A stretch of DNA of 64,000 nt from Chloroflexota bacterium (GTDB taxonomy: Bacteria; Chloroflexota; Dehalococcoidia; Lucifugimonadales; UBA2985). The first letter of the stretch is position 1. Each line of letters begins with the position of its first letter. The stretch lies in assembly GCA_027622595.1 (NCBI GenBank), contig JAQBZZ010000002.1, forward strand, positions 31,663 to 95,662, in the 5' to 3' direction. Under the pieces are notes generated by a model. It was not told the DNA's origin, searched no databases, and saw only the letters and a program-made list of their open reading frames with translations. Of the stretch, positions 1-64,000 are shown one piece after another. The position numbers were made by a program, and so were the translations under genes.

Positions 1-791
1 GTGTACCACGTCTCCTCCACCACAACGGCATGGTTGGTCTTCTGTACCGACGCCGCCACGGTATCACCGTCCAGGGGGCTGAGGGTTTGAAGGTCAACCA
101 CCTCGGCGCTGATACCCCTTGACTCAAGCTCCTCGGCAGCCCGCATTGCCACCATTGCCATGCGGGCATACGCCACAATTGTAACGTCTGTCCCTATCCG
201 CTTAATATCAGCCTTCCCAAAAGGAACGACGTACGGCTCATCGGGCACCTCTCCTCTGCTGCTGTACAGAAGGGCGTGCTCCACAAAGATAACAGGGTCT
301 TCCTGCTGCAGAGAAGATCGAAAGAGGCCAAGGGCGTCGTAAGGTGTGGATGGAACCGCGACACGGAGGCCCGGCACCGAGGCGAACCAACCCTCAAGAC
401 TCTGGGAGTGGGTCGCACCCACCGAAGCGCCTCCGCCTGTGACGGTGCGGACGATCAGCGGACATGTGAGTTGCCCGCCTGACATATAACGGACCTTGGC
501 TGCGTGGTTGATAATCTGGTCCATCGCCAGGAAGCTGAAGTTGATGGTCATCAGCTCAACTATCGGCCTCAAGCCAGCGATGGCAGCACCGGCTCCAGCT
601 CCCGATATGACGGACTCGGCTATGGGCGTTTCCCGGATGCGCTCCGGCCCATACTCCGCCAGAAAACCCTTCGTCACGGCGTACGCGCCGCCGTAGCTTC
701 CTATGTCCTGTCCCATGATGAAGACGCGCTCGTCCTGCATGGCCTCTCTCAAAGCCCTGGATATAGCCTCTCTAAAGGTGATCTGCGCCAT
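1..791 (-). CDS. pdhB: 2-oxoacid (pyruvate-type) dehydrogenase E1 beta subunit; C-terminal end runs off the window
   Basis: Absent from the ORF track because there is no stop inside the window. Manual minus-strand translation from the ATG at 791-789 gives MAQITFREAISRALREAMQDERVFIMGQDIGSYGGAYAVTKGFLAEYGPERIRETPIAESVISGAGAGAAIAGLRPIVELMTINF..., a typical E1-beta N-terminus. It starts 3 nt after the E1-alpha stop. Confidence 0.85.
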   Translation of the reverse strand, partial: MAQITFREAISRALREAMQDERVFIMGQDIGSYGGAYAVTKGFLAEYGPERIRETPIAESVISGAGAGAAIAGLRPIVELMTINFSFLAMDQIINHAAKVRYMSGGQLTCPLIVRTVTGGGASVGATHSQSLEGWFASVPGLRVAVPSTPYDALGLFRSSLQQEDPVIFVEHALLYSSRGEVPDEPYVVPFGKADIKRIGTDVTIVAYARMAMVAMRAAEELESRGISAEVVDLQTLSPLDGDTVAASVQKTNHAVVVEETWY

Positions 792-793
792 AC

Positions 794-1786
794 TTACTTA
801 CTCCCGTACACGTCCTCGTAGAGGGCGTCCGGCTCAGGGAAGGGACTCTCGTCGGCAAACTTGACTGCGTTCTCCACGATCTCCTCTATCTCTTTCTCAA
901 GCTGATCCAGTTCCTTCTTGGTGGCTACCTTCTCACTGACAAACCGTTTGTTAAAGGTGACGATGGGGTCCTTCTTCTTCCAACGCTCCTCCTCGGCCTT
1001 TGCCCTGTATTCTATGGGGTCGGCCATGGAGTGTCCACGAAACCGGTAGGCCATGGCCTCTATCAGATAGGGGCCTCCGCCGCCGCGTACGCTCTCCACC
1101 GCCTTTTTTGTGGCCTCCATCACCTTCATCACATCCATACCGTCCACTCGCGCAGTGGGCATCTTGTAGGCTCTGGCAAACTTGTAGATTTCATCATGGA
1201 ATACCAGGGTCTGGTCAACCGCTGCCCCCATGCCATACAGGTTGTTCTCGACGAAGAAGATCACCGGCAGCTTCCACAGCGACGCCAAGTTGAGTGACTC
1301 GTGGAACTCCCCCTCATTGATGGCGCCGTCGCCGAGGAAGCACATCACCAGGCTGTCTTCCTTTTTGTACTTGCTGGCCAGGGCCAACCCGACCGCCAGG
1401 GGAAGCTGTCCCCCAACGATGGCATAGCCTCCCATGAACCGTTTTTCGGCGTCGAAGAGGTGCATGGAGCCGCCCTTGCCCTTGCTGCATCCCGTGGACT
1501 TGCCGAAGAGCTCCGCCATCACGGCGTTTGGGTCCATTCCCTTGGCCAGGGCATGGCCGTGGTCCCGGTAGTGGGTCACGACGTAGTCCTGGGGCAACAA
1601 AGAGTTGATAGCACCGACGGCGATGGCCTCCTCGCCGATGTACAGGTGTAGGAAGCCGCGTATGTTTCCCAGCGTGTACTGCTCCGCGGACATCTCCTCG
1701 AAGCGACGTATGAGGAACATCTGCCGGTAGAAGTCCAACAGTTGGTTCTTTTCCAGAGTCTCCTGAAGTTTCATAGCGTTTATCAA
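794..1786 (-). CDS. pdhA: 2-oxoacid (pyruvate-type) dehydrogenase E1 alpha subunit
   Basis: 330-aa ORF. It has the TPP-binding region GDGAINEGEFHESLNLASLWKLPVIFFVENNLYGMG and YRDHGHALAKG, and is followed directly by the E1-beta gene. Confidence 0.9.
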   Translation of the reverse strand: MINAMKLQETLEKNQLLDFYRQMFLIRRFEEMSAEQYTLGNIRGFLHLYIGEEAIAVGAINSLLPQDYVVTHYRDHGHALAKGMDPNAVMAELFGKSTGCSKGKGGSMHLFDAEKRFMGGYAIVGGQLPLAVGLALASKYKKEDSLVMCFLGDGAINEGEFHESLNLASLWKLPVIFFVENNLYGMGAAVDQTLVFHDEIYKFARAYKMPTARVDGMDVMKVMEATKKAVESVRGGGGPYLIEAMAYRFRGHSMADPIEYRAKAEEERWKKKDPIVTFNKRFVSEKVATKKELDQLEKEIEEIVENAVKFADESPFPEPDALYEDVYGSK

Positions 1787-1890
1787 ATCTATCTTCTATC
1801 CAGAGCTGGTGAAATGAGTAGTTTTAATAGTACCCTGTTGCTTCTGCATGCCACTCCGACCGCAGCGAAGAGTCGTCATAGCACAAAACT

Positions 1891-3294
1891 CTAAATGTGA
1901 ATGGCAAGGCCGTCAACAGCCAGGGCCGCCTCCTTGACCGCCTCCGACAGCGTGGGGTGGGAATGGACCAGCCAGCCCAACTCCTTTACGGTGCCCTCCA
2001 GCAGACTGGTCATGGTCAACTCAGGCAGCATCTCCGTGACCTCCGTTCCTATCATATGAGCGCCTAGAATCTCGCCACTATCGCCGTCCGTCACAAGCTT
2101 AACAAGGCCCTCGGTTTCCCCCAGGGCAAGAGACTTGCCGTTGGCGCGGAATGGAAACCGCCCCACCTTGACGGAATAACCCATATCAACGGCTTCCTTC
2201 TCGGTGTACCCGAAGCTGGTCACCTGGGGCTGGCAGTAGGTGGCCCTTGGCATCTTCTTATAGTCCAGGGCAGGACTCTCCATTCCAGCGATGGTCTCCA
2301 CCGCCAGAATACCCTGTGCCTGGGCAACGTGGGCCAGCAGCAGCTTGCCGGTCACATCCCCGATAGCATAGATTCCCGGGACACTGGTCTGCATTTTCTC
2401 ATCCACTTTGATGAAGCTTTTCTCTATTTCGATTCCAAGCTCCGCCAGTCCAAGGCCATCGCTGTTGCCCTGCACTCCCACTGCAACCAGCACCTTCTGG
2501 CAGTCCAGTTCCTTGACACCCTCTGGAGATTCCACGGTGAGCTTGACGCCTGCCTTTCCCTTCTTCACTTCCTTCACCTGGGAGCCTGTTAGCACCTTTA
2601 TGCCCCGGCGGGTGAAGGAGCGCTCCAACTGCTCCCCAATCTCCTCGTCCTCGTTTGGGACCAGGTGGGGAAGCATCTCAACCACTATGACATCGGCACC
2701 ATAGGCGTGGTAAAGGTAGGCGAATTCCACTCCGGTGGCCCCTCCACCCACAATCACCACGGGCGAGGGCACCTCGTGAAGCTCCAGAGCCTCTCGGCTG
2801 GTGATGAGCGTCTCTCCGTCCACCTCAAGGCCCGGTATGGGGCGCGAGCGGGCCCCCGTGGCAATTATCACGTTCTTGGCGGCAAGGGTTTGAGAGCCAC
2901 CTTCCATTTCTACTTCAATGGCGTGAGCGTCCTTCAGGCGGGCATACCCCTTGATGTGGTCGACCTTGTTCTTTTTCAGCAGAGCCGCCACTCCAGTGGT
3001 GAGGCGCTTGACCACTGTACGGCTCCTGGCAATGGCCTTGCCAAAGTCGTAGCTCAGGTTATCGAAGGATATGCCGAACTCTTCGGCTCTCTGGAAGAGG
3101 GTCAGCACCTCGGCATTTCTCAGAAGGGCTTTGCTTGGAATGCAGCCCCAATTGAGGCAGACACCACCGATATCCTGGTTCTCCACCAACGCGGTCTTCA
3201 GCCCCAACTGGCTTGCGCGTATGGCCGCCACGTACCCGCCCGGCCCTCCACCGATGATTACCACGTCATAGTCTGCATCTGCCATCAAAACCAA
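1891..3294 (-). CDS. lpdA: dihydrolipoyl dehydrogenase (E3)
   Basis: 467-aa ORF with the FAD motif VVIIGGGPGGY and the redox disulfide GGVCLNWGCIPSKALL. The likely true start is the inner Met (MADADYDVV, about 3285). Confidence 0.9.
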   Translation of the reverse strand: MVLMADADYDVVIIGGGPGGYVAAIRASQLGLKTALVENQDIGGVCLNWGCIPSKALLRNAEVLTLFQRAEEFGISFDNLSYDFGKAIARSRTVVKRLTTGVAALLKKNKVDHIKGYARLKDAHAIEVEMEGGSQTLAAKNVIIATGARSRPIPGLEVDGETLITSREALELHEVPSPVVIVGGGATGVEFAYLYHAYGADVIVVEMLPHLVPNEDEEIGEQLERSFTRRGIKVLTGSQVKEVKKGKAGVKLTVESPEGVKELDCQKVLVAVGVQGNSDGLGLAELGIEIEKSFIKVDEKMQTSVPGIYAIGDVTGKLLLAHVAQAQGILAVETIAGMESPALDYKKMPRATYCQPQVTSFGYTEKEAVDMGYSVKVGRFPFRANGKSLALGETEGLVKLVTDGDSGEILGAHMIGTEVTEMLPELTMTSLLEGTVKELGWLVHSHPTLSEAVKEAALAVDGLAIHI

Positions 3295-3390
3295 CTTTCG
3301 CAGTGAAAATGCGTACGGGACTCTTTCAGTATAACACCCGCGCTCCCAGGCACCAATAACTCTTGTCCGTGAAATTATGGTGATAGCTGA

Positions 3391-3726
3391 TCATTACTCT
3401 TCAGCTATAATTACGCTTCAGACGCTGGCTATTCTAGCAAAGACTTCCGAACGCACATCTATCGTCAGTACAGAGCGAAGCCGATAGTAAAGGCTAAGAG
3501 GACAGAAAAAGCTATGGCCCTTGAAACCCCCGAATGGAAGAAGCTCTACGACCAGCGTGTAGCTTTGGAGAGAGTATTTAGTAGGCTCAAAGGCCATAGG
3601 GCACTCAACCATGTCACTGTTCGCCGTATGGATAAAGTGACTGTTCATTGCTTCTTGTCGATTATTGTTCTACAATCGCAGGCGTTAGCAACTCATTCGA
3701 GGATGTCGGTCAGAAAAGTAGCTTGA
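3391..3726 (+). mobile_element. C-terminal remnant of an IS4/IS5-type DDE transposase (truncated, no N-terminal part)
   Basis: The frame is open from 3391 and reads ...DAGYSSKDFRTHIYRQYRAKPIVKAKRTEKAMALETPEWKKLYDQRVALERVFSRLKGHRALNHVTVRRMDKVTVHCFLSIIVLQSQAL. The DAGY...P(I/V) and ERVFSRLK segments resemble the third acidic-residue region of DDE transposases. Only about 110 codons are present, in an AT-rich context. Confidence 0.6.
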
Positions 3727-3820
3727 CTAAACGCCAACACTTGACAAACCGCATTTATAACGTTATGCTTGGTGCGACGCAGAGTAAATGCAGTGTGGCA
3801 GCAACAAGCCCTAGGCAGCA

Positions 3821-3852
3821 AACCGCCCATAAGCAGGGCGGTTTTTTATTTG
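3821..3852 (+). terminator. intrinsic terminator-like hairpin
   Basis: AACCGCCC-ATAAGCA-GGGCGGTT forms a perfect 8-bp stem and is followed by a T-rich tail (TTTTTTATTTG). Confidence 0.6.
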
Positions 3853-3895
3853 TTTCAATTTCATTAGGTTTTATTGGGTTAAAGAGGAGGCAGTC

Positions 3896-4285
3896 ATGGC
3901 TATCGAGGAGGTAGTAGGATATGTACAACTGACCCTCCAATTCGAGCGAGAGGGGAACAAATGGGTAGGGACGTGCACGGAATTGAGCACCAGCACGTTT
4001 GCTAGAACACTCAAGCAATGCCAAGAGGCACTTAGCGCGCTTGTCATTGAGCACCTGAATTGTCTGGAAGAAGAGGGTGAGCGACCTGCTTTCTTTAAGA
4101 AGTGGAATATTGAAATTCACCCCACTAGGACCACGCCATCGACCGTGACAATCAGAGGCGTCGGCGCGGATTGGAATCAATTGTTCCGCGGCGGCGTGGA
4201 AAATCAGGGGCCTTTGTTCCAACCAAGACTTTTTTCTATCGGCTCCGGCATCGAGAGGCATGACCGAGAACTTGCGGGCGTCTAA
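3896..4285 (+). CDS. hicB: HicB-like (UPF0150) antitoxin
   Basis: 129 aa. The N-terminal LTLQFEREGNKWVGTCTELSTSTFARTLKQCQEALSALVIEHLNCLEEEGE follows the HicB fold pattern (beta-strands, then a helix ending at the hydrophobic/acidic L-x-E-x-G). AGAGGAGG Shine-Dalgarno upstream. The stop abuts the next ATG. Confidence 0.6.
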   Translation: MAIEEVVGYVQLTLQFEREGNKWVGTCTELSTSTFARTLKQCQEALSALVIEHLNCLEEEGERPAFFKKWNIEIHPTRTTPSTVTIRGVGADWNQLFRGGVENQGPLFQPRLFSIGSGIERHDRELAGV

Positions 4286-4540
4286 ATGCAGGAACTTCCT
4301 GCACTGACGGGGAAGCAGCTTCTCAAAATGCTGCTGGCCGACGGTTGGGAAATCAAGAGGCGCGTCCCTCATGGAGTGTTTCTCAAGAAACGCTTCTCGA
4401 ATACCACAAGACTCACTACAGTCAAGGACACCAGATCCTATATTCCTAACGGTACTCTCGGTGCAATCCTTGGCCCACAGCAGACAGGCATCGGTAAGCC
4501 AGGCCTCCGCGCGCTCATAGCGAAGTACGGACGGCCCTAA
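4286..4540 (+). CDS. hicA: HicA/YcfA-like toxin
   Basis: 84 aa. LPALTGKQLLKMLLADGWEIKRR...IPNGTLGAILGPQQTGIGKPGL matches the YcfA/HicA layout (L-x-K-x-L-x-x-x-G-W ... GTL-x-x-IL). It starts immediately after the hicB-like stop. Confidence 0.6.
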   Translation: MQELPALTGKQLLKMLLADGWEIKRRVPHGVFLKKRFSNTTRLTTVKDTRSYIPNGTLGAILGPQQTGIGKPGLRALIAKYGRP

Positions 4541-4635
4541 TTCATCCATTCCCAGACTTTTGAATAATGCTACCTTGAAGCAGCTTCGCCTCTTTGTTAC
4601 ACTGGGCTTACCCTTTTTTGGATTGGTACGTAATT

Positions 4636-4932
4636 ATGACCTCTCCCAGACTGAGCCAGGACGAAGTCCAACACATAGCCCTCATCTACCGCCTTGGCTT
4701 GAGCCAGGAGGAGATCGAGAGCCTCCGGCACCAACTCTCCGACATCCTGGAGAACTTCCAGGTGCTTGATCAGGTGGACACCAGCGGCGTCCCTCCTACT
4801 GGACATTCCGTAGCCTTGGAAAACGTGATGCGAGAGGACGTAGCCGCCCCTCCCATGTCCAAGGAAGATACGCTTGCCAACGCTCCTCTGCGGGAGGACA
4901 ACTACTTTCGGGTCAAGGCAGTGCTGGACTGA
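4636..4932 (+). CDS. gatC: Asp/Glu-tRNA amidotransferase subunit C
   Basis: [49 protein letters not shown]... is a typical GatC. I place the start at the inner ATG (4636) rather than the track start (4594). The stop overlaps the gatA start. Confidence 0.85.
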
Positions 4933-6392
4933 TGCCTTCCAACCTCTACGATCTCACACTTCATGAGGCCCACGAGCTTCTCGCTGGCAGGCAGGTCTCT
5001 TCGCAGGAGTTGACACAGGCCATCCTCGACCGCGTTGAGCAGGTTGAGCCCCGTATAAAGGCCTACGTCACCGTCACCGAGGAAATAGCCATGCAACAGG
5101 CTAGAGAGGCCGACGAAGCCATTGCCCTCGGAGAGAAAAATCCCCTGGCGGGAGTGCCAATGCAACTCAAGGACAACATGTGCACCCGTGGAGTTCACAC
5201 CACCTGCTCCTCACGAATGCTTGAGAACTTTGTCCCTCCATACAACGCCACGGTTGTGGAGAGACTGCGCGCAGGGTTGGCCGTGGTGGTAGGAAAGGGC
5301 AATATGGACGAGTTCGCCATGGGCTCCTCAACGGAGAACTCCGCCTTCTTCCCGACTCACAACCCCTGGGACTTGGAGCGCGTGCCCGGAGGCAGCAGCG
5401 GCGGGCCAGCCGCGGCGGTGGCCGCCGGAGAGTGCATATACGCCATTGGCTCCGACACGGGAGGAAGCATACGACAGCCGGCAGCCCTTTGCGGCATCGT
5501 TGGAATGAAACCGACCTACGGGCTGGTCAGCCGTTACGGGTTGGTGGCCTTTGCCAGCTCCCTTGACCAGATCGGCCCCCTGACCAAAGACGTGACCGAC
5601 AGCGCTCTGGTGCTCAGCGCCATCGCCGGCCACGATCCACGCGATTCCACTTCCATACCCCAAGGGGCGAAGGACTACACCAAGGCGCTGACAGGTGACA
5701 TTCGGGGCCTGAAGATAGGCGTGCCAAAGGAGTATTACGGCGAGGGCATCGACCCACAGGTCGCCGACACCCTGCGAAGGGCACTGGAGAAGCTGGAGGA
5801 ACTGGGAGCCTCCGTGGAGGAGACCTCGCTGCCTCACACAAGGTATGCCCTGGCCGTGTACTACATCCTGGCACCCTCGGAAGCATCGGCCAACCTGGCC
5901 CGATACGACGGTGTCAGGTACGGCTACTCATCCCAGGAGGACGGCAGCATGTGGGAGGCCATGGAGAGGACCAAGCAGCACGGCTTTGGCCCCGAGGTGA
6001 AAAGGCGTATAATGCTCGGCACGTACGCGCTGTCTGCAGGGTACTACGACGCCTACTACCTCAAGGCCCAGAAGGTGCGTACCCTCATAAGCAGAGAGTT
6101 CCAGGAGGCCTTCCAGAAGTACGACGTACTGATCACTCCCACCTCGCCCACGGTGGCATTCAACCTGGGGGCCAAGGTAGAGGACCCTGTCCAGATGTAC
6201 CTGAACGATATCTGCACAATACCAGTCAACATCGCGGGCATACCGGCCATGTCCCTACCGGCAGGATTTGTGGACGGCCTTCCCGTTGGTATGCAGATAA
6301 TGGCCAAGCCCCTGGCGGAGGAGACCATGCTGCGGGTAGCATATGCCTATGAAAAAGCCACCGAGTGGCATAAGATGAGGCCAGAGCTATGA
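4932..6392 (+). CDS. gatA: Glu-tRNA(Gln) amidotransferase subunit A
   Basis: 486 aa with the amidase signature [14 protein letters not shown]...[13 protein letters not shown]. Confidence 0.92.
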
Positions 6393-6877
6393 TGAAAGAC
6401 ATTCTTAAAATCCTTGAACAGAACGCAAAGGCCACCCCCGAGGAGATCTCGGAGATGACCGGGCACACTCCGGAAGAGGTGCGGGAGACCATCGCACAGG
6501 CTGAGCGCGACCGGGCCATTGTCAAGTACAAGACCATCATCAACTGGGACCGCGCAGGAGTCGGCGCGCAGGAGGTGATGGCCCTGGTTGAACTGCGCGT
6601 GACTCCCCAGCGGGACGTGGGTTTCGATGGCGTAGCTAAGCGAATCGCCCGCTTCCCAGAGGTGCGGTCGCTTCAACTGATGTCCGGAGACTTCGACCTG
6701 TCCGTGCTGCTGGTAGGCCCCACCATGCAGGAAGTCGCCAGCTTCGTGGCTATGAAACTGGCTGCTCTGGAGGAAGTCCAGGGCACCACCACCCACTTCC
6801 TCCTGAAGCGTTTCAAGGAGGACGGGGTAATCCTGGACGGAGAGGAAGTGGCCAAGCGCCTCCCTCTCACCCCGTAG
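6389..6877 (+). CDS. Lrp/AsnC family transcriptional regulator
   Basis: 162 aa. N-terminal HTH ([22 protein letters not shown]) plus a C-terminal RAM-like domain. 4-nt overlap with gatA. Confidence 0.85.
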
Positions 6878-6886
6878 GAACAATCA

Positions 6887-8083
6887 TTGAGCAATAAACA
6901 AGAGGCAGGTCAGCAAAAATCTTACCTTTCCCAACGGGTGAGGGACCTCGCTCCGTCCGGCATACGCAAGTTCTTCGATATCATCTACACCATGGATGAC
7001 GTCGTTTCCCTTGGAGTTGGAGAGCCCGACTTCGTCACTCCCTGGCGCATCCGTGAGGCTGCCATATATTCGCTTGAGAAGGGATATACCATGTACACCT
7101 CCAACTTCGGCCTGTTGGAGCTGCGTCAAGGGATAAGCAGATACCTGAATGAGCGATACGACTTGAGCTACGACCCCGCCAATCAGGTGATAGTCACCGT
7201 GGGGGCCAGCCAGGCCATTGACCTTGCCATGCGGGCCATCCTCGACCCGGGAGACGAGGTCATAATCCCCGAGCCCACCTACGTCTCTTACGTCCCGTGC
7301 GTCTCCCTGTCGGGAGGCATCCCGGTAACCGTACCGACTCACATGGAAAACTCCTTTCGGGTGCAGCCGGCGGACATTGAGGCGCGGATAACACCAAGGA
7401 CCAAGGCCATCCTCATGGGCTACCCCAACAACCCAACAGGTGCCGTCATGCCGCGTGCTGAGATGGAGCAGATAGCGGACATAGCGCGGTGTCACGACCT
7501 GATAGTGGTCTCAGACGAGATATACGAACGCCTGGTGTACGGAGTGGAGCATATCTGCTTCGCCTCGCTGCCCGGAATGGCCGAACGCACCATTCACGTA
7601 GGTGGCTTCTCCAAGTCCTACGCCATGACGGGGTGGCGCATCGGCTACGCCTGCTCCAGCCCTGAGATCATCGAGGCGATAATGAAGGTGCACCAGTACA
7701 CCATGATGTGCGCCCCCACTCAGGGCCAGATGGCGGCCATTGAGGCGCTGCGCTCCGGGGACGGCCCGGTTGAGGAGATGCGGGAGGAGTACAACCGCCG
7801 CCGGCACCTCATGGTCGCGGGCCTAAACCGGTTGGGCCTTAGCTGCCTTGAACCTCAGGGCGCTTTCTACACCTTCCCCTCTATTAAAGGACTGGACATG
7901 TCCTCCGACGAATTCGCAGAGAGGCTGCTCATGGAAGAACGGGTAGCCCTTGTGCCCGGCTCGGCCTTTGGCCCAAGCGGCGAGGGGCATGTCCGATGCT
8001 GCTACGCCGTCTCCACCGAAGAGATAGAGGAAGCCCTTGAACGGATGGGACGCTTTGTCGGGAACCTCAAAGGTGGTCGCTGA
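6887..8083 (+). CDS. class I/II PLP-dependent aminotransferase (aspartate/alanine type)
   Basis: 398 aa with the PLP-lysine motif SKSYAMTGWRIGY and NPTGAV. Confidence 0.85.
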   Translation: MSNKQEAGQQKSYLSQRVRDLAPSGIRKFFDIIYTMDDVVSLGVGEPDFVTPWRIREAAIYSLEKGYTMYTSNFGLLELRQGISRYLNERYDLSYDPANQVIVTVGASQAIDLAMRAILDPGDEVIIPEPTYVSYVPCVSLSGGIPVTVPTHMENSFRVQPADIEARITPRTKAILMGYPNNPTGAVMPRAEMEQIADIARCHDLIVVSDEIYERLVYGVEHICFASLPGMAERTIHVGGFSKSYAMTGWRIGYACSSPEIIEAIMKVHQYTMMCAPTQGQMAAIEALRSGDGPVEEMREEYNRRRHLMVAGLNRLGLSCLEPQGAFYTFPSIKGLDMSSDEFAERLLMEERVALVPGSAFGPSGEGHVRCCYAVSTEEIEEALERMGRFVGNLKGGR

Positions 8084-8768
8084 ACCTTCCTGGGAGAGCC
8101 TTCTACTGGGCGAGGCCCCTGTCCCTATCCAGTTCCAGGGAGCCGCGCCGTGGCAACCCACGACCGATAGGGGCGGGGTTGGGATGCAAGTCCTCACCAA
8201 CATGGGGCCAATTCAATGTCTCTTTCACTCCGCACAGGAAGCCTCCACGGCTGTCTTATGGGTCTCCGGGGCCGGCGGCGGGTTCAGCGGAGGAGGAGGC
8301 CTCTACTCAATCCTCTCTGACGAGCTGCTGGAGGACGGCGTCTCCTCCCTGCGTCTGAACTACCGCAAGCCGAACAATTTCCTACACTCCATGCTGGACG
8401 TACTCGCAGGAGTGTACTTCCTTCAAGACAAGGGCTATCTGCGGGTGGCGCTGGTGGGCCACTCCTTTGGGGGGGCCGTTGTCGTTGCCGCCGCCCCCCT
8501 GAGCGACGCTGTGGTAACGGTCGTCGGTCTTGCCAGTCAGACCTATGGCGCCAAGCATGCCTACCTGGCGGCCCCCAAACCACTTCTCCTGGTACACGGC
8601 GAGGACGACGACAGGCTGAGCCCACGGTGTTCTGTTCTCATAAACGAGATAGCAAAGGAGCCAAAGAAGCTGGTGCTATATCCAGGAGCGGGTCACAACC
8701 TCAGGGAGTGCAGGGACGAGCTTCACCCTCTTCTGAAAAACTGGCTGTTGGAGAAGCTGGCGGGGTGA
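8037..8768 (+). CDS. alpha/beta hydrolase (dienelactone-hydrolase-like); start uncertain
   Basis: Nucleophile elbow VGHSFGG. The track start overlaps the aminotransferase by 47 nt, and an inner ATG at 8184 is an alternative. Confidence 0.6.
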   Translation: MNGWDALSGTSKVVAEPSWESLLLGEAPVPIQFQGAAPWQPTTDRGGVGMQVLTNMGPIQCLFHSAQEASTAVLWVSGAGGGFSGGGGLYSILSDELLEDGVSSLRLNYRKPNNFLHSMLDVLAGVYFLQDKGYLRVALVGHSFGGAVVVAAAPLSDAVVTVVGLASQTYGAKHAYLAAPKPLLLVHGEDDDRLSPRCSVLINEIAKEPKKLVLYPGAGHNLRECRDELHPLLKNWLLEKLAG

Positions 8769-8785
8769 AGAAGCCGAGCTAATTT

Positions 8786-9325
8786 CTATATAACGTCTAT
8801 TTTCTCCAGGGTCACGCTGATTGCTATTGCCAGCCCAATCACCCCAAGGATGACCACCTCTGCCTGGAAAAGAGCCCGGAAGCGCCTTGTAGTCGTTGGT
8901 ACGTTGGGGACGCTCGCAAACCAGAACAACAACAGACAAAAGACCACAAAAGCCGTGCCTGCGGTGATCATTCTGTCTGCTGTCACGCTGTAATCCACAA
9001 ATCGGGATAAGACAACGAATGATATCGCCGTTATGAAAGCGGCTTCCACCAAGGCCAGGATTACCGCTATCGGCGCCCAAATTGCGATGCGGGCTGTATT
9101 TCCAAACCATCCCGTGCTGACGTTCGAAGAGCTTTCTCTGGCGTTGGATTGAGGCGGTTCCTCTACCGGAGTGGTGTGCTCACGCCACCATGATTGGAGG
9201 CGTTGGATGTCTCGCGTCGTGGCCGCCTTTTGTGCCTTCCACCAAGCCCTGAACGAGAACCCGGAACCACCTGACGACTGTGGTTCTCCAGAGGACTGAT
9301 CGTTCTCTTCGCCACGCTGATACAT
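8786..9325 (-). CDS. hypothetical membrane protein
   Basis: 179 aa. Polar, Trp-rich N-terminus followed by three hydrophobic helices (IAIWAPIAVILALVEAAFITAISFVVL, ITAGTAFVVFCLLLFWFA, VVILGVIGLAIAISV). No family recognised. Confidence 0.5.
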   Translation of the reverse strand: MYQRGEENDQSSGEPQSSGGSGFSFRAWWKAQKAATTRDIQRLQSWWREHTTPVEEPPQSNARESSSNVSTGWFGNTARIAIWAPIAVILALVEAAFITAISFVVLSRFVDYSVTADRMITAGTAFVVFCLLLFWFASVPNVPTTTRRFRALFQAEVVILGVIGLAIAISVTLEKIDVI

Positions 9326-9459
9326 GCTGCACCTCCCTCTTGTGCGACACGAATTCTCCCCAGGCGTTATTGTAATGTAGTAGTCAGCGGCTCACCAGGT
9401 TCTGCTCAGATTATGTTGATGCAGGTTTCGGCAGGTATTCCATAGCAGTCCCCTAACCC

Positions 9460-10251
9460 CTAACTCAGAAAAGAATTTATAAGGGCAGAAATCTCCTTCA
9501 GCCTGGTGCGGACGAAGAGGTGACCCGTCCCCTCCAGTGTGACCAACCTGGAGTCCTTGATGCCTCGTATCAGCTCCCGCGCAAAACGCGTCGGTGTCAT
9601 TACGTCATCCTCCCCGAAGATAAGCAGTGTTGGGCAAGAGATATTGTGCAGACGGTCCCGGGAGTTGAAGGAAATGGTGGCCTCCATCTGTCGCTCGTAT
9701 GCCTCAGGCTTCTGGAACAGGGAGTCCTCCACTACATCTTTCACTATCTGCTCTATGAAGCCGGGTATCTGGTACTCCTTATAGGTGTATGCCCAGGGGA
9801 GGGTGAGACGAATGTACTCTTCCCTGGGCAACTCTCTTCTTAGAGAGGCAAAACCTCTGAACAGAGCGGCTCCCCGGGGGTCGGCGGCATCGTATGTGGC
9901 AAGAAGAACCAGACGGTCAACCAGTTGAGGAAAGCTGATGGCGAGTTCCTGGGCTATCGCACCTCCCATGGAGTAGCCTACCACATGAGCGCGGGCGATG
10001 CCCAGCTCCTTCAGCAAGCCAGCGGCATCCTCCGTCATGTCTCGTATCTCATATGGGCCAGCGGCACGCTGACTCAGGCCACTATCGCGGTTATCGAAGG
10101 AGACCACCCGATAGCCGCTCAGCATGGAAGCGAGGGGCCCCCATCCGCGGTGGTCACCGCTCAGACCGCTGATGAGCAACACAGGAGGGGCATCGGACTC
10201 CCCATCGATTTCATAATAGAGGCTCAGGCCGTTGACTGTTCCGTAGGGCAT
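9460..10251 (-). CDS. alpha/beta hydrolase
   Basis: 263 aa with PPVLLISGLSGD and the nucleophile elbow VGYSMGG. Confidence 0.8.
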   Translation of the reverse strand: MPYGTVNGLSLYYEIDGESDAPPVLLISGLSGDHRGWGPLASMLSGYRVVSFDNRDSGLSQRAAGPYEIRDMTEDAAGLLKELGIARAHVVGYSMGGAIAQELAISFPQLVDRLVLLATYDAADPRGAALFRGFASLRRELPREEYIRLTLPWAYTYKEYQIPGFIEQIVKDVVEDSLFQKPEAYERQMEATISFNSRDRLHNISCPTLLIFGEDDVMTPTRFARELIRGIKDSRLVTLEGTGHLFVRTRLKEISALINSFLS

Positions 10252-10333
10252 TTTGGTTTCCGTCCTGTAGTCCTGAAATTCATCGCCGCCACCGATGGTT
10301 CGACAGGCTCATCCTGAACGTATTTTTGAAAAC

Positions 10334-11158
10334 TCACTGACGCCAGGCTAGCCCTTCGGTGGCCTCCAGGAACCGGGCGTGGAGGCCGCTTCTTGAGGCG
10401 ATGATGCTCTCAGATTTCAGAGAGGCAGGGGTCTTATACTTATCGGTGATCACCCCTCCCGCCTCAGGCACCAAAACGAGGCCGGCAGCCACATCCCAGG
10501 GGGCCAGGTTGTGGTGAAAGTACATATCTGTCCTTCCACACGCGGCATAGGCCAGGCCAAGGCCAGCAGAGCCCATGATCCTGGTGCCCTGGAGGTTGGG
10601 CCACAGGTGCAGCAACAATTCGATGGCCGTGGAGGCCTTCTCATCCACGTACCCCAGGTCATAACTCAGAAGAGCATCGTCCAACTCGGGCTTGTCTGAA
10701 ACGCTTATCGGTTTACCATTCAGGAAGGCACCACCACCCTTTACGGCCTGAAACATCTCCCCGCGCACGGGATCGTAGGTCAGACCCATTAACACATCAT
10801 CCCCTTTTGCAAGGGCGATTATCACACAGAAGAACGGTATCTCCTGAACATAGTTCCGGGTGCCGTCCAGTGGGTCCACTATCCAGGTGTATCCGGAGTT
10901 GGAAGGAACCGATTCCGACTCCTCAGCCAGGAAGCCATCGTCGGGGAACTCTCTGTGCAACTCCTCAATGATCCGACGCTCCACCAGTTTGTCCACGTCG
11001 CTGACCAGATTGGCCCTGCCCTTATATGAGACCTGCTTCTCGCTGTGAAGCCTGTCCATCAACGTCTGTCCCGCCTCCTCCGCCACCCTGAGCGCCACCT
11101 CCAAGCCAGGGAGACCGAAGCGAGAAATAGGCAGGATAGCTGGGGTTTCGTTGTTCAA
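10334..11158 (-). CDS. inositol monophosphatase family protein
   Basis: 274 aa with WIVDPLDGTRNY and WDVAAG motifs. Confidence 0.85.
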   Translation of the reverse strand: MNNETPAILPISRFGLPGLEVALRVAEEAGQTLMDRLHSEKQVSYKGRANLVSDVDKLVERRIIEELHREFPDDGFLAEESESVPSNSGYTWIVDPLDGTRNYVQEIPFFCVIIALAKGDDVLMGLTYDPVRGEMFQAVKGGGAFLNGKPISVSDKPELDDALLSYDLGYVDEKASTAIELLLHLWPNLQGTRIMGSAGLGLAYAACGRTDMYFHHNLAPWDVAAGLVLVPEAGGVITDKYKTPASLKSESIIASRSGLHARFLEATEGLAWRQ

Positions 11159-12168
11159 AGCGTAACTTCCGAGATGCCCATCTTGTCCCGAACCTCAGAC
11201 AGAGTCTCCCTGGCGATGGCACGAGCGCGGCGCGCCCCTTCCTGGAGCACCTCTTCCACATAGCCGGATTTTTCTACAAACTCCCTGCGTCGTTCCCGGA
11301 AAGGCTCCAGGGTTTTGTTTATACCATCCGCCAGCAACTGCTTATCGTCCACGCATCCCAGCTGAGCGGATGTGCACTGCTGGTATACCTCGTCCAGTTT
11401 GTCTGGGTTGAAGAGCTTGTGGAGAGCGTACACATTACAGATTGAGGGACGCCCTGGGTCGGTTCGGCGTAGGCGTTGGGGGTCGGTGAAGGCCGTCTTG
11501 ACCCTGGCGCTGGTCTCCTCCGGGGTGGCAGCAAGCTCGATGTGGTTGTCCAAGCTCTTGCTCATCTTCTGCTTGCCATCAAGGCCCAGAATCAGAGGGT
11601 ACTCCGTCAGCCTGGGTTGAGGTTCAGGAAAGGTATGCCCATAGAGGTGGTTGAACCGCCTGACTATCTCCCTGGCCAACTCCAAATGGGGCAGCTGGTC
11701 CTCTCCCACAGGCACGGTGTCTGCCTTGTAGAGGATGATGTCGGCGGTCATGAGGACAGGATAGCCAACCAGTCCGTAGCTGACACTCTCCTCAGTTTCC
11801 TGCAACTGACGTACCTTGTCCTTGAAGGTCGGCACCCTCATCAGCCACCCAAGCGGTGTTACCATGCTAAGGAGCGTATGGAGGACCATCACCTCGGGCA
11901 CCTGGGACTGGACAAAGACAAGGCTCCTCTCCGGGTCAACGCCAGCCGCAAGCCAGTCCAGGACCATTTCCCGAATGTTGGGCTGAATCTCCCTGGTGGC
12001 CTCACCCTGCATGTCCGTGAGGGCGTGAACGTCCACGGCACAGTAGATGCAGCGGAACTCATCCTGGAGGGCCACCCAGTTTTGCAGGGCTCCTATGTAG
12101 TTGCCCAGGTGCAGCCGCCCGGAGGGGCGCATACCTGAGAAAACGCTGTGCTTAACCGTATCCATCAC
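11155..12168 (-). CDS. trpS: tryptophan--tRNA ligase
   Basis: 337 aa with SGRLHLGNY (HIGH-type) and KMSKS. The probable start is the ATG at 12165, preceded by GAGG. Confidence 0.92.
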   Translation of the reverse strand: MMDTVKHSVFSGMRPSGRLHLGNYIGALQNWVALQDEFRCIYCAVDVHALTDMQGEATREIQPNIREMVLDWLAAGVDPERSLVFVQSQVPEVMVLHTLLSMVTPLGWLMRVPTFKDKVRQLQETEESVSYGLVGYPVLMTADIILYKADTVPVGEDQLPHLELAREIVRRFNHLYGHTFPEPQPRLTEYPLILGLDGKQKMSKSLDNHIELAATPEETSARVKTAFTDPQRLRRTDPGRPSICNVYALHKLFNPDKLDEVYQQCTSAQLGCVDDKQLLADGINKTLEPFRERRREFVEKSGYVEEVLQEGARRARAIARETLSEVRDKMGISEVTL

Positions 12169-12534
12169 ACCTCAGACGGGAAGTCTATCACAGAAGGGGT
12201 AGAGGGAAAAGGGAGGCTCTTTGGAAAGAAAAGCCCTATCGTCCCAGGCATCGACACAGACCGTTTACGCACATAGGGATTTTTGACAGGTTTTAAGAAA
12301 TATGCTACAATTCCTATGTGTGACCGCTCAAATCCCGCCCCATATCTTGTGTTTTCACATCGGAATTCGATATCACACGCAACGCGCCCCATCTACTATC
12401 CCCTTACAGTCCCTGGTTGCTCGATTATGTCGTCGCTGGCTATGGGCCATGACGCATCATCGGAATGGGTATAAACACTGACAGCAGCGAGAGTTGCTGA
12501 CCAGTCAAAATTTCTAGGGCAACTCCCTAGCTAG

Positions 12535-14487
<1,953 letters not shown>

Positions 14488-14507
14488 ACAGTAACCACAC
14501 ATGTTAA

Positions 14508-14562
14508 TAAGAGGGTCTGGTTTTCAGGAATTTCCTGAAAACCAGACCCTCTTATCTTTTTA
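14508..14562. terminator. bidirectional terminator hairpin between convergent gyrB and the trpB2-like gene
   Basis: TAAGAGGGTCTGGTTTTCAGGAA / TTCCTGAAAACCAGACCCTCTTA form perfect 23-nt arms (14508-14530 and 14532-14554), followed by TCTTTTT. Confidence 0.75.
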
Positions 14563-14610
14563 CTCAAGAACAGAACTCTGCGGTCTCTGTTGCCCCGTAC
14601 TCACTTCTGC

Positions 14611-15967
14611 CTAGACCTGTGGCAGACCAGCCAGGGCCTTTTCCACCTCGGCCTGGGGATATGCGTAGTTCTCCAAGGAGCCTGCAAGATAGGAGTCGTA
14701 GGCCGACAGGTCAAAGTGACCGTGGCCGCTCAGGTTGAACAGGATAACCTTGGACTCACCGGACTCCTTGCACTTGAGGGCCTCGTCTATGGCCGCCTTG
14801 ATGGCGTGCGCGGGCTCCGGGGCGGGCAAAATGCCCTCTGTCCTGGCAAACTGGAGCGCGGCAGCGAAGACGGCGTTCTGATACTCCGCCCTTGGCTCTA
14901 TTATTCCCTGATCGCACAGAAGACTGAGCAGGGGGGCCATTCCATGATACCGCAGCCCTCCTGCGTGTATGGCCGGCGGCACAAAGGTATGGCCCAGAGT
15001 GAACATCTTTACCATGGGCGCTATCCCGGCTGTATCCCCGAAGTCGTAGGTGTAAAGGCCACGGGTAAGGGTGGGGCAGGCCTCCGGCTCCACAGCTATG
15101 AAGCGGGTGTTTCCCTTCCCTTGTAGCTTGTCCTGAATGAAGGGAAAGGCGATCCCTGCGAAGTTGGAGCCTCCTCCCACGCACCCTATGACCATATCCG
15201 GGTAGAGGTCCAGCTTCTCGAAAACGGTCTTGCACTCCATCCCGATGACAGTCTGGTGCATGAGGACGTGGTTTAGGACGCTCCCCAGGGCGTAGTTGGT
15301 GTCATCACGGGTGGCGGCTTCCTCCACAGCCTCGCTGATGGCGATGCCGAGGCTGCCGGGCGACTCTTTGTCCTGGGCAAGGATGTTCCGCCCCGCATTG
15401 GTCTCCTCGGTTGGGCTGGCAACCACGCTTGCGCCCCAGGTCTCCATCAAGGAGCGTCGATATGGCTTCTGGTGGTAGCTTGCCTTCACCATGTAGACCT
15501 TGCACTCCATTCCAAAGAGCTGGCAGGCAAAGGCCAGGGCGCTCCCACACTGGCCGGCGCCCGTTTCTGTGCTCAGCCGGTTGATCCCTTCCTGTTTGTT
15601 GAAGTAGGCCTGGGCCACAGCGGTGTTGGGCTTGTGGCTTCCCGCGGGGCTTACGCCTTCATACTTGTAGAAAATCTTGGCAGGGGTGTTCAATGCCTTC
15701 TCTAGACGAAAGGCCCTGTACAGAGGTGTGGGCTGCCACAGTTTGTACACGTCCATTACCTCGTCCGGAATATCTATGTAACGCTCCTGGCTCACCTCCT
15801 TCTGAATGAGGTCCATGGGGAAGATGGGGGCCAGGTCCCGCCGGGCCAAGGGGTTGCTTGGTCACCGGATTCAGGGGGGGGGGTTGCTGAGGAACCGGTA
15901 GGTCCGCCGCAATGTTGTACCACTGCCGGGGTAGGTCCTTCTCCTCCAGAAAGTGCTTGGCGTCCAT
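14611..15967 (-). pseudogene. trpB2: TrpB2-type tryptophan synthase beta-like PLP enzyme, split by a 1-nt frameshift
   Basis: The N-terminal 43 codons ([45 protein letters not shown] 15659..15967) and the body (..[24 protein letters not shown]...GSHKPNT...[11 protein letters not shown] 14611..15849) are in different frames. Removing one G at about 15838 restores [14 protein letters not shown]. Confidence 0.85.
15874..15883. repeat. G10/C10 homopolymer inside the trpB2-like coding sequence
   Basis: Read directly: tcaGGGGGGGGGGttg. On the coding strand it encodes the PPP of QQPPPLNP. Confidence 0.95.
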
Positions 15968-16026
15968 TTCATCCTCCTTCTAGTTCAGAGCGCCACGAGC
16001 GATACGCCCCGGAACTTATAACAAAA

Positions 16027-16845
16027 TCAGCCCCTTACCCCGACCAGTTTAGCGGTCACCAGAAGGCGCTGGTCGTATACATACGCAGGAACGCAGGCAA
16101 CCAGCGTGATCGTCGAATCCGACGAGGATTGCATGGTGAAGTCCTCCTGAGGAATCACCGTTGTCCGGGACACCTGATAGAGGAATTCCGTATCTTCTTC
16201 GTTTTGGAGGACAATGTACACATCCTCTCCTTTTCGGAGCAGGTCGGGAATATGGGTCAGGTTGCGGAATATCGAGCCCTCTCCCCTGATGGGGCTCTGA
16301 AGGTGGCCGAAGAGGTATGCGGTGCCGGCTTCCCCGGGATTTGGGGTGTTGGGAATATGGCCCACCACGTCTTTGGGTGTCTCCCAGCCACGGGCGTCTC
16401 CATAATTGACGATCTCCAACTCCTTGACCGTGGACCCGAGGCCAATGGCCGGGATTTCGATCCTGGTAGGAGCAGACAGACCACCGACCTCAGCGGGTAG
16501 GCCGCGGCCGTCCACGGGGACAAAGCCCTCGAAGAGCGAGCTATCGGAGTCTGAGTCCACATTCGCCCAGCGAGGGTCGTCCCAGGACAGGGATGGCACC
16601 AAGCGGCCAGGATAGATGGATGAGGAGCCGCTCGACGTATCCGTTTCATCCAGGGAGACCGTGACCTCCAACTCCCCAAGCTGGGAGCGGGCTATGGCTG
16701 CGTACAGGTAGTACCCACCGACAGTGACGAGCATCAGCACACCAAGGGCTATCATGGATAGGGACACCCAGCGCCCCTTGCCCCAGATACGAATAGCCTT
16801 CACCGCCGGGAGGTTTTTGCTTACTGTCACCATCAAAGCCTCCAC
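16027..16845 (-). CDS. sortase family transpeptidase
   Basis: 272 aa. N-terminal TM anchor, then RIEIPAIGL, a His in YLFGHL, the catalytic Cys in TLVACVP and an Arg in RLLVTAKL. Confidence 0.75.
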   Translation of the reverse strand: MEALMVTVSKNLPAVKAIRIWGKGRWVSLSMIALGVLMLVTVGGYYLYAAIARSQLGELEVTVSLDETDTSSGSSSIYPGRLVPSLSWDDPRWANVDSDSDSSLFEGFVPVDGRGLPAEVGGLSAPTRIEIPAIGLGSTVKELEIVNYGDARGWETPKDVVGHIPNTPNPGEAGTAYLFGHLQSPIRGEGSIFRNLTHIPDLLRKGEDVYIVLQNEEDTEFLYQVSRTTVIPQEDFTMQSSSDSTITLVACVPAYVYDQRLLVTAKLVGVRG

Positions 16846-17165
16846 ACCTTAGCTGCCACTGGTCGGTCACAGAAAGACCGCATTCTTACTGCACGAGCCC
16901 CGCGGCGTGCGTGTGACTAACCCTGACGATATAGTTCGGGCAGCAAAATGTCAACCACACCATTCGACTATTTGGGCACAAGCCCCACCCGCTCACTTCT
17001 TTAGACAACCACGGACAGGCTCACCACGAGCGGGCAGGGCACGCCCCTTCGGCGGGCTCAGGGCAGACTCTGCACCCACAATAAGCTGCTGTTGCACTGG
17101 TCTGGCGAGCCGGAACTCAGGTTGTGCCCTTTAATGCGCTAATTTTTGCACGTGAGTGCTTGTAC

Positions 17166-18467
17166 TCACACCAGGCGGTTTATCACCAGCCCCGTGGGCA
17201 GCTTTGGGCTGAAGTAGGTTGACTTGAGGGGCATGCGCTCTCCGGATAGCACCACCTCCTCGAAGAGGTCAAGGGACAGCGGGGGCAGGATGAAGCCTAG
17301 CTGGAAGTCGCCGCTCCTTACCAGACGGTAGACCTCTCCAGAATCGTGGGTGAAGCGCAGAGCACCCCTTTCCACGGCTGCCTGTTGTGTTCCCAGCACC
17401 GGCTCCAGGATGCTCCTCCCGAACACCTGGGTGGCACACCGTTGAAGGGGCGGCGAAGAGGCATCCGGCGGGTTGCGAAGGGTGAGTAGAGAGGCTGTAC
17501 CTTCGCTGGCGTTCAGCAGGCCGATGGAGACCTTGTCCACTGCAATCTTATCAAGTACTTCCTCAAGGTGAGTAACGGCAGCCCCGGTATCATCGAGCCT
17601 TACGTCCAATGGCTGTATGTCGAAGGTCTCTTTCAACAGAGCGAGCATCTGATCCAGTTCCCCCTGCGGCAGTCCCCTGATAGCGCGGTGGTACGGGAGC
17701 ACCAGCAGTCCCTTATCCTGTATCTCTATGAGGGACATCATGACGAAGTTGCGGGCCGCATTCTCACTCTGGTTTCCACCGGCCTTCTGCATGTCTCGAT
17801 ACTGGAGAGCGGTCTCGTACCTGTGGTGTCCGTCGGCCAGGTAGACCGGGACGTCCTTCAACGATTTGGATACGGTCTGAACCGTCGTCTTATCGGCGAT
17901 GGCCCATAGCTGAATATGGGAATCATCGTAGTCGGCGCGTGCCAGAGGCGGCTCCGCTGACACCCTGTCTATAATGGCTCGAACCTGTCCTGAATGGTCT
18001 CGGTAGATGGACATGAGGGGGCTCAGGTTGGCACCGGTGGCCGTCAGCAACTCCATTCTGTCCTTCTTTGGCCCCTGGGATGTCTCCTCGTGGGGGAGGA
18101 CTATTTTGCGGGCGAACTCCTCAAGGCGCACCGCTGCCAGAATGGAGCGGCGGGTCATGGAGTGGCCTTGTTGCGAAAAGTCCTCCTGAAGGAGGTAGAA
18201 GGCTGGCTCCTCTTCGATGAGCAGCGTCCCACTGCTTGACCACTCCTCAAGCAACCGGGCGGCCCTTGTATAACGGTTATCGATTGCCGAGTCGGCGGGG
18301 AGGTCCATACCAAACTCAAGGCGGACGGCGTTGTGGGGGCTACTCTGATGCAGCTCAAGCTGCAACTCAGGGGATATGACGTCGTATGGAGGGCAAAGCA
18401 ACTGGCTCAGGTCTGCATTTGGACCGAGACTGTACCGCAGTCCCCTGAAGGGCTGAATGTCGGCCAT
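17166..18467 (-). CDS. DUF1015 family protein
   Basis: 433 aa. The N-terminus MADIQPFRGLRYS...CPPYDVIS is the hallmark of DUF1015. Confidence 0.8.
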   Translation of the reverse strand: MADIQPFRGLRYSLGPNADLSQLLCPPYDVISPELQLELHQSSPHNAVRLEFGMDLPADSAIDNRYTRAARLLEEWSSSGTLLIEEEPAFYLLQEDFSQQGHSMTRRSILAAVRLEEFARKIVLPHEETSQGPKKDRMELLTATGANLSPLMSIYRDHSGQVRAIIDRVSAEPPLARADYDDSHIQLWAIADKTTVQTVSKSLKDVPVYLADGHHRYETALQYRDMQKAGGNQSENAARNFVMMSLIEIQDKGLLVLPYHRAIRGLPQGELDQMLALLKETFDIQPLDVRLDDTGAAVTHLEEVLDKIAVDKVSIGLLNASEGTASLLTLRNPPDASSPPLQRCATQVFGRSILEPVLGTQQAAVERGALRFTHDSGEVYRLVRSGDFQLGFILPPLSLDLFEEVVLSGERMPLKSTYFSPKLPTGLVINRLV

Positions 18468-18705
18468 TATGCGGCTCCATTTCTTTCAAACAATATGTGA
18501 GTCTCACACAAAGCACTTCGTCTATTTTCAACTCAGTATAGCGAGCACCCTGGTGGAACGTCTACCTGTGCAGGGTATCAGAACTGGTAGATTTACATGG
18601 TATTCCACATGATTAAGGGCCGACCCCGGTGTTATACTTTCGATGAGCCAAATATGGCCCTCTAGGAGGGCTGAAGATAAGGCTATTCAAGCTTACTGTG
18701 GGCTG

Positions 18706-18711
18706 TATAAT
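18706..18711 (+). promoter_or_regulatory. candidate -10 box for pcrA
   Basis: GCTGTATAATC with TATAAT 15 nt upstream of the pcrA ATG. The same 11-mer GCTGTATAATC recurs upstream of leuS (22784-22794). No convincing -35. Confidence 0.35.
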
Positions 18712-18725
18712 CTCCAAGAACCCAT

Positions 18726-20963
18726 ATGGACATCTTAGATAAACTCAACGAGCGACAACAGGATGCCGTGAAGGCTGTGAACGGGCCACTGCTCATCCTG
18801 GCAGGCCCGGGAAGCGGCAAGACGCGGGTCATCACCAACCGGATAGCCTATCTGGTCAGGGAGTGCGGCGTCAGTCCGCGCAATATAGTGGCCGTTACGT
18901 TCACGAACAAGGCCGCCAGGGAGATGCGGGAGCGGCTCTTCGGCAAGAGCGCGGATGACCCCGATGCTCCCCTGCTTGCAAGCTGGTGGAATGCGCAACA
19001 GGAGTTCACCGTAGCTACCTTCCACGCCTTCTGCGCGTCGATCCTACGCAGGGAGGGATCGCATATCGGCCTTGACAAGGCCTTCGTTATCTACGACCAA
19101 GAGGACCAGCTTGCGCTTCTCACGCGAGCCATGGAAGCAGCGGAGATAGACCCCAAACGCTTCTCCCCAAGGTCAATCCTGTCTGCCATATCCGCGGCCA
19201 AGAGTCAGCTCATCGATCCGGAGACCTTTGCCACCGGGCGCTCCAGCCCACTGGAAGTGATCATACACAGGGCATACCGACAGTACGAGGAACTGCTGCA
19301 ACGGAACAAAGCGGTGGACTTCGATGACCTGTTGGTTAAGACCTACACTCTTTTCAGGGACAATGGCCCTGTGCTGGAGAGGTACCAGTCGCGCTACGAG
19401 CACATCCTCATCGACGAGTTCCAGGACACCAACATAGCGCAGTATGCCATCGCCCGTCAGCTGGCTGGAAAGCATCACAACATCTGCGTGGTGGGCGATC
19501 CTGACCAGTCCATTTACTCCTGGCGCAACGCGGACATACGCAACATCCTTTCATTTCAGAGAAACTACCCGGAGGCCCAGGTGGTCACGCTGGAGGAGAA
19601 CTACCGCTCCACGGAGACCATACTGGAGGCCGCCCACGCGGTGATATCCGCCAACCGCAAGAGAATGGATAAACCCCTGTTGACCCACAACCAGCGCGGC
19701 AGCCCCGTGTTCGTTGGCGAGGCCTTCAACCCGGACGAGGAAGCCCAGCAGGTGCTGCGAGAGATAGAACGGCTGAAGCGTGAGGACGGACGCAGCCTTG
19801 GCGAGTGCGCCGTGATGTACCGCGTGAACGCCCAGTCCCGCGCCCTGGAGGAAGGATGCCTCCGATACGGCATCGCCTACAAGCTGATAGGAGGGCTGCG
19901 GTTCTACCAGCGCAAGGAAGTGAAAGACGTAATAGCCTATCTGCGGGTCATCCATAACCCCTACGACGAGGTCAGCCTCGCACGGGTGATTAACGTACCC
20001 ACCAGAGGCATAGGCCAACGGACGGTTGAGCAACTAACGCAGATGGCCAGTGACGGCGGTATCCCCATCTACTCTGCAATGCAGCTGGCAACAGAGAAGG
20101 TAGGGGCAGTTCATGAACTGCCCCTACAAAGCGGCCCTTCGCTGGATACCCGCTCTTCCCAGGCGGTGGCAAGGTTCCTACATCTCATCAACGCACTCAT
20201 AGAAGAGGGTGAGAATCTTGGGGTGGCGGAGCTGATAGACGCCGTCGTGGAGCGCACGGGGTACAGGAGCTACCTCACGGAGGACGGCGAGCAGGGTCAT
20301 GAGCGGTGGGAGAACGTGCAGGAACTACGCTCGACTGCGCTGAAGTTCCAGGACGTTGACCCGGAGGACAGGCTCACCGAGTTCCTGCAGGGGGTTGCCC
20401 TGGTCTCCGACATCGACAGCCTGGATGAAGGCCAGGACTCCATTAATCTGATCACCCTCCACCAGGCAAAGGGGTTGGAGTTTCCGGTGGTGTTTATTGC
20501 CGGTCTTGAAGAGGGGCTTCTGCCACATATACGCTCTTTCGACGACCCCGACCAGATGGAGGAGGAGAGGCGACTGTTCTACGTTGGCATGACCAGGGCC
20601 AAAGACAGACTGTACCTTACCAGGGCCTTTCGACGGGGTTTCAAGGGCAACGGCAGCGCCAACATGCCATCCCGTTTCCTGAACGACATCCCGAAGCACC
20701 TGGTATCTCCCATGACCCAGGCAAACAAACGGGTCTCTGCCGTTGGTCAACCCCTTCGCGGAAGGGTCAGCCTGGCTGCCGAGGAGAAGACAAGCTCACC
20801 TCTGAAGGCGGGAGAGAAGGTACGCCACCCCAAATTCGGCGATGGGATTGTGGTGAGCTGCATCGCCTCAGGTCAGGACCACGAGGTAACGGTGGCATTC
20901 AAGGGCGAATCCGGGATCAAGAGGCTTCTCCTTGCCTACGCAGGCCTGGAAGTGGTGGAGTAG
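18726..20963 (+). CDS. pcrA: ATP-dependent DNA helicase PcrA/UvrD
   Basis: 745 aa with AGPGSGKT, DEFQDTN and VGDPDQSIYSWRNA. Confidence 0.92.
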   Translation: MDILDKLNERQQDAVKAVNGPLLILAGPGSGKTRVITNRIAYLVRECGVSPRNIVAVTFTNKAAREMRERLFGKSADDPDAPLLASWWNAQQEFTVATFHAFCASILRREGSHIGLDKAFVIYDQEDQLALLTRAMEAAEIDPKRFSPRSILSAISAAKSQLIDPETFATGRSSPLEVIIHRAYRQYEELLQRNKAVDFDDLLVKTYTLFRDNGPVLERYQSRYEHILIDEFQDTNIAQYAIARQLAGKHHNICVVGDPDQSIYSWRNADIRNILSFQRNYPEAQVVTLEENYRSTETILEAAHAVISANRKRMDKPLLTHNQRGSPVFVGEAFNPDEEAQQVLREIERLKREDGRSLGECAVMYRVNAQSRALEEGCLRYGIAYKLIGGLRFYQRKEVKDVIAYLRVIHNPYDEVSLARVINVPTRGIGQRTVEQLTQMASDGGIPIYSAMQLATEKVGAVHELPLQSGPSLDTRSSQAVARFLHLINALIEEGENLGVAELIDAVVERTGYRSYLTEDGEQGHERWENVQELRSTALKFQDVDPEDRLTEFLQGVALVSDIDSLDEGQDSINLITLHQAKGLEFPVVFIAGLEEGLLPHIRSFDDPDQMEEERRLFYVGMTRAKDRLYLTRAFRRGFKGNGSANMPSRFLNDIPKHLVSPMTQANKRVSAVGQPLRGRVSLAAEEKTSSPLKAGEKVRHPKFGDGIVVSCIASGQDHEVTVAFKGESGIKRLLLAYAGLEVVE
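20100..20127. repeat. perfect 28-bp palindrome inside pcrA (REP-like element)
   Basis: GTAGGGGCAGTTCA|TGAACTGCCCCTAC, translated in frame as VGAVHELPL. It is related to the intergenic palindrome at 26914..26943. Confidence 0.85.
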
Positions 20964-20967
20964 CGCC

Positions 20968-21954
20968 CTACAGTATTGCTCCCAGGATTTTGGCCAGTAT
21001 CCAGCCCAGGATGGCACAGAAGGGGTAGGTCACCAGCCACGCCCAGAGGATGCCCCGGGTGACTCCCCAGCGCACCGCCGAAAGTCGCCGTGTTGCCCCC
21101 ACTCCCATGATTGCCGAACTGGTGGTGTGAGTGGTGCTCACAGGTAGCCCAATGGTGGACGCCGCTTCGATAACGGCTGCGGCGCAAGCATTGGCTGCGA
21201 AGCCGCTGGAAGGCTGAAGCTTGGTCACGCGCATTCCCAGCGTGCGGATGACCTTCCATCCTCCAAAGGCTGTGCCGAATCCTATCATAAGGGCGCTGAC
21301 TATCTGCATCCAAAGGTCAACTGAGACATCTTGAGAGTAGTACACTCCCACGGCCAGGGCCATGATACCCATGGCGTTCTGGGCATCGTTCTTGCCGTGA
21401 CTATAGGCCAGGAAAGCCGCTGAAAGTATCTGCAGTTTCCCGAAGAGCGCGGTCACCTGATGAGGTGTCCAGCGTCGAAAGACCCGGTAGATGATGATCA
21501 TGAAGATAAAGGCAGCTCCAAACCCCAGAAGCGGGGAAAGGGCAAGGGCCAGAAGCACCTTGTAGACCGTGGCGGTCTTAACTGCCTCAAACCCTGCATG
21601 CGCCACTCCTGCGCCAAGCACCCCGGCCACCAGAGAGTGGCTCACGCTTACGGGAAACCCAAAGCGTGTGGCTACAACTACCCAGACCACTGCCGACATG
21701 ATGGCCGCCATCACAGCGGTCTGAGACATGAGGTCCGGGTCCACAATCCCCTTGCCGATGGTCTTGGCGACGGAGGTCCCTGTAAGGGCGCCAAGCATGT
21801 TCATGCTTCCGCCCATTATCACCGCCGCCAGGGGGGTCATGACACGGGTGGAGACTACAGTGGCAATGGAATTGGCGGCATCGTTTATGCCGTTGCCGTA
21901 GGCATAGGCTAGAGCCAGGGCTATTGTGATTATGAGGATGGCTTGTTCAGGCAT
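20968..21954 (-). CDS. pit: inorganic phosphate transporter, PiT family
   Basis: 328 aa with the duplicated GNGINDAANSIAT / HGKNDAQNAMG motifs. Confidence 0.88.
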   Translation of the reverse strand: MPEQAILIITIALALAYAYGNGINDAANSIATVVSTRVMTPLAAVIMGGSMNMLGALTGTSVAKTIGKGIVDPDLMSQTAVMAAIMSAVVWVVVATRFGFPVSVSHSLVAGVLGAGVAHAGFEAVKTATVYKVLLALALSPLLGFGAAFIFMIIIYRVFRRWTPHQVTALFGKLQILSAAFLAYSHGKNDAQNAMGIMALAVGVYYSQDVSVDLWMQIVSALMIGFGTAFGGWKVIRTLGMRVTKLQPSSGFAANACAAAVIEAASTIGLPVSTTHTTSSAIMGVGATRRLSAVRWGVTRGILWAWLVTYPFCAILGWILAKILGAIL

Positions 21955-22576
21955 GCTTCAACACAATGCCTTCCAGCATGTTGGCCGCATCCTCGCAGAA
22001 GTCCGTGGCCTGTTCAAGCAGGTTGTAGACTTCCTTCCACTTGAGTACGTAGATCGGGGAAACATCGCTGTTGAAAAGCCCCGCCATTGCCCTGCTGACC
22101 ACCTGGTCCGCCTCGTTCTCAAGGGTGTTGATATCTGTAGCCAGGGGGAGAATCGCCTCCAGCTTGGCCCCTCTGAAGTGCAACAGTCCGATAGCTTGCT
22201 CAATGGTTTCAGAGCAGCGCAGGAGGATGCGGGCAAGCTCCTTGGCTTCCTCCGTGGTATCCTCGATCCGATACTCCACCATGATGCGTGCAGCCTCTTC
22301 TATGCTGTCCACTATATCGTCCATACGCTCTCCCAGCGTGGCGATGTCCTCTCTGTCCAGGGGAGTGACGAAGGTCTTGTGGAGGCTGGTCATAATCGTG
22401 TGAATAATGGTGTCCCCCACCTCCTCCAGGCGTTTGATCTCGGCCACCTTTTCCGGGACGTTTTCGTAGTTCTCCATCAGGTCAAGCAGCTTCGTTGCCG
22501 TTGCCCTGAGGTTGGCCGCGCTCTGTTGAAAGAAGAAGAAGAATTTCTCTTCACGGGGCAGGAATGATAGCCTCAT
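21947..22576 (-). CDS. DUF47 (PhoU-like) phosphate-transport accessory protein
   Basis: 209 aa helical protein. It overlaps the PiT gene by 8 nt, the usual DUF47-PiT pairing. Confidence 0.8.
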   Translation of the reverse strand: MRLSFLPREEKFFFFFQQSAANLRATATKLLDLMENYENVPEKVAEIKRLEEVGDTIIHTIMTSLHKTFVTPLDREDIATLGERMDDIVDSIEEAARIMVEYRIEDTTEEAKELARILLRCSETIEQAIGLLHFRGAKLEAILPLATDINTLENEADQVVSRAMAGLFNSDVSPIYVLKWKEVYNLLEQATDFCEDAANMLEGIVLKHA

Positions 22577-22608
22577 TATATTCTCCGGTATTCCGTATTT
22601 GTGGCACT

Positions 22609-22639
22609 AAAAAAGCCATCTCATCGTGAGAGGGCTTTT
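22609..22639 (-). terminator. orphan terminator-like hairpin in the leader of the DUF47-pit operon
   Basis: AAAAAA-GCCATCTCA-TCG-TGAGAGGGC-TTTT is a 10-bp stem with one mismatch. On the minus strand it is followed by T6 and lies 33 nt upstream of the DUF47 start. Confidence 0.4.
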
Positions 22640-22893
22640 CAACCGATAGTTTTACCAGTGGAGTAGTGACCATAGTTGCCTGCAGGTGGGTATCCTTCAG
22701 CATTGATTATGCAAACCATAAACATCTGGAATCGGAATTTTCCCGATTCTCCCCCATTATGTAAGATTCGTGAAAATAGTAACGCTGTATAATCCAGGTT
22801 GTCAAGGCTCACCGACATCGTTTTTGCCTTCGTCCTTGTGGTTTGTCTTCGTGAGATTCTATAATACCTGCAGTTTGCTACGGAGATACATCC

Positions 22894-25365
22894 ATGTCCA
22901 TGAACACCCCTGAACAGAGATACAGTCCCCAGGAGCTAGACCGCAAGTGGCAGGAGCGTTGGGACAGCGACAAGCTGTACCAGGTGAGGGACGACGACCC
23001 TCGCCCCCAGTGGTATGAGCTTACCATGTTCCCCTACACTTCCGGGAACCTCCACATAGGTCACTGGTACACTATGGCACCCGCGGACGCCCATTCCCGC
23101 TTCCGCCGCATGCAGGGGTATAACGTCCTCCACCCGATGGGCTTTGATTCCTTTGGACTCCCTGCCGAGAACGCGGCCATCAAGCAGGGCATCCATCCTC
23201 ATAAGTGGACCATGGACAACATCGAGAACATGCGCCGCCAGCTCAAGTCCATGGGGTCGGTCTATGACTGGGACAGGGAGATAATCTGCGCCCTGCCCGA
23301 ATACTACCGTTGGACACAGTGGCTCTTCCTCCAGTTCTACAAGGCCGGGCTGGCCTACCGCGCCAAGGCCCCCGCCAACTGGTGCCCGACCTGCCAGACG
23401 GTGCTTGCCAACGAGCAGGTCGTCGATGGCAAGTGCGAGCGGTGCGACTCGCCTGTGTCTCGCCGCGACCTGGAGCAGTGGTTCTTCCGCATAACGAAGT
23501 ACGCCGACGAGCTTCTGGACTACTCCGGCCTCCTTGACTGGCCCGAGCGGATCAAGGCCATGCAGACCAACTGGATAGGCCGCAGCGTTGGCATTGAGAT
23601 AGGTTTCGACATATCCGGGTACGGGCTGGAGGAGAAGGAGATACGCACCTTCACCACCCGCATCGACACCATCTACGGCGTCACCTTCATGGTGCTGGCT
23701 CCTGAGCACCCACTTGTGGCGAAGCTGACCACCCCAGACCGCCGCGCCGAGGTCGAGGCGTACGTTGAGCAGGCCCGCCGCCAATCGGAGGTGGAGCGCT
23801 TATCCACCGAGCATGAGAAGACGGGGGTATTCATCGGCTCATACGCCACCAACCGCCTCAACGGCGACCGCGTGCCCCTCTACATCGCCGATTACGCCCT
23901 GCTGAGCTACGGCACGGGCATCGTCATGGGCGTGCCTGCCCACGACCAGCGCGACTTCGAGTTCGCGCAGAAGTACGACCTGCCAATACGAGTGGTCATC
24001 GCACCGTCCGGCTGGGACGGCGAGGAGTTGCAGGAGGCCCTCGTGAATGAGGGGACACAGGTCAACTCCGGCAGCTTCGACGGGCTGCCGTCGAGCCAGG
24101 GCAAGGAGCGTATCGCCGATCACGTCGAAGGACAGGGATGGGGACACCGCACCGTATCCTACAGGCTGCGGGACTGGCTCATATCCCGCCAGCGCTACTG
24201 GGGCACACCCATACCCATCGTTTACTGCGACCGTTGCGGCACCGTGCCCATCACAGAGGAGGAACTGCCCATTTTACTGCCTGAGGACGCACAGTTCAGG
24301 CCAACGGGTGAGTCGCCCCTGAAGTACCACAAGGGCTTCCTGAACACCACCTGCCCCAACTGCCACGGCGATGCCCAGCGTGAGACGGACACAATGGATA
24401 CCTTTGTGGACTCCTCCTGGTACCACCTGCGCTACACCAGCCCTTACTACCAAAACGGCCCCGTCGATCCCGAGGCCGCGAAGCAATGGCTACCCGTGAA
24501 CCAGTACACCGGCGGCGCAGAGCACGCCGTGATGCACCTGCTATACGCCCGCTTCTTCAACAAGGCACTGCGAGACCTTGGCGTGGTGAACTACGACGAG
24601 CCATACCTGCGCCTCTTCAACCAGGGAACCATCATTGCCGACCACCAGAAGATGAGCAAGTCGAGGGGCAACGTCGTCACTCCAGACCCCTATGTGAATG
24701 AACTGGGAGCCGATGTGGTACGCACCTATCTCATGTTTCTTGGCCCCTGGGACCAGGGCGGCGAGTGGTCCGACTCCGGCATCAACGGCATGGCCCGCTG
24801 GCTCAACCGCGTGTGGGATATTTCGCAAAGGGACGTGTCCGGGCTACGCAAGCAGCCGGACCACTCGCAAGAGACCGATCGCGGCTTGCGGCGTATGACT
24901 CACAAGACCATTCGCCGTGTGGAAGCCGACCTTGAGCGTTTCAAGTTCAACACAGCTCTGGCGGCCATGATGGAGCTGACCAACCACATGAGCAGGGCAT
25001 GGGACGAGGGCGGAGTCGCCGCCGACACCTGGCAGGACACCATCGAGAAGCTGTTGCTGCTCATTGCCCCGATTGCCCCCCACATCACGGAGGAGCTTTG
25101 GGAGCGGACAGGCCACGCCTACAGCATCCACAGCCAGCTGATGCCCAAGTGGGACGAGGAACTGGCCCGGGACGAGGAGGTGACACTGGTTGTGCAGGTC
25201 AACGGCCGAGTTCGTGACCGCATCCAGGTTGCCGCGGACATCGGCGAGGAGGAGGCGAAACGTCTGGCGATGGAGAGTCGCACGGTGCAGCCACACCTGG
25301 AGGGCAAGCAGGTGCGCCAGATTGTTTATGTCCCCGGCCGTCTCGTCAACGTTGTTGTGGGGTAG
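22894..25365 (+). CDS. leuS: leucine--tRNA ligase
   Basis: 823 aa with SGNLHIGHWY (HIGH) and KMSKS. Confidence 0.95.
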   Translation: MSMNTPEQRYSPQELDRKWQERWDSDKLYQVRDDDPRPQWYELTMFPYTSGNLHIGHWYTMAPADAHSRFRRMQGYNVLHPMGFDSFGLPAENAAIKQGIHPHKWTMDNIENMRRQLKSMGSVYDWDREIICALPEYYRWTQWLFLQFYKAGLAYRAKAPANWCPTCQTVLANEQVVDGKCERCDSPVSRRDLEQWFFRITKYADELLDYSGLLDWPERIKAMQTNWIGRSVGIEIGFDISGYGLEEKEIRTFTTRIDTIYGVTFMVLAPEHPLVAKLTTPDRRAEVEAYVEQARRQSEVERLSTEHEKTGVFIGSYATNRLNGDRVPLYIADYALLSYGTGIVMGVPAHDQRDFEFAQKYDLPIRVVIAPSGWDGEELQEALVNEGTQVNSGSFDGLPSSQGKERIADHVEGQGWGHRTVSYRLRDWLISRQRYWGTPIPIVYCDRCGTVPITEEELPILLPEDAQFRPTGESPLKYHKGFLNTTCPNCHGDAQRETDTMDTFVDSSWYHLRYTSPYYQNGPVDPEAAKQWLPVNQYTGGAEHAVMHLLYARFFNKALRDLGVVNYDEPYLRLFNQGTIIADHQKMSKSRGNVVTPDPYVNELGADVVRTYLMFLGPWDQGGEWSDSGINGMARWLNRVWDISQRDVSGLRKQPDHSQETDRGLRRMTHKTIRRVEADLERFKFNTALAAMMELTNHMSRAWDEGGVAADTWQDTIEKLLLLIAPIAPHITEELWERTGHAYSIHSQLMPKWDEELARDEEVTLVVQVNGRVRDRIQVAADIGEEEAKRLAMESRTVQPHLEGKQVRQIVYVPGRLVNVVVG

Positions 25366-25394
25366 GGGGTTGAAGAATTCCTTGGAGGATTGAA

Positions 25395-26189
25395 ATGTCT
25401 ACTCCTGAACTCGTTCTTGAGTACGTGAAAACCCTGGCTTGGCCTGTTGTAGTCTCTTTTGTACTCATCCTGTTCCATTCACAACTATCAGACCTCATCC
25501 AACGCGTGACAAGAATAAAATTGCCAGGTGGGGGAGAACTGGATGCCGAAATAAAGAACGTGACCGAGAAAGTAGGGGAGCAGGCTCCTGTATCCTCACC
25601 TAGTTACACACAGCAAGAATTTGGAGCCTCTATCCTTGAGCGAGTTGAACATGACCCCACACTTGCCTTAGCCGAACTACGTATGCAGTTAGAGCAAGTG
25701 CTCAGAGCCATGCATTCAGTGGGGGTTGACAGTTCTTCTCCCAAGAGGCCAACTAGCTTAACCACGCTAATTCGTGACCTCCAACATTCTGGCGATATGC
25801 CTGCTAAACTTGCGGAACCTCTTCGAGATGTCATTGCTATAGCTAACAGAGCTGTCCACGGCGAACGTGTGAGCCAAGATGCAGCAGAGGAATTAGTAAA
25901 CGTCGGGGTCAGATTGCTTGAAGAACTGAGGACGATTTATGGGGGAATGGTATCCAACCCTGTGGATTCTTTCGTGATATCAGATAGCGCCCGTGATGAC
26001 TTCATGAACAAAACTCGCTATACAGTGACTACGATTGTACCAGTTGTCAAAGAACCGTATATGAATATCCGTATCTTAGACCAGGATGGATTAGACGAGC
26101 TTCTTGATGGCTATGGTGAATACGCGGAATTCTTGGTAGCCATTGAACCTATCGATACTACTTTACCTAGGAAGGATACCAAAGAATAA
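25395..26189 (+). CDS. hypothetical protein: N-terminal membrane helix plus a DUF4145-like helical domain
   Basis: 264 aa. TM helix LAWPVVVSFVLILF. The central LALAELRMQLEQVLRAMH...LTTLIRDLQHSGDMPAKLAEPLRDVIAIANRAVHGERVSQDAAEELV resembles DUF4145. The sequence is visibly more AT-rich than leuS. Confidence 0.5.
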   Translation: MSTPELVLEYVKTLAWPVVVSFVLILFHSQLSDLIQRVTRIKLPGGGELDAEIKNVTEKVGEQAPVSSPSYTQQEFGASILERVEHDPTLALAELRMQLEQVLRAMHSVGVDSSSPKRPTSLTTLIRDLQHSGDMPAKLAEPLRDVIAIANRAVHGERVSQDAAEELVNVGVRLLEELRTIYGGMVSNPVDSFVISDSARDDFMNKTRYTVTTIVPVVKEPYMNIRILDQDGLDELLDGYGEYAEFLVAIEPIDTTLPRKDTKE

Positions 26190-26289
26190 CAGCAATTACC
26201 CCATCCGCTGTGACATCACTGTATTTGCTACAGGTTAGCACAGCTCACCCTGAATCTGTCACAAAGTAAGCCGACCAAGAAGTAAACAC

Positions 26290-26712
26290 ATGACCAACAA
26301 TTCACAAAAAATCCTCTTTGTGTGCGTCCACAACTCCGGACGCAGCCAGATGGCCGAGGCATTCTTCAACCACATTGCCCAGGGCAGGGCCGTCGCTTAC
26401 TCGGCCGGCACCTAACCAGGCGATCAGGTCAACCCAACCGTCGTCCTTGCGATGGCAGAACTTGGCATGGACCTTTCCACAAAACAGCCTGCACTACTCA
26501 CACAAGATATGCTGGACTCCGCCGAGCGGGTCATCACCATGGGGTGCAACGTGGAGGATGCGTGCCCCGCCAACATGGTGGTGACGGAGGACTGGGGCCT
26601 GGAAGACCCAAAAGACAAACCGATCGAGAAGGTCAGGGAGATTCGTATCGAAGTCAAACGCAGGGTGGAGGCGCTGATAGAGGAGATGGAGTTTTTTGTA
26701 AAGGCCCACTAA
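26290..26712 (+). pseudogene. arsC: LMW-PTP-type arsenate reductase with an in-frame TAA at codon 42
   Basis: From the ATG at 26290: [62 protein letters not shown]... The CX5R(S) P-loop is present. The TAA at 26413-26415 is in frame with ORF 26452..26712. Confidence 0.75.
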
Positions 26713-26768
26713 TGGGGTTCCACTCGCTGATGTGGTTCGACGGGCTCACCATGAGCGGGAGAAACACC

Positions 26769-26853
26769 TGTAATTCTGAATGAAATGAAGAATCTAAAGC
26801 CTGTTTCTTGCACTAACATACGCCTTAGATGCTTCGCTTCGCTCAGCATGACA
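26769..26853. repeat. inverted-terminus repeat element (TGTCAYNCTGAG family)
   Basis: TGTAATTCTGAATGAAATGAAGAATCTAAAG ... CTTAGATGCTTCGCTTCGCTCAGCATGACA. The arms are imperfect reverse complements. Confidence 0.7.
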
Positions 26854-26913
26854 TTCCCATTCTGCTCACCCTGAGCACGTCGAAGGAAGTGAGCGGGCGT
26901 TCTAAGGCATTCC

Positions 26914-26943
26914 CGTAGGGGCGATTCATGAATCGCCCCTACG
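26914..26943. repeat. perfect 30-bp palindrome (REP-like); possible terminator hairpin of the GT2 gene
   Basis: CGTAGGGGCGATTCA|TGAATCGCCCCTACG, 8 nt downstream of the minus-strand stop at 26951. Confidence 0.85.
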
Positions 26944-26950
26944 TTCCTCT

Positions 26951-27688
26951 CTAAACCTCGTTGGACTTCAGTGCCTTCGACAGCCCGCCCAGCCGCAGCC
27001 GCAGCAGCCCCTTCAGGTCGTCCGTGGCGGTCTTGACGACGTGGACACGACTGTCAGGGTCGTCCACCCACTCCACAGGCACGTCCTTGATGCGGAAGCC
27101 GCCCTTCTCAGCCAGTATCAGCAACTCGGAGTCGAAGAACCATCCCTGGTCCTGTATCTTGGGAACCAGAAACTGGGCCGCGTTACGACTGATGGCCTTG
27201 AACCCGCACTGGGCATCGGAGAAACGGGTGAAGAAGGTGGCCTTGATTATCAGGTTGTAGCACCGAGAGGTGACCTCCCTTTTCAAAGTACGTTTCTTCA
27301 CCACAGAACCCTTCATGAGTCGAGAGCCTGTCGCCAGATCGTAGCCCTCCTCCTCAATGGCGCGCACCAGCGGAGGGAAGGCGTCCAGTCCCGTGGAGAG
27401 GTCAACGTCCATGTAGGTGAGGATATCGGCGTCGCTCTCCAGCCACGTCTTACGCAGCGCCCTGCCTCTCCCCCTGATCTCCAGCCGCGTCCAACTCACC
27501 TCCGGGTATTTTTGAGAAAGGCTTTCGGCGATAGCAGGGGTCTGGTCGGTGGAGCCGTTGTCGGCGATGACGATACGAAACTGGTAGGGCGCATGGTCGC
27601 TCAGGAACTGATGGAGTGTGGCCACTGACTCCGGCAGGGCCTTCTCTTCGTTGAGGACGGGAATGACTACGTCTACGACTGGAGGCAT
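26951..27688 (-). CDS. family 2 glycosyltransferase (polyprenyl-phosphate sugar synthase-like)
   Basis: 245 aa with VIPVLNEE, ADNGSTD and YMDVDLS (DxD). Confidence 0.85.
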   Translation of the reverse strand: MPPVVDVVIPVLNEEKALPESVATLHQFLSDHAPYQFRIVIADNGSTDQTPAIAESLSQKYPEVSWTRLEIRGRGRALRKTWLESDADILTYMDVDLSTGLDAFPPLVRAIEEEGYDLATGSRLMKGSVVKKRTLKREVTSRCYNLIIKATFFTRFSDAQCGFKAISRNAAQFLVPKIQDQGWFFDSELLILAEKGGFRIKDVPVEWVDDPDSRVHVVKTATDDLKGLLRLRLGGLSKALKSNEV

Positions 27689-27696
27689 GACTGGCC

Positions 27697-29217
27697 TTAG
27701 TGCCGGAAGTGCCGCACGTCAGTGAATACCATCGCCAAGCCTAGGCGATTAGCTGCCTCGATGACTTCCCCGTCTCTAATGGAACCGCCGGGATGCACCA
27801 CGGCGGTAACGCCGCCCTCCGCTCCGACCTCCAGACCATCGGCGAAGGGGAAGAAGGCATCCGAGGCCAGTACCGCGCCCTTGGAAGCCTGACCTGCGGC
27901 CTTGAGAGACAGTTGGACGCTTATAATCCGGTTGGGCTGCCCTGCCCCCATGCCCAATAACGTCTGGCCTTTGGCAATTACTATGGCGTTGGACTTAACG
28001 TGTTTGACGGCCCTCCAAGCGAAGGCCAGGTCAAGAAGCTCTTCTTTGGTGGGCTTGCGGTCCGTGACCACCTGCCAGCCCTGTGGGTCCTCTTCCAGGA
28101 TGTCCGGGGTCTGCATAAGCACACCACCAGCGACCTGACGCACCTCCCATCCCTTCTCACCCTGCGGCTGCGACTCACCGACGGCCAGAATACGCAGGTC
28201 TCGCTTTTTCATCAGAATATCCAGGGCGGCCTGCTCGAAAGCAGGCGCAACGACGATCTCATAAAAGACCTGGCGCATGGCTTCCGCAGCTTCCCCAGTC
28301 ACCGTACGATTGAAGGCCACGATGCCTCCATAGGCGGATACGGGGTCTCCGGAGAAGGCACGCCTGTATGCCTCAGCCTGGTCTTCGTGACAGGCCAGTC
28401 CGCAGGTGTTGGTGTGTTTTATGACTGCGACCGCGGGCTCCTTGAAGTCCGACACCGCTCGCCAGGCAGCATCGGCGTCCAGGATGTTGTTGAAGGACAG
28501 TTCTTTGCCGTGAAGCTGCTTTGCCCCGGCAATGCCAGCGGGAGACGGGTCGCCGTAGAAGGCTGCCTGCTGGTGAGGGTTCTCGCCATAGCGCAGGTCG
28601 TATAATTTTCTGTATCCCAGGGTCAGTTCCTGGCCAAGATCGCCGTCCTGGCCCCGCAGGTACTGGGCGACGATAGTATCGTAGAGGGCAACGTGCTGAA
28701 ACGCCTTTTGGGCCAGCCCACGCCTCTCTTCGATGGTGAGTCCGTCCTCAACCATGCGTTCGGCCACCCAGGGATAGTCGTCCGGGTCCACCACGACGAC
28801 GACGAATGGGAAGTTCTTAGCCGCCGCCCTGATCATGGTGGGGCCGCCTATGTCTATGTTCTCCAGGGCGTCGTCCAGAGTTACCCCGGGCCTGGCTATG
28901 GTGGCTGCAAAGGGATAGAGGTTCACCGCCACCAGGTCTATTGTGTCCATCTGAAGCGTCGCCAACTCGGACATGTGCTCCGGATTGTCCCGCCGCGCCA
29001 GTATCCCGCCGTGGATGATGGGGTGCAGGGTTTTCACACGGCCATCCAGAATCTCCGGAGAGCCGGTGATTTCTGAGACCTGCCGAACTGGCAAGCCTGC
29101 TTCGCTGAGGGTCTTGTGGGTGCCCCCTGTGCTGACCAGTTCTATGCCGGTCTTTTGCAGATCACGGGCGAACTCCACAACGCCCGTCTTATCGTATACG
29201 CTGATTAAGGCTTTCAT
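27697..29217 (-). CDS. purH: bifunctional AICAR formyltransferase / IMP cyclohydrolase
   Basis: 506 aa. [18 protein letters not shown]-terminus (MGS-like) and a C-terminal AICARFT domain ending ...[10 protein letters not shown]. Confidence 0.95.
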
Positions 29218-29244
29218 CGATTACCTCGATAAATAGTAATAATC

Positions 29245-29601
29245 CTAACGAATTCTCTCGATTCGTCTCAAAACGTGGTTCGCGAAACCTTCAGCCATCG
29301 TCCAATTATCATTCCAATTTGAGCGTAGGGGGTCTCTCACGTTTAGGTCATAGTCAGCAATGCCACGCAGCTCTTCCAGCTTATCAAGTTGGTTCCCAGC
29401 TGCACTGTCCGCTCGTTTTAATGCGCTAATCACCTTTCGATGTATACGATGCCGACCACCTACTCCTAAGCGTTCTCTGGCGCGCAAAAACGTGGCGTAG
29501 TAAGCTCTCCCCACTGCTGTACGTAAAGCTGCTTCTGAATTAAGGTGGTCTGTTGCCACTCTTTCAGCAATAGCTAGGAAATCTCGGGGATCAAGCGGCA
29601 T
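29245..29601 (-). CDS. HEPN domain protein (cassette ORF D)
   Basis: 118 aa. AVGRAYYATFLRARERL ... RIHRKVISAL ... LRGIADYDL matches the HEPN pattern S-R-A-Y-Y-A-x-F-h-a-A ... (S/I)H-R-G/K-V-I ... R-x-x-A-D-Y as I remember it. Confidence 0.6.
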   Translation of the reverse strand: MPLDPRDFLAIAERVATDHLNSEAALRTAVGRAYYATFLRARERLGVGGRHRIHRKVISALKRADSAAGNQLDKLEELRGIADYDLNVRDPLRSNWNDNWTMAEGFANHVLRRIERIR

Positions 29602-29605
29602 TTAG

Positions 29606-30214
29606 CTATTCCCATTCCACAAAGACAGCCATCTGCTCGTCTAACAATTGCTGAGGCCCTGCAGCCAATGTAGGTCTACATCTATCAATAGCACTGCCAA
29701 TAGCATCCCAAAATGCAAAGGCTTGGCCACTATTACCTTTAACATGCACCCTAAATACAATTTCAATCCAATCCTCTTCAAAGCTCCTCTTCAACCCAAC
29801 CACGACCCTTTGCACAGGCATCCAACACCTAGCCGATTCCACCTCTATAATGGCAAAAATCACCCTGGTCAGTCTCTCCATATCTCCGGTCAAATATGAG
29901 CGGGCTTCGCGAGCTATGGTGGGGCGTATTGGGCGTGTTGCAGGCGACTGAACATGTATGGGCACGGTATCAACATTAGAAGCTACCGGCGCCTGTAGTG
30001 AAGCGTCAATCTCAGAAGTCAAGGTCTGTAAGCTACCAAGCCCTTCCGCCACTTGCCTCTCTAAAACGTATTCCGATCTTAAATCGCGGGGAGTTTGGTT
30101 TGTAGCAGATAGAGGTTCTCCCCTCTCTTCAGGAGGCGTCTCCTTAGAAGGCCAAACCAAGTGTGAGTTGGTATTGACATCACCCTCAACTTGTAGCAGA
30201 GATCCCGTTGTCAC
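29606..30214 (-). CDS. hypothetical protein (cassette ORF C)
   Basis: 202 aa with a GTG start in a GTGA overlap with ORF B. The N-terminal half is S/T/P-rich and low-complexity. The C-terminal roughly 100 aa look globular (ERLTRVIFAIIEVESARCWMPVQRVVVGLKRSFEEDWIEIVFRVHVKG...). No family recognised. Confidence 0.5.
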   Translation of the reverse strand: MTTGSLLQVEGDVNTNSHLVWPSKETPPEERGEPLSATNQTPRDLRSEYVLERQVAEGLGSLQTLTSEIDASLQAPVASNVDTVPIHVQSPATRPIRPTIAREARSYLTGDMERLTRVIFAIIEVESARCWMPVQRVVVGLKRSFEEDWIEIVFRVHVKGNSGQAFAFWDAIGSAIDRCRPTLAAGPQQLLDEQMAVFVEWE

Positions 30215-30528
30215 GATTCTCGTTCTACCCTTTGAACAAGGTTCTGGACTAGAGTTAGGATTTTCTCGGTAAAGGCAATTACATTCCCCTTGTCTGGATG
30301 TCTATATATCACCAAACAAAAATAGCAGACATCCGGTGCTCTATTAGAAGGCTCTAGCCTGATATCAAGCCAATCGGTACTCAGGGGAGTTTTACCTGGC
30401 GTGAACAGATGCAAGGAGTATTTGCTGCACGATTGCCCGAGCAATTCTTCAAACGACCTGAAATCAGAGGCTTTAGACCAATAGTCACTTAACACCTTCA
30501 ACGGAGACTTGTCACTCCAGATAAGCAA
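30211..30528 (-). CDS. hypothetical protein (cassette ORF B); may be the C-terminal half of ORF A
   Basis: 105 codons. The only start is a TTG with no Shine-Dalgarno. It is in the same frame as ORF A, 4 codons after that gene's TAA. Confidence 0.35.
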   Translation of the reverse strand: MLIWSDKSPLKVLSDYWSKASDFRSFEELLGQSCSKYSLHLFTPGKTPLSTDWLDIRLEPSNRAPDVCYFCLVIYRHPDKGNVIAFTEKILTLVQNLVQRVERES

Positions 30529-30540
30529 TTGTGTATCTAC

Positions 30541-30900
30541 TTAGTACCCCTGCGCTACTTTCTTGCTATCAAAATGAAGCCTGTCAGAGAGGGCTTGCTC
30601 GATACTGTCTAACTCTTCTATTGCAGAAGAAGGAGCGGCGGCGTCAATGACTAATTGTCGCCTTTCACTATTCAGAACCAAGCCTGTTCTCCCCTTTGCC
30701 GCAATCTGGCCTGTTACCTCGACTCTGCCGCCCAGTCCTGGTTGTCTTGCCACATCCTGCGCCACCGAATAGCCCAACTCCGGCAGAACTTGCCCCAGCT
30801 TCCACTGCTCAAAGGGGAAAAGAACCGTATCCCAAGTCACTGATAGGCGCACCACTTGGTAATCTATAGTCGGTTCGGAGTTTTTTGAACGGTTAGCCAT
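30541..30900 (-). CDS. hypothetical protein (cassette ORF A)
   Basis: I place the start at the inner ATG (30900), preceded by TAAGGAAAAAT, rather than the track start at 30939 that overlaps purM. No family recognised. Confidence 0.45.
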   Translation of the reverse strand: MANRSKNSEPTIDYQVVRLSVTWDTVLFPFEQWKLGQVLPELGYSVAQDVARQPGLGGRVEVTGQIAAKGRTGLVLNSERRQLVIDAAAPSSAIEELDSIEQALSDRLHFDSKKVAQGY

Positions 30901-30935
30901 ATTTTTCCTTAGCGCTGTACAAATAAAATCGCGCT

Positions 30936-31952
30936 TCATTCTAGCACAACAGGTTCATTGGCATCCCCTATGATCACCTCTCCCACAACACGGGCCTCGG
31001 GCACAAGGCGACGTACCTCGTCCGTCTTGTCCGGAGCGCACGCAAGCACCATGCCGATACCCATGTTGAACACGTCGAACATCTCATTCCTCTCCACCTG
31101 GCCTGCTTCCTGGATCAGGGTGAAGATTGGTGGAACCTCCCACGCAGAGGTATCGAACCGCGCACCCAGCCCCTTTGGCAGAATCCTTGGCACGTTTTCC
31201 GGCAACCCTCCACCGGTGATGTGGGACATACCCTTGATGAGGGGCAGCACAGGCACCAGCAAAGGATAGTAGCAGCGATGGGGCTCCAGAAGCGCCTCTC
31301 CCAGTGTCCTACCCAGAGTTGGATAGCTGCGACTCAGGATCGAGGGGTCCTCTTCAACTTTGAACACCCTTCGCGCTAGAGAATAGCCGTTGGTGTGCAG
31401 GCCATTTGAGGGTATCGCAAGCAGCACATCGCCCTGAACGATGGTGGAGCCATTTATGACGGCGTCCTTCTCTACTACGCCCACCGCGAACCCTGCCAGG
31501 TCGAACTCTTCCTCCGGATAGATGCCGGGCAACTGCGCCGTCTCCCCACCTATGAGAGAACAACCCACAGCCAGGCACGCATCGGCAACGCCCTTCACAA
31601 GGGCCTCAGCCCTTCCGGGGATCAGACGGCCAACACCTATATAGTCAAGGAAGAAAATGGGTTTTGCACCGCACGTGAAAACATCGTTGACGCAGTGGTT
31701 CACGACATCGATTCCAACTGTATCAAAGCGTCCGGTCAGGGTAGCGAGCTTCAGCTTGGTTCCAGGTGAGTCGGTGCTGGAAACCAGTACAGGCTGACGA
31801 TAGCCCTGCAACTGGTACATTCCGCCGAAGAAACCCACACCACCAAGCACCTCAGGCTGAAGGGTCTTGGATGCCAGGGCTTTTATGGCTTCCTTGGCCT
31901 TCCGAGCAGCCTCGTGGTCAACCCCCGCGGCAAGATAGGTCTCACCCGGCAT
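30936..31952 (-). CDS. purM: phosphoribosylformylglycinamidine cyclo-ligase
   Basis: 338 aa with YLAAGVDHEAARKAKEAI...LGGVGFFGGMY and STDSPGTKLK. Confidence 0.95.
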   Translation of the reverse strand: MPGETYLAAGVDHEAARKAKEAIKALASKTLQPEVLGGVGFFGGMYQLQGYRQPVLVSSTDSPGTKLKLATLTGRFDTVGIDVVNHCVNDVFTCGAKPIFFLDYIGVGRLIPGRAEALVKGVADACLAVGCSLIGGETAQLPGIYPEEEFDLAGFAVGVVEKDAVINGSTIVQGDVLLAIPSNGLHTNGYSLARRVFKVEEDPSILSRSYPTLGRTLGEALLEPHRCYYPLLVPVLPLIKGMSHITGGGLPENVPRILPKGLGARFDTSAWEVPPIFTLIQEAGQVERNEMFDVFNMGIGMVLACAPDKTDEVRRLVPEARVVGEVIIGDANEPVVLE

Positions 31953-33408
31953 TGGAACTCGTCACGGCGGAGGCAACTTCCAGGGACAGCTTGTTCATCT
32001 CCAACTGGACTGGAATCGGATGGTTGCCGGTGAAACAGCCCAAACAGTGAGTATCCTGGCCGCCATCCACGGCTTTAAGCAGCCCTTCCACACTGAGATA
32101 GCCGAGGGAATCAGACCCAACGAACTGTCGTATCTCCTCGATGCTCTTGTTGGCGGCGATGAGTTCACGATAAGAGGCCATGTCCACGCCAAGTTGACAG
32201 GGATGGCGGATAGGCGGGGCACACACCCGCAGGTGCACCTCGGTAGCACCAGCCTTCTGCACAAGGCGAACGACGTGTGGCGTTGTAGTCCCACGAACAA
32301 TACTATCGTCTACGATTATCACCCTTTTGCCGGATAAGACCGCCGACAGGGTATTGAACTTGAGCTTCACGCCAAGGTCCCTCACCCGCTGGTCCGGCTC
32401 GATGAAGGTGCGTCCCACGTACCGGTTCTTCAACAGACCTTCACTATAGGGAATCCCGGCCTCATTGGCATAGCCAACCGCGGCTGCGGTGGCCGAGTCC
32501 GGCACCCCGATGACCACATCGGCGTCCACAGGATGCTCCCTGGCCAACTGGGCCCCCATCGCCTGGCGCACGGAGTACGTCAGCTTTCCACCGATGATGC
32601 TGTCCGGCCGCGCAAAGTATATGTATTCGAAGATGCAGGAAGCCCTCTTCCGCTCGCTGCCCTTATAGAGAGTCTTCATGCCATCACCGTTTATTATGAT
32701 GGCCTCTCCCGGCTCTACCTCCCGCAGCAGCTCAGCGCCAAGGTGGTCCAGAGCACAGCTCTCAGAGGCGACTATCCAGCCCCCGTTCATTTTACCAACG
32801 CACAGGGGCCGCACCCCAAGCGGGTCTCTAATGGCAATCAGGGAGTCCTTGGTCTGAACCACCAGGGAGTATGCTCCCTGGACCCGTCGCATCATGTACT
32901 GCACCCGCTCGCCCCAATCCCGTCCCGGAGCGTTGGCAAGCAACTGGGCAATAACCTCTGAATCTGTGGTGGCGGTAAACTGGCAACCCCACTCCTCCAA
33001 TTCACGCTTCAGGGACACCGCGTTGACCACGTTACCGTTATGTCCAAGGGCCAACTCTCCGTATGGGCCTCGCACGAGTATGGGCTGGGCATTACAGAGA
33101 TTGCTGGAACCGGCGGTGGAATACCTGGTGTGGCCTATGGCTATGTGCCCTGTGAGGCGTTCCAGGTCCTGCTCGCGGAAGGCCTGGGCCACAAGTCCCA
33201 TGGCGGTGTTGAGACGTAGAGTTTCCCCGTCGCTGACACTGATACCGGCGCTCTCCTGGCCCCGGTGCTGGAGAGCAAAAAGCACGAAGAAAGCGATACG
33301 GGCTACGTCTTCCCCCGGGGCATATACACCTACCACGCCACAGGCTTCCTGTGGTAAATCGTCTGTCTCAGCCACCTCCACCGCCGACGGAAAGGTAATC
33401 TTGCTCAA
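31942..33408 (-). CDS. purF: amidophosphoribosyltransferase
   Basis: 488 aa with the N-terminal nucleophile CGVVGVYA and the PRPP loop VIIVDDSIVRGTT. Confidence 0.95.
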   Translation of the reverse strand: MSKITFPSAVEVAETDDLPQEACGVVGVYAPGEDVARIAFFVLFALQHRGQESAGISVSDGETLRLNTAMGLVAQAFREQDLERLTGHIAIGHTRYSTAGSSNLCNAQPILVRGPYGELALGHNGNVVNAVSLKRELEEWGCQFTATTDSEVIAQLLANAPGRDWGERVQYMMRRVQGAYSLVVQTKDSLIAIRDPLGVRPLCVGKMNGGWIVASESCALDHLGAELLREVEPGEAIIINGDGMKTLYKGSERKRASCIFEYIYFARPDSIIGGKLTYSVRQAMGAQLAREHPVDADVVIGVPDSATAAAVGYANEAGIPYSEGLLKNRYVGRTFIEPDQRVRDLGVKLKFNTLSAVLSGKRVIIVDDSIVRGTTTPHVVRLVQKAGATEVHLRVCAPPIRHPCQLGVDMASYRELIAANKSIEEIRQFVGSDSLGYLSVEGLLKAVDGGQDTHCLGCFTGNHPIPVQLEMNKLSLEVASAVTSSNAG

Positions 33409-33538
33409 AAGCTCCCTTCCTGAGGGGCGAATGTAATTAGATTGTATTCTCTTCGGTAGAACTCGGTCAATCCCCGTACTTGCATATAAAGGCGTGCTAA
33501 TACCGGATATATGGCGAGATACATGGTCAGCCCATACC

Positions 33539-34012
33539 TTATCTCAGACCAGAAACTTCGTGGACCAGATAGGGCGACAAACGCGGGAGAATCGCTTCGA
33601 TATCCTCCGGGCCAAGGTGCTTTGCACCCCCGATAGTGCCCAAGCAGCTTGCGGCCTCACATCTGCACTCGAACTTCTCCTTCATGTCCCATTCGCTGGT
33701 GCAATAGTGGAAGGTGATCGCTTCCCCTGGTTGAATTGTACGGAGTGCGACAAAACTCAAGGACGCCCAATCTATATAGCACGAAGGGTTGCAGCTGTGG
33801 TTAATATAATTGCTCATGGACTCAGGCGGGCCTTCGAGATGTACATTCGCGTCAATTTGTACAGAGTACCTGGATGGACTGACAACCGGCTGACCTGCTA
33901 TATGCAAGACCACTTCACCCGGCAGAATACTCCGGGCCGCAACCAGGGAAAGTCCATCGTTTGACCTCTCCAATATCACCTTGTCGGAGGTCGCAATTGC
34001 CGTGCAACTCAT
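33539..34012 (-). CDS. SET domain protein (putative lysine methyltransferase)
   Basis: 157 aa with NHSCNPSC, ITFHY and the post-SET Cys cluster CRCEAASCLG. Confidence 0.75.
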   Translation of the reverse strand: MSCTAIATSDKVILERSNDGLSLVAARSILPGEVVLHIAGQPVVSPSRYSVQIDANVHLEGPPESMSNYINHSCNPSCYIDWASLSFVALRTIQPGEAITFHYCTSEWDMKEKFECRCEAASCLGTIGGAKHLGPEDIEAILPRLSPYLVHEVSGLR

Positions 34013-34174
34013 TTGAAGTATTGTACTAGCTCATGGCTTTTTGTGAATACCCGTTTCTTGAAGCTACAAATTCGCCCTGTACTGTGCGTGTTGACAGGAA
34101 ACCCGCAAGCCCTTAAATTACATGAGTATGTGTTAGCAGCAGTAGACCCAAACTGCTAACGCCGCGGAGGATAT

Positions 34175-34489
34175 GTGCCAATATACGAGTACGAATGCAT
34201 AAGCTGCAATAACCGGTTTGAACTGAAGCAGGGCTTCGATGCAGAGACGACGCAGTCCTGCCCTCTCTGCCAATCGATGTCGCGCAGGAAGTTTCACGCC
34301 CCAACGGTGATATACAAGGGCAGTGGTTTCTACACGACCGACTACGCCAGGAAAGACCAGCCCAACCTCGATGGTGGCAGTGGTAGCAACGGGACCACGG
34401 CTAAAACGGCAACACCCGCGGTGGAGAAAGAGACCTCTTCCAAGAGTGCGGTCAAAGAAGTAGCCAAAGAGGCAACCAAGGAAGCCTAG
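34175..34489 (+). CDS. FmdB-family zinc-ribbon protein
   Basis: 104 aa. MPIYEYECISCNNRFE...CPLCQS followed by a low-complexity tail. GTG start after GGAGGA. Confidence 0.75.
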   Translation: MPIYEYECISCNNRFELKQGFDAETTQSCPLCQSMSRRKFHAPTVIYKGSGFYTTDYARKDQPNLDGGSGSNGTTAKTATPAVEKETSSKSAVKEVAKEATKEA

Positions 34490-34506
34490 GCAAGGGGGAC
34501 ACAGGG

Positions 34507-34968
34507 ATGCGCGCCCTTGTCCAGCGAGTGGTTAGAGCGTCGGTGGCGGTGGATGAAGTGGTGGGACGGATCGAGAAGGGACTTGTCGTATTCCTTGGCG
34601 TGGGACGGGACGACGGAGAAGAGGATGCACGCTACGTGGTCGAGAAGGTCGTCAACCTCCGTATCTTTGACGACGAGGCGGGTCATTTCAACATCTCCTC
34701 ACTGGAAGCAGCAACACAACTCCTTGTAGTCAGCCAGTTCACTCTCTACGCTGACGTCCGCAAGGGACGCCGACCCTCCTTCACCGATGCAGCCCCGCCT
34801 GAACAGGCAGAGGCCATCTTCGAAAAGACTGTCAGCCTGTTCAAAGAGACGGGCCTAAAAGTGGAAACGGGACGGTTCCAGCAGCGCATGCTCGTGGACA
34901 TTCAGAACGATGGCCCGGTTACCGTAATGGTGGACAGCGCAGACAGACACAGGCCCCGTCGGGGGTAG
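34507..34968 (+). CDS. dtd: D-aminoacyl-tRNA deacylase
   Basis: 153 aa with MRALVQRV, SQFTLYAD and NDGPVT. Confidence 0.9.
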   Translation: MRALVQRVVRASVAVDEVVGRIEKGLVVFLGVGRDDGEEDARYVVEKVVNLRIFDDEAGHFNISSLEAATQLLVVSQFTLYADVRKGRRPSFTDAAPPEQAEAIFEKTVSLFKETGLKVETGRFQQRMLVDIQNDGPVTVMVDSADRHRPRRG

Positions 34969-35059
34969 CAAATGAGCAGTGTTTTCTGCACTTATCCCGC
35001 AACGTGCGTGAGGTCTTGTGGGGTTTCATTACCATCTGTTATAGTTATATGCACACGCA

Positions 35060-35151
35060 GGAGGGATCGCATAGTGGCCTAGTGCGGCCGCCTGCTAAGC
35101 GGTTAGAGGGCGCAAGCTCTCTCATGGGTTCGAATCCCATTCCCTCCGCCA
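35060..35151 (+). tRNA. tRNA-Ser (anticodon GCU), CCA encoded
   Basis: Folded by hand. Acceptor GGAGGGA/TCCCTCC; anticodon stem GCCGC/GCGGT with loop CTGCTAA; long variable arm; T arm ATGGG-TTCGAAT-CCCAT; ends GCCA. Confidence 0.9.
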
Positions 35152-35187
35152 CCTTCTCACTCATCAATGACCAAGGGATAGAAACAG

Positions 35188-36510
35188 TTGTTAGAAGACC
35201 AGGTGGACAGCCACCGTTACTATATCTGGACCATCGGCTGCCAAATGAATAAGGCCGATTCAGAACGGCTGTCCAGCGCCCTTGAAGGCCTTGGGCTGGA
35301 GGAAGCTGCCGCGCCAGGAGAGGCCGATGTCATTGTCCTCAACAGTTGCGTGGTGCGCCAGAGTGCGGAGGACAAGGTCGTTGGAATGATGACCTCCCTC
35401 AAGCCCTTGAAGCAGGGCAATCCACAGCGGATCGTCGCTCTCATGGGCTGCATGGTTGGGCCAAAATCAGGCGATCTTCAAAAGCGGTTCCCTTACGTCG
35501 ACGTGTTCATGCGCCCTCAGCAGTACGAACCTCTCATTGACCTGCTTGGAGAGCGTTTGGGGATAGATGTGGAGGGTTGCCTGAGTAACCTGGCCCCCGT
35601 CAAACCCCAAATATCCACCTATCTACCCATCATCCACGGCTGTGACGAGTTCTGCTCGTTCTGCATCATCCCGTACCGCAGGGGCAGGCAGGTCAGCCGC
35701 TCCATCGAGGACATAGTTAGAGAGGTAGACCTCTTGGTGCATCGAGGAGTCAAGGAGATTACTCTCCTTGGGCAGACTGTGGATGCCTACGGGCAAGACC
35801 TGCCCGACAAGCCTGACCTGGCCGACCTTCTAACGGAGGTGCACAGTGTTGAAGGGCTACGGCGAATACGCTTCCTGACATCACACCCCAAGTATATGAG
35901 CGACCGTATCATCAAGGCGGTTGGCGATCTGCCCAAGGTGTGCGAGCACATCAATCTGCCCTTCCAAGCGGGCGATGATGAGATTTTACAAATTATGCGC
36001 CGCGGCTACACATCCGACGACTACCGGCGTCTGGTCGACAGGATCAGGGCCACCGTCCCGGACGTTTCGATGGGCACCGATGTCATTGTCGGTTTCCCTG
36101 GAGAGACGGACGTGCAGTTCCAGGCATCGCTGAATCTCATCAGGGACATAAAGTTCGATAAGGTGCATGTGGCAGCCTACTCCACCAGGCCCGGGACCAT
36201 CGCCCACCGAAAGATGAAAGACGACATTCCATCTGAAGATAAGAAGGCCCGCGTCCAGGCCATTGAGCAGCTTCAGGAAAGCACAGTCACCAACACCAAC
36301 GCGGAGTTGGCAGGACAGGTCATGGATGTTCTTGTGGAAGGCCGTAACCGTGGACAGTGGCAGGGACGCACACGCAGCAATAAACTGGTGTTCTTCTCCC
36401 ATGAGGCAGATGCCCTGGGTGAACTGGTAGACGTCCGTATTGAGAAGACCGGCCCCTGGTCCCTTCAGGGAGTGGTCCTGGAAAAAGGCCTTAGTGTCGC
36501 AACGAGGTGA
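35188..36510 (+). CDS. miaB: tRNA-i6A37 methylthiotransferase
   Basis: 440 aa with YYIWTIGCQMN, the radical-SAM motif GCDEFCSFCIIPY and a C-terminal TRAM domain. Confidence 0.9.
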   Translation: MLEDQVDSHRYYIWTIGCQMNKADSERLSSALEGLGLEEAAAPGEADVIVLNSCVVRQSAEDKVVGMMTSLKPLKQGNPQRIVALMGCMVGPKSGDLQKRFPYVDVFMRPQQYEPLIDLLGERLGIDVEGCLSNLAPVKPQISTYLPIIHGCDEFCSFCIIPYRRGRQVSRSIEDIVREVDLLVHRGVKEITLLGQTVDAYGQDLPDKPDLADLLTEVHSVEGLRRIRFLTSHPKYMSDRIIKAVGDLPKVCEHINLPFQAGDDEILQIMRRGYTSDDYRRLVDRIRATVPDVSMGTDVIVGFPGETDVQFQASLNLIRDIKFDKVHVAAYSTRPGTIAHRKMKDDIPSEDKKARVQAIEQLQESTVTNTNAELAGQVMDVLVEGRNRGQWQGRTRSNKLVFFSHEADALGELVDVRIEKTGPWSLQGVVLEKGLSVATR

Positions 36511-36516
36511 TTTAAG

Positions 36517-37722
36517 ATGCCGACTACCGAGAAGATTCCGTATATACCACTGACCGAGGTGGAGCAGTCAGCGTTCTGTCGAACCGATGAGTCATTGGAC
36601 GTGAAGCCTCTGGCAGAGGAGTTTGCCGCGGTGGTCAGCTGGCAGAGCATCCCCGGAGAGTATCACTACCTGGGCGGCGAAGAGCTGACCCGGCGCATCA
36701 GGGAGGCCAGGAATGCCCTTGGGACTCGTCTGGTCATCCTGGGTCACCACTACCAGCGCGATGAAATAATCCAGTTCGCCGATTTCCGCGGCGACTCCCT
36801 GAAGCTCTCCCAGCAGGCCGCTGCCCAGCCTGACGCGGAGTTCATCGTCTTCTGCGGCGTCCACTTCATGGCGGAGACGGCTGACATTCTCAGTGCGCCC
36901 CATCAGAAGGTGATACTTCCCAACATCACCGCCGGCTGCTCCATGTCCGACATGGCCCGCACCGACGACGTGCTGGACTGCTGGGACGACCTGACCAATG
37001 TCCTCGGCGAGGGGGGCATTATCCCCATCACGTACATGAACTCAACCGCCGCCATAAAGGCCCTGTGCGGCCGCAACGGCGGCATCGTCTGCACCTCTTC
37101 CAACGCGCCGGCGGTGATGAAGTGGGCCTATGAGCGTGGCGAGCGTATCGTCTTCTTCCCGGACCAGCACCTTGGCCGCAACACCGGCCTGAAGCTGGGC
37201 GTACCCCTGGAAAAGATGCTGGTGTGGAACCCCTTCAAGCCCCTTGGAGGCCACACCGCGGAGGAGCTACAGCGGTCCAAAGCCATCCTGTGGCAGGGCC
37301 ACTGCTCGGTGCATACCCGCTTCTCGGTGGCCCAGATAAACAAGGCCCGTGCCGCCTACCCCGACATCAACGTGATAGTGCACCCCGAGTGCGTCATGGA
37401 GACCGGGCAGGCCGCCGACTTCGACGGCTCCACCGAGTTCATCATCAAGAAGATCAACGAAGCGCCCGCGGGCAGCAAGTGGGCCGTCGGAACAGAGATC
37501 AGCCTGGTCAACCGCATAGCACAGGAAAACCCGGACAAGCTGGTCTTCTGCCTTGACTCGGTGGTGTGCCCCTGCTCCACCATGTACCGCACCCACCCGG
37601 CGTACCTGCTGTGGACGATGGACTGCCTGTTGCGCGGCGAGGTTACGAACCAGATCACGGTGGACGAAGAGACAGCCCGCTACGCCCGCATCGCCCTCGA
37701 CCGCATGCTCAACGAAGTGTAA
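36517..37722 (+). CDS. nadA: quinolinate synthase
   Basis: 401 aa with ILGHHYQRDEIIQFADFRGDSLKLS and VFCGVHFMAETADIL. Confidence 0.9.
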   Translation: MPTTEKIPYIPLTEVEQSAFCRTDESLDVKPLAEEFAAVVSWQSIPGEYHYLGGEELTRRIREARNALGTRLVILGHHYQRDEIIQFADFRGDSLKLSQQAAAQPDAEFIVFCGVHFMAETADILSAPHQKVILPNITAGCSMSDMARTDDVLDCWDDLTNVLGEGGIIPITYMNSTAAIKALCGRNGGIVCTSSNAPAVMKWAYERGERIVFFPDQHLGRNTGLKLGVPLEKMLVWNPFKPLGGHTAEELQRSKAILWQGHCSVHTRFSVAQINKARAAYPDINVIVHPECVMETGQAADFDGSTEFIIKKINEAPAGSKWAVGTEISLVNRIAQENPDKLVFCLDSVVCPCSTMYRTHPAYLLWTMDCLLRGEVTNQITVDEETARYARIALDRMLNEV

Positions 37723-37733
37723 GGGGATACAAA

Positions 37734-38489
37734 ATACACGACAACTTCGTCGGCGATATTGGAGACTACGGCAAGTACGGCCTGCTGCAAGCCCTGAATC
37801 AGGTGGGTGGCTTTCGATTGGGCATTGTCTGGATAAAGACAAAGATTGCACCAGTTCCCAGCCAAATAACCTTTCGATACCTTGACACGTCTGTTGAGAA
37901 GAATAAGTCACTGGTCGCCTGCGATCCTGAGTTGTATCGAATCCTCAAACCCCTGGTCGATCGCGAGATGCGCACGATTGCCAACCTCCAAACATCACAT
38001 GCTCTTCCCGCAAACACGGTTTACTTCGACAAGCTGTTTGACTTCAGGGATATTCCGTTGGATGACCGATTCCGCTTCCGGCAAGACTGGTTTAGAGGAG
38101 CGCTGAATGTTCTCCAAGACACAGATATGGTGTTCTTTGACCCAGACACAGGAATGGAAATCCCATCCATGAAGCGGCACAGAAATGGTGGAACAAAGTA
38201 CGTTTGGTATGACGAACTCAAACCATTCTTCGAACGGGGACAAAGCCTAGTTGTCTACCAGCACGGAGATCACGGTGCAGTCGAGCAAGCCATCAAACGA
38301 CGAGGCCGTGAGTTGAGAGACGCACTCAAGTGCAAGCGGATTTGGGTCGCACGGTGGCACCGAGTTCAGTCCAGATTCTATTTCATAATCCCAGCAGATG
38401 AGCACATCGCAAGGATTGAACAAGCTATTAGCTGGCTGCATGCATCCCCGTGGTGTCTGGGTGAACATTTTTCCGTGTCCGAAGTCTGA
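37734..38489 (+). CDS. hypothetical protein, no canonical start codon (ATA after a good SD)
   Basis: The frame is open from inside nadA. After the nadA stop comes AAGGGGA, 6 nt, then ATA CAC GAC AAC TTC..., reading (I)HDNFVGDIGDYGKYGLLQAL...MVFFDPDTGMEI...SLVVYQHGDH... The next canonical start (GTG at 37803) would remove the N-terminal motif. Confidence 0.45.
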   Translation: MHDNFVGDIGDYGKYGLLQALNQVGGFRLGIVWIKTKIAPVPSQITFRYLDTSVEKNKSLVACDPELYRILKPLVDREMRTIANLQTSHALPANTVYFDKLFDFRDIPLDDRFRFRQDWFRGALNVLQDTDMVFFDPDTGMEIPSMKRHRNGGTKYVWYDELKPFFERGQSLVVYQHGDHGAVEQAIKRRGRELRDALKCKRIWVARWHRVQSRFYFIIPADEHIARIEQAISWLHASPWCLGEHFSVSEV

Positions 38490-38544
38490 TAATCCTTCTC
38501 TTGATTCGAACACCTAGCCTTTAGCCCCCACCCCCACAGGAGCC

Positions 38545-38553
38545 TGGTATAAT
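38545..38553 (+). promoter_or_regulatory. extended -10 promoter element for the second hicBA pair
   Basis: TGGTATAAT fits TGnTATAAT exactly, 33 nt upstream of the hicB-like ATG. Confidence 0.45.
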
Positions 38554-38585
38554 GGGCGCGAGAAGTAGGCCAGAGGAGGAACGTG

Positions 38586-38810
38586 ATGCGTCAATTCAAG
38601 ATAGTGGTGGAGAAAAACCCTGATGGGTACGTGGCGTATCCTCTGGGCTTGAATGGCATTGTGGTGGGCCAAGGGGATAGCTATGAGGAAGCTCTGGCAG
38701 ATGTAAAGTCAGCCATCCAGTTTCACATTGAGTCCTTTGGCTCAGAGACGCTGGATTTGGAGCCCCCTGTTCTTGAAGCCTTTATCGCCGAAACTGGGGT
38801 GAATGTTTGA
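38586..38810 (+). CDS. hicB: HicB-like antitoxin
   Basis: 74 aa. FKIVVEKNPDGYVAYPLGLNGIVVGQGDSYEEALADVKSAIQFHIESFG is the typical short HicB/UPF0150 form. GGAGGA lies 6 nt upstream. Confidence 0.65.
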   Translation: MRQFKIVVEKNPDGYVAYPLGLNGIVVGQGDSYEEALADVKSAIQFHIESFGSETLDLEPPVLEAFIAETGVNV

Positions 38811-39049
38811 CCGGGAGGTTCCCAGTCGATGCTCCAAGAGCACAAGTCATAAAGGCATTTGAGATTCTGGGCTTTAGGCTAGCCAGGGAGAGAGAACATA
38901 TTTCAATGGTACGCGAGAATCCTGACGGAAGCAGGACGCCTTTGACTATGCCTGGGCACCTCAGAATCAAGAGTTCCACCTTAAGGACGATATGCAGTAA
39001 AGCGGGAATATCCAGAGAAGATTTCCTTGCGGCTTATAGACAGACGTAG
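38807..39049 (+). CDS. hicA: HicA-like toxin
   Basis: 80 aa. VIKAFEILGFRLAREREHISMVRENPDGSRTPLTMPGHLRIKSSTLRTICSKAGI follows the HicA layout. TTG start overlaps the hicB stop. Confidence 0.6.
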   Translation: MTGRFPVDAPRAQVIKAFEILGFRLAREREHISMVRENPDGSRTPLTMPGHLRIKSSTLRTICSKAGISREDFLAAYRQT

Positions 39050-39055
39050 GATTCC

Positions 39056-39334
39056 ATGTTCAATCGGCTGAAGTCCGTATCACAAAGCCTCAAACGCGAG
39101 CTTAATGTGTACCGGCTTGTGCTCAAGGACAGCCGGACGCCCAGGCTGGCAAAGCTGCTCTTGGGTCTGGCCATCGGCTATCTGCTGCTGCCCTTCGACC
39201 TCATCCCTGATTTCATACCTGTCATCGGGCAACTGGATGATGTTATTATTGTACCGACGCTGGCTATACTGGCGCTCAGTATGATTCCAAAGGAAGTTAT
39301 CGAGGATTGCAGGGCTAAAGCAGACAGGACATAA
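39056..39334 (+). CDS. DUF1232 (YkvA-like) membrane protein
   Basis: 92 aa. LLGLAIGYLLLPFDLIPDFIPVIGQLDDVIIV is the DUF1232 signature. Confidence 0.75.
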   Translation: MFNRLKSVSQSLKRELNVYRLVLKDSRTPRLAKLLLGLAIGYLLLPFDLIPDFIPVIGQLDDVIIVPTLAILALSMIPKEVIEDCRAKADRT

Positions 39335-39338
39335 AAAA

Positions 39339-40187
39339 ATGCTTCAAATCACGTCATCCATAAAATCGACCATCGAGCGTGCCCTGGTGGAAGACCTTGG
39401 GCACGGGGACATCACCACCGACTCGCTCATCCCGTCGGACATTCGTGGTCTGGCGACGGTGTTGGCCAAGGCAACGGGGGTCATCGCAGGGCTGGACGTG
39501 GCACTGGAGGTGTTCCATCAGGTTGACCCGTCCTTGGAGACACGCGTTTTCATGGCCGACGGCTCAGATGTCACGCTAGGCGACGTGGTTGCCGAGGTGG
39601 AGGGGAGCATCGCCAGCATTCTCAAAGGGGAGCGGGTGGCCCTCAACTTCCTGCAACGCCTGAGCGGCATAGCCACGGCAACATCCATGTACGTGAGGGC
39701 CGTAGCAGGAACAAGAGCGCGTATCGTAGACACCCGCAAGACCGTTCCGGGGCTGCGTGAGCTGGAAAAATACGCCGTTCGAGTGGGTGGGGGACACAAC
39801 CACCGCTACAACCTGGCCGACGGCATCCTCATCAAGGACAACCACATCGCCGCCCTGCGTGCTCAGGAACTCGGCATGGAGGACATAATCCGCCGCGCAA
39901 GAGAGAATGCGCCCCATACGCTGCGCATAGAGGTGGAGGTGGAGACGGTGGACGAGGCCCGTGAGGCCATGGAAGCCCGCGCCGACACCATCCTGCTCGA
40001 CAACATGTCCACGGAGAAGATGAGGCAGGCGGTGACGCTGGTGCAGGGCAGATGCCTTCTGGAAGCATCCGGCGGCATCAACCTGGAGACCGTCAGGGCC
40101 GTGGCTGAGACCGGGGTGGACCTCATATCCGTTGGCGCACTTACCCACTCCGTCAGCGCACTGGACATCAGCCTGGACATGAAATAG
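39339..40187 (+). CDS. nadC: nicotinate-nucleotide pyrophosphorylase (carboxylating)
   Basis: 282 aa with ALVEDLGHGDITT, RKTVPGLR and LLDNM. Confidence 0.92.
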   Translation: MLQITSSIKSTIERALVEDLGHGDITTDSLIPSDIRGLATVLAKATGVIAGLDVALEVFHQVDPSLETRVFMADGSDVTLGDVVAEVEGSIASILKGERVALNFLQRLSGIATATSMYVRAVAGTRARIVDTRKTVPGLRELEKYAVRVGGGHNHRYNLADGILIKDNHIAALRAQELGMEDIIRRARENAPHTLRIEVEVETVDEAREAMEARADTILLDNMSTEKMRQAVTLVQGRCLLEASGGINLETVRAVAETGVDLISVGALTHSVSALDISLDMK

Positions 40188-40266
40188 TCATTTATAGGCA
40201 CTCCTGGGTACAGGCCTTTCGATACGACCCGTCACATCCCAGGTAAATATTTGCAAAGAACTCAGC

Positions 40267-40295
40267 TTGCATTGCTACTGTCTTTATGAGATACT
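40267..40295 (+). promoter_or_regulatory. candidate sigma70-type promoter for rpsB-tsf
   Basis: TTGCAT, a 17-nt spacer, then GATACT. Confidence 0.3.
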
Positions 40296-40350
40296 TTGCC
40301 AGGTATTTTGAGCGTCGGCACATTGGTAGAGAGGTAGGAAGAGAAGATAT

Positions 40351-41202
40351 ATGGTCTCAACGGGGGAGAGAGAAGCGCCTCAGGAATCGCTAACGATGAA
40401 ATCTCTGCTGGAAGCAGGGGTGCATTTTGGGCATCAGACTCAGAGATGGCACCCACGCATGAAGCAGTACATATTCGCACAACGAAACGGCATCCACATC
40501 ATAGACCTGCAGCAGTCCATGTTCCTCCTGGAGCGGGCTCGTAAGTTTATTTCTGATGTCGTAGCTGGAGGAGAGACCGTTCTCTTCGTGGGAACCAAAC
40601 GGCAAGCTCAGGACTCCATTGAGCAGTCAGCGAAGAACTGCGGCATGTTCTACGTTAAGAACCGATGGCTCGGTGGAATGCTGACCAATTTCCCCACCAT
40701 CCAGAGCCGCATAGACTACATGGTCCGCCTGGAAGAACGGAAAGAGCACGGGGGTTTCAGATTAATTACGAAGAAGGAAGCCCTCAAGCTGGAAGATGAA
40801 CTCGAGAGGTTGAACAGGAACTTCGGGGGCGTAAAAGAGATGACCAAGCTACCCGGAGCGTTGTTCGTGGTGGACATAGGCAAAGAGAAGATTGCCGTTG
40901 CAGAAGCCCGTCGGATGAATATCCCCATAGTCGCGCTTGTGGATACGGACGGCGACCCCGATCTAATCGACTATCCCATTGCCGCCAACGACGATGCCAT
41001 TCGTTCCATTGGCCTTGTGACCTCCCGCATAGCCGAATCCGTGATGGAAGGGCAGCGGAGGCGCTTTGAACTGGCAAATGCTGTCTCGGAGCAGGATATG
41101 CAAGACGTGGCGACAGAAGCAGAGGCGGAGTCAGAAGTGGTCGCTGAGGTGGTACCGACCGAGACCCCTGACACCGATGTGCCTGCACCAGAGGCGATAT
41201 AA
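40351..41202 (+). CDS. rpsB: 30S ribosomal protein S2
   Basis: [19 protein letters not shown]. The start is either 40351 or the inner ATG at 40396. Acidic C-terminal tail. Confidence 0.93.
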
Positions 41203-41205
41203 CAA

Positions 41206-41715
41206 ATGGCCGAGGTATCGCTAGAAGCCATCAAGAGCCTGAGAGAGCAGACCAGCGCGGGTGTCATGGACTGCAAGAATGCCCTGCTAGAGGCTGGTGG
41301 AGATCTCGTAAAGGCGGCGGAACTGCTGAGGCAGAAGGGTCTTACCATAGCTGCCAAGAAGTCCTCCAGGGAGACTTTGGAGGGAGTGGTCGACTGCTAC
41401 ATCCACACCGGTAATCGTGTTGGCGCCATAGTAGAGGTGAACTGCGAGACGGATTTTGTGGCAAGGACTCCAGAATTCAAGGAGCTTGTTCACAACCTGG
41501 CCATGCAGATAGCGGCCATGAGACCACGTTACGTGGATAGCGAGTCCGTTCCAGCCGGGGACACCGTCAACCCGGAGGTAGACTGTCTAATGGAGCAGCC
41601 CTTCATAAAAGACCCGGCGCAAACGATAAGAGACCTGGTAATTGAGGCGACGGCGCGGGTGGGAGAGAACATTCGCGTGAGACGGTTTGAGAGATTTGCC
41701 CTTGGGGAGTCCTGA
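41206..41715 (+). CDS. tsf: elongation factor Ts (short form)
   Basis: 169 aa with TSAGVMDCKNAL and NCETDFVART. Confidence 0.9.
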   Translation: MAEVSLEAIKSLREQTSAGVMDCKNALLEAGGDLVKAAELLRQKGLTIAAKKSSRETLEGVVDCYIHTGNRVGAIVEVNCETDFVARTPEFKELVHNLAMQIAAMRPRYVDSESVPAGDTVNPEVDCLMEQPFIKDPAQTIRDLVIEATARVGENIRVRRFERFALGES

Positions 41716-41750
41716 ACTCTCAAGATTATCGTTCAGTCCCGATAGAAAAT

Positions 41751-41840
41751 TGTCATTCTGAGCCACAACATTTTGGGGCGAAGAATCTGAGGCGGGGCCT
41801 CCACCCCAGACCCTTCGTCGCTACGCTCCTCAGAGTGACA
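41751..41840. repeat. inverted-terminus repeat element (TGTCAYNCTGAG family)
   Basis: TGTCATTCTGAGCC...GCGAAGAATCTGAGG ... CAGACCCTTCGTCGCTACGCTCCTCAGAGTGACA. Confidence 0.7.
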
Positions 41841-42043
41841 GAAACAAGACGTATTTCTCCGACTAACCACGATGGGCAATGAACACCACCGCACTCTCCG
41901 CCTTCCATGAATCGCCGAATCCCTCATCGGTCTTCGATTTGTACACTTTTAGACATCCATTCTCTATGCTAATCTTGGAACTCCCTGTTACCATGGTACA
42001 AGGTGGGGTCAGCGACACAGTATTCTCACGGATGGAGATTTAG

Positions 42044-42607
42044 ATGGCCACCATAAATGAGACCCTTGAGGAAGGGAACAAGAGGAAGAGGAGATCGGTA
42101 GAGGCCCTGAAGAAAGACCTGGGGACTTTGAGGACGGGAAGGGCCAGCCCCTCGCTGATAGAGAACATTTTTGTGGACTATTACGGGACGTCCACGCCGC
42201 TGAACCAACTGGCTTCCGTCACGGTGGCCGAGGCACGACTGTTGTTGGTCCAACCGTGGGACAGGCAGAGTCTGCCTGCGATTGAGAAAGCTATCCTGAA
42301 GTTTGGAGCAGGGCTGAATCCCATGAGCGATGGGGTCGTGCTACGCCTGGCCATCCCTCAACTGACAGAGGACCGCCGCAAGGATTTGGTGCGTCTGGTA
42401 CGCAAAAAGGTGGAGGATGGGCGGGTGGAGGTGAGAAACATCAGGCGAGACGTTCTGGAGCAGTTGCGGTCCATGGAAAAGGACAAGGAGATATCCCAGG
42501 ACGAAAGCAAGCGGGGCCAGGAACAACTCCAGAAGATGACCGACCTCTACATTGCCGAGATTGATGGCCTGGGAGCCGAGAAAGAGAAAGAGGTAATGGA
42601 GGTCTAG
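42044..42607 (+). CDS. frr: ribosome recycling factor
   Basis: 187 aa with LRTGRASPSLIENI and LNPMSDG. Confidence 0.93.
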   Translation: MATINETLEEGNKRKRRSVEALKKDLGTLRTGRASPSLIENIFVDYYGTSTPLNQLASVTVAEARLLLVQPWDRQSLPAIEKAILKFGAGLNPMSDGVVLRLAIPQLTEDRRKDLVRLVRKKVEDGRVEVRNIRRDVLEQLRSMEKDKEISQDESKRGQEQLQKMTDLYIAEIDGLGAEKEKEVMEV

Positions 42608-42688
42608 GCTCCGTTCCACCTCCTTCACACAAATTCACACAAAACTCTGTAGGACCTGACCAAACTATAAAGGTGCGATGAAGGTGCC

Positions 42689-43426
42689 ATGAAAATGAAG
42701 GGGAAAGCGTCCGTGGAAGATAGGCCGGAGATTTGGCCCATTCCCGCCCACGTGGCTATTATCATGGATGGCAATGGCCGGTGGGCAGAGCAGAGGAAGC
42801 TCCCTCGTCTGGCAGGCCACCGGGCCGGGACGGAGAACATCCGACGGGTCATAGAGGAGTTTGCCAGCTTTGGAGTCAAACACCTGACCCTGTATGCCTT
42901 CTCCACCGAGAACTGGGAGCGTCCAGATGAAGAGGTTCGCGGGCTCATGAGCATCCTTGAGGACGTCATTCCCAGAGAGAGCCAGGCGCTGCATGAGCAG
43001 GGTGTCAGGCTGCTGCACCTTGGGACGCTGGATCGGCTTCCGCCGGGACTCCAGAACGCCGTGTGCCAGGCCGTAGAATTGACCAAGAACAACCAGCGTA
43101 TCACCCTGAACGTGGCCTTCAACTACGGAGGAAGGGCGGAGATACTGGGAGCGGTGCGTAGAATCGTGGAAGATGGAATACCTATCCAGGATATAGATGA
43201 TGCCACATTCGGCAGCTACCTCAACACAGCGGGTATGCCGGACCCCGACCTGATAATTAGGACGGGAGGAGAGATGAGGCTGAGCAATTTCCTGCTGTGG
43301 CAGTCGGCATACAGCGAATACTACTCCACCCCCGCGTTCTGGCCAGACTTCGACCCTGAGGAACTGCGCACAGCCCTGGTAGCCTACAGCCAGCGCCACC
43401 GACGGTTTGGGAAGGTTATAGTCTAA
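42689..43426 (+). CDS. uppS: isoprenyl (undecaprenyl-type) diphosphate synthase
   Basis: 245 aa with HVAIIMDGNGRWA, LTLYAFSTENW and RLSNFLLWQ. Confidence 0.92.
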   Translation: MKMKGKASVEDRPEIWPIPAHVAIIMDGNGRWAEQRKLPRLAGHRAGTENIRRVIEEFASFGVKHLTLYAFSTENWERPDEEVRGLMSILEDVIPRESQALHEQGVRLLHLGTLDRLPPGLQNAVCQAVELTKNNQRITLNVAFNYGGRAEILGAVRRIVEDGIPIQDIDDATFGSYLNTAGMPDPDLIIRTGGEMRLSNFLLWQSAYSEYYSTPAFWPDFDPEELRTALVAYSQRHRRFGKVIV

Positions 43427-43469
43427 GGCACGTGAGTTTTTTGAATGGTTAACGTGGGTGCGGAACATT

Positions 43470-43610
43470 TGTCATGCTGAGGAGCCCGTTCGACGAACTC
43501 AGGGTAAACTCCACGATGAAGCATCTGGCTGCGGGGTGTCCCTCCAAACAGGCACCACCGGGATGAGCCCACATCCCCACCAGACCCTTCGCCTTCGGCT
43601 CAGGGTGACA
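43470..43610. repeat. inverted-terminus repeat element (TGTCAYNCTGAG family), long variant
   Basis: TGTCATGCTGAGGAGCCCGTTCGACGAACTCAGGGTAAAC ... CCAGACCCTTCGCCTTCGGCTCAGGGTGACA. Confidence 0.7.
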
Positions 43611-43645
43611 ATCGAAAGACCCTACGGGGTTTCCATCCAACTCTA

Positions 43646-44494
43646 ATGGCTTCAAGGGTTATAAGCGCCATTGTCGGGATACCCATTTTGGTTGCGGCCG
43701 TCTGGGTCGGCATGCCCTGGCTTTCCCTGTTGGCAGCCGTGCTTGCAGCATTGGGGGCGTTGGAGTTCTACCGTATGGTAGAACGGAGGGAGACGCGGCC
43801 AGCGGTCCTGTTGGGCATTGCATGGGCTCTGGGGTTCATCGTCAGCGGCCACAGGGCAGACTGGCCGGCTCCTCTTGTAGCCGTGGTGGGAGCCGCTGCA
43901 ACCTTCTCCTGGCACCAGCTGCGCCGCCTGTCTGGCCTGCCAGGACTTACAAAAGTTTTCGCAAGAGAAATCGGAACTGGTCCTCGCGGTTTTAGTGATT
44001 CCCTGTCCGACTGGGTTTACACCGCTGCGGGGGCATTTTACATAGGTTGGACGCTCTCGCTATTCCTGATCCTTCGGGGGGAGATGAACGGGCGAGAGTG
44101 GGTCCTTGTGGCAATACTGGGAGCCTTTGCCACGGATACAGGGGCCTTCATTACTGGCAAGGCGTTTGGCAGAAGGCCATTGGCGCCGAGGATCAGCCCT
44201 GGTAAGACATGGGAGGGCGCCGCAGGCGGGTTCTTATTGGGGACTGGAGCGGTCATGGCCCTGAGTTCCTTGCTGGAGTTGCCCGTATCCATGTGGGAAG
44301 GCGCTGTCCTGGGAGCGCTGATAGGTGTCTCTGCCCAGATGGGAGACCTGTTAGAGTCCATGATCAAGAGAGCATCCAGGGTGAAGGACGCGGGGAATAT
44401 CATTCCAGGTCACGGTGGAGTACTGGATCGCCTGGATAGCGTTGTGTTCGTAATCGTAGTCGTGTACCATTTTTTTGTGTGGATAATAAAGTGA
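43646..44494 (+). CDS. cdsA: phosphatidate cytidylyltransferase
   Basis: 282 aa multi-TM protein with the signature SMIKRASRVKDAGNIIPGHGGVLDRLDS. Confidence 0.85.
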   Translation: MASRVISAIVGIPILVAAVWVGMPWLSLLAAVLAALGALEFYRMVERRETRPAVLLGIAWALGFIVSGHRADWPAPLVAVVGAAATFSWHQLRRLSGLPGLTKVFAREIGTGPRGFSDSLSDWVYTAAGAFYIGWTLSLFLILRGEMNGREWVLVAILGAFATDTGAFITGKAFGRRPLAPRISPGKTWEGAAGGFLLGTGAVMALSSLLELPVSMWEGAVLGALIGVSAQMGDLLESMIKRASRVKDAGNIIPGHGGVLDRLDSVVFVIVVVYHFFVWIIK

Positions 44495-45618
44495 AAAGTC
44501 TGTCGATCCTGGGTTCCACGGGGTCTGTTGGAAGACAAACGTTGGACGTAGTCCGCTCTTTTCCGGGTGAGTTCGAAGTGGTCGGGCTGGCCGCTGGCTA
44601 TAATCTGGAGCTTCTGGCACAACAGGTCGAAGAGTTCCATCCCAAGGTGGTGTCTTGCCAGGGCCCGGCAGATGTCCTGGCATCCAGTCTCCCTCCGGGA
44701 TACCAGATGGTATCCCAGGAAGAGGTGGCTTCTCATCCCGACGCGGACATGGTGGTGGCGGCCAGTGTCGGTAAAGCCGGACTGAAGCCCCTCACGGCGG
44801 CAATCCAGGCGGGGAAGACCGTGGCCCTCGCCAACAAAGAACCTCTTGTCATGGCGGGAGAGCTAGTCATGGCTGAAGCCAGGCGCAGAGGGGCGGACAT
44901 TCTGCCGGTGGACAGCGAACCCAGCGCTATCTGGCAGTGTATGAGGGGCGAGGACAAGGAAATATACAGGGTTATGATAACGGCCTCCGGGGGGGCATTC
45001 CGAAAGCGGACCGCGGATGAGTTGGCAACAGTCACACCGGAAGAGGCGCTACGGCATCCAACGTGGAGTATGGGGAGGAAGATCACCATCGACTCGGCCA
45101 CTCTGATGAACAAGGGCTTTGAGGTAATCGAGTCCCGCTGGCTCTTTGACCTGCCCTGGGAGAAGATAGACGTGGTGGTGCATCCCCAGAGCATAATACA
45201 CGCCATGGTGGAGTTCACAGATGGTTCGGTGAAGGCCCAGTTGAGCCCCCCGGACATGCGCATGCCGATTCAGTACGCTCTGTTCTACCCCCAACGGGTG
45301 AAGAACGACGCCCTACCCCGTTTCAACCCCGTGGAGACCGGGGCATTGACCTTTGAGGCACTGGATGCAGCCAAGTATCCCTGTTTTCAACTGGCCCTGG
45401 AGGCTGGTAGGAAGGGAATGACGTATCCCGCAGTGCTCGCCGCCGCTGATGAGGTAGCGGTGGAGTTTTTCCTGAAAGGTGCAATAAGGTTTACCGCCAT
45501 TCCCAATCTGGTGGAATGGGTGCTATCCAAACACGAGCCCGTATCCAGTCCCAACATGGAAAACATCCTTGAGATAGATGACTGGGCTCGAAAGATGGCC
45601 TACGCCTGGCCCAAATAG
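44479..45618 (+). CDS. dxr: 1-deoxy-D-xylulose 5-phosphate reductoisomerase
   Basis: 379 aa with ILGSTGSVG and LANKEPLV. An alternative GTG at 44491 overlaps the cdsA stop. Confidence 0.93.
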   Translation: MDNKVKSLSILGSTGSVGRQTLDVVRSFPGEFEVVGLAAGYNLELLAQQVEEFHPKVVSCQGPADVLASSLPPGYQMVSQEEVASHPDADMVVAASVGKAGLKPLTAAIQAGKTVALANKEPLVMAGELVMAEARRRGADILPVDSEPSAIWQCMRGEDKEIYRVMITASGGAFRKRTADELATVTPEEALRHPTWSMGRKITIDSATLMNKGFEVIESRWLFDLPWEKIDVVVHPQSIIHAMVEFTDGSVKAQLSPPDMRMPIQYALFYPQRVKNDALPRFNPVETGALTFEALDAAKYPCFQLALEAGRKGMTYPAVLAAADEVAVEFFLKGAIRFTAIPNLVEWVLSKHEPVSSPNMENILEIDDWARKMAYAWPK

Positions 45619-45660
45619 CCTGGCCCAGGTAGTCCGGGTGCAAATGCGAGGAGGAGCCAT

Positions 45661-46779
45661 ATGTTAGGTGGGATAATGGTGGTGGTAGGATTCATTGCCA
45701 TTCTGATGATCCACGAAGGTGGACATCTGATTGCCGCTAAGGCCCTTGGGATGAAGGCGACCAAGTACTTCCTGGGCTTTGGGCCTACCCTGTGGTCTTT
45801 CCAACGCGGCGAGACGGAGTACGGCATCAAAGCCGTCCCTGCCGGCGGGTACGTCCGAATTATCGGCATGAACCCGCTGGAGGAGGTACCGCCTGAGGAC
45901 GAGGACCGCACATACAGGGTCAAACCCTTCTGGCAGAAATCGGTGGTGGTCATGGCCGGCATTGCTACCCACTTTATCCTTGCCTTTATCCTGCTGTGGA
46001 TTGCCAACGTGGTCGTTGGAGAGTCCGATCCCGACCGACCACAGCTTGAGGTCGCTCATGTGGTGCCGGAGACCGAGGATGGCTCACCCACGGCGGCGGT
46101 GATAGCCGGCATTGAAGAGGGAGACCGAGTGGTCGATGTGAATGGTGTGTCCATTGCCACCTGGGACGAACTGACCTCGGTCCTAAGAGCCAGTCCCAAC
46201 GAGCAGATCGTGCTTGGTGTGCTGCGGGATGGGGAGCGCTTGCAGCTGAGCGCCGCCCTGACATCGAGGACAGACCCAGCCACCGGCGAAGAGTTGGGGT
46301 TCTTAGGAGTATCGCCTGAGTTCGGCAAAAGTCGGGACAACCCGATACTGGGAATCGGCAGGGCAGCCGGGGATGTGGTCTTTTTCACGAGGATGAGCGC
46401 CATGGGTATCTGGGGGTTCGTCACCAACTTCAACAATTTCATAAGCGCCGCCTTCAGCAACGACGATGTGCTGGACGATGTACGGCCCGTGAGTGTCATC
46501 GGCATCACCCAGTTAGGCGCCGCCAGCCAGCGGGCTGGCTTTAACGTTACACTGGGGCTGATCGCCTATATAAGCGTCTTCGTTGGCATGGTCAACACCA
46601 TCCCCCTTTACCCGTTCGACGGCGGCCACTTCGCCGTGGCGCTCTATGAGAAGATAACCGGTCGGCAGGCTGACGTGCGTAAGCTGATTCCGGTGGGAGC
46701 CGTGGTCTTCTTCCTAATGGTGGTGGTGGGTTTCCTGGGCATCTACTTCGACATCGTGCGGCCCATTGACCTTGGATGA
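45661..46779 (+). CDS. rseP: site-2 (M50/RseP-type) membrane metalloprotease
   Basis: 372 aa with HEGGH (HExxH), a central PDZ-like segment and a C-terminal NxxPxxxxDG motif (NTIPLYPFDGG). Confidence 0.85.
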   Translation: MLGGIMVVVGFIAILMIHEGGHLIAAKALGMKATKYFLGFGPTLWSFQRGETEYGIKAVPAGGYVRIIGMNPLEEVPPEDEDRTYRVKPFWQKSVVVMAGIATHFILAFILLWIANVVVGESDPDRPQLEVAHVVPETEDGSPTAAVIAGIEEGDRVVDVNGVSIATWDELTSVLRASPNEQIVLGVLRDGERLQLSAALTSRTDPATGEELGFLGVSPEFGKSRDNPILGIGRAAGDVVFFTRMSAMGIWGFVTNFNNFISAAFSNDDVLDDVRPVSVIGITQLGAASQRAGFNVTLGLIAYISVFVGMVNTIPLYPFDGGHFAVALYEKITGRQADVRKLIPVGAVVFFLMVVVGFLGIYFDIVRPIDLG

Positions 46780-46907
46780 TACCCTCTAATGAGGCTTGGG
46801 CGTGGGTACCCGCCAGTCGCCGAAGACACTCTACCCATGGAGCAATTGACCCTCCCGTCTCATTGGATTAGACTATTCCTACTTATATAGAGAGAAAGCG
46901 TGCTTAA

Positions 46908-48056
46908 ATGAGTCCTCGACGGGTTTCCAAGGCCATCCAGGTCGGCGATGTCACGGTCGGTGGCAACGCACCCATAACAGTACAGTCCATGACCAAGACC
47001 GACACCCGTGACGTCGCGGCCACGGTGCGTCAGATAAAAGAGCTTGAGGATGTGGGTTGCGATATCATAAGGCCGGCCGTTCCCGACATGGAGGCCGCTC
47101 TGGCGCTGCGGGAGATCAAGAAACAGGTCAGGATACCAATCATCGCCGATATCCACTTCCACTATCAGCTTGCACTGGAGTCCATTGCGGCAGGTGTGGA
47201 CGGGCTTCGCCTAAACCCAGGTAACATCCGAGACCGGGAGAAGGTGGAACTGGTGGTGAAGGCTGCCAAGGAACGGCAGATACCTATACGCATTGGTGTG
47301 AACTTCGGCAGCCTGCCTCCGGTGGGACAGATAGGCAAGTTCGGAGGGCTGCATCGCCACACAGACGGCGTGAACAAGCTGGCGAAGGCCGGTGAGGCCG
47401 ATGAGGGACAGTTCTCGGTTGTGGACCACATGGTAGCCACCGCCCTGTGGGAGATAAGCATTCTGGAAGACCTTGACTTTGATCTCATAAAGATATCCCT
47501 GAAGGCCTTTGACGTACCCACTACAATCGAGGCCTACCGCAGGCTGGCCTACATGGTCCCCTACCCGCTGCACCTGGGCATCACCGAGGCTGGAACGGCG
47601 AAGGCTGGCTCCATTCGCAGCGCGGTTGGACTGGGCTACCTCCTCTATGAAGGCATCGGGGATACCATCCGTGTATCTCTCAGCGCGGACTCCAAAGAAG
47701 AAGTGCAGGCCGGATACGAGATACTGAAGTCGCTGAACCTCAGGCAGAAGGGCCCGACTCTGGTGGCCTGCCCATCCTGCGGCCGCGCAGACGTGGACGT
47801 CATAAAGCTGGCAAACACGGTGGATGCGCTGTTGCAGGAAAAGGACTACACCGTGAAGGTGGCGGTGATGGGATGCGAGGTGAACGGCCCAGGAGAGGCC
47901 AAGGACGCCGACATCGGCATAGCCGCGGGTGTAGGTAGGGCCGTCATCTTTCGCAAGGGGCAGAAGGTGCGAGTGGTGGAAGAGTCGGAGATGCTCTCCG
48001 CTCTGATGGAAGAGGTTGAAAAGGTGGCTGCAGAGCAAGCCCTACAGCAGGGCTAG
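46908..48056 (+). CDS. ispG: 4-hydroxy-3-methylbut-2-enyl diphosphate synthase
   Basis: 382 aa with IRPAVPD, RINPGN-like LRLNPGNI and CPSCGR. Confidence 0.93.
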   Translation: MSPRRVSKAIQVGDVTVGGNAPITVQSMTKTDTRDVAATVRQIKELEDVGCDIIRPAVPDMEAALALREIKKQVRIPIIADIHFHYQLALESIAAGVDGLRLNPGNIRDREKVELVVKAAKERQIPIRIGVNFGSLPPVGQIGKFGGLHRHTDGVNKLAKAGEADEGQFSVVDHMVATALWEISILEDLDFDLIKISLKAFDVPTTIEAYRRLAYMVPYPLHLGITEAGTAKAGSIRSAVGLGYLLYEGIGDTIRVSLSADSKEEVQAGYEILKSLNLRQKGPTLVACPSCGRADVDVIKLANTVDALLQEKDYTVKVAVMGCEVNGPGEAKDADIGIAAGVGRAVIFRKGQKVRVVEESEMLSALMEEVEKVAAEQALQQG

Positions 48057-48342
48057 GCCCTGCACCCACAATACCTGCCGATATACTGTCACCGGTTTTG
48101 CTCTCATAGGCGAGAGGAAACTGCACTGTGCCCAACCCCACGTCAGAGCCTCTATGCTCCCTGTATCTGACTGTAAGTTCAGGGAGTTGATGTATCTTAA
48201 CGCAAGGTGTGCCGACATTCACCTGCCGTTTACTTTCCCCATACTCCTTTCTTTATCGGTGCGAGCAATACTGGACTTACCGAACAGGAAAGTCCTGGAT
48301 ACAAGCTAAAGTTGCCACATCACAAAACCGTCATTAAATAGA

Positions 48343-48633
48343 ATGGCGAGGGGAAAGGAACTACTGATGATACATAAAGAAATGCCAAGCACACCATCCG
48401 ACGATAGGTTGGGACAGCAGATGATGACCATTGATGAGGTGGCCCGCCTGCTCAATGTGCATACGAACACCGTCCGACAGTGGAACCACCGGGGACTGCT
48501 GAACGCCTATAGGCTGGGACCTCGGGGAGACAGACGGTTTACAGAGAAGGATGTACTTGATTTCCTCACCAATGGAAATAATGGCAATGGCTCCGACGGA
48601 GATGAGGACTCTATAGAGCCTGCATCCCAGTAA
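48343..48633 (+). CDS. excisionase/MerR-type helix-turn-helix DNA-binding protein
   Basis: 96 aa with MTIDEVARLLNVHTNTVRQWNHRGLLNAYRLGPRGDRRFTEKDVLDFL. Confidence 0.65.
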   Translation: MARGKELLMIHKEMPSTPSDDRLGQQMMTIDEVARLLNVHTNTVRQWNHRGLLNAYRLGPRGDRRFTEKDVLDFLTNGNNGNGSDGDEDSIEPASQ

Positions 48634-48809
48634 GCCCACCAGGTATTCCGTTTAAGGCGGGCGGCGAATGTACGGAAGTAGTGCGTGAGTGCCTCCTTAA
48701 ACGGTGTGGACTACGCGTTAGGAGTTCAGCATCCTACAGCATGCAGTGCTCTTGACAGCGGCAATGAAATAAGACTAACGTGCAGCTATCCAACTGAAGA
48801 GATAGCCAC

Positions 48810-50528
48810 ATGAACCGATCAGGTAATCCCGAATCTCGCATATACACGTCTACGCCTTATCGCAGGGATCAAAGGGGAATCGCCCCCATTGTCTTCATCG
48901 TCAGTGCGTTAGCAGTAATCCTCGCCACGGCAGGAGTGGCAGCCTACGTCTTCATTGATAGCACCAGCCATCCCAACGATTAGGCAGCCAGATACCTTCC
49001 CTCCGACACCGACATCTATTTCTCACTCAACCTGCGCCCAGGTGCCGAACAGCTCCTGCATGTCCGCAAGATCATCAGCCGCTATACGGATAACCCGGCC
49101 TTTCAAAGCAAAGTGGATGAGCTGGTGGAGACGGCGGAAAATGACACTGGAATCCATCTGATAGATGACGTGCTGCCCTGGCTGGGTCCTGAGATAGCCA
49201 TAGGGTTCATAGACGTGGGCGGCATCGGCGACAACCCTCAGGTGGTTGCCCTTGTCGGCACCAAGGACAAAGAGGCGGCTGAAACGGTCGTCAGGCATTT
49301 CGTGGACTTCCTGGAAGAAGAACAGGAGGCGGAGTTCCGCGAGGACACCTACAGGGGTTTCGTCACATTCGGCGATGTGGACGATGAACAGGGAAACTTC
49401 GCCATCACCGATAGTTACCTGGTGTTCACCACCTCAGAACAGCTCTTAAAAGACACGATAGACATGATGGAGGAGTCTGTGGACGCTCTATCTGACAAGA
49501 CGGAGTTCAAAGAGGCACGGGACTCTGTACGGGAAGAGCGTTTCTCATTCCTGTATGTGGATGTGGAAAGCATTATCAGGCAGTCCCGCGTCGCTACCTC
49601 GGCTGCAGATGCAGGAGAGGCTCTAGCGCAGGTGGAGGACAGGCTTCCAGAGATACTTGGCGTATCCGGCTCCTTCGTGGATAACGGCCTCAGGGTAGAC
49701 GGTTACTATCAGACACCTTCGGGAATCACGGTCATTCCATCTGCCAACCCTCTAGGCTCGGCTGCCCTACTCCCGGATGATTCTCTTGCCCTTCTTTCTG
49801 TCACTGGCCTGAAGGAGACTTTGGAGGATGCCCTCGCCGACATGGAGGGGGATACGACCCTTGGCTTCGACATCCAGGACAGTCTGGATGGAATCGAGTA
49901 CCTCTTCGGAATAGATATAGAGCAAAGTGTCCTGGGGTTGTTGGCAGGAGAGGTGGCCATTGCCCTTTTACCAAGCGACTTTTCCTTCGATATAGTCGGT
50001 GGTTACCTGGAAGCGTTTCATGCCCTGGCCCTGTTTGAATTTGATGAGCGCGCAGACGCCGAAGTAGCCCTGAACAACCTGGTGGAGACCCTACAGGGCT
50101 TCGGAGTACCCTTTGATGAGGTGGACATTGAGGGCGAGGTGGCAACACTGGCGGACTTGCGGGCGTTTTTGGGTGACGAAACCGGCTATACCCCAGGCCT
50201 TATGGTACTTGGCGATTACCTTGTCCTTGGCACCACAGACCTGACCCTCCGCACGGCCGTGAGGGTGCGAGACGGTGATGAGCCTTCTCTATCCAATGAA
50301 GAGGAGTTCTCTCGTGTGGTGGATATGGCCCCGGACGGCAAGAACTCCATCCTGTATCTCAACATTGAGGAAATGGTTGGAGATGCGTTAAAGGCCCAGT
50401 CACCTTCGGACAGGGAGTCCTACCGGGAGAACGCCGCGCCCTTCCTTGACCCGCTGCGAGTATTCCTGGCAGGAGTTTCGACCAACACGGGGACCACCAC
50501 GTTCACCACCGTAATCACCATTGAATGA
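48810..50528 (+). pseudogene. DUF3352-like membrane-anchored protein with an in-frame TAG at codon 58
   Basis: From the ATG at 48810: MNRSGNPESRIYTSTPYRRDQRGIAPIVFIVSALAVILATAGVAAYVFIDSTSHPND*AARYLPSDTDIYFSLNLRPGAEQ... The TAG is at 48981-48983. It is in frame with ORF 49113..50528 (DDVLPWLGPEIAIGF...). Confidence 0.6.
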
Positions 50529-50561
50529 GCTATTATCCCGCTAGAACACCTACATTATCCA

Positions 50562-50655
50562 TGTCATTCTGAGGCAGCATAGCGACCGAAGAATCTAAGA
50601 CATATCACTTTGCCTAGACAGAAGCTTTAGATTCTTCGCTTCGCTCAGAATGACA
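50562..50655. repeat. inverted-terminus repeat element (cleanest copy of the TGTCAYNCTGAG family)
   Basis: TGTCATTCTGAGGCAGCATAGCGACCGAAGAATCTAAG ... CTTTAGATTCTTCGCTTCGCTCAGAATGACA. Confidence 0.8.
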
Positions 50656-50706
50656 TGACACCAGAGCCATATCAGCACCCTTAAGTGAGTGGGTTTAAAC
50701 CTTCGC

Positions 50707-52830
50707 TCATGGTGACAGGGAAAAACCAGAGGGTATATCTGTAGCCCGGCCCCGGCCCCTTAGCTGCTGCGCCAGTGCTTCCGGCTCCGTCACCGGCTGC
50801 TGGCACACGTAATTCTGGCACACGAAGGCGGTTGGAGAGCCGTTCCTCATATCCTTGTCTTCCAGTAGCGGAATATCGGGATATGAGTCAGCGTCCAGTG
50901 GATTGTAGCCTGCCAGGACTTTGTTGGGCAGGTAGGTCTCGTGGATACAGTCCACCAGAGCCTGGGTAGCCGCTTGCTCCCGTGGCCCGATCACGGCGAT
51001 CTCCGCGGGCGAGGAGAGATAGAAGTCAAGTGCCGCCAGCCAGTGTCCTGCGCCCTGTGGAGCACGGTTGATGAACTCCTGTACAGACCTGAGCGCCGAC
51101 GTAGCCTTACTGGCGTAGGCACTTTCTCCATTAAATATGGCGAGCCGCAAGAGGACATCCGAGGCCATCGAGCTGCCGCAGGGCATGGCGCTATCGCCGA
51201 TGTCCCTTGGCCTGATGAGCAGGGCTTCGTGGTCAAGGCCGGTGTCGTAAAAGACGCCATCTTCCTCGTCCCAGAACAGCTCGATCATCTGATTGGCCAA
51301 GACCTTGGCCTCTTTGAGCCAGGAGTAGTCGAAAGTAGCTTCATAGAGGGCGAGGAGGCCGTCTATGAGGCAGGCGTAGTCCTCCAGGTAGCCCTTGAGC
51401 TTGGCCTGGCCGTCCTTATAGGTGCGGAGCAGTCGCTGGCCGTCACGCATGTTTTGCAGAATAAATGAGGCATTTGCGATGGCCGCCTGTAGGTAGTCGT
51501 CCCGATGGAGGATGGCTGCGCCCCTGGCCATGCTGTACAGCATGAGGCCGTTCCAGGACGTGAGGACTTTGGTGTCCTTTGCGGGAGGGATACGCTGGCC
51601 CCTGGCCTCCAGGAGAACAGCCTTGCCACGCTCAACCACGCTCATAAGGTTTCCCGGCTCCATGCCCAAATCATGGGCGACCTCTGAAGCATCCTGTGGG
51701 CGGTGCAGTATGCTTCGACCCTCGAAGTTGCCCTCGTGAGCAACGCCAAAGTAGTTTTGCAAAACGGCAGCATCCTGGCTCCCTACGGCCTTCTCGATTT
51801 CGCCGGGAGTCCACACAAAATACTTGCCTTCCTCTCCTTCGCTATCGGCGTCCTGGGTGGAGTAGAAACCGCCCTTGGAGTCGGTCATCTCCCTCAGGAC
51901 GTAGTCGAGAGTCTCCTGGGCGATGCTGCGGTAGAAGGAGTCCCCTGTAGCTTGATACGAATGAAGAAATAAACGGCTCAGGAGGGCGTTGTCGTAGAGC
52001 ATCTTCTCGAAGTGGGGCACAAGCCAGAAGGGGTCGGTGGAGTAGCGATGGAATCCCCCTCCAAGATGGTCGTAGATACCGCCACGGGCCATGCGTTCCA
52101 GGGTGGTCTCCACCATGCCAAGGGCCTGCGGGTCTCCGGTGCGGCGATGATGTCGCAGGAGGAACTCCAGTACCATCGGCTGTGGAAACTTGGGAGCGGT
52201 CCCAAAGCCTCCGTGCTCGACATCGAAGTTAGTTGCCAGACCGCGATACGCCTGGGAAAGAATTTCCTGGGTCAACGGCTCCCGGCTCTCCCCGAACTTG
52301 CCAGCCGTCTTTATGACGGAGGTTATCTGCTCCACCGACTGCGCAACATCGTTGGGACGGTCATTGTATGCCCCGGCTACGGCAGTGAGTACCTGGGGGA
52401 AACCTGGCATGCCGTGGCGTTCCTCCGGAGGAAAGTATGTACCTCCGTAAAACGGCTCCCCCTTGGGAGTGAGGAAGACCGAAAGAGGCCATCCGCCACG
52501 ACCGTTCATGGCCTGTATGGCCATCATGTAGATGGAGTCCACGTCCGGGCGCTCTTCTCTATCCACCTTTATGCTGACGAAGCTCTGGTTCATCAAGCGG
52601 GCTATTTCGGGATTCTCAAAGGACTCCCGTTCCATGACGTGACACCAGTGGCAGGCGGAGTAGCCGATGCTGAGGAAGATGGGCTTGTCTTCCTCACGCG
52701 CTCTTTGAAACGCCCCTTCTCCCCAGGGATACCAGTCCACGGGGTTATTGGCGTGCTGGAGCAGATATGGACTGGTCTCGTTGGCTAGTCGGTTGGTCAT
52801 TTGCTCTCCATTCGGGGGCTTTTCATGCAT
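50707..52830 (-). CDS. thioredoxin-domain (DUF255) / N-acylglucosamine-epimerase-like protein
   Basis: 707 aa with [22 protein letters not shown] and [14 protein letters not shown]. Confidence 0.88.
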
Positions 52831-53448
52831 TATAGATTCTTTTATTCACTTGCCATTCTCTCAGATTTCACTGCCGGTTGAAATGGTCTTTTGAAATGAT
52901 GTAGGGCTAGCTCATAGCAATGGCTATGGAGGTCGCCGCCGAAGCCGCCAGGGGAGCCGCATAGGGGGCTTTCGGTGGCTAGAGAGTAGTGTGACCGGGG
53001 GAATGGCTAAATGGGCGGCATCCCAGCCCTGGAAGCGCAGGCACAAAACTCGTTCACGGTCTTTGTGGTGAAAAATCGTTGGCCCATATAGCCACGAGAA
53101 GGCGAGTCTTTCCCCTGGGGGAATGAAAAACCATTGAATTATATGCCCGAAAATCAAGCAGAAATTGGGTGCACACCCTATTTTGTGGTATTTTGTGTGT
53201 AATGCACTAGATAGCGGTCATGAAGCTTGGAGCTTCGTATATCTGGCGTGACCGTCTTAGCAGCGATTTTGCCTGGGCGGGGAGGCCCCTGCATTTTTGC
53301 CCAAAATCACACCTGGTGTGCATAGGCAGTTTTTTCATCACGCCTCCCTCACCACGCCCGCCTTTGGGCCAATGCTGAGAAACGTGAGGATTGCACTTAT
53401 GTAGGGAAATGTATAAAATCCTCTATAACGTGCCCCAAAGGGAGATTC

Positions 53449-54072
53449 ATGGTAGTAATTGGGCTAGCCGGAGGAATAGGTACAGGAAAGAGTGCGGTGT
53501 CGCGCATCCTGGAGGAGTTGGGGGCAGTTGTGCTGGATGCGGACAAGTTTGGGCATGAAGTGTACCTACCCAACACAGATGGACTGAGAGAGGTCGTCGC
53601 CGCCTTTGGCGAGGACGTCCTTCTACCAAGTGGAGAGGTCGACCGGCGCGCGCTGGGCGGCAAGGTATTTGGAAACCCCGAGGCCATGGGGAAGCTCAAC
53701 TCCATCGCCTGGCCCCGCATACGGCAGAAGCTCATGGACGGCATAGAGGAGCAGAGGAGCGCAGGCACCCAGGTCGTTGTGCTTGATGCGGCGGTTCTCA
53801 TAGAAGCGGGGTGGACGGACGCTGCCGACGAAGTCTGGGTAGTCACGGCTCCTGAGACCGATGTCGTACAGCGAATTCAGGCCCGTAATAACATTACGGA
53901 AGAGCAGGTGCGTGCCCGTATGAGTTCTCAGATGTCCACCGGGGAAAGAGTAAAACACGCGGACGTTATCGTGGAAAATAATGGCGACCTGGAGGGTCTG
54001 CGACGCAAGGTAGAGACGTTGTGGGAAGACCGCCTGGTCAGCAAGGGACTTGCGGGGAAACACAATGACTGA
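53449..54072 (+). CDS. coaE: dephospho-CoA kinase
   Basis: 207 aa with [12 protein letters not shown]. Confidence 0.9.
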
Positions 54073-54955
54073 GAAACAAACGTATACCTCCTATAAGACA
54101 GAGGAATACATAATCAAAGAGGAGCCGTTCTATCTGCCGGTGGCAGACGAGGTGGAGCTGTTTGAGGTGGCATACTCTCAGCAGTTGCCCATCTTGCTGA
54201 AAGGGCCCACCGGGACTGGAAAGACCCGCTTTGTCGAGTACATGTGCTATCGTCTGGGACGTCCGCTCACCAAGATAACCAGAAGCACGGGGGATGGGAA
54301 GCAGCCTTCCGCTTCCGGTAGCATTCCGTTGATGACCATAGCCTGCCACGAAGACCTCACCGCCAGCGACCTGGTGGGCCGATACCTTCTTGAGGGGGAC
54401 GAGACCAAATGGATGGACGGCCCTCTGGCCAGGGCGGTCAAGGTAGGAGCCATCTGCTATCTGGACGAGGTGGTGGAGGCACGCAAGGATACGACCGTCC
54501 TGATTCATCCTCTTACAGACCATCGGCGATTCCTTCCCATAGATAAGAGGGGAGAGATCATTGAGGCACACGAACGGTTTCTACTGGTCCTATCCTACAA
54601 CCCCGGCTATCAGAGCGCTCTCAAGGACTTGAAGCACAGCACCCGACAGCGCTTCATGGCGTTGGAATTCAGTGCGCCTCCGGCAGAGTTGGAAGCCAAG
54701 ATAGTGGAGCATGAGAGCGGGGCATCTCCGGAAATGTCTCTGGCACTCGCAAAGCTTGGAGAAAAGACACGCAATCTCAAGGATCACGGTCTCCAGGAGG
54801 GTGTTGGCACAAGGCTGCTGATATACGCTGGCAAGCTGATAAATAACGGGATAGCTCCCAGGCGGGCGTGTCAGGTAGCCGTGACCTGGGCACTCACAGA
54901 CGATGTCCAGTTGCAACGCAGCATTGATGAGGTAGTCCACTCAATCTTTGAGTAG
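54065..54955 (+). CDS. CbbQ/NirQ/NorQ (MoxR-class) AAA+ ATPase
   Basis: Walker [10 protein letters not shown] and Walker [19 protein letters not shown] and RQRF are typical of the CbbQ/NorQ group. The ATG at 54065 overlaps the coaE stop (ATGACTGA). Confidence 0.85.
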
Positions 54956-55114
54956 CTCTGGCTTCGAGTAGCTCTGGACAGATAATGACCTGCCCCTGTA
55001 TAAATCTCGGTGGGACACGCAGAACCCCACGGCAGGCACATCTGAAGCCCCGGGCATTCATTGACACTCGGGGCGGGAGAGCTTCCCCCCAATGTTCCGA
55101 TGCCAATGTCCTAG

Positions 55115-55768
55115 TTGAGGGTGTCTCCAAGCCCTGGCTGGAACCATCCCAAACCTACACTCAAGGGGCAAACCATAAATAAAGTGCAAGGAACTCTCGA
55201 TTCCATAAGGGATGTCCTGACCGCTTCCAACTCCCTTTCCATTGGTGATGCCAGTGACGATCCAGCCCTGGTGCAAGCCGGGGTGCTCCTGCTAACGTAC
55301 CTCAAGGACGGGGAGGTCTGTGTCCTTCTGAACAAGCGCACAGACAGGGTGGAGCATCATAAAGGAGAGATATCCTTTCCGGGTGGTGCAAGGGACCCTG
55401 AGGATGCCACCATTCTGGATACAGCCCTCAGGGAAGCCCATGAGGAGATGGGAGTCGAAAGGGAAGACGTTGAGGTACTGTGCAGGCTGGACCAGGTCTC
55501 CACCCCGAGCAGGTTTGTGATTACTCCCTTTGTGGGAACCATACGGCCAGCCTACCCTTTCCATGCCAGCCGGAGTGAAGTGGAGGAGGTGCTTGAAGTT
55601 CCCCTGTCGGTTCTCCTTGACCCAGCCAACTGGCGGGAGGTGGTAATGAACAACGGACGCGGACGGAGCGGAGGCATTGCCTACGCCTATGGCGAACATC
55701 TGATATGGGGAGCCACGGCCAGAATCCTGACCCAGTTTCTATTGCTCATAGCTCCAAGCTTACGGTAG
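55115..55768 (+). CDS. NUDIX hydrolase (CoA pyrophosphatase-like); start uncertain
   Basis: Nudix box GGARDPEDATILDTALREAHEEMGV. Only TTG/GTG start candidates are available. Confidence 0.75.
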   Translation: MRVSPSPGWNHPKPTLKGQTINKVQGTLDSIRDVLTASNSLSIGDASDDPALVQAGVLLLTYLKDGEVCVLLNKRTDRVEHHKGEISFPGGARDPEDATILDTALREAHEEMGVEREDVEVLCRLDQVSTPSRFVITPFVGTIRPAYPFHASRSEVEEVLEVPLSVLLDPANWREVVMNNGRGRSGGIAYAYGEHLIWGATARILTQFLLLIAPSLR

Positions 55769-55775
55769 GTGTTTA

Positions 55776-58700
55776 GTGGCCTTATCGACTTACGAAGAAA
55801 AGTTCCAGCAGTTTCCCAAAGAGCTCACGGAAGCCCTTAGCGAGGCCTGGGAGGCTGTTGCTAAAGTGCTAACTGGGGAGGAGATAGAGGCCTGGGCCGA
55901 TTCGGGCCTGACCATAGCTCAATTGGAAGGGCGGTCATGGGAAGCTGCCAAAGAGTACTTCAAAGCAAGTCCGGCAATGGTGCAAGCCATTCCATTTGTC
56001 CACCTCAAACAGTGGGGCCACTGGGGCAACACCCTGGCCGAGGAGTCCGCCGCCGTCTCCATGGCTTACTTCAAGGCCAGCCCACAGGTTGCCAAGCTCC
56101 TTAAACCCTGGGACGTGCCTGAGTGGGCGCAGCTGGGGAAAAAGCTATACAGCAGAGGTAGACGGGCCGGGGTACTCAGCACTCGATACTTCGAGGTCAC
56201 CGGAGACATACTAAGAGTCCTGTCCTTCAGCGAACTTCAGCACCTGGTGGTCCTGGTAGAGTCCATTGCCGAGAGGTCTGCGGACGAGGCCATAGCATTT
56301 CTCTCCATATCCAGGGATGTTTTGCCGTCCCTCAGAGAGGACACCAGGCCTTGTTTGTCCCTCGTTTCCATCCTGGTGAGGGAGGACTGGCAACAGGCGA
56401 CTGGCTGTCTGGAGGTGGTGGAAGAGGCGCTGTCACGAGTTGAGCGTGTGGAGCGCTCCAGATACCTCGCACTGGCGGGGCGGGTTGCCGAGAGAGGCGA
56501 TATAAACATACCTGCTTTCCTCCGTGAAAGCTCTGCCGCCTTGGGGCAGATAGATGGGTTTATCCACATCCACATCCTCAACATGGCTGACACTCTATCC
56601 AGGACCAACGCCGAGGTTGTTTTGGACTACATCAAGGGAGTCCCCCAAGTGCTCCGGCGGGTAAGCATCAATCAGCTTGAAACCTGGTTTGAGACGGGAG
56701 TCAAGGTACTGGCGGATAACGCCGAAGGAGGAGCCGCCTTTTTCAGTGGTGAATCCACCCGCTCTGAGGAAGTGTTGGAAAGACTCTCGATGGGGGTTGA
56801 GCTAGGCCGCGTCAAAGAGGTCATGCGTCTGTACTGCCGCGCCTTGTCAGCCCTGGATGTGGAGATCGCCCCCCATGTCAAGGAGGACTCTCAGGGCAAG
56901 GGATGGGTGGCCCTGGAGAAAATGATGGCAGAGGGAGCCACTGTGTACCTTCCACCCGTGGCGGAGCGGTTTAACAACAAGGAAGAAAACTTTGACTGGT
57001 ACAAGGTTGTGGCTACCCATCAGGTTGCTCACCTGGAGTTCCAGAGTTTCAATTTCTCTTTCGATACCCCTGCGACCCAGTTTTCAGACATGCGAAACCA
57101 GCTTGTCACGTCGGTTCCAGAGGCGGCCCCCGCTGACGAACAGGATGGTGCGCCAGATGGTACCGAGGACGAGCAGGCCATCGGTCTTGCGGACATACAG
57201 CGTTTCTTCGCCATGTTCGTGGATGGCATGCTGGCCCGTGACATATTCACTGCTGTGGAGGACTGCCGTCTGGACCACCGGGTCAAGATAGAGTATCCAG
57301 GCATACGCCAGGCGTATACGAATGTCCAGAGACAGTCCCTGGCAGACCGCCCCGTGATAGAGGAACTGCCGGCCAGGGAAGCCCTGGTGGAACTACTGAT
57401 ACGCTTCAGCCTTCAGCAAGGCAGGGAGCTGATGGTGCCGGAACGGTACTCGGTGTGGGCAAAGACGCTCTGGGACATAGTGAAACCGTTGTCCAGGCCC
57501 CAGGCATTGGTGGAGGACAGCGCGGAAGCTACCATACGCCTATATAAGATTATCTCCCAGATCCCCAATGAAGATGTGCCACAGGAAGAGTGGGAGCAGA
57601 ACGACTTCCAGGACGAGCAGTCGGGAGGAGATGGGATTGATGAGGAGCAATTGGAACAGATGCTCAAAGACCTCATGGAGTCCCAGCAATCAGCAGAGGA
57701 TGGAGAGGAACAACCCTACCAGTCTCCACCACAGGTGGACTACCGGGGCGACTTCAAGCCTGAGCTAATGCAGGTAATCTCCATGCTGCGGGAGTCTCAA
57801 AAGGAACGCGGAGCCAAGGGCGACACCATCTCCAAGGAAGAGATGGAAAGGCTTCTGGCCGAGGCGAACCAGCCTGTCAGTCAAAGTGAAGTTGGAGACC
57901 TGAAGCGCCAGGGGATAATTGTCACGGACGAGATCAAAGAGGCAGGTTCAAAGGGAACTCCCCAAAGGACCGTTCAGCAGAGCAACTATTCCTACGACCC
58001 AAGCTTCGACGAAGAGGAGCAGGGCGGCCCGCTGGAGATCAAAGCGCCGGATGCCTTTCTCTACGATGAGTGGGACTATCGGATGTCCGATTATAGATCG
58101 CGCTGGTGCCTGCTGCGCGAGAAGGATATGGCGGAAGGCGACTCGGCATACTTCAACACGACCCTGGAAAGTTACGCAGCTCTGGCATCACAGATAAGGC
58201 GTCAGTTTGAGCTTATGATGCCTCAGGGACTTCAAAAGATGAAGAGGCAACAGGACGGCGATGAACTCGAACTCGACGCCGTGATTGAGGCCATGGTTGA
58301 TAAGCGCTCGGGGACTTCCCCATCGGAGAAGGTGTACCTACGCCGCAACAAGGTCCAGCGAGACGTGGCTGTGGTCTTCCTGCTTGATATGAGCGCTTCC
58401 ACAGCGGAGGCCATAGATGAGTCCCGGCGTCTGGCCGATGAGTGGGACGCACCCGACGACCCTCTGGAGTACATGTTTTGGTTGCGCAGCCGTAGAGGCG
58501 AGGGTGTGCGGCGAAGCTACAAGCGAATAGTCGATCTGGAGAAGGAGAGCCTTGTGCTCCTGATTCATGCCCTGGAGACCATCGGCGATACGTACGGTAT
58601 CTACGGCTTTTCGGGGTACGGGCGGGAGAACGTAGACTTCTTCGTAATCAAGGACCTTCAAGAGCCACTATCGGAGAAGGTCAAACGACGCATCGACAAG

Positions 58701-59048
58701 GTGTCGCCGCTACAGGCCACACGCATGGGGCCAGCAATTCGCCACGCTGTTGTCAAGCTGGATAGGCTGGACGCCCGCACCAAGTTTCTCATCCTCATCA
58801 GCGACGGCCGGCCCCAGGACCGGGGATACAGCCGGGAGGGCGTGGAGAAAGAGTACGCCCTTCACGATACCAGGATATCCCTCATAGAGGCCCGCAGGAA
58901 GGGAATTACACCCTTCTGCCTGACGGTGGATAAGGAAGGCCATGACTACCTGAGGGCTATGTGTCAGGACATGGGTTATGAGGTGCTGGCAGACATCCAC
59001 TCTCTGCCGAGGCGCTTGCCGGCTCTGTACCGCCGACTGACCGTGTAG
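55776..59048 (+). CDS. large vWA-domain protein (CbbO/NorD-like partner of the AAA+ ATPase)
   Basis: 1090 aa. C-terminal vWA domain with the MIDAS motif LLDMSAS, an acidic central region and a duplicated YFKASP motif near the N-terminus. Confidence 0.75.
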   Translation: MALSTYEEKFQQFPKELTEALSEAWEAVAKVLTGEEIEAWADSGLTIAQLEGRSWEAAKEYFKASPAMVQAIPFVHLKQWGHWGNTLAEESAAVSMAYFKASPQVAKLLKPWDVPEWAQLGKKLYSRGRRAGVLSTRYFEVTGDILRVLSFSELQHLVVLVESIAERSADEAIAFLSISRDVLPSLREDTRPCLSLVSILVREDWQQATGCLEVVEEALSRVERVERSRYLALAGRVAERGDINIPAFLRESSAALGQIDGFIHIHILNMADTLSRTNAEVVLDYIKGVPQVLRRVSINQLETWFETGVKVLADNAEGGAAFFSGESTRSEEVLERLSMGVELGRVKEVMRLYCRALSALDVEIAPHVKEDSQGKGWVALEKMMAEGATVYLPPVAERFNNKEENFDWYKVVATHQVAHLEFQSFNFSFDTPATQFSDMRNQLVTSVPEAAPADEQDGAPDGTEDEQAIGLADIQRFFAMFVDGMLARDIFTAVEDCRLDHRVKIEYPGIRQAYTNVQRQSLADRPVIEELPAREALVELLIRFSLQQGRELMVPERYSVWAKTLWDIVKPLSRPQALVEDSAEATIRLYKIISQIPNEDVPQEEWEQNDFQDEQSGGDGIDEEQLEQMLKDLMESQQSAEDGEEQPYQSPPQVDYRGDFKPELMQVISMLRESQKERGAKGDTISKEEMERLLAEANQPVSQSEVGDLKRQGIIVTDEIKEAGSKGTPQRTVQQSNYSYDPSFDEEEQGGPLEIKAPDAFLYDEWDYRMSDYRSRWCLLREKDMAEGDSAYFNTTLESYAALASQIRRQFELMMPQGLQKMKRQQDGDELELDAVIEAMVDKRSGTSPSEKVYLRRNKVQRDVAVVFLLDMSASTAEAIDESRRLADEWDAPDDPLEYMFWLRSRRGEGVRRSYKRIVDLEKESLVLLIHALETIGDTYGIYGFSGYGRENVDFFVIKDLQEPLSEKVKRRIDKVSPLQATRMGPAIRHAVVKLDRLDARTKFLILISDGRPQDRGYSREGVEKEYALHDTRISLIEARRKGITPFCLTVDKEGHDYLRAMCQDMGYEVLADIHSLPRRLPALYRRLTV

Positions 59049-59073
59049 CACAACCGCCGGAGTGCGCTACCTC

Positions 59074-60324
59074 TTATACTCCGGCTTCCTCGTCCCTCTT
59101 CCCCTTCAGAAGGTTCCAGAGTTCTATCATTGCCTGCATGGTGGCCCGCTGCTTGACCAGGACGCGCTGCGAGGGATAGCGGCGACTGAAGTGTATGGTG
59201 CCCCCGGCGTGCGCCAACCCTATGTGCACAGTGCCGACGGGGTTTCCTTCCAGTTCCTCAGGGCCTGCGACTCCGGTGATGCCTATTCCAATGTCCGTCC
59301 CCATACGCTCCCTGGCCGATCTTGCCATATCCTGGGCTACCTGAGGACTCACCGCCCCGTAATCCCGTATCAGGGCAGGGTCCACTCCCCAGGCTATCTT
59401 CATTTCGTTTGTATAGGCCACCAGTCCACCCTTAAAGTAGTGTGAGCTGCCCGGTACCTGGGTGATGGTGTGGGCCAGCAGACCCCCGGTGCACGACTCC
59501 ATGATGGCCAGAGTGAGTCCCTGCCGTGTCATCTCCTTCCCCACCTGTTCTTCCAAAACCTGGTCGTCAACGCCCCAGATGTAGTCTCCCAGGAGACGTC
59601 TAAGCTCCGCCTCCACGGGCAGGAGGAGTTTCTGGGCTTCTTCGTTATTCTGTGCCCTGACTCTTGCGCGTACCTGGACACCCTGGGCCTGAGCGTACAT
59701 TCCCAGGCTTACATCCGGGAGATGGAAGAGGTGAGCAATCAACTCGTTGAGGGCCGACTCGCCGAGACCGTGGGTCTTGAAGCTGCGGGTGAGGATGACT
59801 GTGCCAGGTGCATGGAGGCGCAGTTGAGGTTGTACCTCGGTCTCCCACATCGGGTGCATCTCGCCGGGTGGGCCAGGCATGGCGACAATGATCTTCCCAT
59901 CCTTCTCCACCCACCACCCCGGGGCTGTGCCCCTAGCGTTGAGTATGGACCGCCCTGAGGGGATGAGGTTGGCTTGCTTAACGTTTGCGTTGGGCATTGC
60001 GGCCCCCCTCTGACGGAAGGTCTCCTGAAGGTGGGTCAGTGACTGAGTATCTAAGTACATGGTCTCTCCCACAAGCTGGGCAATGGCCTCTCTCGTGAGG
60101 TCATCGTCTGTGGGGCCAAGGCCTCCGGTGGTGAGCACAAGGTCGGAGCGTTGGGACGCTTGCTGAAGGACTTCCGCCAGCATGTTTATGTCATCACTGA
60201 CCTGGGTAATCCGCTGTAACTCGATTCCCATGGGTGGCAACTGAGCCGCAAGGTAGGGGGCGTTAGTATCCACCAACTCTCCCATGAGAATCTCTGTGCC
60301 GATGGAGATGATGTCTGCTCTCAA
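59074..60324 (-). CDS. cinA: CinA family protein (MoCF-binding plus nicotinamide-nucleotide amidase domains)
   Basis: 416 aa with MRADIISIGTEILMGELVDTNAPYLA and ESCTGG. Confidence 0.9.
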   Translation of the reverse strand: MRADIISIGTEILMGELVDTNAPYLAAQLPPMGIELQRITQVSDDINMLAEVLQQASQRSDLVLTTGGLGPTDDDLTREAIAQLVGETMYLDTQSLTHLQETFRQRGAAMPNANVKQANLIPSGRSILNARGTAPGWWVEKDGKIIVAMPGPPGEMHPMWETEVQPQLRLHAPGTVILTRSFKTHGLGESALNELIAHLFHLPDVSLGMYAQAQGVQVRARVRAQNNEEAQKLLLPVEAELRRLLGDYIWGVDDQVLEEQVGKEMTRQGLTLAIMESCTGGLLAHTITQVPGSSHYFKGGLVAYTNEMKIAWGVDPALIRDYGAVSPQVAQDMARSARERMGTDIGIGITGVAGPEELEGNPVGTVHIGLAHAGGTIHFSRRYPSQRVLVKQRATMQAMIELWNLLKGKRDEEAGV

Positions 60325-60332
60325 GATCGGTG

Positions 60333-61319
60333 TCAGGTTCCTGGGGTGACGTCATCAAGATATGGGGGGTCGTCAGCTATGGCTTGAAGGCCGTCCACCC
60401 AGTCGGCGTTTACCATAAAAACGTCAGGGATGGTGGACTGACCCCGTTGGGTCTGAACATAGTATCCAGTACCGTCTTCCGTAAGACCACCCACGGTGTA
60501 ACGTGATTGAGAGATGACGGTGAAGCCTTCTTCGTCAGGCTTCTCTGTCTGAAGGAAGAGAGTGAGTGAAGGGTTATTCAAGCCGTACTGTACCAGGTCT
60601 ATGGGGCTGTAGGCCACCAGAGTCTGAGAGGGGTTTTCCAGGGACACCAGTAGCAAGGGCATCTGTGACTCATCCACCGCACTCTGCTCCGCGTTGTCGA
60701 AGAGCCATCCGTCCTGGCCTTTGGTCATGGCCATACCGGTAGTCCGGCTAAATATTTGGATGGTTGTGATACCGGATGTGTCAACGTTGTAATACCACTC
60801 CGGATATGGAGGTTCGGAAATCAGGCGGGTCATGGACTGTTTCCAGCCGTCAAAGATGGTGAATACCTGCGGGAACCCCTCCACTTGGCCATATGTGCTC
60901 TCTCCGTCCGGGGTTGCCAGCCCCAGGAGCACCTTGATGCTCCGTCCGTCCCGCAGGTCAACCTCAACTCTGGTTTGTGGTACGACCAAGCCGTATGGTT
61001 CCAGGTCCGTGGGTTGCTCGTCCAGCAGGCGGCGGCTTTTGGGGCCGGTCAGGAGGAGCACTATGCCACCCCATCTGTCCTGGCTCACGGGTAGACCATC
61101 TGGCTCGTCTATGTGCCAGTTCTCGTCCGCACCCAGGAAGAAGACTGTCTCTTCTCCCCTGTCGGTGATAGCTATCCGGGTCAGGTCAGACAAATCCACG
61201 CTGTAAAACCACGGAGGCTCGTCCGGGACATCTTCGACCTGTTTGAGCTGAACAAAGAAGACGTAACCCGCGACCATAGCAAGGGAAACAACCAGGATAA
61301 TGGAGGTGCGAATACTCAT
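60333..61319 (-). CDS. DUF4340 domain protein
   Basis: 328 aa. N-terminal TM anchor, with position and pattern typical of the DUF4340 gene downstream of GldG-like genes. Confidence 0.6.
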   Translation of the reverse strand: MSIRTSIILVVSLAMVAGYVFFVQLKQVEDVPDEPPWFYSVDLSDLTRIAITDRGEETVFFLGADENWHIDEPDGLPVSQDRWGGIVLLLTGPKSRRLLDEQPTDLEPYGLVVPQTRVEVDLRDGRSIKVLLGLATPDGESTYGQVEGFPQVFTIFDGWKQSMTRLISEPPYPEWYYNVDTSGITTIQIFSRTTGMAMTKGQDGWLFDNAEQSAVDESQMPLLLVSLENPSQTLVAYSPIDLVQYGLNNPSLTLFLQTEKPDEEGFTVISQSRYTVGGLTEDGTGYYVQTQRGQSTIPDVFMVNADWVDGLQAIADDPPYLDDVTPGT

Positions 61320-61328
61320 GACATTAGC

Positions 61329-63038
61329 TCATCGTCTTCGCCACCAGGCGATTCCCGCCAGCAGCATGATGCCCGTTGGCAGGAGGAACCAGCTAGAGTA
61401 TCGGATGAAATCGAACTCTTTCTGGTCGATGACAAGCAGGCGGAAGGACTGCGGTTTGGAACGTATGGAGATCAGATCGTATTTCTGCGCCAACCAGTCA
61501 ACGGCGTTGAGGAAAAGGTCGCTGTTGTTCAAGGCGTAATAGAACTTGTTGGAGGCGAAATCAGAGTCTCCGAAAACCACTATGGAGGCAATTGGCAGTT
61601 CCTCCCCGGGAGCAACCCGAGGAGCCTCTTCTCCGACGATGGCTGCGGCCTCTATGACCATGGCTAAAGCAAAGGGACCAAAAATGTCGTCTTCCCCTGA
61701 GCAGTCAGATATATCGTTCTCAGTGGTAATGCAACTGAGCACGGAGGACGCGGCTAGGGGAGTCAGAGCGATGTTTAGTTCGTCAGGATTGGGCGGCAAG
61801 CCCTCAGGGGCCCTCTTTATGATGTCCTGTATACCGGTCGCCTCTGTGAAGAAGGTGTCGTCAAGGGGCTTGGTTATAGGGTGCTCAGTATTGTAGGCAC
61901 TGCGTCGTACTATAGGGCTCCTTGGATCGCTTGCGGTGGAGCTACCGAGGTCCACAATGCTGCCCTGTGGCAGGTTTACTCCCCACTTATTCAGTAGACT
62001 GTTCATCTGAGTGTTGACTGCGTCATCTATAAGAAACATGGCCCTGCCGCCGTCGCTCAGGTACTTTTCTATCTTATCCCGCTCGCGTTGGAGGACGCTG
62101 CTTCTTGGTCCGGCGACGATAAGAACAGCGGCATCCTCAGGTATAGCATCCACTTGCTCCAGATTCAGTGTCCGCACCAGGTAGTTGTCTCCCAGAAGGC
62201 CGACTCGTGCCAAGCCGTAGCCGTCACTGTCTTCCGCCGCGTCCACCGAATCTCGTTCGCTATGGCCAGTGGTGAAGTACACCGTTTTTTGCTGCTCTCC
62301 GGTGGATATCAGTATGGCGCTCACCAGGTCTTGCTCCGTGAGAATCATTTCTTCCCCGAAAATAAACGGGGCCAACTGGTACGGATTGCGTTCAGAGTCC
62401 TGGATTTTGAAGACGATGGTGGGGTAATCGGTGACTCCGTCGCGGCGGGCCTCGGAAGGTTTCAAGTCGGGGTCTATAAACTCATATGTGAATTTCTTAT
62501 TACGCTGATTGAACTCAAAGAAGAAGTCATCGGCCTGCCGCCTAACTCGTTCCTGGAGTGCATCTTCAGGATTGGAATAGACAATGGCCTTCACCGGCTC
62601 ATCCAGATTGCCAAGGACTTTCTTGGTCTGTTCAGCCAGGGTGAACTGCTTGGTAGCGGTTACGTCCAACCGGTAGGAGTTCTCAAAAGATATGAAACCC
62701 ACCAACCCCAGTATGGCCGTAAGAGCCGCCACCATCACCAGTGTATTGGCAGCATACCGCCCAGTACGGGCAGTGACGGCGCTTTTCACAGCAGGGAGGT
62801 GCGTCACCACGGATGTGAGCAGCATCAGCAGGGCCAGAGAGATGAGCACCTGGGCGGGGCCCCGCAGCTCCCGAACGGTTAGCCACACGACGAGACCGCC
62901 CGCTAGAATCACCGCCCCCGACAGGGACAGGATTGGCCCCGCATCCACCAGCAAATCCTTCAGCTTCTCCAGGTTTAGACGCGATTCAGAGTCCCCTCTG
63001 ACACGCTCAAGCGGCTCCCTCCGGTGATCGCCACGCAT
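61329..63038 (-). CDS. GldG-like ABC-transporter auxiliary protein
   Basis: 569 aa. TM helices at both ends with a large extracytoplasmic domain. It lies directly downstream of the ABC-2 permease. Confidence 0.7.
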   Translation of the reverse strand: MRGDHRREPLERVRGDSESRLNLEKLKDLLVDAGPILSLSGAVILAGGLVVWLTVRELRGPAQVLISLALLMLLTSVVTHLPAVKSAVTARTGRYAANTLVMVAALTAILGLVGFISFENSYRLDVTATKQFTLAEQTKKVLGNLDEPVKAIVYSNPEDALQERVRRQADDFFFEFNQRNKKFTYEFIDPDLKPSEARRDGVTDYPTIVFKIQDSERNPYQLAPFIFGEEMILTEQDLVSAILISTGEQQKTVYFTTGHSERDSVDAAEDSDGYGLARVGLLGDNYLVRTLNLEQVDAIPEDAAVLIVAGPRSSVLQRERDKIEKYLSDGGRAMFLIDDAVNTQMNSLLNKWGVNLPQGSIVDLGSSTASDPRSPIVRRSAYNTEHPITKPLDDTFFTEATGIQDIIKRAPEGLPPNPDELNIALTPLAASSVLSCITTENDISDCSGEDDIFGPFALAMVIEAAAIVGEEAPRVAPGEELPIASIVVFGDSDFASNKFYYALNNSDLFLNAVDWLAQKYDLISIRSKPQSFRLLVIDQKEFDFIRYSSWFLLPTGIMLLAGIAWWRRR

Positions 63039-63039
63039 G

Positions 63040-63753
63040 TTACCTCCACCTCCTGGACTCCAGGGACCGTACGGTGAGGAATAGCATGAATGTGGTGAAT
63101 ATGACGTAGTAGATCAGGTCGTGGGTATCTATCACACCACGGACAAAGCTCTCAAGATGGGTGGTTATGGATATCTGAAGGACTAACTCCGTGAAGATGC
63201 CGCCAGCATAGGAAGACGTCAGGTCAACGATGGATAGAATGAGTAGGATACCCATAGCCAGCACAGCGGCCACTATCTGGTTCCCGGATAGAGATGAGGC
63301 GAATAGCCCGACAGAGAGAGCTGCCATTCCGAAGAAGACGAGACCAAGGTAGGCGCTCAGGATAGGGCCCATGTCCGGTGTTGCGAACAACGTTAGGAGA
63401 ATAACCAGGTAGACGGTGGGAACCAGCAGGGATAGCAAGCTGGCCATTGCGGCCAGGAACTTTCCAAGAACGATCTCGTAATCACGAACAGGGGAGGTCA
63501 TGAGCAGCTCCAGTGTCCCCATCTTCTGCTCCTCTGCCAGGAGCCTCATGGTTATGATTGGAGCGAGTAGGGTGAAGATGAATGTGCTTGGGAAGATATA
63601 CCCGCGTATGGTGGCTTCCGGCAGAACCCCACTGATACTGGTCACGAAGTAGTAGGCCGCCAGGCCAGCGTATACCGCCATGATGATGTAAGCCATTGGG
63701 GAGACAAAGTAGGTCCTGGTCTCCTTCCAGGCTATGGACAAGGTGTTCTTCAT
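63040..63753 (-). CDS. ABC-2 type transporter permease
   Basis: 237 aa, six hydrophobic helices, MKNTLSIAWKETRTYFVSPMAYI N-terminus typical of GldF/ABC-2 permeases. ATGA overlap with the ATPase gene. Confidence 0.8.
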   Translation of the reverse strand: MKNTLSIAWKETRTYFVSPMAYIIMAVYAGLAAYYFVTSISGVLPEATIRGYIFPSTFIFTLLAPIITMRLLAEEQKMGTLELLMTSPVRDYEIVLGKFLAAMASLLSLLVPTVYLVILLTLFATPDMGPILSAYLGLVFFGMAALSVGLFASSLSGNQIVAAVLAMGILLILSIVDLTSSYAGGIFTELVLQISITTHLESFVRGVIDTHDLIYYVIFTTFMLFLTVRSLESRRWR

Positions 63754-64000
63754 GCCGAGTCTGATTCCGTTACTGTGAGGCTTAGGAATATCTCTTCAAG
63801 GCTCATCTGTATAGGCTGTAACCTGAGGAGGCCCCAACCCCTCTGGTGCACCAGTGTGGATATATGCTCCCCGAGGTCTGCCCCGCTGGCGGTCTCGATA
63901 TCGTAGCTTCCAACGTCTCCACTGTCCGTACGGGTCACTTCCTGGACACCGGGGATGTCCCTGAGCGCCGTCATTACCTGGGCAGCTGGCCCTCTGATGT
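63750..64000 (-). CDS. ABC transporter ATP-binding protein, C-terminal end only (N-terminus beyond the window)
   Basis: The frame is open to the window edge. The tail ...LRLQPIQMSLEEIFLSLT resembles the C-terminal domain of ABC-2 ATPases. Confidence 0.7.
   Translation of the reverse strand, partial: IRGPAAQVMTALRDIPGVQEVTRTDSGDVGSYDIETASGADLGEHISTLVHQRGWGLLRLQPIQMSLEEIFLSLTVTESDSA

Follow-up and report, generated by a model that had tools for sequence, protein, structure and literature searches.

Double-foot GTAG REPs have been described as the elements that belong to TnpA_REP subclass 2.4 (Quentin et al. 2018, BMC Genomics 19:475; PMC6006769), a subclass that corresponds to RAYT group 4 of Bertels et al. 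2017. In-frame REP copies were reported inside the subclass 2.4 tnpA_REP genes themselves, the Caldilinea aerophila entry in Table S1 of the same study is GTAGGGGCGAAAAATTTTTCGCCCCTAC, and its authors considered that the double foot could come from a doublet by central deletion (PMC6006769). For the flanking 16-mers of RAYT group 4, only ~14 per replicon have been reported. Intragenic REPs, many of them in replication and repair genes, have also been surveyed, and RPE-4 and RPE-6 were equated with CGTC REPs in that work (Di Nocera et al. 2013, BMC Genomics 14:522; PMC3733652).

We analyzed a 64-kb stretch of Chloroflexota DNA (64,000 nucleotides, here called the window), which contains two GTAG-footed hairpins and no others, one intragenic and one extragenic. 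By sequence, structure and covariation, both are members of the double-foot GTAG family. The reading that we prefer, and hold to be highly probable, is that both palindromes are double-foot GTAG REPs and that the first of them (copy 1) has settled in frame in a tolerant loop of pcrA. The element itself is already known, and in-frame REP events of this kind have already been described. A full-text literature search with the DNA strings and with VGAIHELPL returned nothing relevant, and the family was identified through the RAYT literature only. The features at the first site are as follows.

18726..20963, plus strand: pcrA/uvrD-family SF1 helicase gene, 745 aa, which hosts copy 1
20100..20127, no strand assigned: REP copy 1, a perfect 28-bp double-foot GTAG palindrome, in frame in pcrA
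20100..20129, plus strand: VGAVHELPLQ segment, 30 nt in place of 15 nt (GNETP/GNETL), a net gain of 5 codons

The sequence at 20100-20127 is exactly GTAGGGGCAGTTCATGAACTGCCCCTAC, the perfect palindrome (14+14) that an initial annotation of this DNA had reported. It is laid out as a 5' GTAG foot, a 12-bp stem with a CATG loop when folded as a hairpin, and a 3' CTAC foot. As RNA, the hairpin is predicted to fold at -22.2 kcal/mol (z = -4.5), as compared to z = -0.6 for the homologous stretch of a relative (L121). The initial annotation had also put the chance expectation of such a palindrome far below 1. Arithmetic gives 2e-4 for the window (~64000/4^14), and none of 100 dinucleotide shuffles contained GTAGGGGCAGTTCATGAACTGCCCCTAC at 3 or fewer mismatches or two matches to the clamp pattern given below, in agreement with that statement.

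The ORF that contains copy 1 matches PcrA of G. stearothermophilus (1pjr; E=1.6e-191) and carries the Pfam domains UvrD-helicase, UvrD_C and PcrA_UvrD_tudor. Within this ORF, as had been noted, the palindrome is read as VGAVHELPL, which corresponds to residues 459-467 of the 745-aa PcrA/UvrD protein. Of the three frames of this palindrome variant, just one is open, the others having TAG and TGA, and the open frame is the one in use, which agrees with the earlier proposal that a coding sequence was colonized with its frame unbroken. The insert position is in domain 2B, where helix 448-460 ends and loop 461-474 starts. In an AlphaFold2 model of PcrA with a mean pLDDT of 80, residues 462-468 have pLDDT <50, and the site of copy 1 is modeled as a flexible, low-confidence loop of domain 2B between two helices.

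The change in pcrA was defined by a protein alignment of 120 orthologs and a codon-level comparison with four relatives (L121, L126, L127 and L128). The nearest PcrA orthologs have GNETP or GNETL (15 nt) where the window has VGAVHELPLQ (30 nt), and relatives at 79-86% identity have GNETP at the site of the element. The event was a 30-for-15 nt replacement and not a clean insertion. Among the 120 orthologs aligned, the element in pcrA was confined to strains that are at least 98% identical: the peptide and the palindrome are common to the window and one ortholog (P0001, 98% identity) and are absent from the 119 others. No distant ortholog shares the peptide. To the initial annotation, the whole stretch ATEKVGAVHELPLQSGPSLDTRSS had looked like an insertion. 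A lineage-specific segment of ~10 residues is indeed present in a variable region, but only VGAVHELPLQ (30 nt) is specific.

The filled pcrA allele was found in five independent assemblies (the window and L122-L125), and there is next to no likelihood that the palindrome is an artefact of assembly or sequencing, such as a chimeric join or an adapter-like hairpin. Many matches to the family do lie in metagenome-assembled genomes, which would fit an artefact. However, four independent contigs, obtained from different samples and with different assemblers (ENA, Logan), carry the same in-frame allele as the window, the ORF is intact, and the family occurs in isolate genomes too and is known in the literature from complete genomes.

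The second palindrome lies 6.8 kb away, in a stretch that differs between strains.

26696..26961, no strand assigned: strain-specific stretch of ~265 nt that holds copy 2, from blastn and alignment
26914..26943, no strand assigned: REP copy 2, a perfect 30-bp palindrome, CGTAGGGGCGATTCATGAATCGCCCCTACG, made up of a 28-bp core (26915-26942) and a C/G pair

Relative to copy 1, the changes in copy 2 are confined to stem positions 9-10 (AG to GA) and their partners, positions 19-20 (CT to TC), and the pairing is kept, as the initial annotation had it. The copy 2 hairpin is predicted to fold at -23.7 to -25.1 kcal/mol; the two copies (28 and 30 bp) together range from -22 to -25 kcal/mol, with z from -4.5 to -5.4. 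Copy 2 is situated between convergent genes, 131 nt beyond a plus-strand LMWPc-like ORF (end 26783) and 8 nt past the stop codon of a minus-strand glycosyltransferase gene (26951..27688). In a strain that is 94% identical in DNA (L122), only ~41 nt are the counterpart of 26696..26961, and copy 2 is missing. The more distant L121 (85% identical in DNA) likewise lacks the stretch with copy 2 and has a different family member at another site. Copy 2 is part of a complex 265-nt indel and not a clean insertion of 28-30 nt. The ~265-nt stretch folds more stably than its shuffles (z = -4.1). It also contains one member of a second small repeat family.

Several other identities were considered for the two palindromes. 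An intrinsic (Rho-independent) terminator was rejected, as neither strand has a terminator-like site at copy 2 and copy 1 is inside an ORF. An Rfam RNA family was rejected as well, with no match at either palindrome (19500-27500, E of 1 or less). No promoter consensus was found at copy 2, and megablast of the copy-2 30-mer, with this variant as an exact word only, gave no match in plasmids and phages.

The clamp pattern GTAGGGGC-N4-CATG-N4-GCCCCTAC has matches in at least 120 genome loci, and the palindrome is therefore not unique to the two sites in the window; the pattern was also found in 49 IMG/VR contigs. The phyla among the matches listed include Cyanobacteria, Chloroflexota, Gemmatimonadota, Planctomycetota, Omnitrophota, Nitrospirota, Binatia, Patescibacteria and others. 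Among the same matches, every one of the four free stem pairs is Watson-Crick in 114/126 instances, and 22 distinct perfect variants are present. This recurrence of the clamp with compensatory stem changes, together with presence or absence at the level of strains, supports the initial view that both palindromes in the window are copies of one mobile or structured element. The flanks of the palindromes are not conserved, so that the unit is the palindrome itself, and the one preference seen at the target sites is weak and symmetric (Y at -1 and R at +1 in ~65%). The identical copy-1 28-mer was found at 2 genome loci among the matches listed and in 30 metagenome contigs with a GC of 0.33-0.69, none of the latter being from the organism of the window. 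As to density in the relatives, one copy is present in the 22 kb of L121 and none in the ~60 kb of L126-L128.

We give only a very small chance to an origin in place, by which intramolecular template switching (quasi-palindrome correction) during replication turned a partly self-complementary part of the pcrA loop into the perfect palindrome and its likeness to REPs is coincidental. A 30-for-15 nt replacement with no clean insertion would fit such an event. In addition, the right arm, CAT GAA CTG CCC, is somewhat similar to the ancestral GGN AAY GAR ACN CCN, which resembles part of that arm and the foot; this similarity leaves room for recombination or local templated synthesis. However, a local event would not recreate 24 fixed positions of the family, and the exact 28-mer is present in 32 unrelated contigs. 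The GTAG and CTAC feet and the GGGGC clamp belong to a family found in >200 places, a sister copy lies nearby in the window, and the alleles so far are all-or-none, with no intermediates.

The palindrome also occurs in frame at linkers or loops of other proteins (GltB, an FGE-sulfatase protein, SMC, a PolyA_pol-domain protein and NadB), and among the matches listed the copies in linkers of housekeeping proteins are always read as VGAxHxxPL or RGxxCxAPT peptides. In unrelated proteins, a VGAVHELPL-type peptide occurs only where the palindrome is present, which argues against the possibility that the hairpin or the peptide is functional in pcrA (through ribosome pausing, as an RNase shield or by modulation of the regulatory 2B domain) and is kept by selection. 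We regard such a function as highly improbable, even though strains ~6% divergent in DNA have the palindrome without a change, its RNA hairpin is stable (-22 kcal/mol) and the insert is located ~26 residues after the GIG-type motif RGIGQRT. From the role of this motif in UvrD structures, the insert is presumably near the DNA-facing part of 2B. At 6.4% DNA divergence, ~1.8 changes would be expected in 28 nt by arithmetic, and the zero observed is not significant (P ~0.16). The segment is also missing from all orthologs at 86% identity or less, and the loop is modeled with low confidence.

All-against-all clustering of the ORFs near palindromes yielded an IS200-like Y1 transposase as the top recurrent family, and this RAYT-like gene adjoins or surrounds the palindrome in 5/120 loci listed. 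The RAYT-like proteins score above the Pfam Y1_Tnp threshold; their best NCBIfam match is REP_Tyr_transpos (E 1e-16 to 1e-19), at 58-70 bits, which is below the curated NCBIfam cut-off of 80. Their motifs NH[VIF]H, WQ and YIxNNP/YIxDNP are those of subclass 2.4 (Quentin et al.; PMC6006769). At one locus (L074), palindromes are present on both sides of the transposase gene, and at two others (L042 and L047) the gene itself contains the palindrome, in frame and directly behind the HuH motif, L042 being a Dehalococcoidia example of the association between gene and palindrome. Peptides of the VGAIHELPL or VGAIHESPL type are found at that spot in ~70/120 transposase homologs. By tblastn, no RAYT-like gene was found in the 64-kb window or the relatives' 22-kb loci, and none in the 30 metagenome contigs that have the exact 28-mer or in the 49 viral contigs. 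Since the window has no RAYT gene, mobilization of its copies is an inference. To our knowledge, in vivo transposition of a REP by a RAYT has never been shown for any family.

It is unlikely that the transposase was irrelevant to the event in pcrA and that the palindrome came there from another genomic REP copy by homologous or microhomology-mediated recombination (gene conversion). The loss of 15 resident nt, the weak similarity of the replaced to the incoming sequence, the position of copy 2 within a complex 265-nt indel and the lack of a RAYT gene in the window are consistent with recombination. On the other hand, the homology available amounts to only a few bases, and RAYT-like genes are linked to the family as a whole. 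In addition, ~10/126 copies among the matches listed are exactly at the center of longer inverted repeats, which suggests insertion into ssDNA hairpin tips and not conversion between duplexes.

In double-foot GTAG REPs, which we take both palindromes to be, the GTAG foot, here with its mirror CTAC, is the recognition tetranucleotide of REP-associated Y1/HUH transposases of TnpA_REP subclass 2.4 (RAYT group 4). A RAYT in the host genome would have moved the element, and the exact mechanism by which a copy was placed in single-stranded pcrA DNA may have been cleavage and ligation of the RAYT type, or else an exchange with another copy by recombination or gene conversion. In this step, 15 nt coding for part of a variable surface loop of domain 2B would have become 30 nt. 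The change probably survived because it was a multiple of three, because the only open frame was the one used and because the loop is tolerant of a change in length. VGAVHELPLQ may now be a neutral or nearly neutral 10-residue loop, inherited by strains ~6% apart in DNA. Copy 2, at the usual location of REPs past the 3' ends of convergent genes, would be a more recent gain or loss.

A more speculative idea, and in our judgment a very unlikely one, is that the REP in pcrA is non-random. It might be a cis site that couples the Y1 transposase or hairpin-dependent processes to the supply of helicase or, more modestly, the 30-for-15 replacement might reflect templated, microhomology-guided spread of REPs and not cut-and-paste. 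The idea of coupling to the helicase comes from the unwinding that PcrA/UvrD/Rep perform for HUH nucleases and from the observation that intragenic REPs are overrepresented among replication and repair genes (Di Nocera et al. 2013).

With one filled and several empty alleles and a defined 30-for-15 nt junction, the pcrA site offers a clean, datable case of the entry of a REP into an essential-type gene, in an uncultured marine lineage of Chloroflexota. Such pairs of filled and empty sites are raw material for the question of how RAYTs move REPs. The GTAGGGGC...GCCCCTAC family is present in many more phyla than the surveys of 2017-2018 listed, Patescibacteria, Omnitrophota, Binatia and Gemmatimonadota included. 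For annotators, VGAxHxxPL and RGxxCxAPT peptides can be recognized as REP-derived and not as conserved motifs. The current understanding of REPs and of PcrA is left unchanged.

Rickettsia palindromic elements (RPE; Ogata et al. 2000) reportedly occur in frame in many protein genes, where they are tolerated at surface positions. Elements of the RPE-1 type have 100-150 bp and encode 30-50 residues, have neither a GTAG foot nor an association with RAYTs, and belong to a different host clade. Identity with this type was rejected, as the element here has 28 bp and encodes 10 residues and its host is a member of the Chloroflexota.

The REP/REPIN-RAYT systems of E. coli and Pseudomonas (Nunvar 2010; Bertels and Rainey 2011; Ton-Hoang 2012; Messing 2012) share the GTAG-footed hairpin with the window. 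Their REPs are recognized by a single-copy Y1/HUH transposase and are mostly located just 3' of genes, as is copy 2. However, they are single-footed, their stems are imperfect, and their copies, which number in the hundreds, are mostly inverted doublets (REPINs) and almost all extragenic, whereas the element in the window is a perfect, symmetric single palindrome of low density. A REPIN was rejected, since the copies in the window are each one symmetric palindrome and have no partner within 6.8 kb. An IS200/IS605 insertion sequence was rejected too, with no transposase ORF beside either copy (the neighbors are pcrA, the LMWPc-like ORF and the glycosyltransferase gene). The Nostoc punctiforme REP, gttgggtttcgttcctcaacccaac (Bertels and Rainey 2011), is of a different family.

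Compared with the intragenic GTAG and CGTC REPs of Di Nocera et al. 2013, copy 1 is similar in being a single in-frame REP; theirs encode 7-10 residues. The host genes in excess in that study were uvrA, uvrB, dnaE, recBCD, polA and those for UvrD/REP helicases. The UvrD/REP examples (R. palustris RPE_2137 and K. olearia Kole_1028) are of CGTC type and at other positions in the protein, and none is of the double-foot GTAGGGGC type or of the lineage of the window.

The closest system is that of the double-foot GTAG REPs. Unlike those described, the REPs in the window are hosted by a SAR202/Dehalococcoidia-like marine Chloroflexota, and the gene that copy 1 has entered is pcrA, not tnpA_REP; a cognate transposase gene, typically flanked by the REPs in a REPtron, was not found in the 64 kb; and the loop and stem variant of copy 1, AGTT-CATG-AACT, was not found among the double-foot REPs listed. 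In other respects the two agree. Both copies in the window have GTAG at the base of the stem and a 3' CTAC end that pairs with it, and the GGGGC clamp and the length of 28 bp are those of GTAGGGGCGAAAAATTTTTCGCCCCTAC in Caldilinea aerophila. Both systems consist of a short, stable stem-loop with sub-families that differ by complementary changes in the stem, and both combine a copy number that is low (here, two copies in the 64 kb) with a wide, patchy spread (Cyanobacteria, Chloroflexi/Caldilineae and other phyla). Finally, both include in-frame copies, and the VGAxHExPL of pcrA is the same peptide that is found inside the transposase genes.

The 64-kb window contained two GTAG-footed hairpins only, one of them within pcrA:

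18726..20963, plus strand: pcrA, 745 aa, with UvrD-helicase, UvrD_C and PcrA/UvrD tudor domains
20100-20127, within ORF 18726..20963 (plus strand): REP copy 1, a perfect 14+14 palindrome, GTAGGGGCAGTTCATGAACTGCCCCTAC
26914-26943: REP copy 2, the second copy of the palindrome, CGTAGGGGCGATTCATGAATCGCCCCTACG

The sequence, the ORF and its domains agree on the perfect 28-bp palindrome in pcrA that the initial annotation had described. Its chance expectation, said to be far below 1, was calculated to be ~2e-4 perfect 28-bp palindromes per 64 kb, and shuffled window sequence gave zero matches. The paired changes reported for copy 2 were also found: it differs from copy 1 solely at positions 9-10 of the stem and at the bases that pair with these, and because both stem partners are changed, the palindrome is kept.

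Over its full length, the 745-aa product aligned with PcrA of G. stearothermophilus (1pjr, E = 1.6e-191), UvrD1 of M. tuberculosis and UvrD of E. coli. Copy 1 is read in frame as VGAVHELPL, as previously proposed, at PcrA residues 459-467. Among the best 120 PcrA orthologs, this peptide was present only in P0001, a 98%-identical protein, and in none of the other 119. By the names that the nearest PcrA homologs carry, the host is a SAR202/Dehalococcoidia-type Chloroflexota. In the protein alignment, orthologs of 86-73% identity have [DE][RK]-GNE[TA][PL]-[GS][GS]PSLD at the position of EK-VGAVHELPLQ-SGPSLD in the window, and the segment length differs again in more distant orthologs of this set. 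Comparison of the DNA of five syntenic relatives with the window at pcrA revealed the identical palindrome in four independent contigs from the strain with the 98%-identical protein (94% DNA identity), and GGN AAY GAR RCN CYN in its place in the relatives L121 (85% DNA identity), L126, L127 and L128. Since these codons occupy 15 nt, the event exchanged 30 nt for 15 nt, a net gain of five codons. Thus, the segment is lineage-specific, but at the DNA level it is a replacement rather than a clean 28-bp insertion. The replaced AAC GAA ACG CCC weakly resembles the right arm, CAT GAA CTG CCC, a likeness that was judged non-significant and that would be compatible with a recombinational route.

In an AlphaFold2 model of PcrA (mean pLDDT 80), the segment forms the end of helix 448-460 and loop 461-474, with pLDDT < 50 across residues 462-468. 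By alignment with 1pjr, it marks the start of domain 2B, where length varies within the family. Hairpin and peptide may have a regulatory or structural role in pcrA, although nothing positive supported one: the palindrome is unchanged between strains that diverge by 6% in DNA, but this constancy is non-significant (P ~0.16).

One genome per species was scanned with the pattern GTAGGGGC-N4-CATG-N4-GCCCCTAC, which gave at least 120 genome loci with this clamp from very diverse phyla (Nostoc, Chamaesiphon, Pseudanabaena, Chloroflexia, Anaerolineae, Dehalococcoidia, Gemmatimonadota, Planctomycetota, Omnitrophota, Nitrospirota, Binatia, Acidobacteriota, Patescibacteria and others), so the palindrome is not unique to the two window sites. 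The shared clamp, the compensated stem changes and the double feet place both palindromes in one REP-like element family, as the initial annotation had held. Among the matches listed, all four unconstrained stem pairs were Watson-Crick in 114 of 126 instances, and there were 22 different perfect variants, with three or four base-pair types per free pair. Flanks are unrelated from locus to locus; therefore, the unit is the palindrome alone. Flank complementarity extends for 6-19 nt in 10 of the 126 instances listed (0.03 expected), and some palindromes are nested, with another family member or a longer inverted repeat centred exactly on them (L134:~1108-1173, L151:~1285-1350 and L133:~985-1045; also L034, L072, L079, L078 and L032). 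This suggests that the elements insert at the tips of hairpins or the centres of palindromes. The exact pcrA variant was found at two genome loci among the matches listed and in 30 contigs from metagenomes, whose GC ranged from 0.33 to 0.69; as four free pairs allow 256 perfect variants, identity across unrelated genomes is not by itself proof of horizontal transfer. The pattern also occurred in 49 viral-classed contigs (IMG/VR), none of which carried a RAYT-like gene; L183 (IMGVR_UViG_3300029959_001594) holds seven identical GTAGGGGCAATTCATGAATTGCCCCTAC copies within 14.8 kb (402-11716).

Clustering of the ORFs located <= 2.5 kb from a palindrome gave, as the most frequently recurring family among the matches listed, an IS200-like Y1/HUH protein (5 loci). 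It scored above the threshold of Pfam Y1_Tnp, matched the REP-associated tyrosine transposase best in NCBIfam, under the curated cut-off, and its motifs were NH[VIF]H, WQ and YIxNNP. At locus L074, a palindrome lies on either side of the transposase-like gene, 5-9 nt from the gene ends; at L042 and L047, an in-frame palindrome lies within the gene, directly after the HuH motif (...NHVHGIIVINCRGTACRAPTAERF and ...NHFHGINILNECVGAIHESPLRM). Among the 120 homologs listed, annotated by JGI as 'REP element-mobilizing transposase RayT', ~70 have VGAIHELPL or VGAIHESPL at this position. After the HuH motif, many RAYT-like homologs (P0163, P0183, P0198, P0200, P0213, P0217 and others) repeat parts of the REP-encoded peptide in tandem (HELPIHELPIHELP, VGAIPVGAIHESP), which suggests that half-palindromes were duplicated locally more than once within the transposase gene. 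No RAYT-like gene was found in the 64-kb window or in the relatives' loci.

Variants of TTCATGAA have TAG and TGA in the other two frames, which leaves VGAxHExPL as the sole reading in either orientation. About 8 of 158 instances lie well within long ORFs, and Pfam confirmed five in-frame host ORFs as real genes:

Glutamate synthase: copy in the linker from GATase_2 to the central domain
FGE-sulfatase protein: in-frame copy
SMC protein: in-frame copy
PolyA_pol-domain protein: in-frame copy
NadB: copy in the linker between the FAD and C-terminal domains, the same VGAVHELPL variant as in pcrA

The evidence fits best with the pcrA palindrome being a passenger REP that belongs to the double-foot GTAG family. 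A RAYT may have inserted it through single-strand cleavage and ligation, or it may derive from another copy by recombination. It would have been kept, presumably as a neutral change, because it uses the sole open frame, its length is divisible by three and the domain 2B loop that holds it is permissive. The comparisons establish its family membership, the covariation, the polymorphism between strains and the loop position; the part played by a RAYT in this genome, the route of insertion and neutrality are inferred.

Copy 2 is flanked by convergent genes, 8 nt beyond the stop codon of the glycosyltransferase gene and 131 nt beyond the end of an LMWPc-like ORF, and had no terminator consensus, promoter consensus or Rfam match. 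Here, the 94%-identical strain (L122) has ~41 nt vs ~265 nt in the window, and the palindrome is inside the extra DNA; it is absent from L121 also. At L121:8499-8527, there is a family member whose centre differs, GTAGGGGCGGGTTTCAAACCCGCCCCTAC; it is intergenic, with a 68-aa gene on one side and DUF1015 on the other, and no palindrome occupies the matching site of the window. These differences indicate that such elements turn over at both strain and species level.

Other features of the window were observed. The LMWPc-like ORF (26322-26783) encodes 153 aa, compared to 139 aa in L122; its 3' end enters the strain-specific stretch, so the indel alters the predicted C-terminus. The same stretch includes one member (26790-26855) of a second small repeat family, which has ~65 nt in common with 50590-50656; the core is TTAGAT[GT]CTTCGCTTCGCTCAG[CA]ATGACAT, preceded by GAATCTAA, and both copies are intergenic with convergent ORFs on either side. 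Synteny with L121 and L122 ends at ~17166, upstream of the DUF1015 gene, where those two have the 68-aa gene, ligA, pth and others and the window has different genes. A region of ~1.7 kb (29233-30974) between purH (27697..29217) and a purM-like gene (30936..31952) has lower GC and four small minus-strand ORFs (118, 202, 105 and 132 aa), is missing from L122 and could be a small accessory island. Directly after an ORF ending at 14487, an inverted repeat with two perfectly matching 24-nt arms and a 1-nt loop (14507-14555, ATAAGAGGGTCTGGTTTTCAGGAA / TTCCTGAAAACCAGACCCTCTTAT) has no relation to the GTAG family.

The RAYT-like proteins found here bear the same motifs as TnpA_Y1 subclass 2.4, which corresponds to Bertels' RAYT group 4, occurs in Cyanobacteria, Bacteroidetes and various other phyla, and has REPs that are canonical long or 'double foot', with 5' GT[AG]G and 3' C[TC]AC (Quentin et al. 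2018, PMC6006769). Table S1 of that study contains 105 GTAGGGGC strings, and a 28-bp Caldilinea aerophila GTAGGGGCGAAAAATTTTTCGCCCCTAC is flagged there as double foot. RAYT group 4 spans 17 classes and is common in Cyanobacteria, Chlorobia and Caldilineae, and its flanking 16-mers have only ~14 copies per replicon (Bertels et al. 2017), in agreement with the low palindrome density in the window. [quoted passage not shown] 2013, PMC3733652). These accounts already describe both the element family and its occurrence within genes, and the pcrA copy adds a new instance of that phenomenon, from this lineage.
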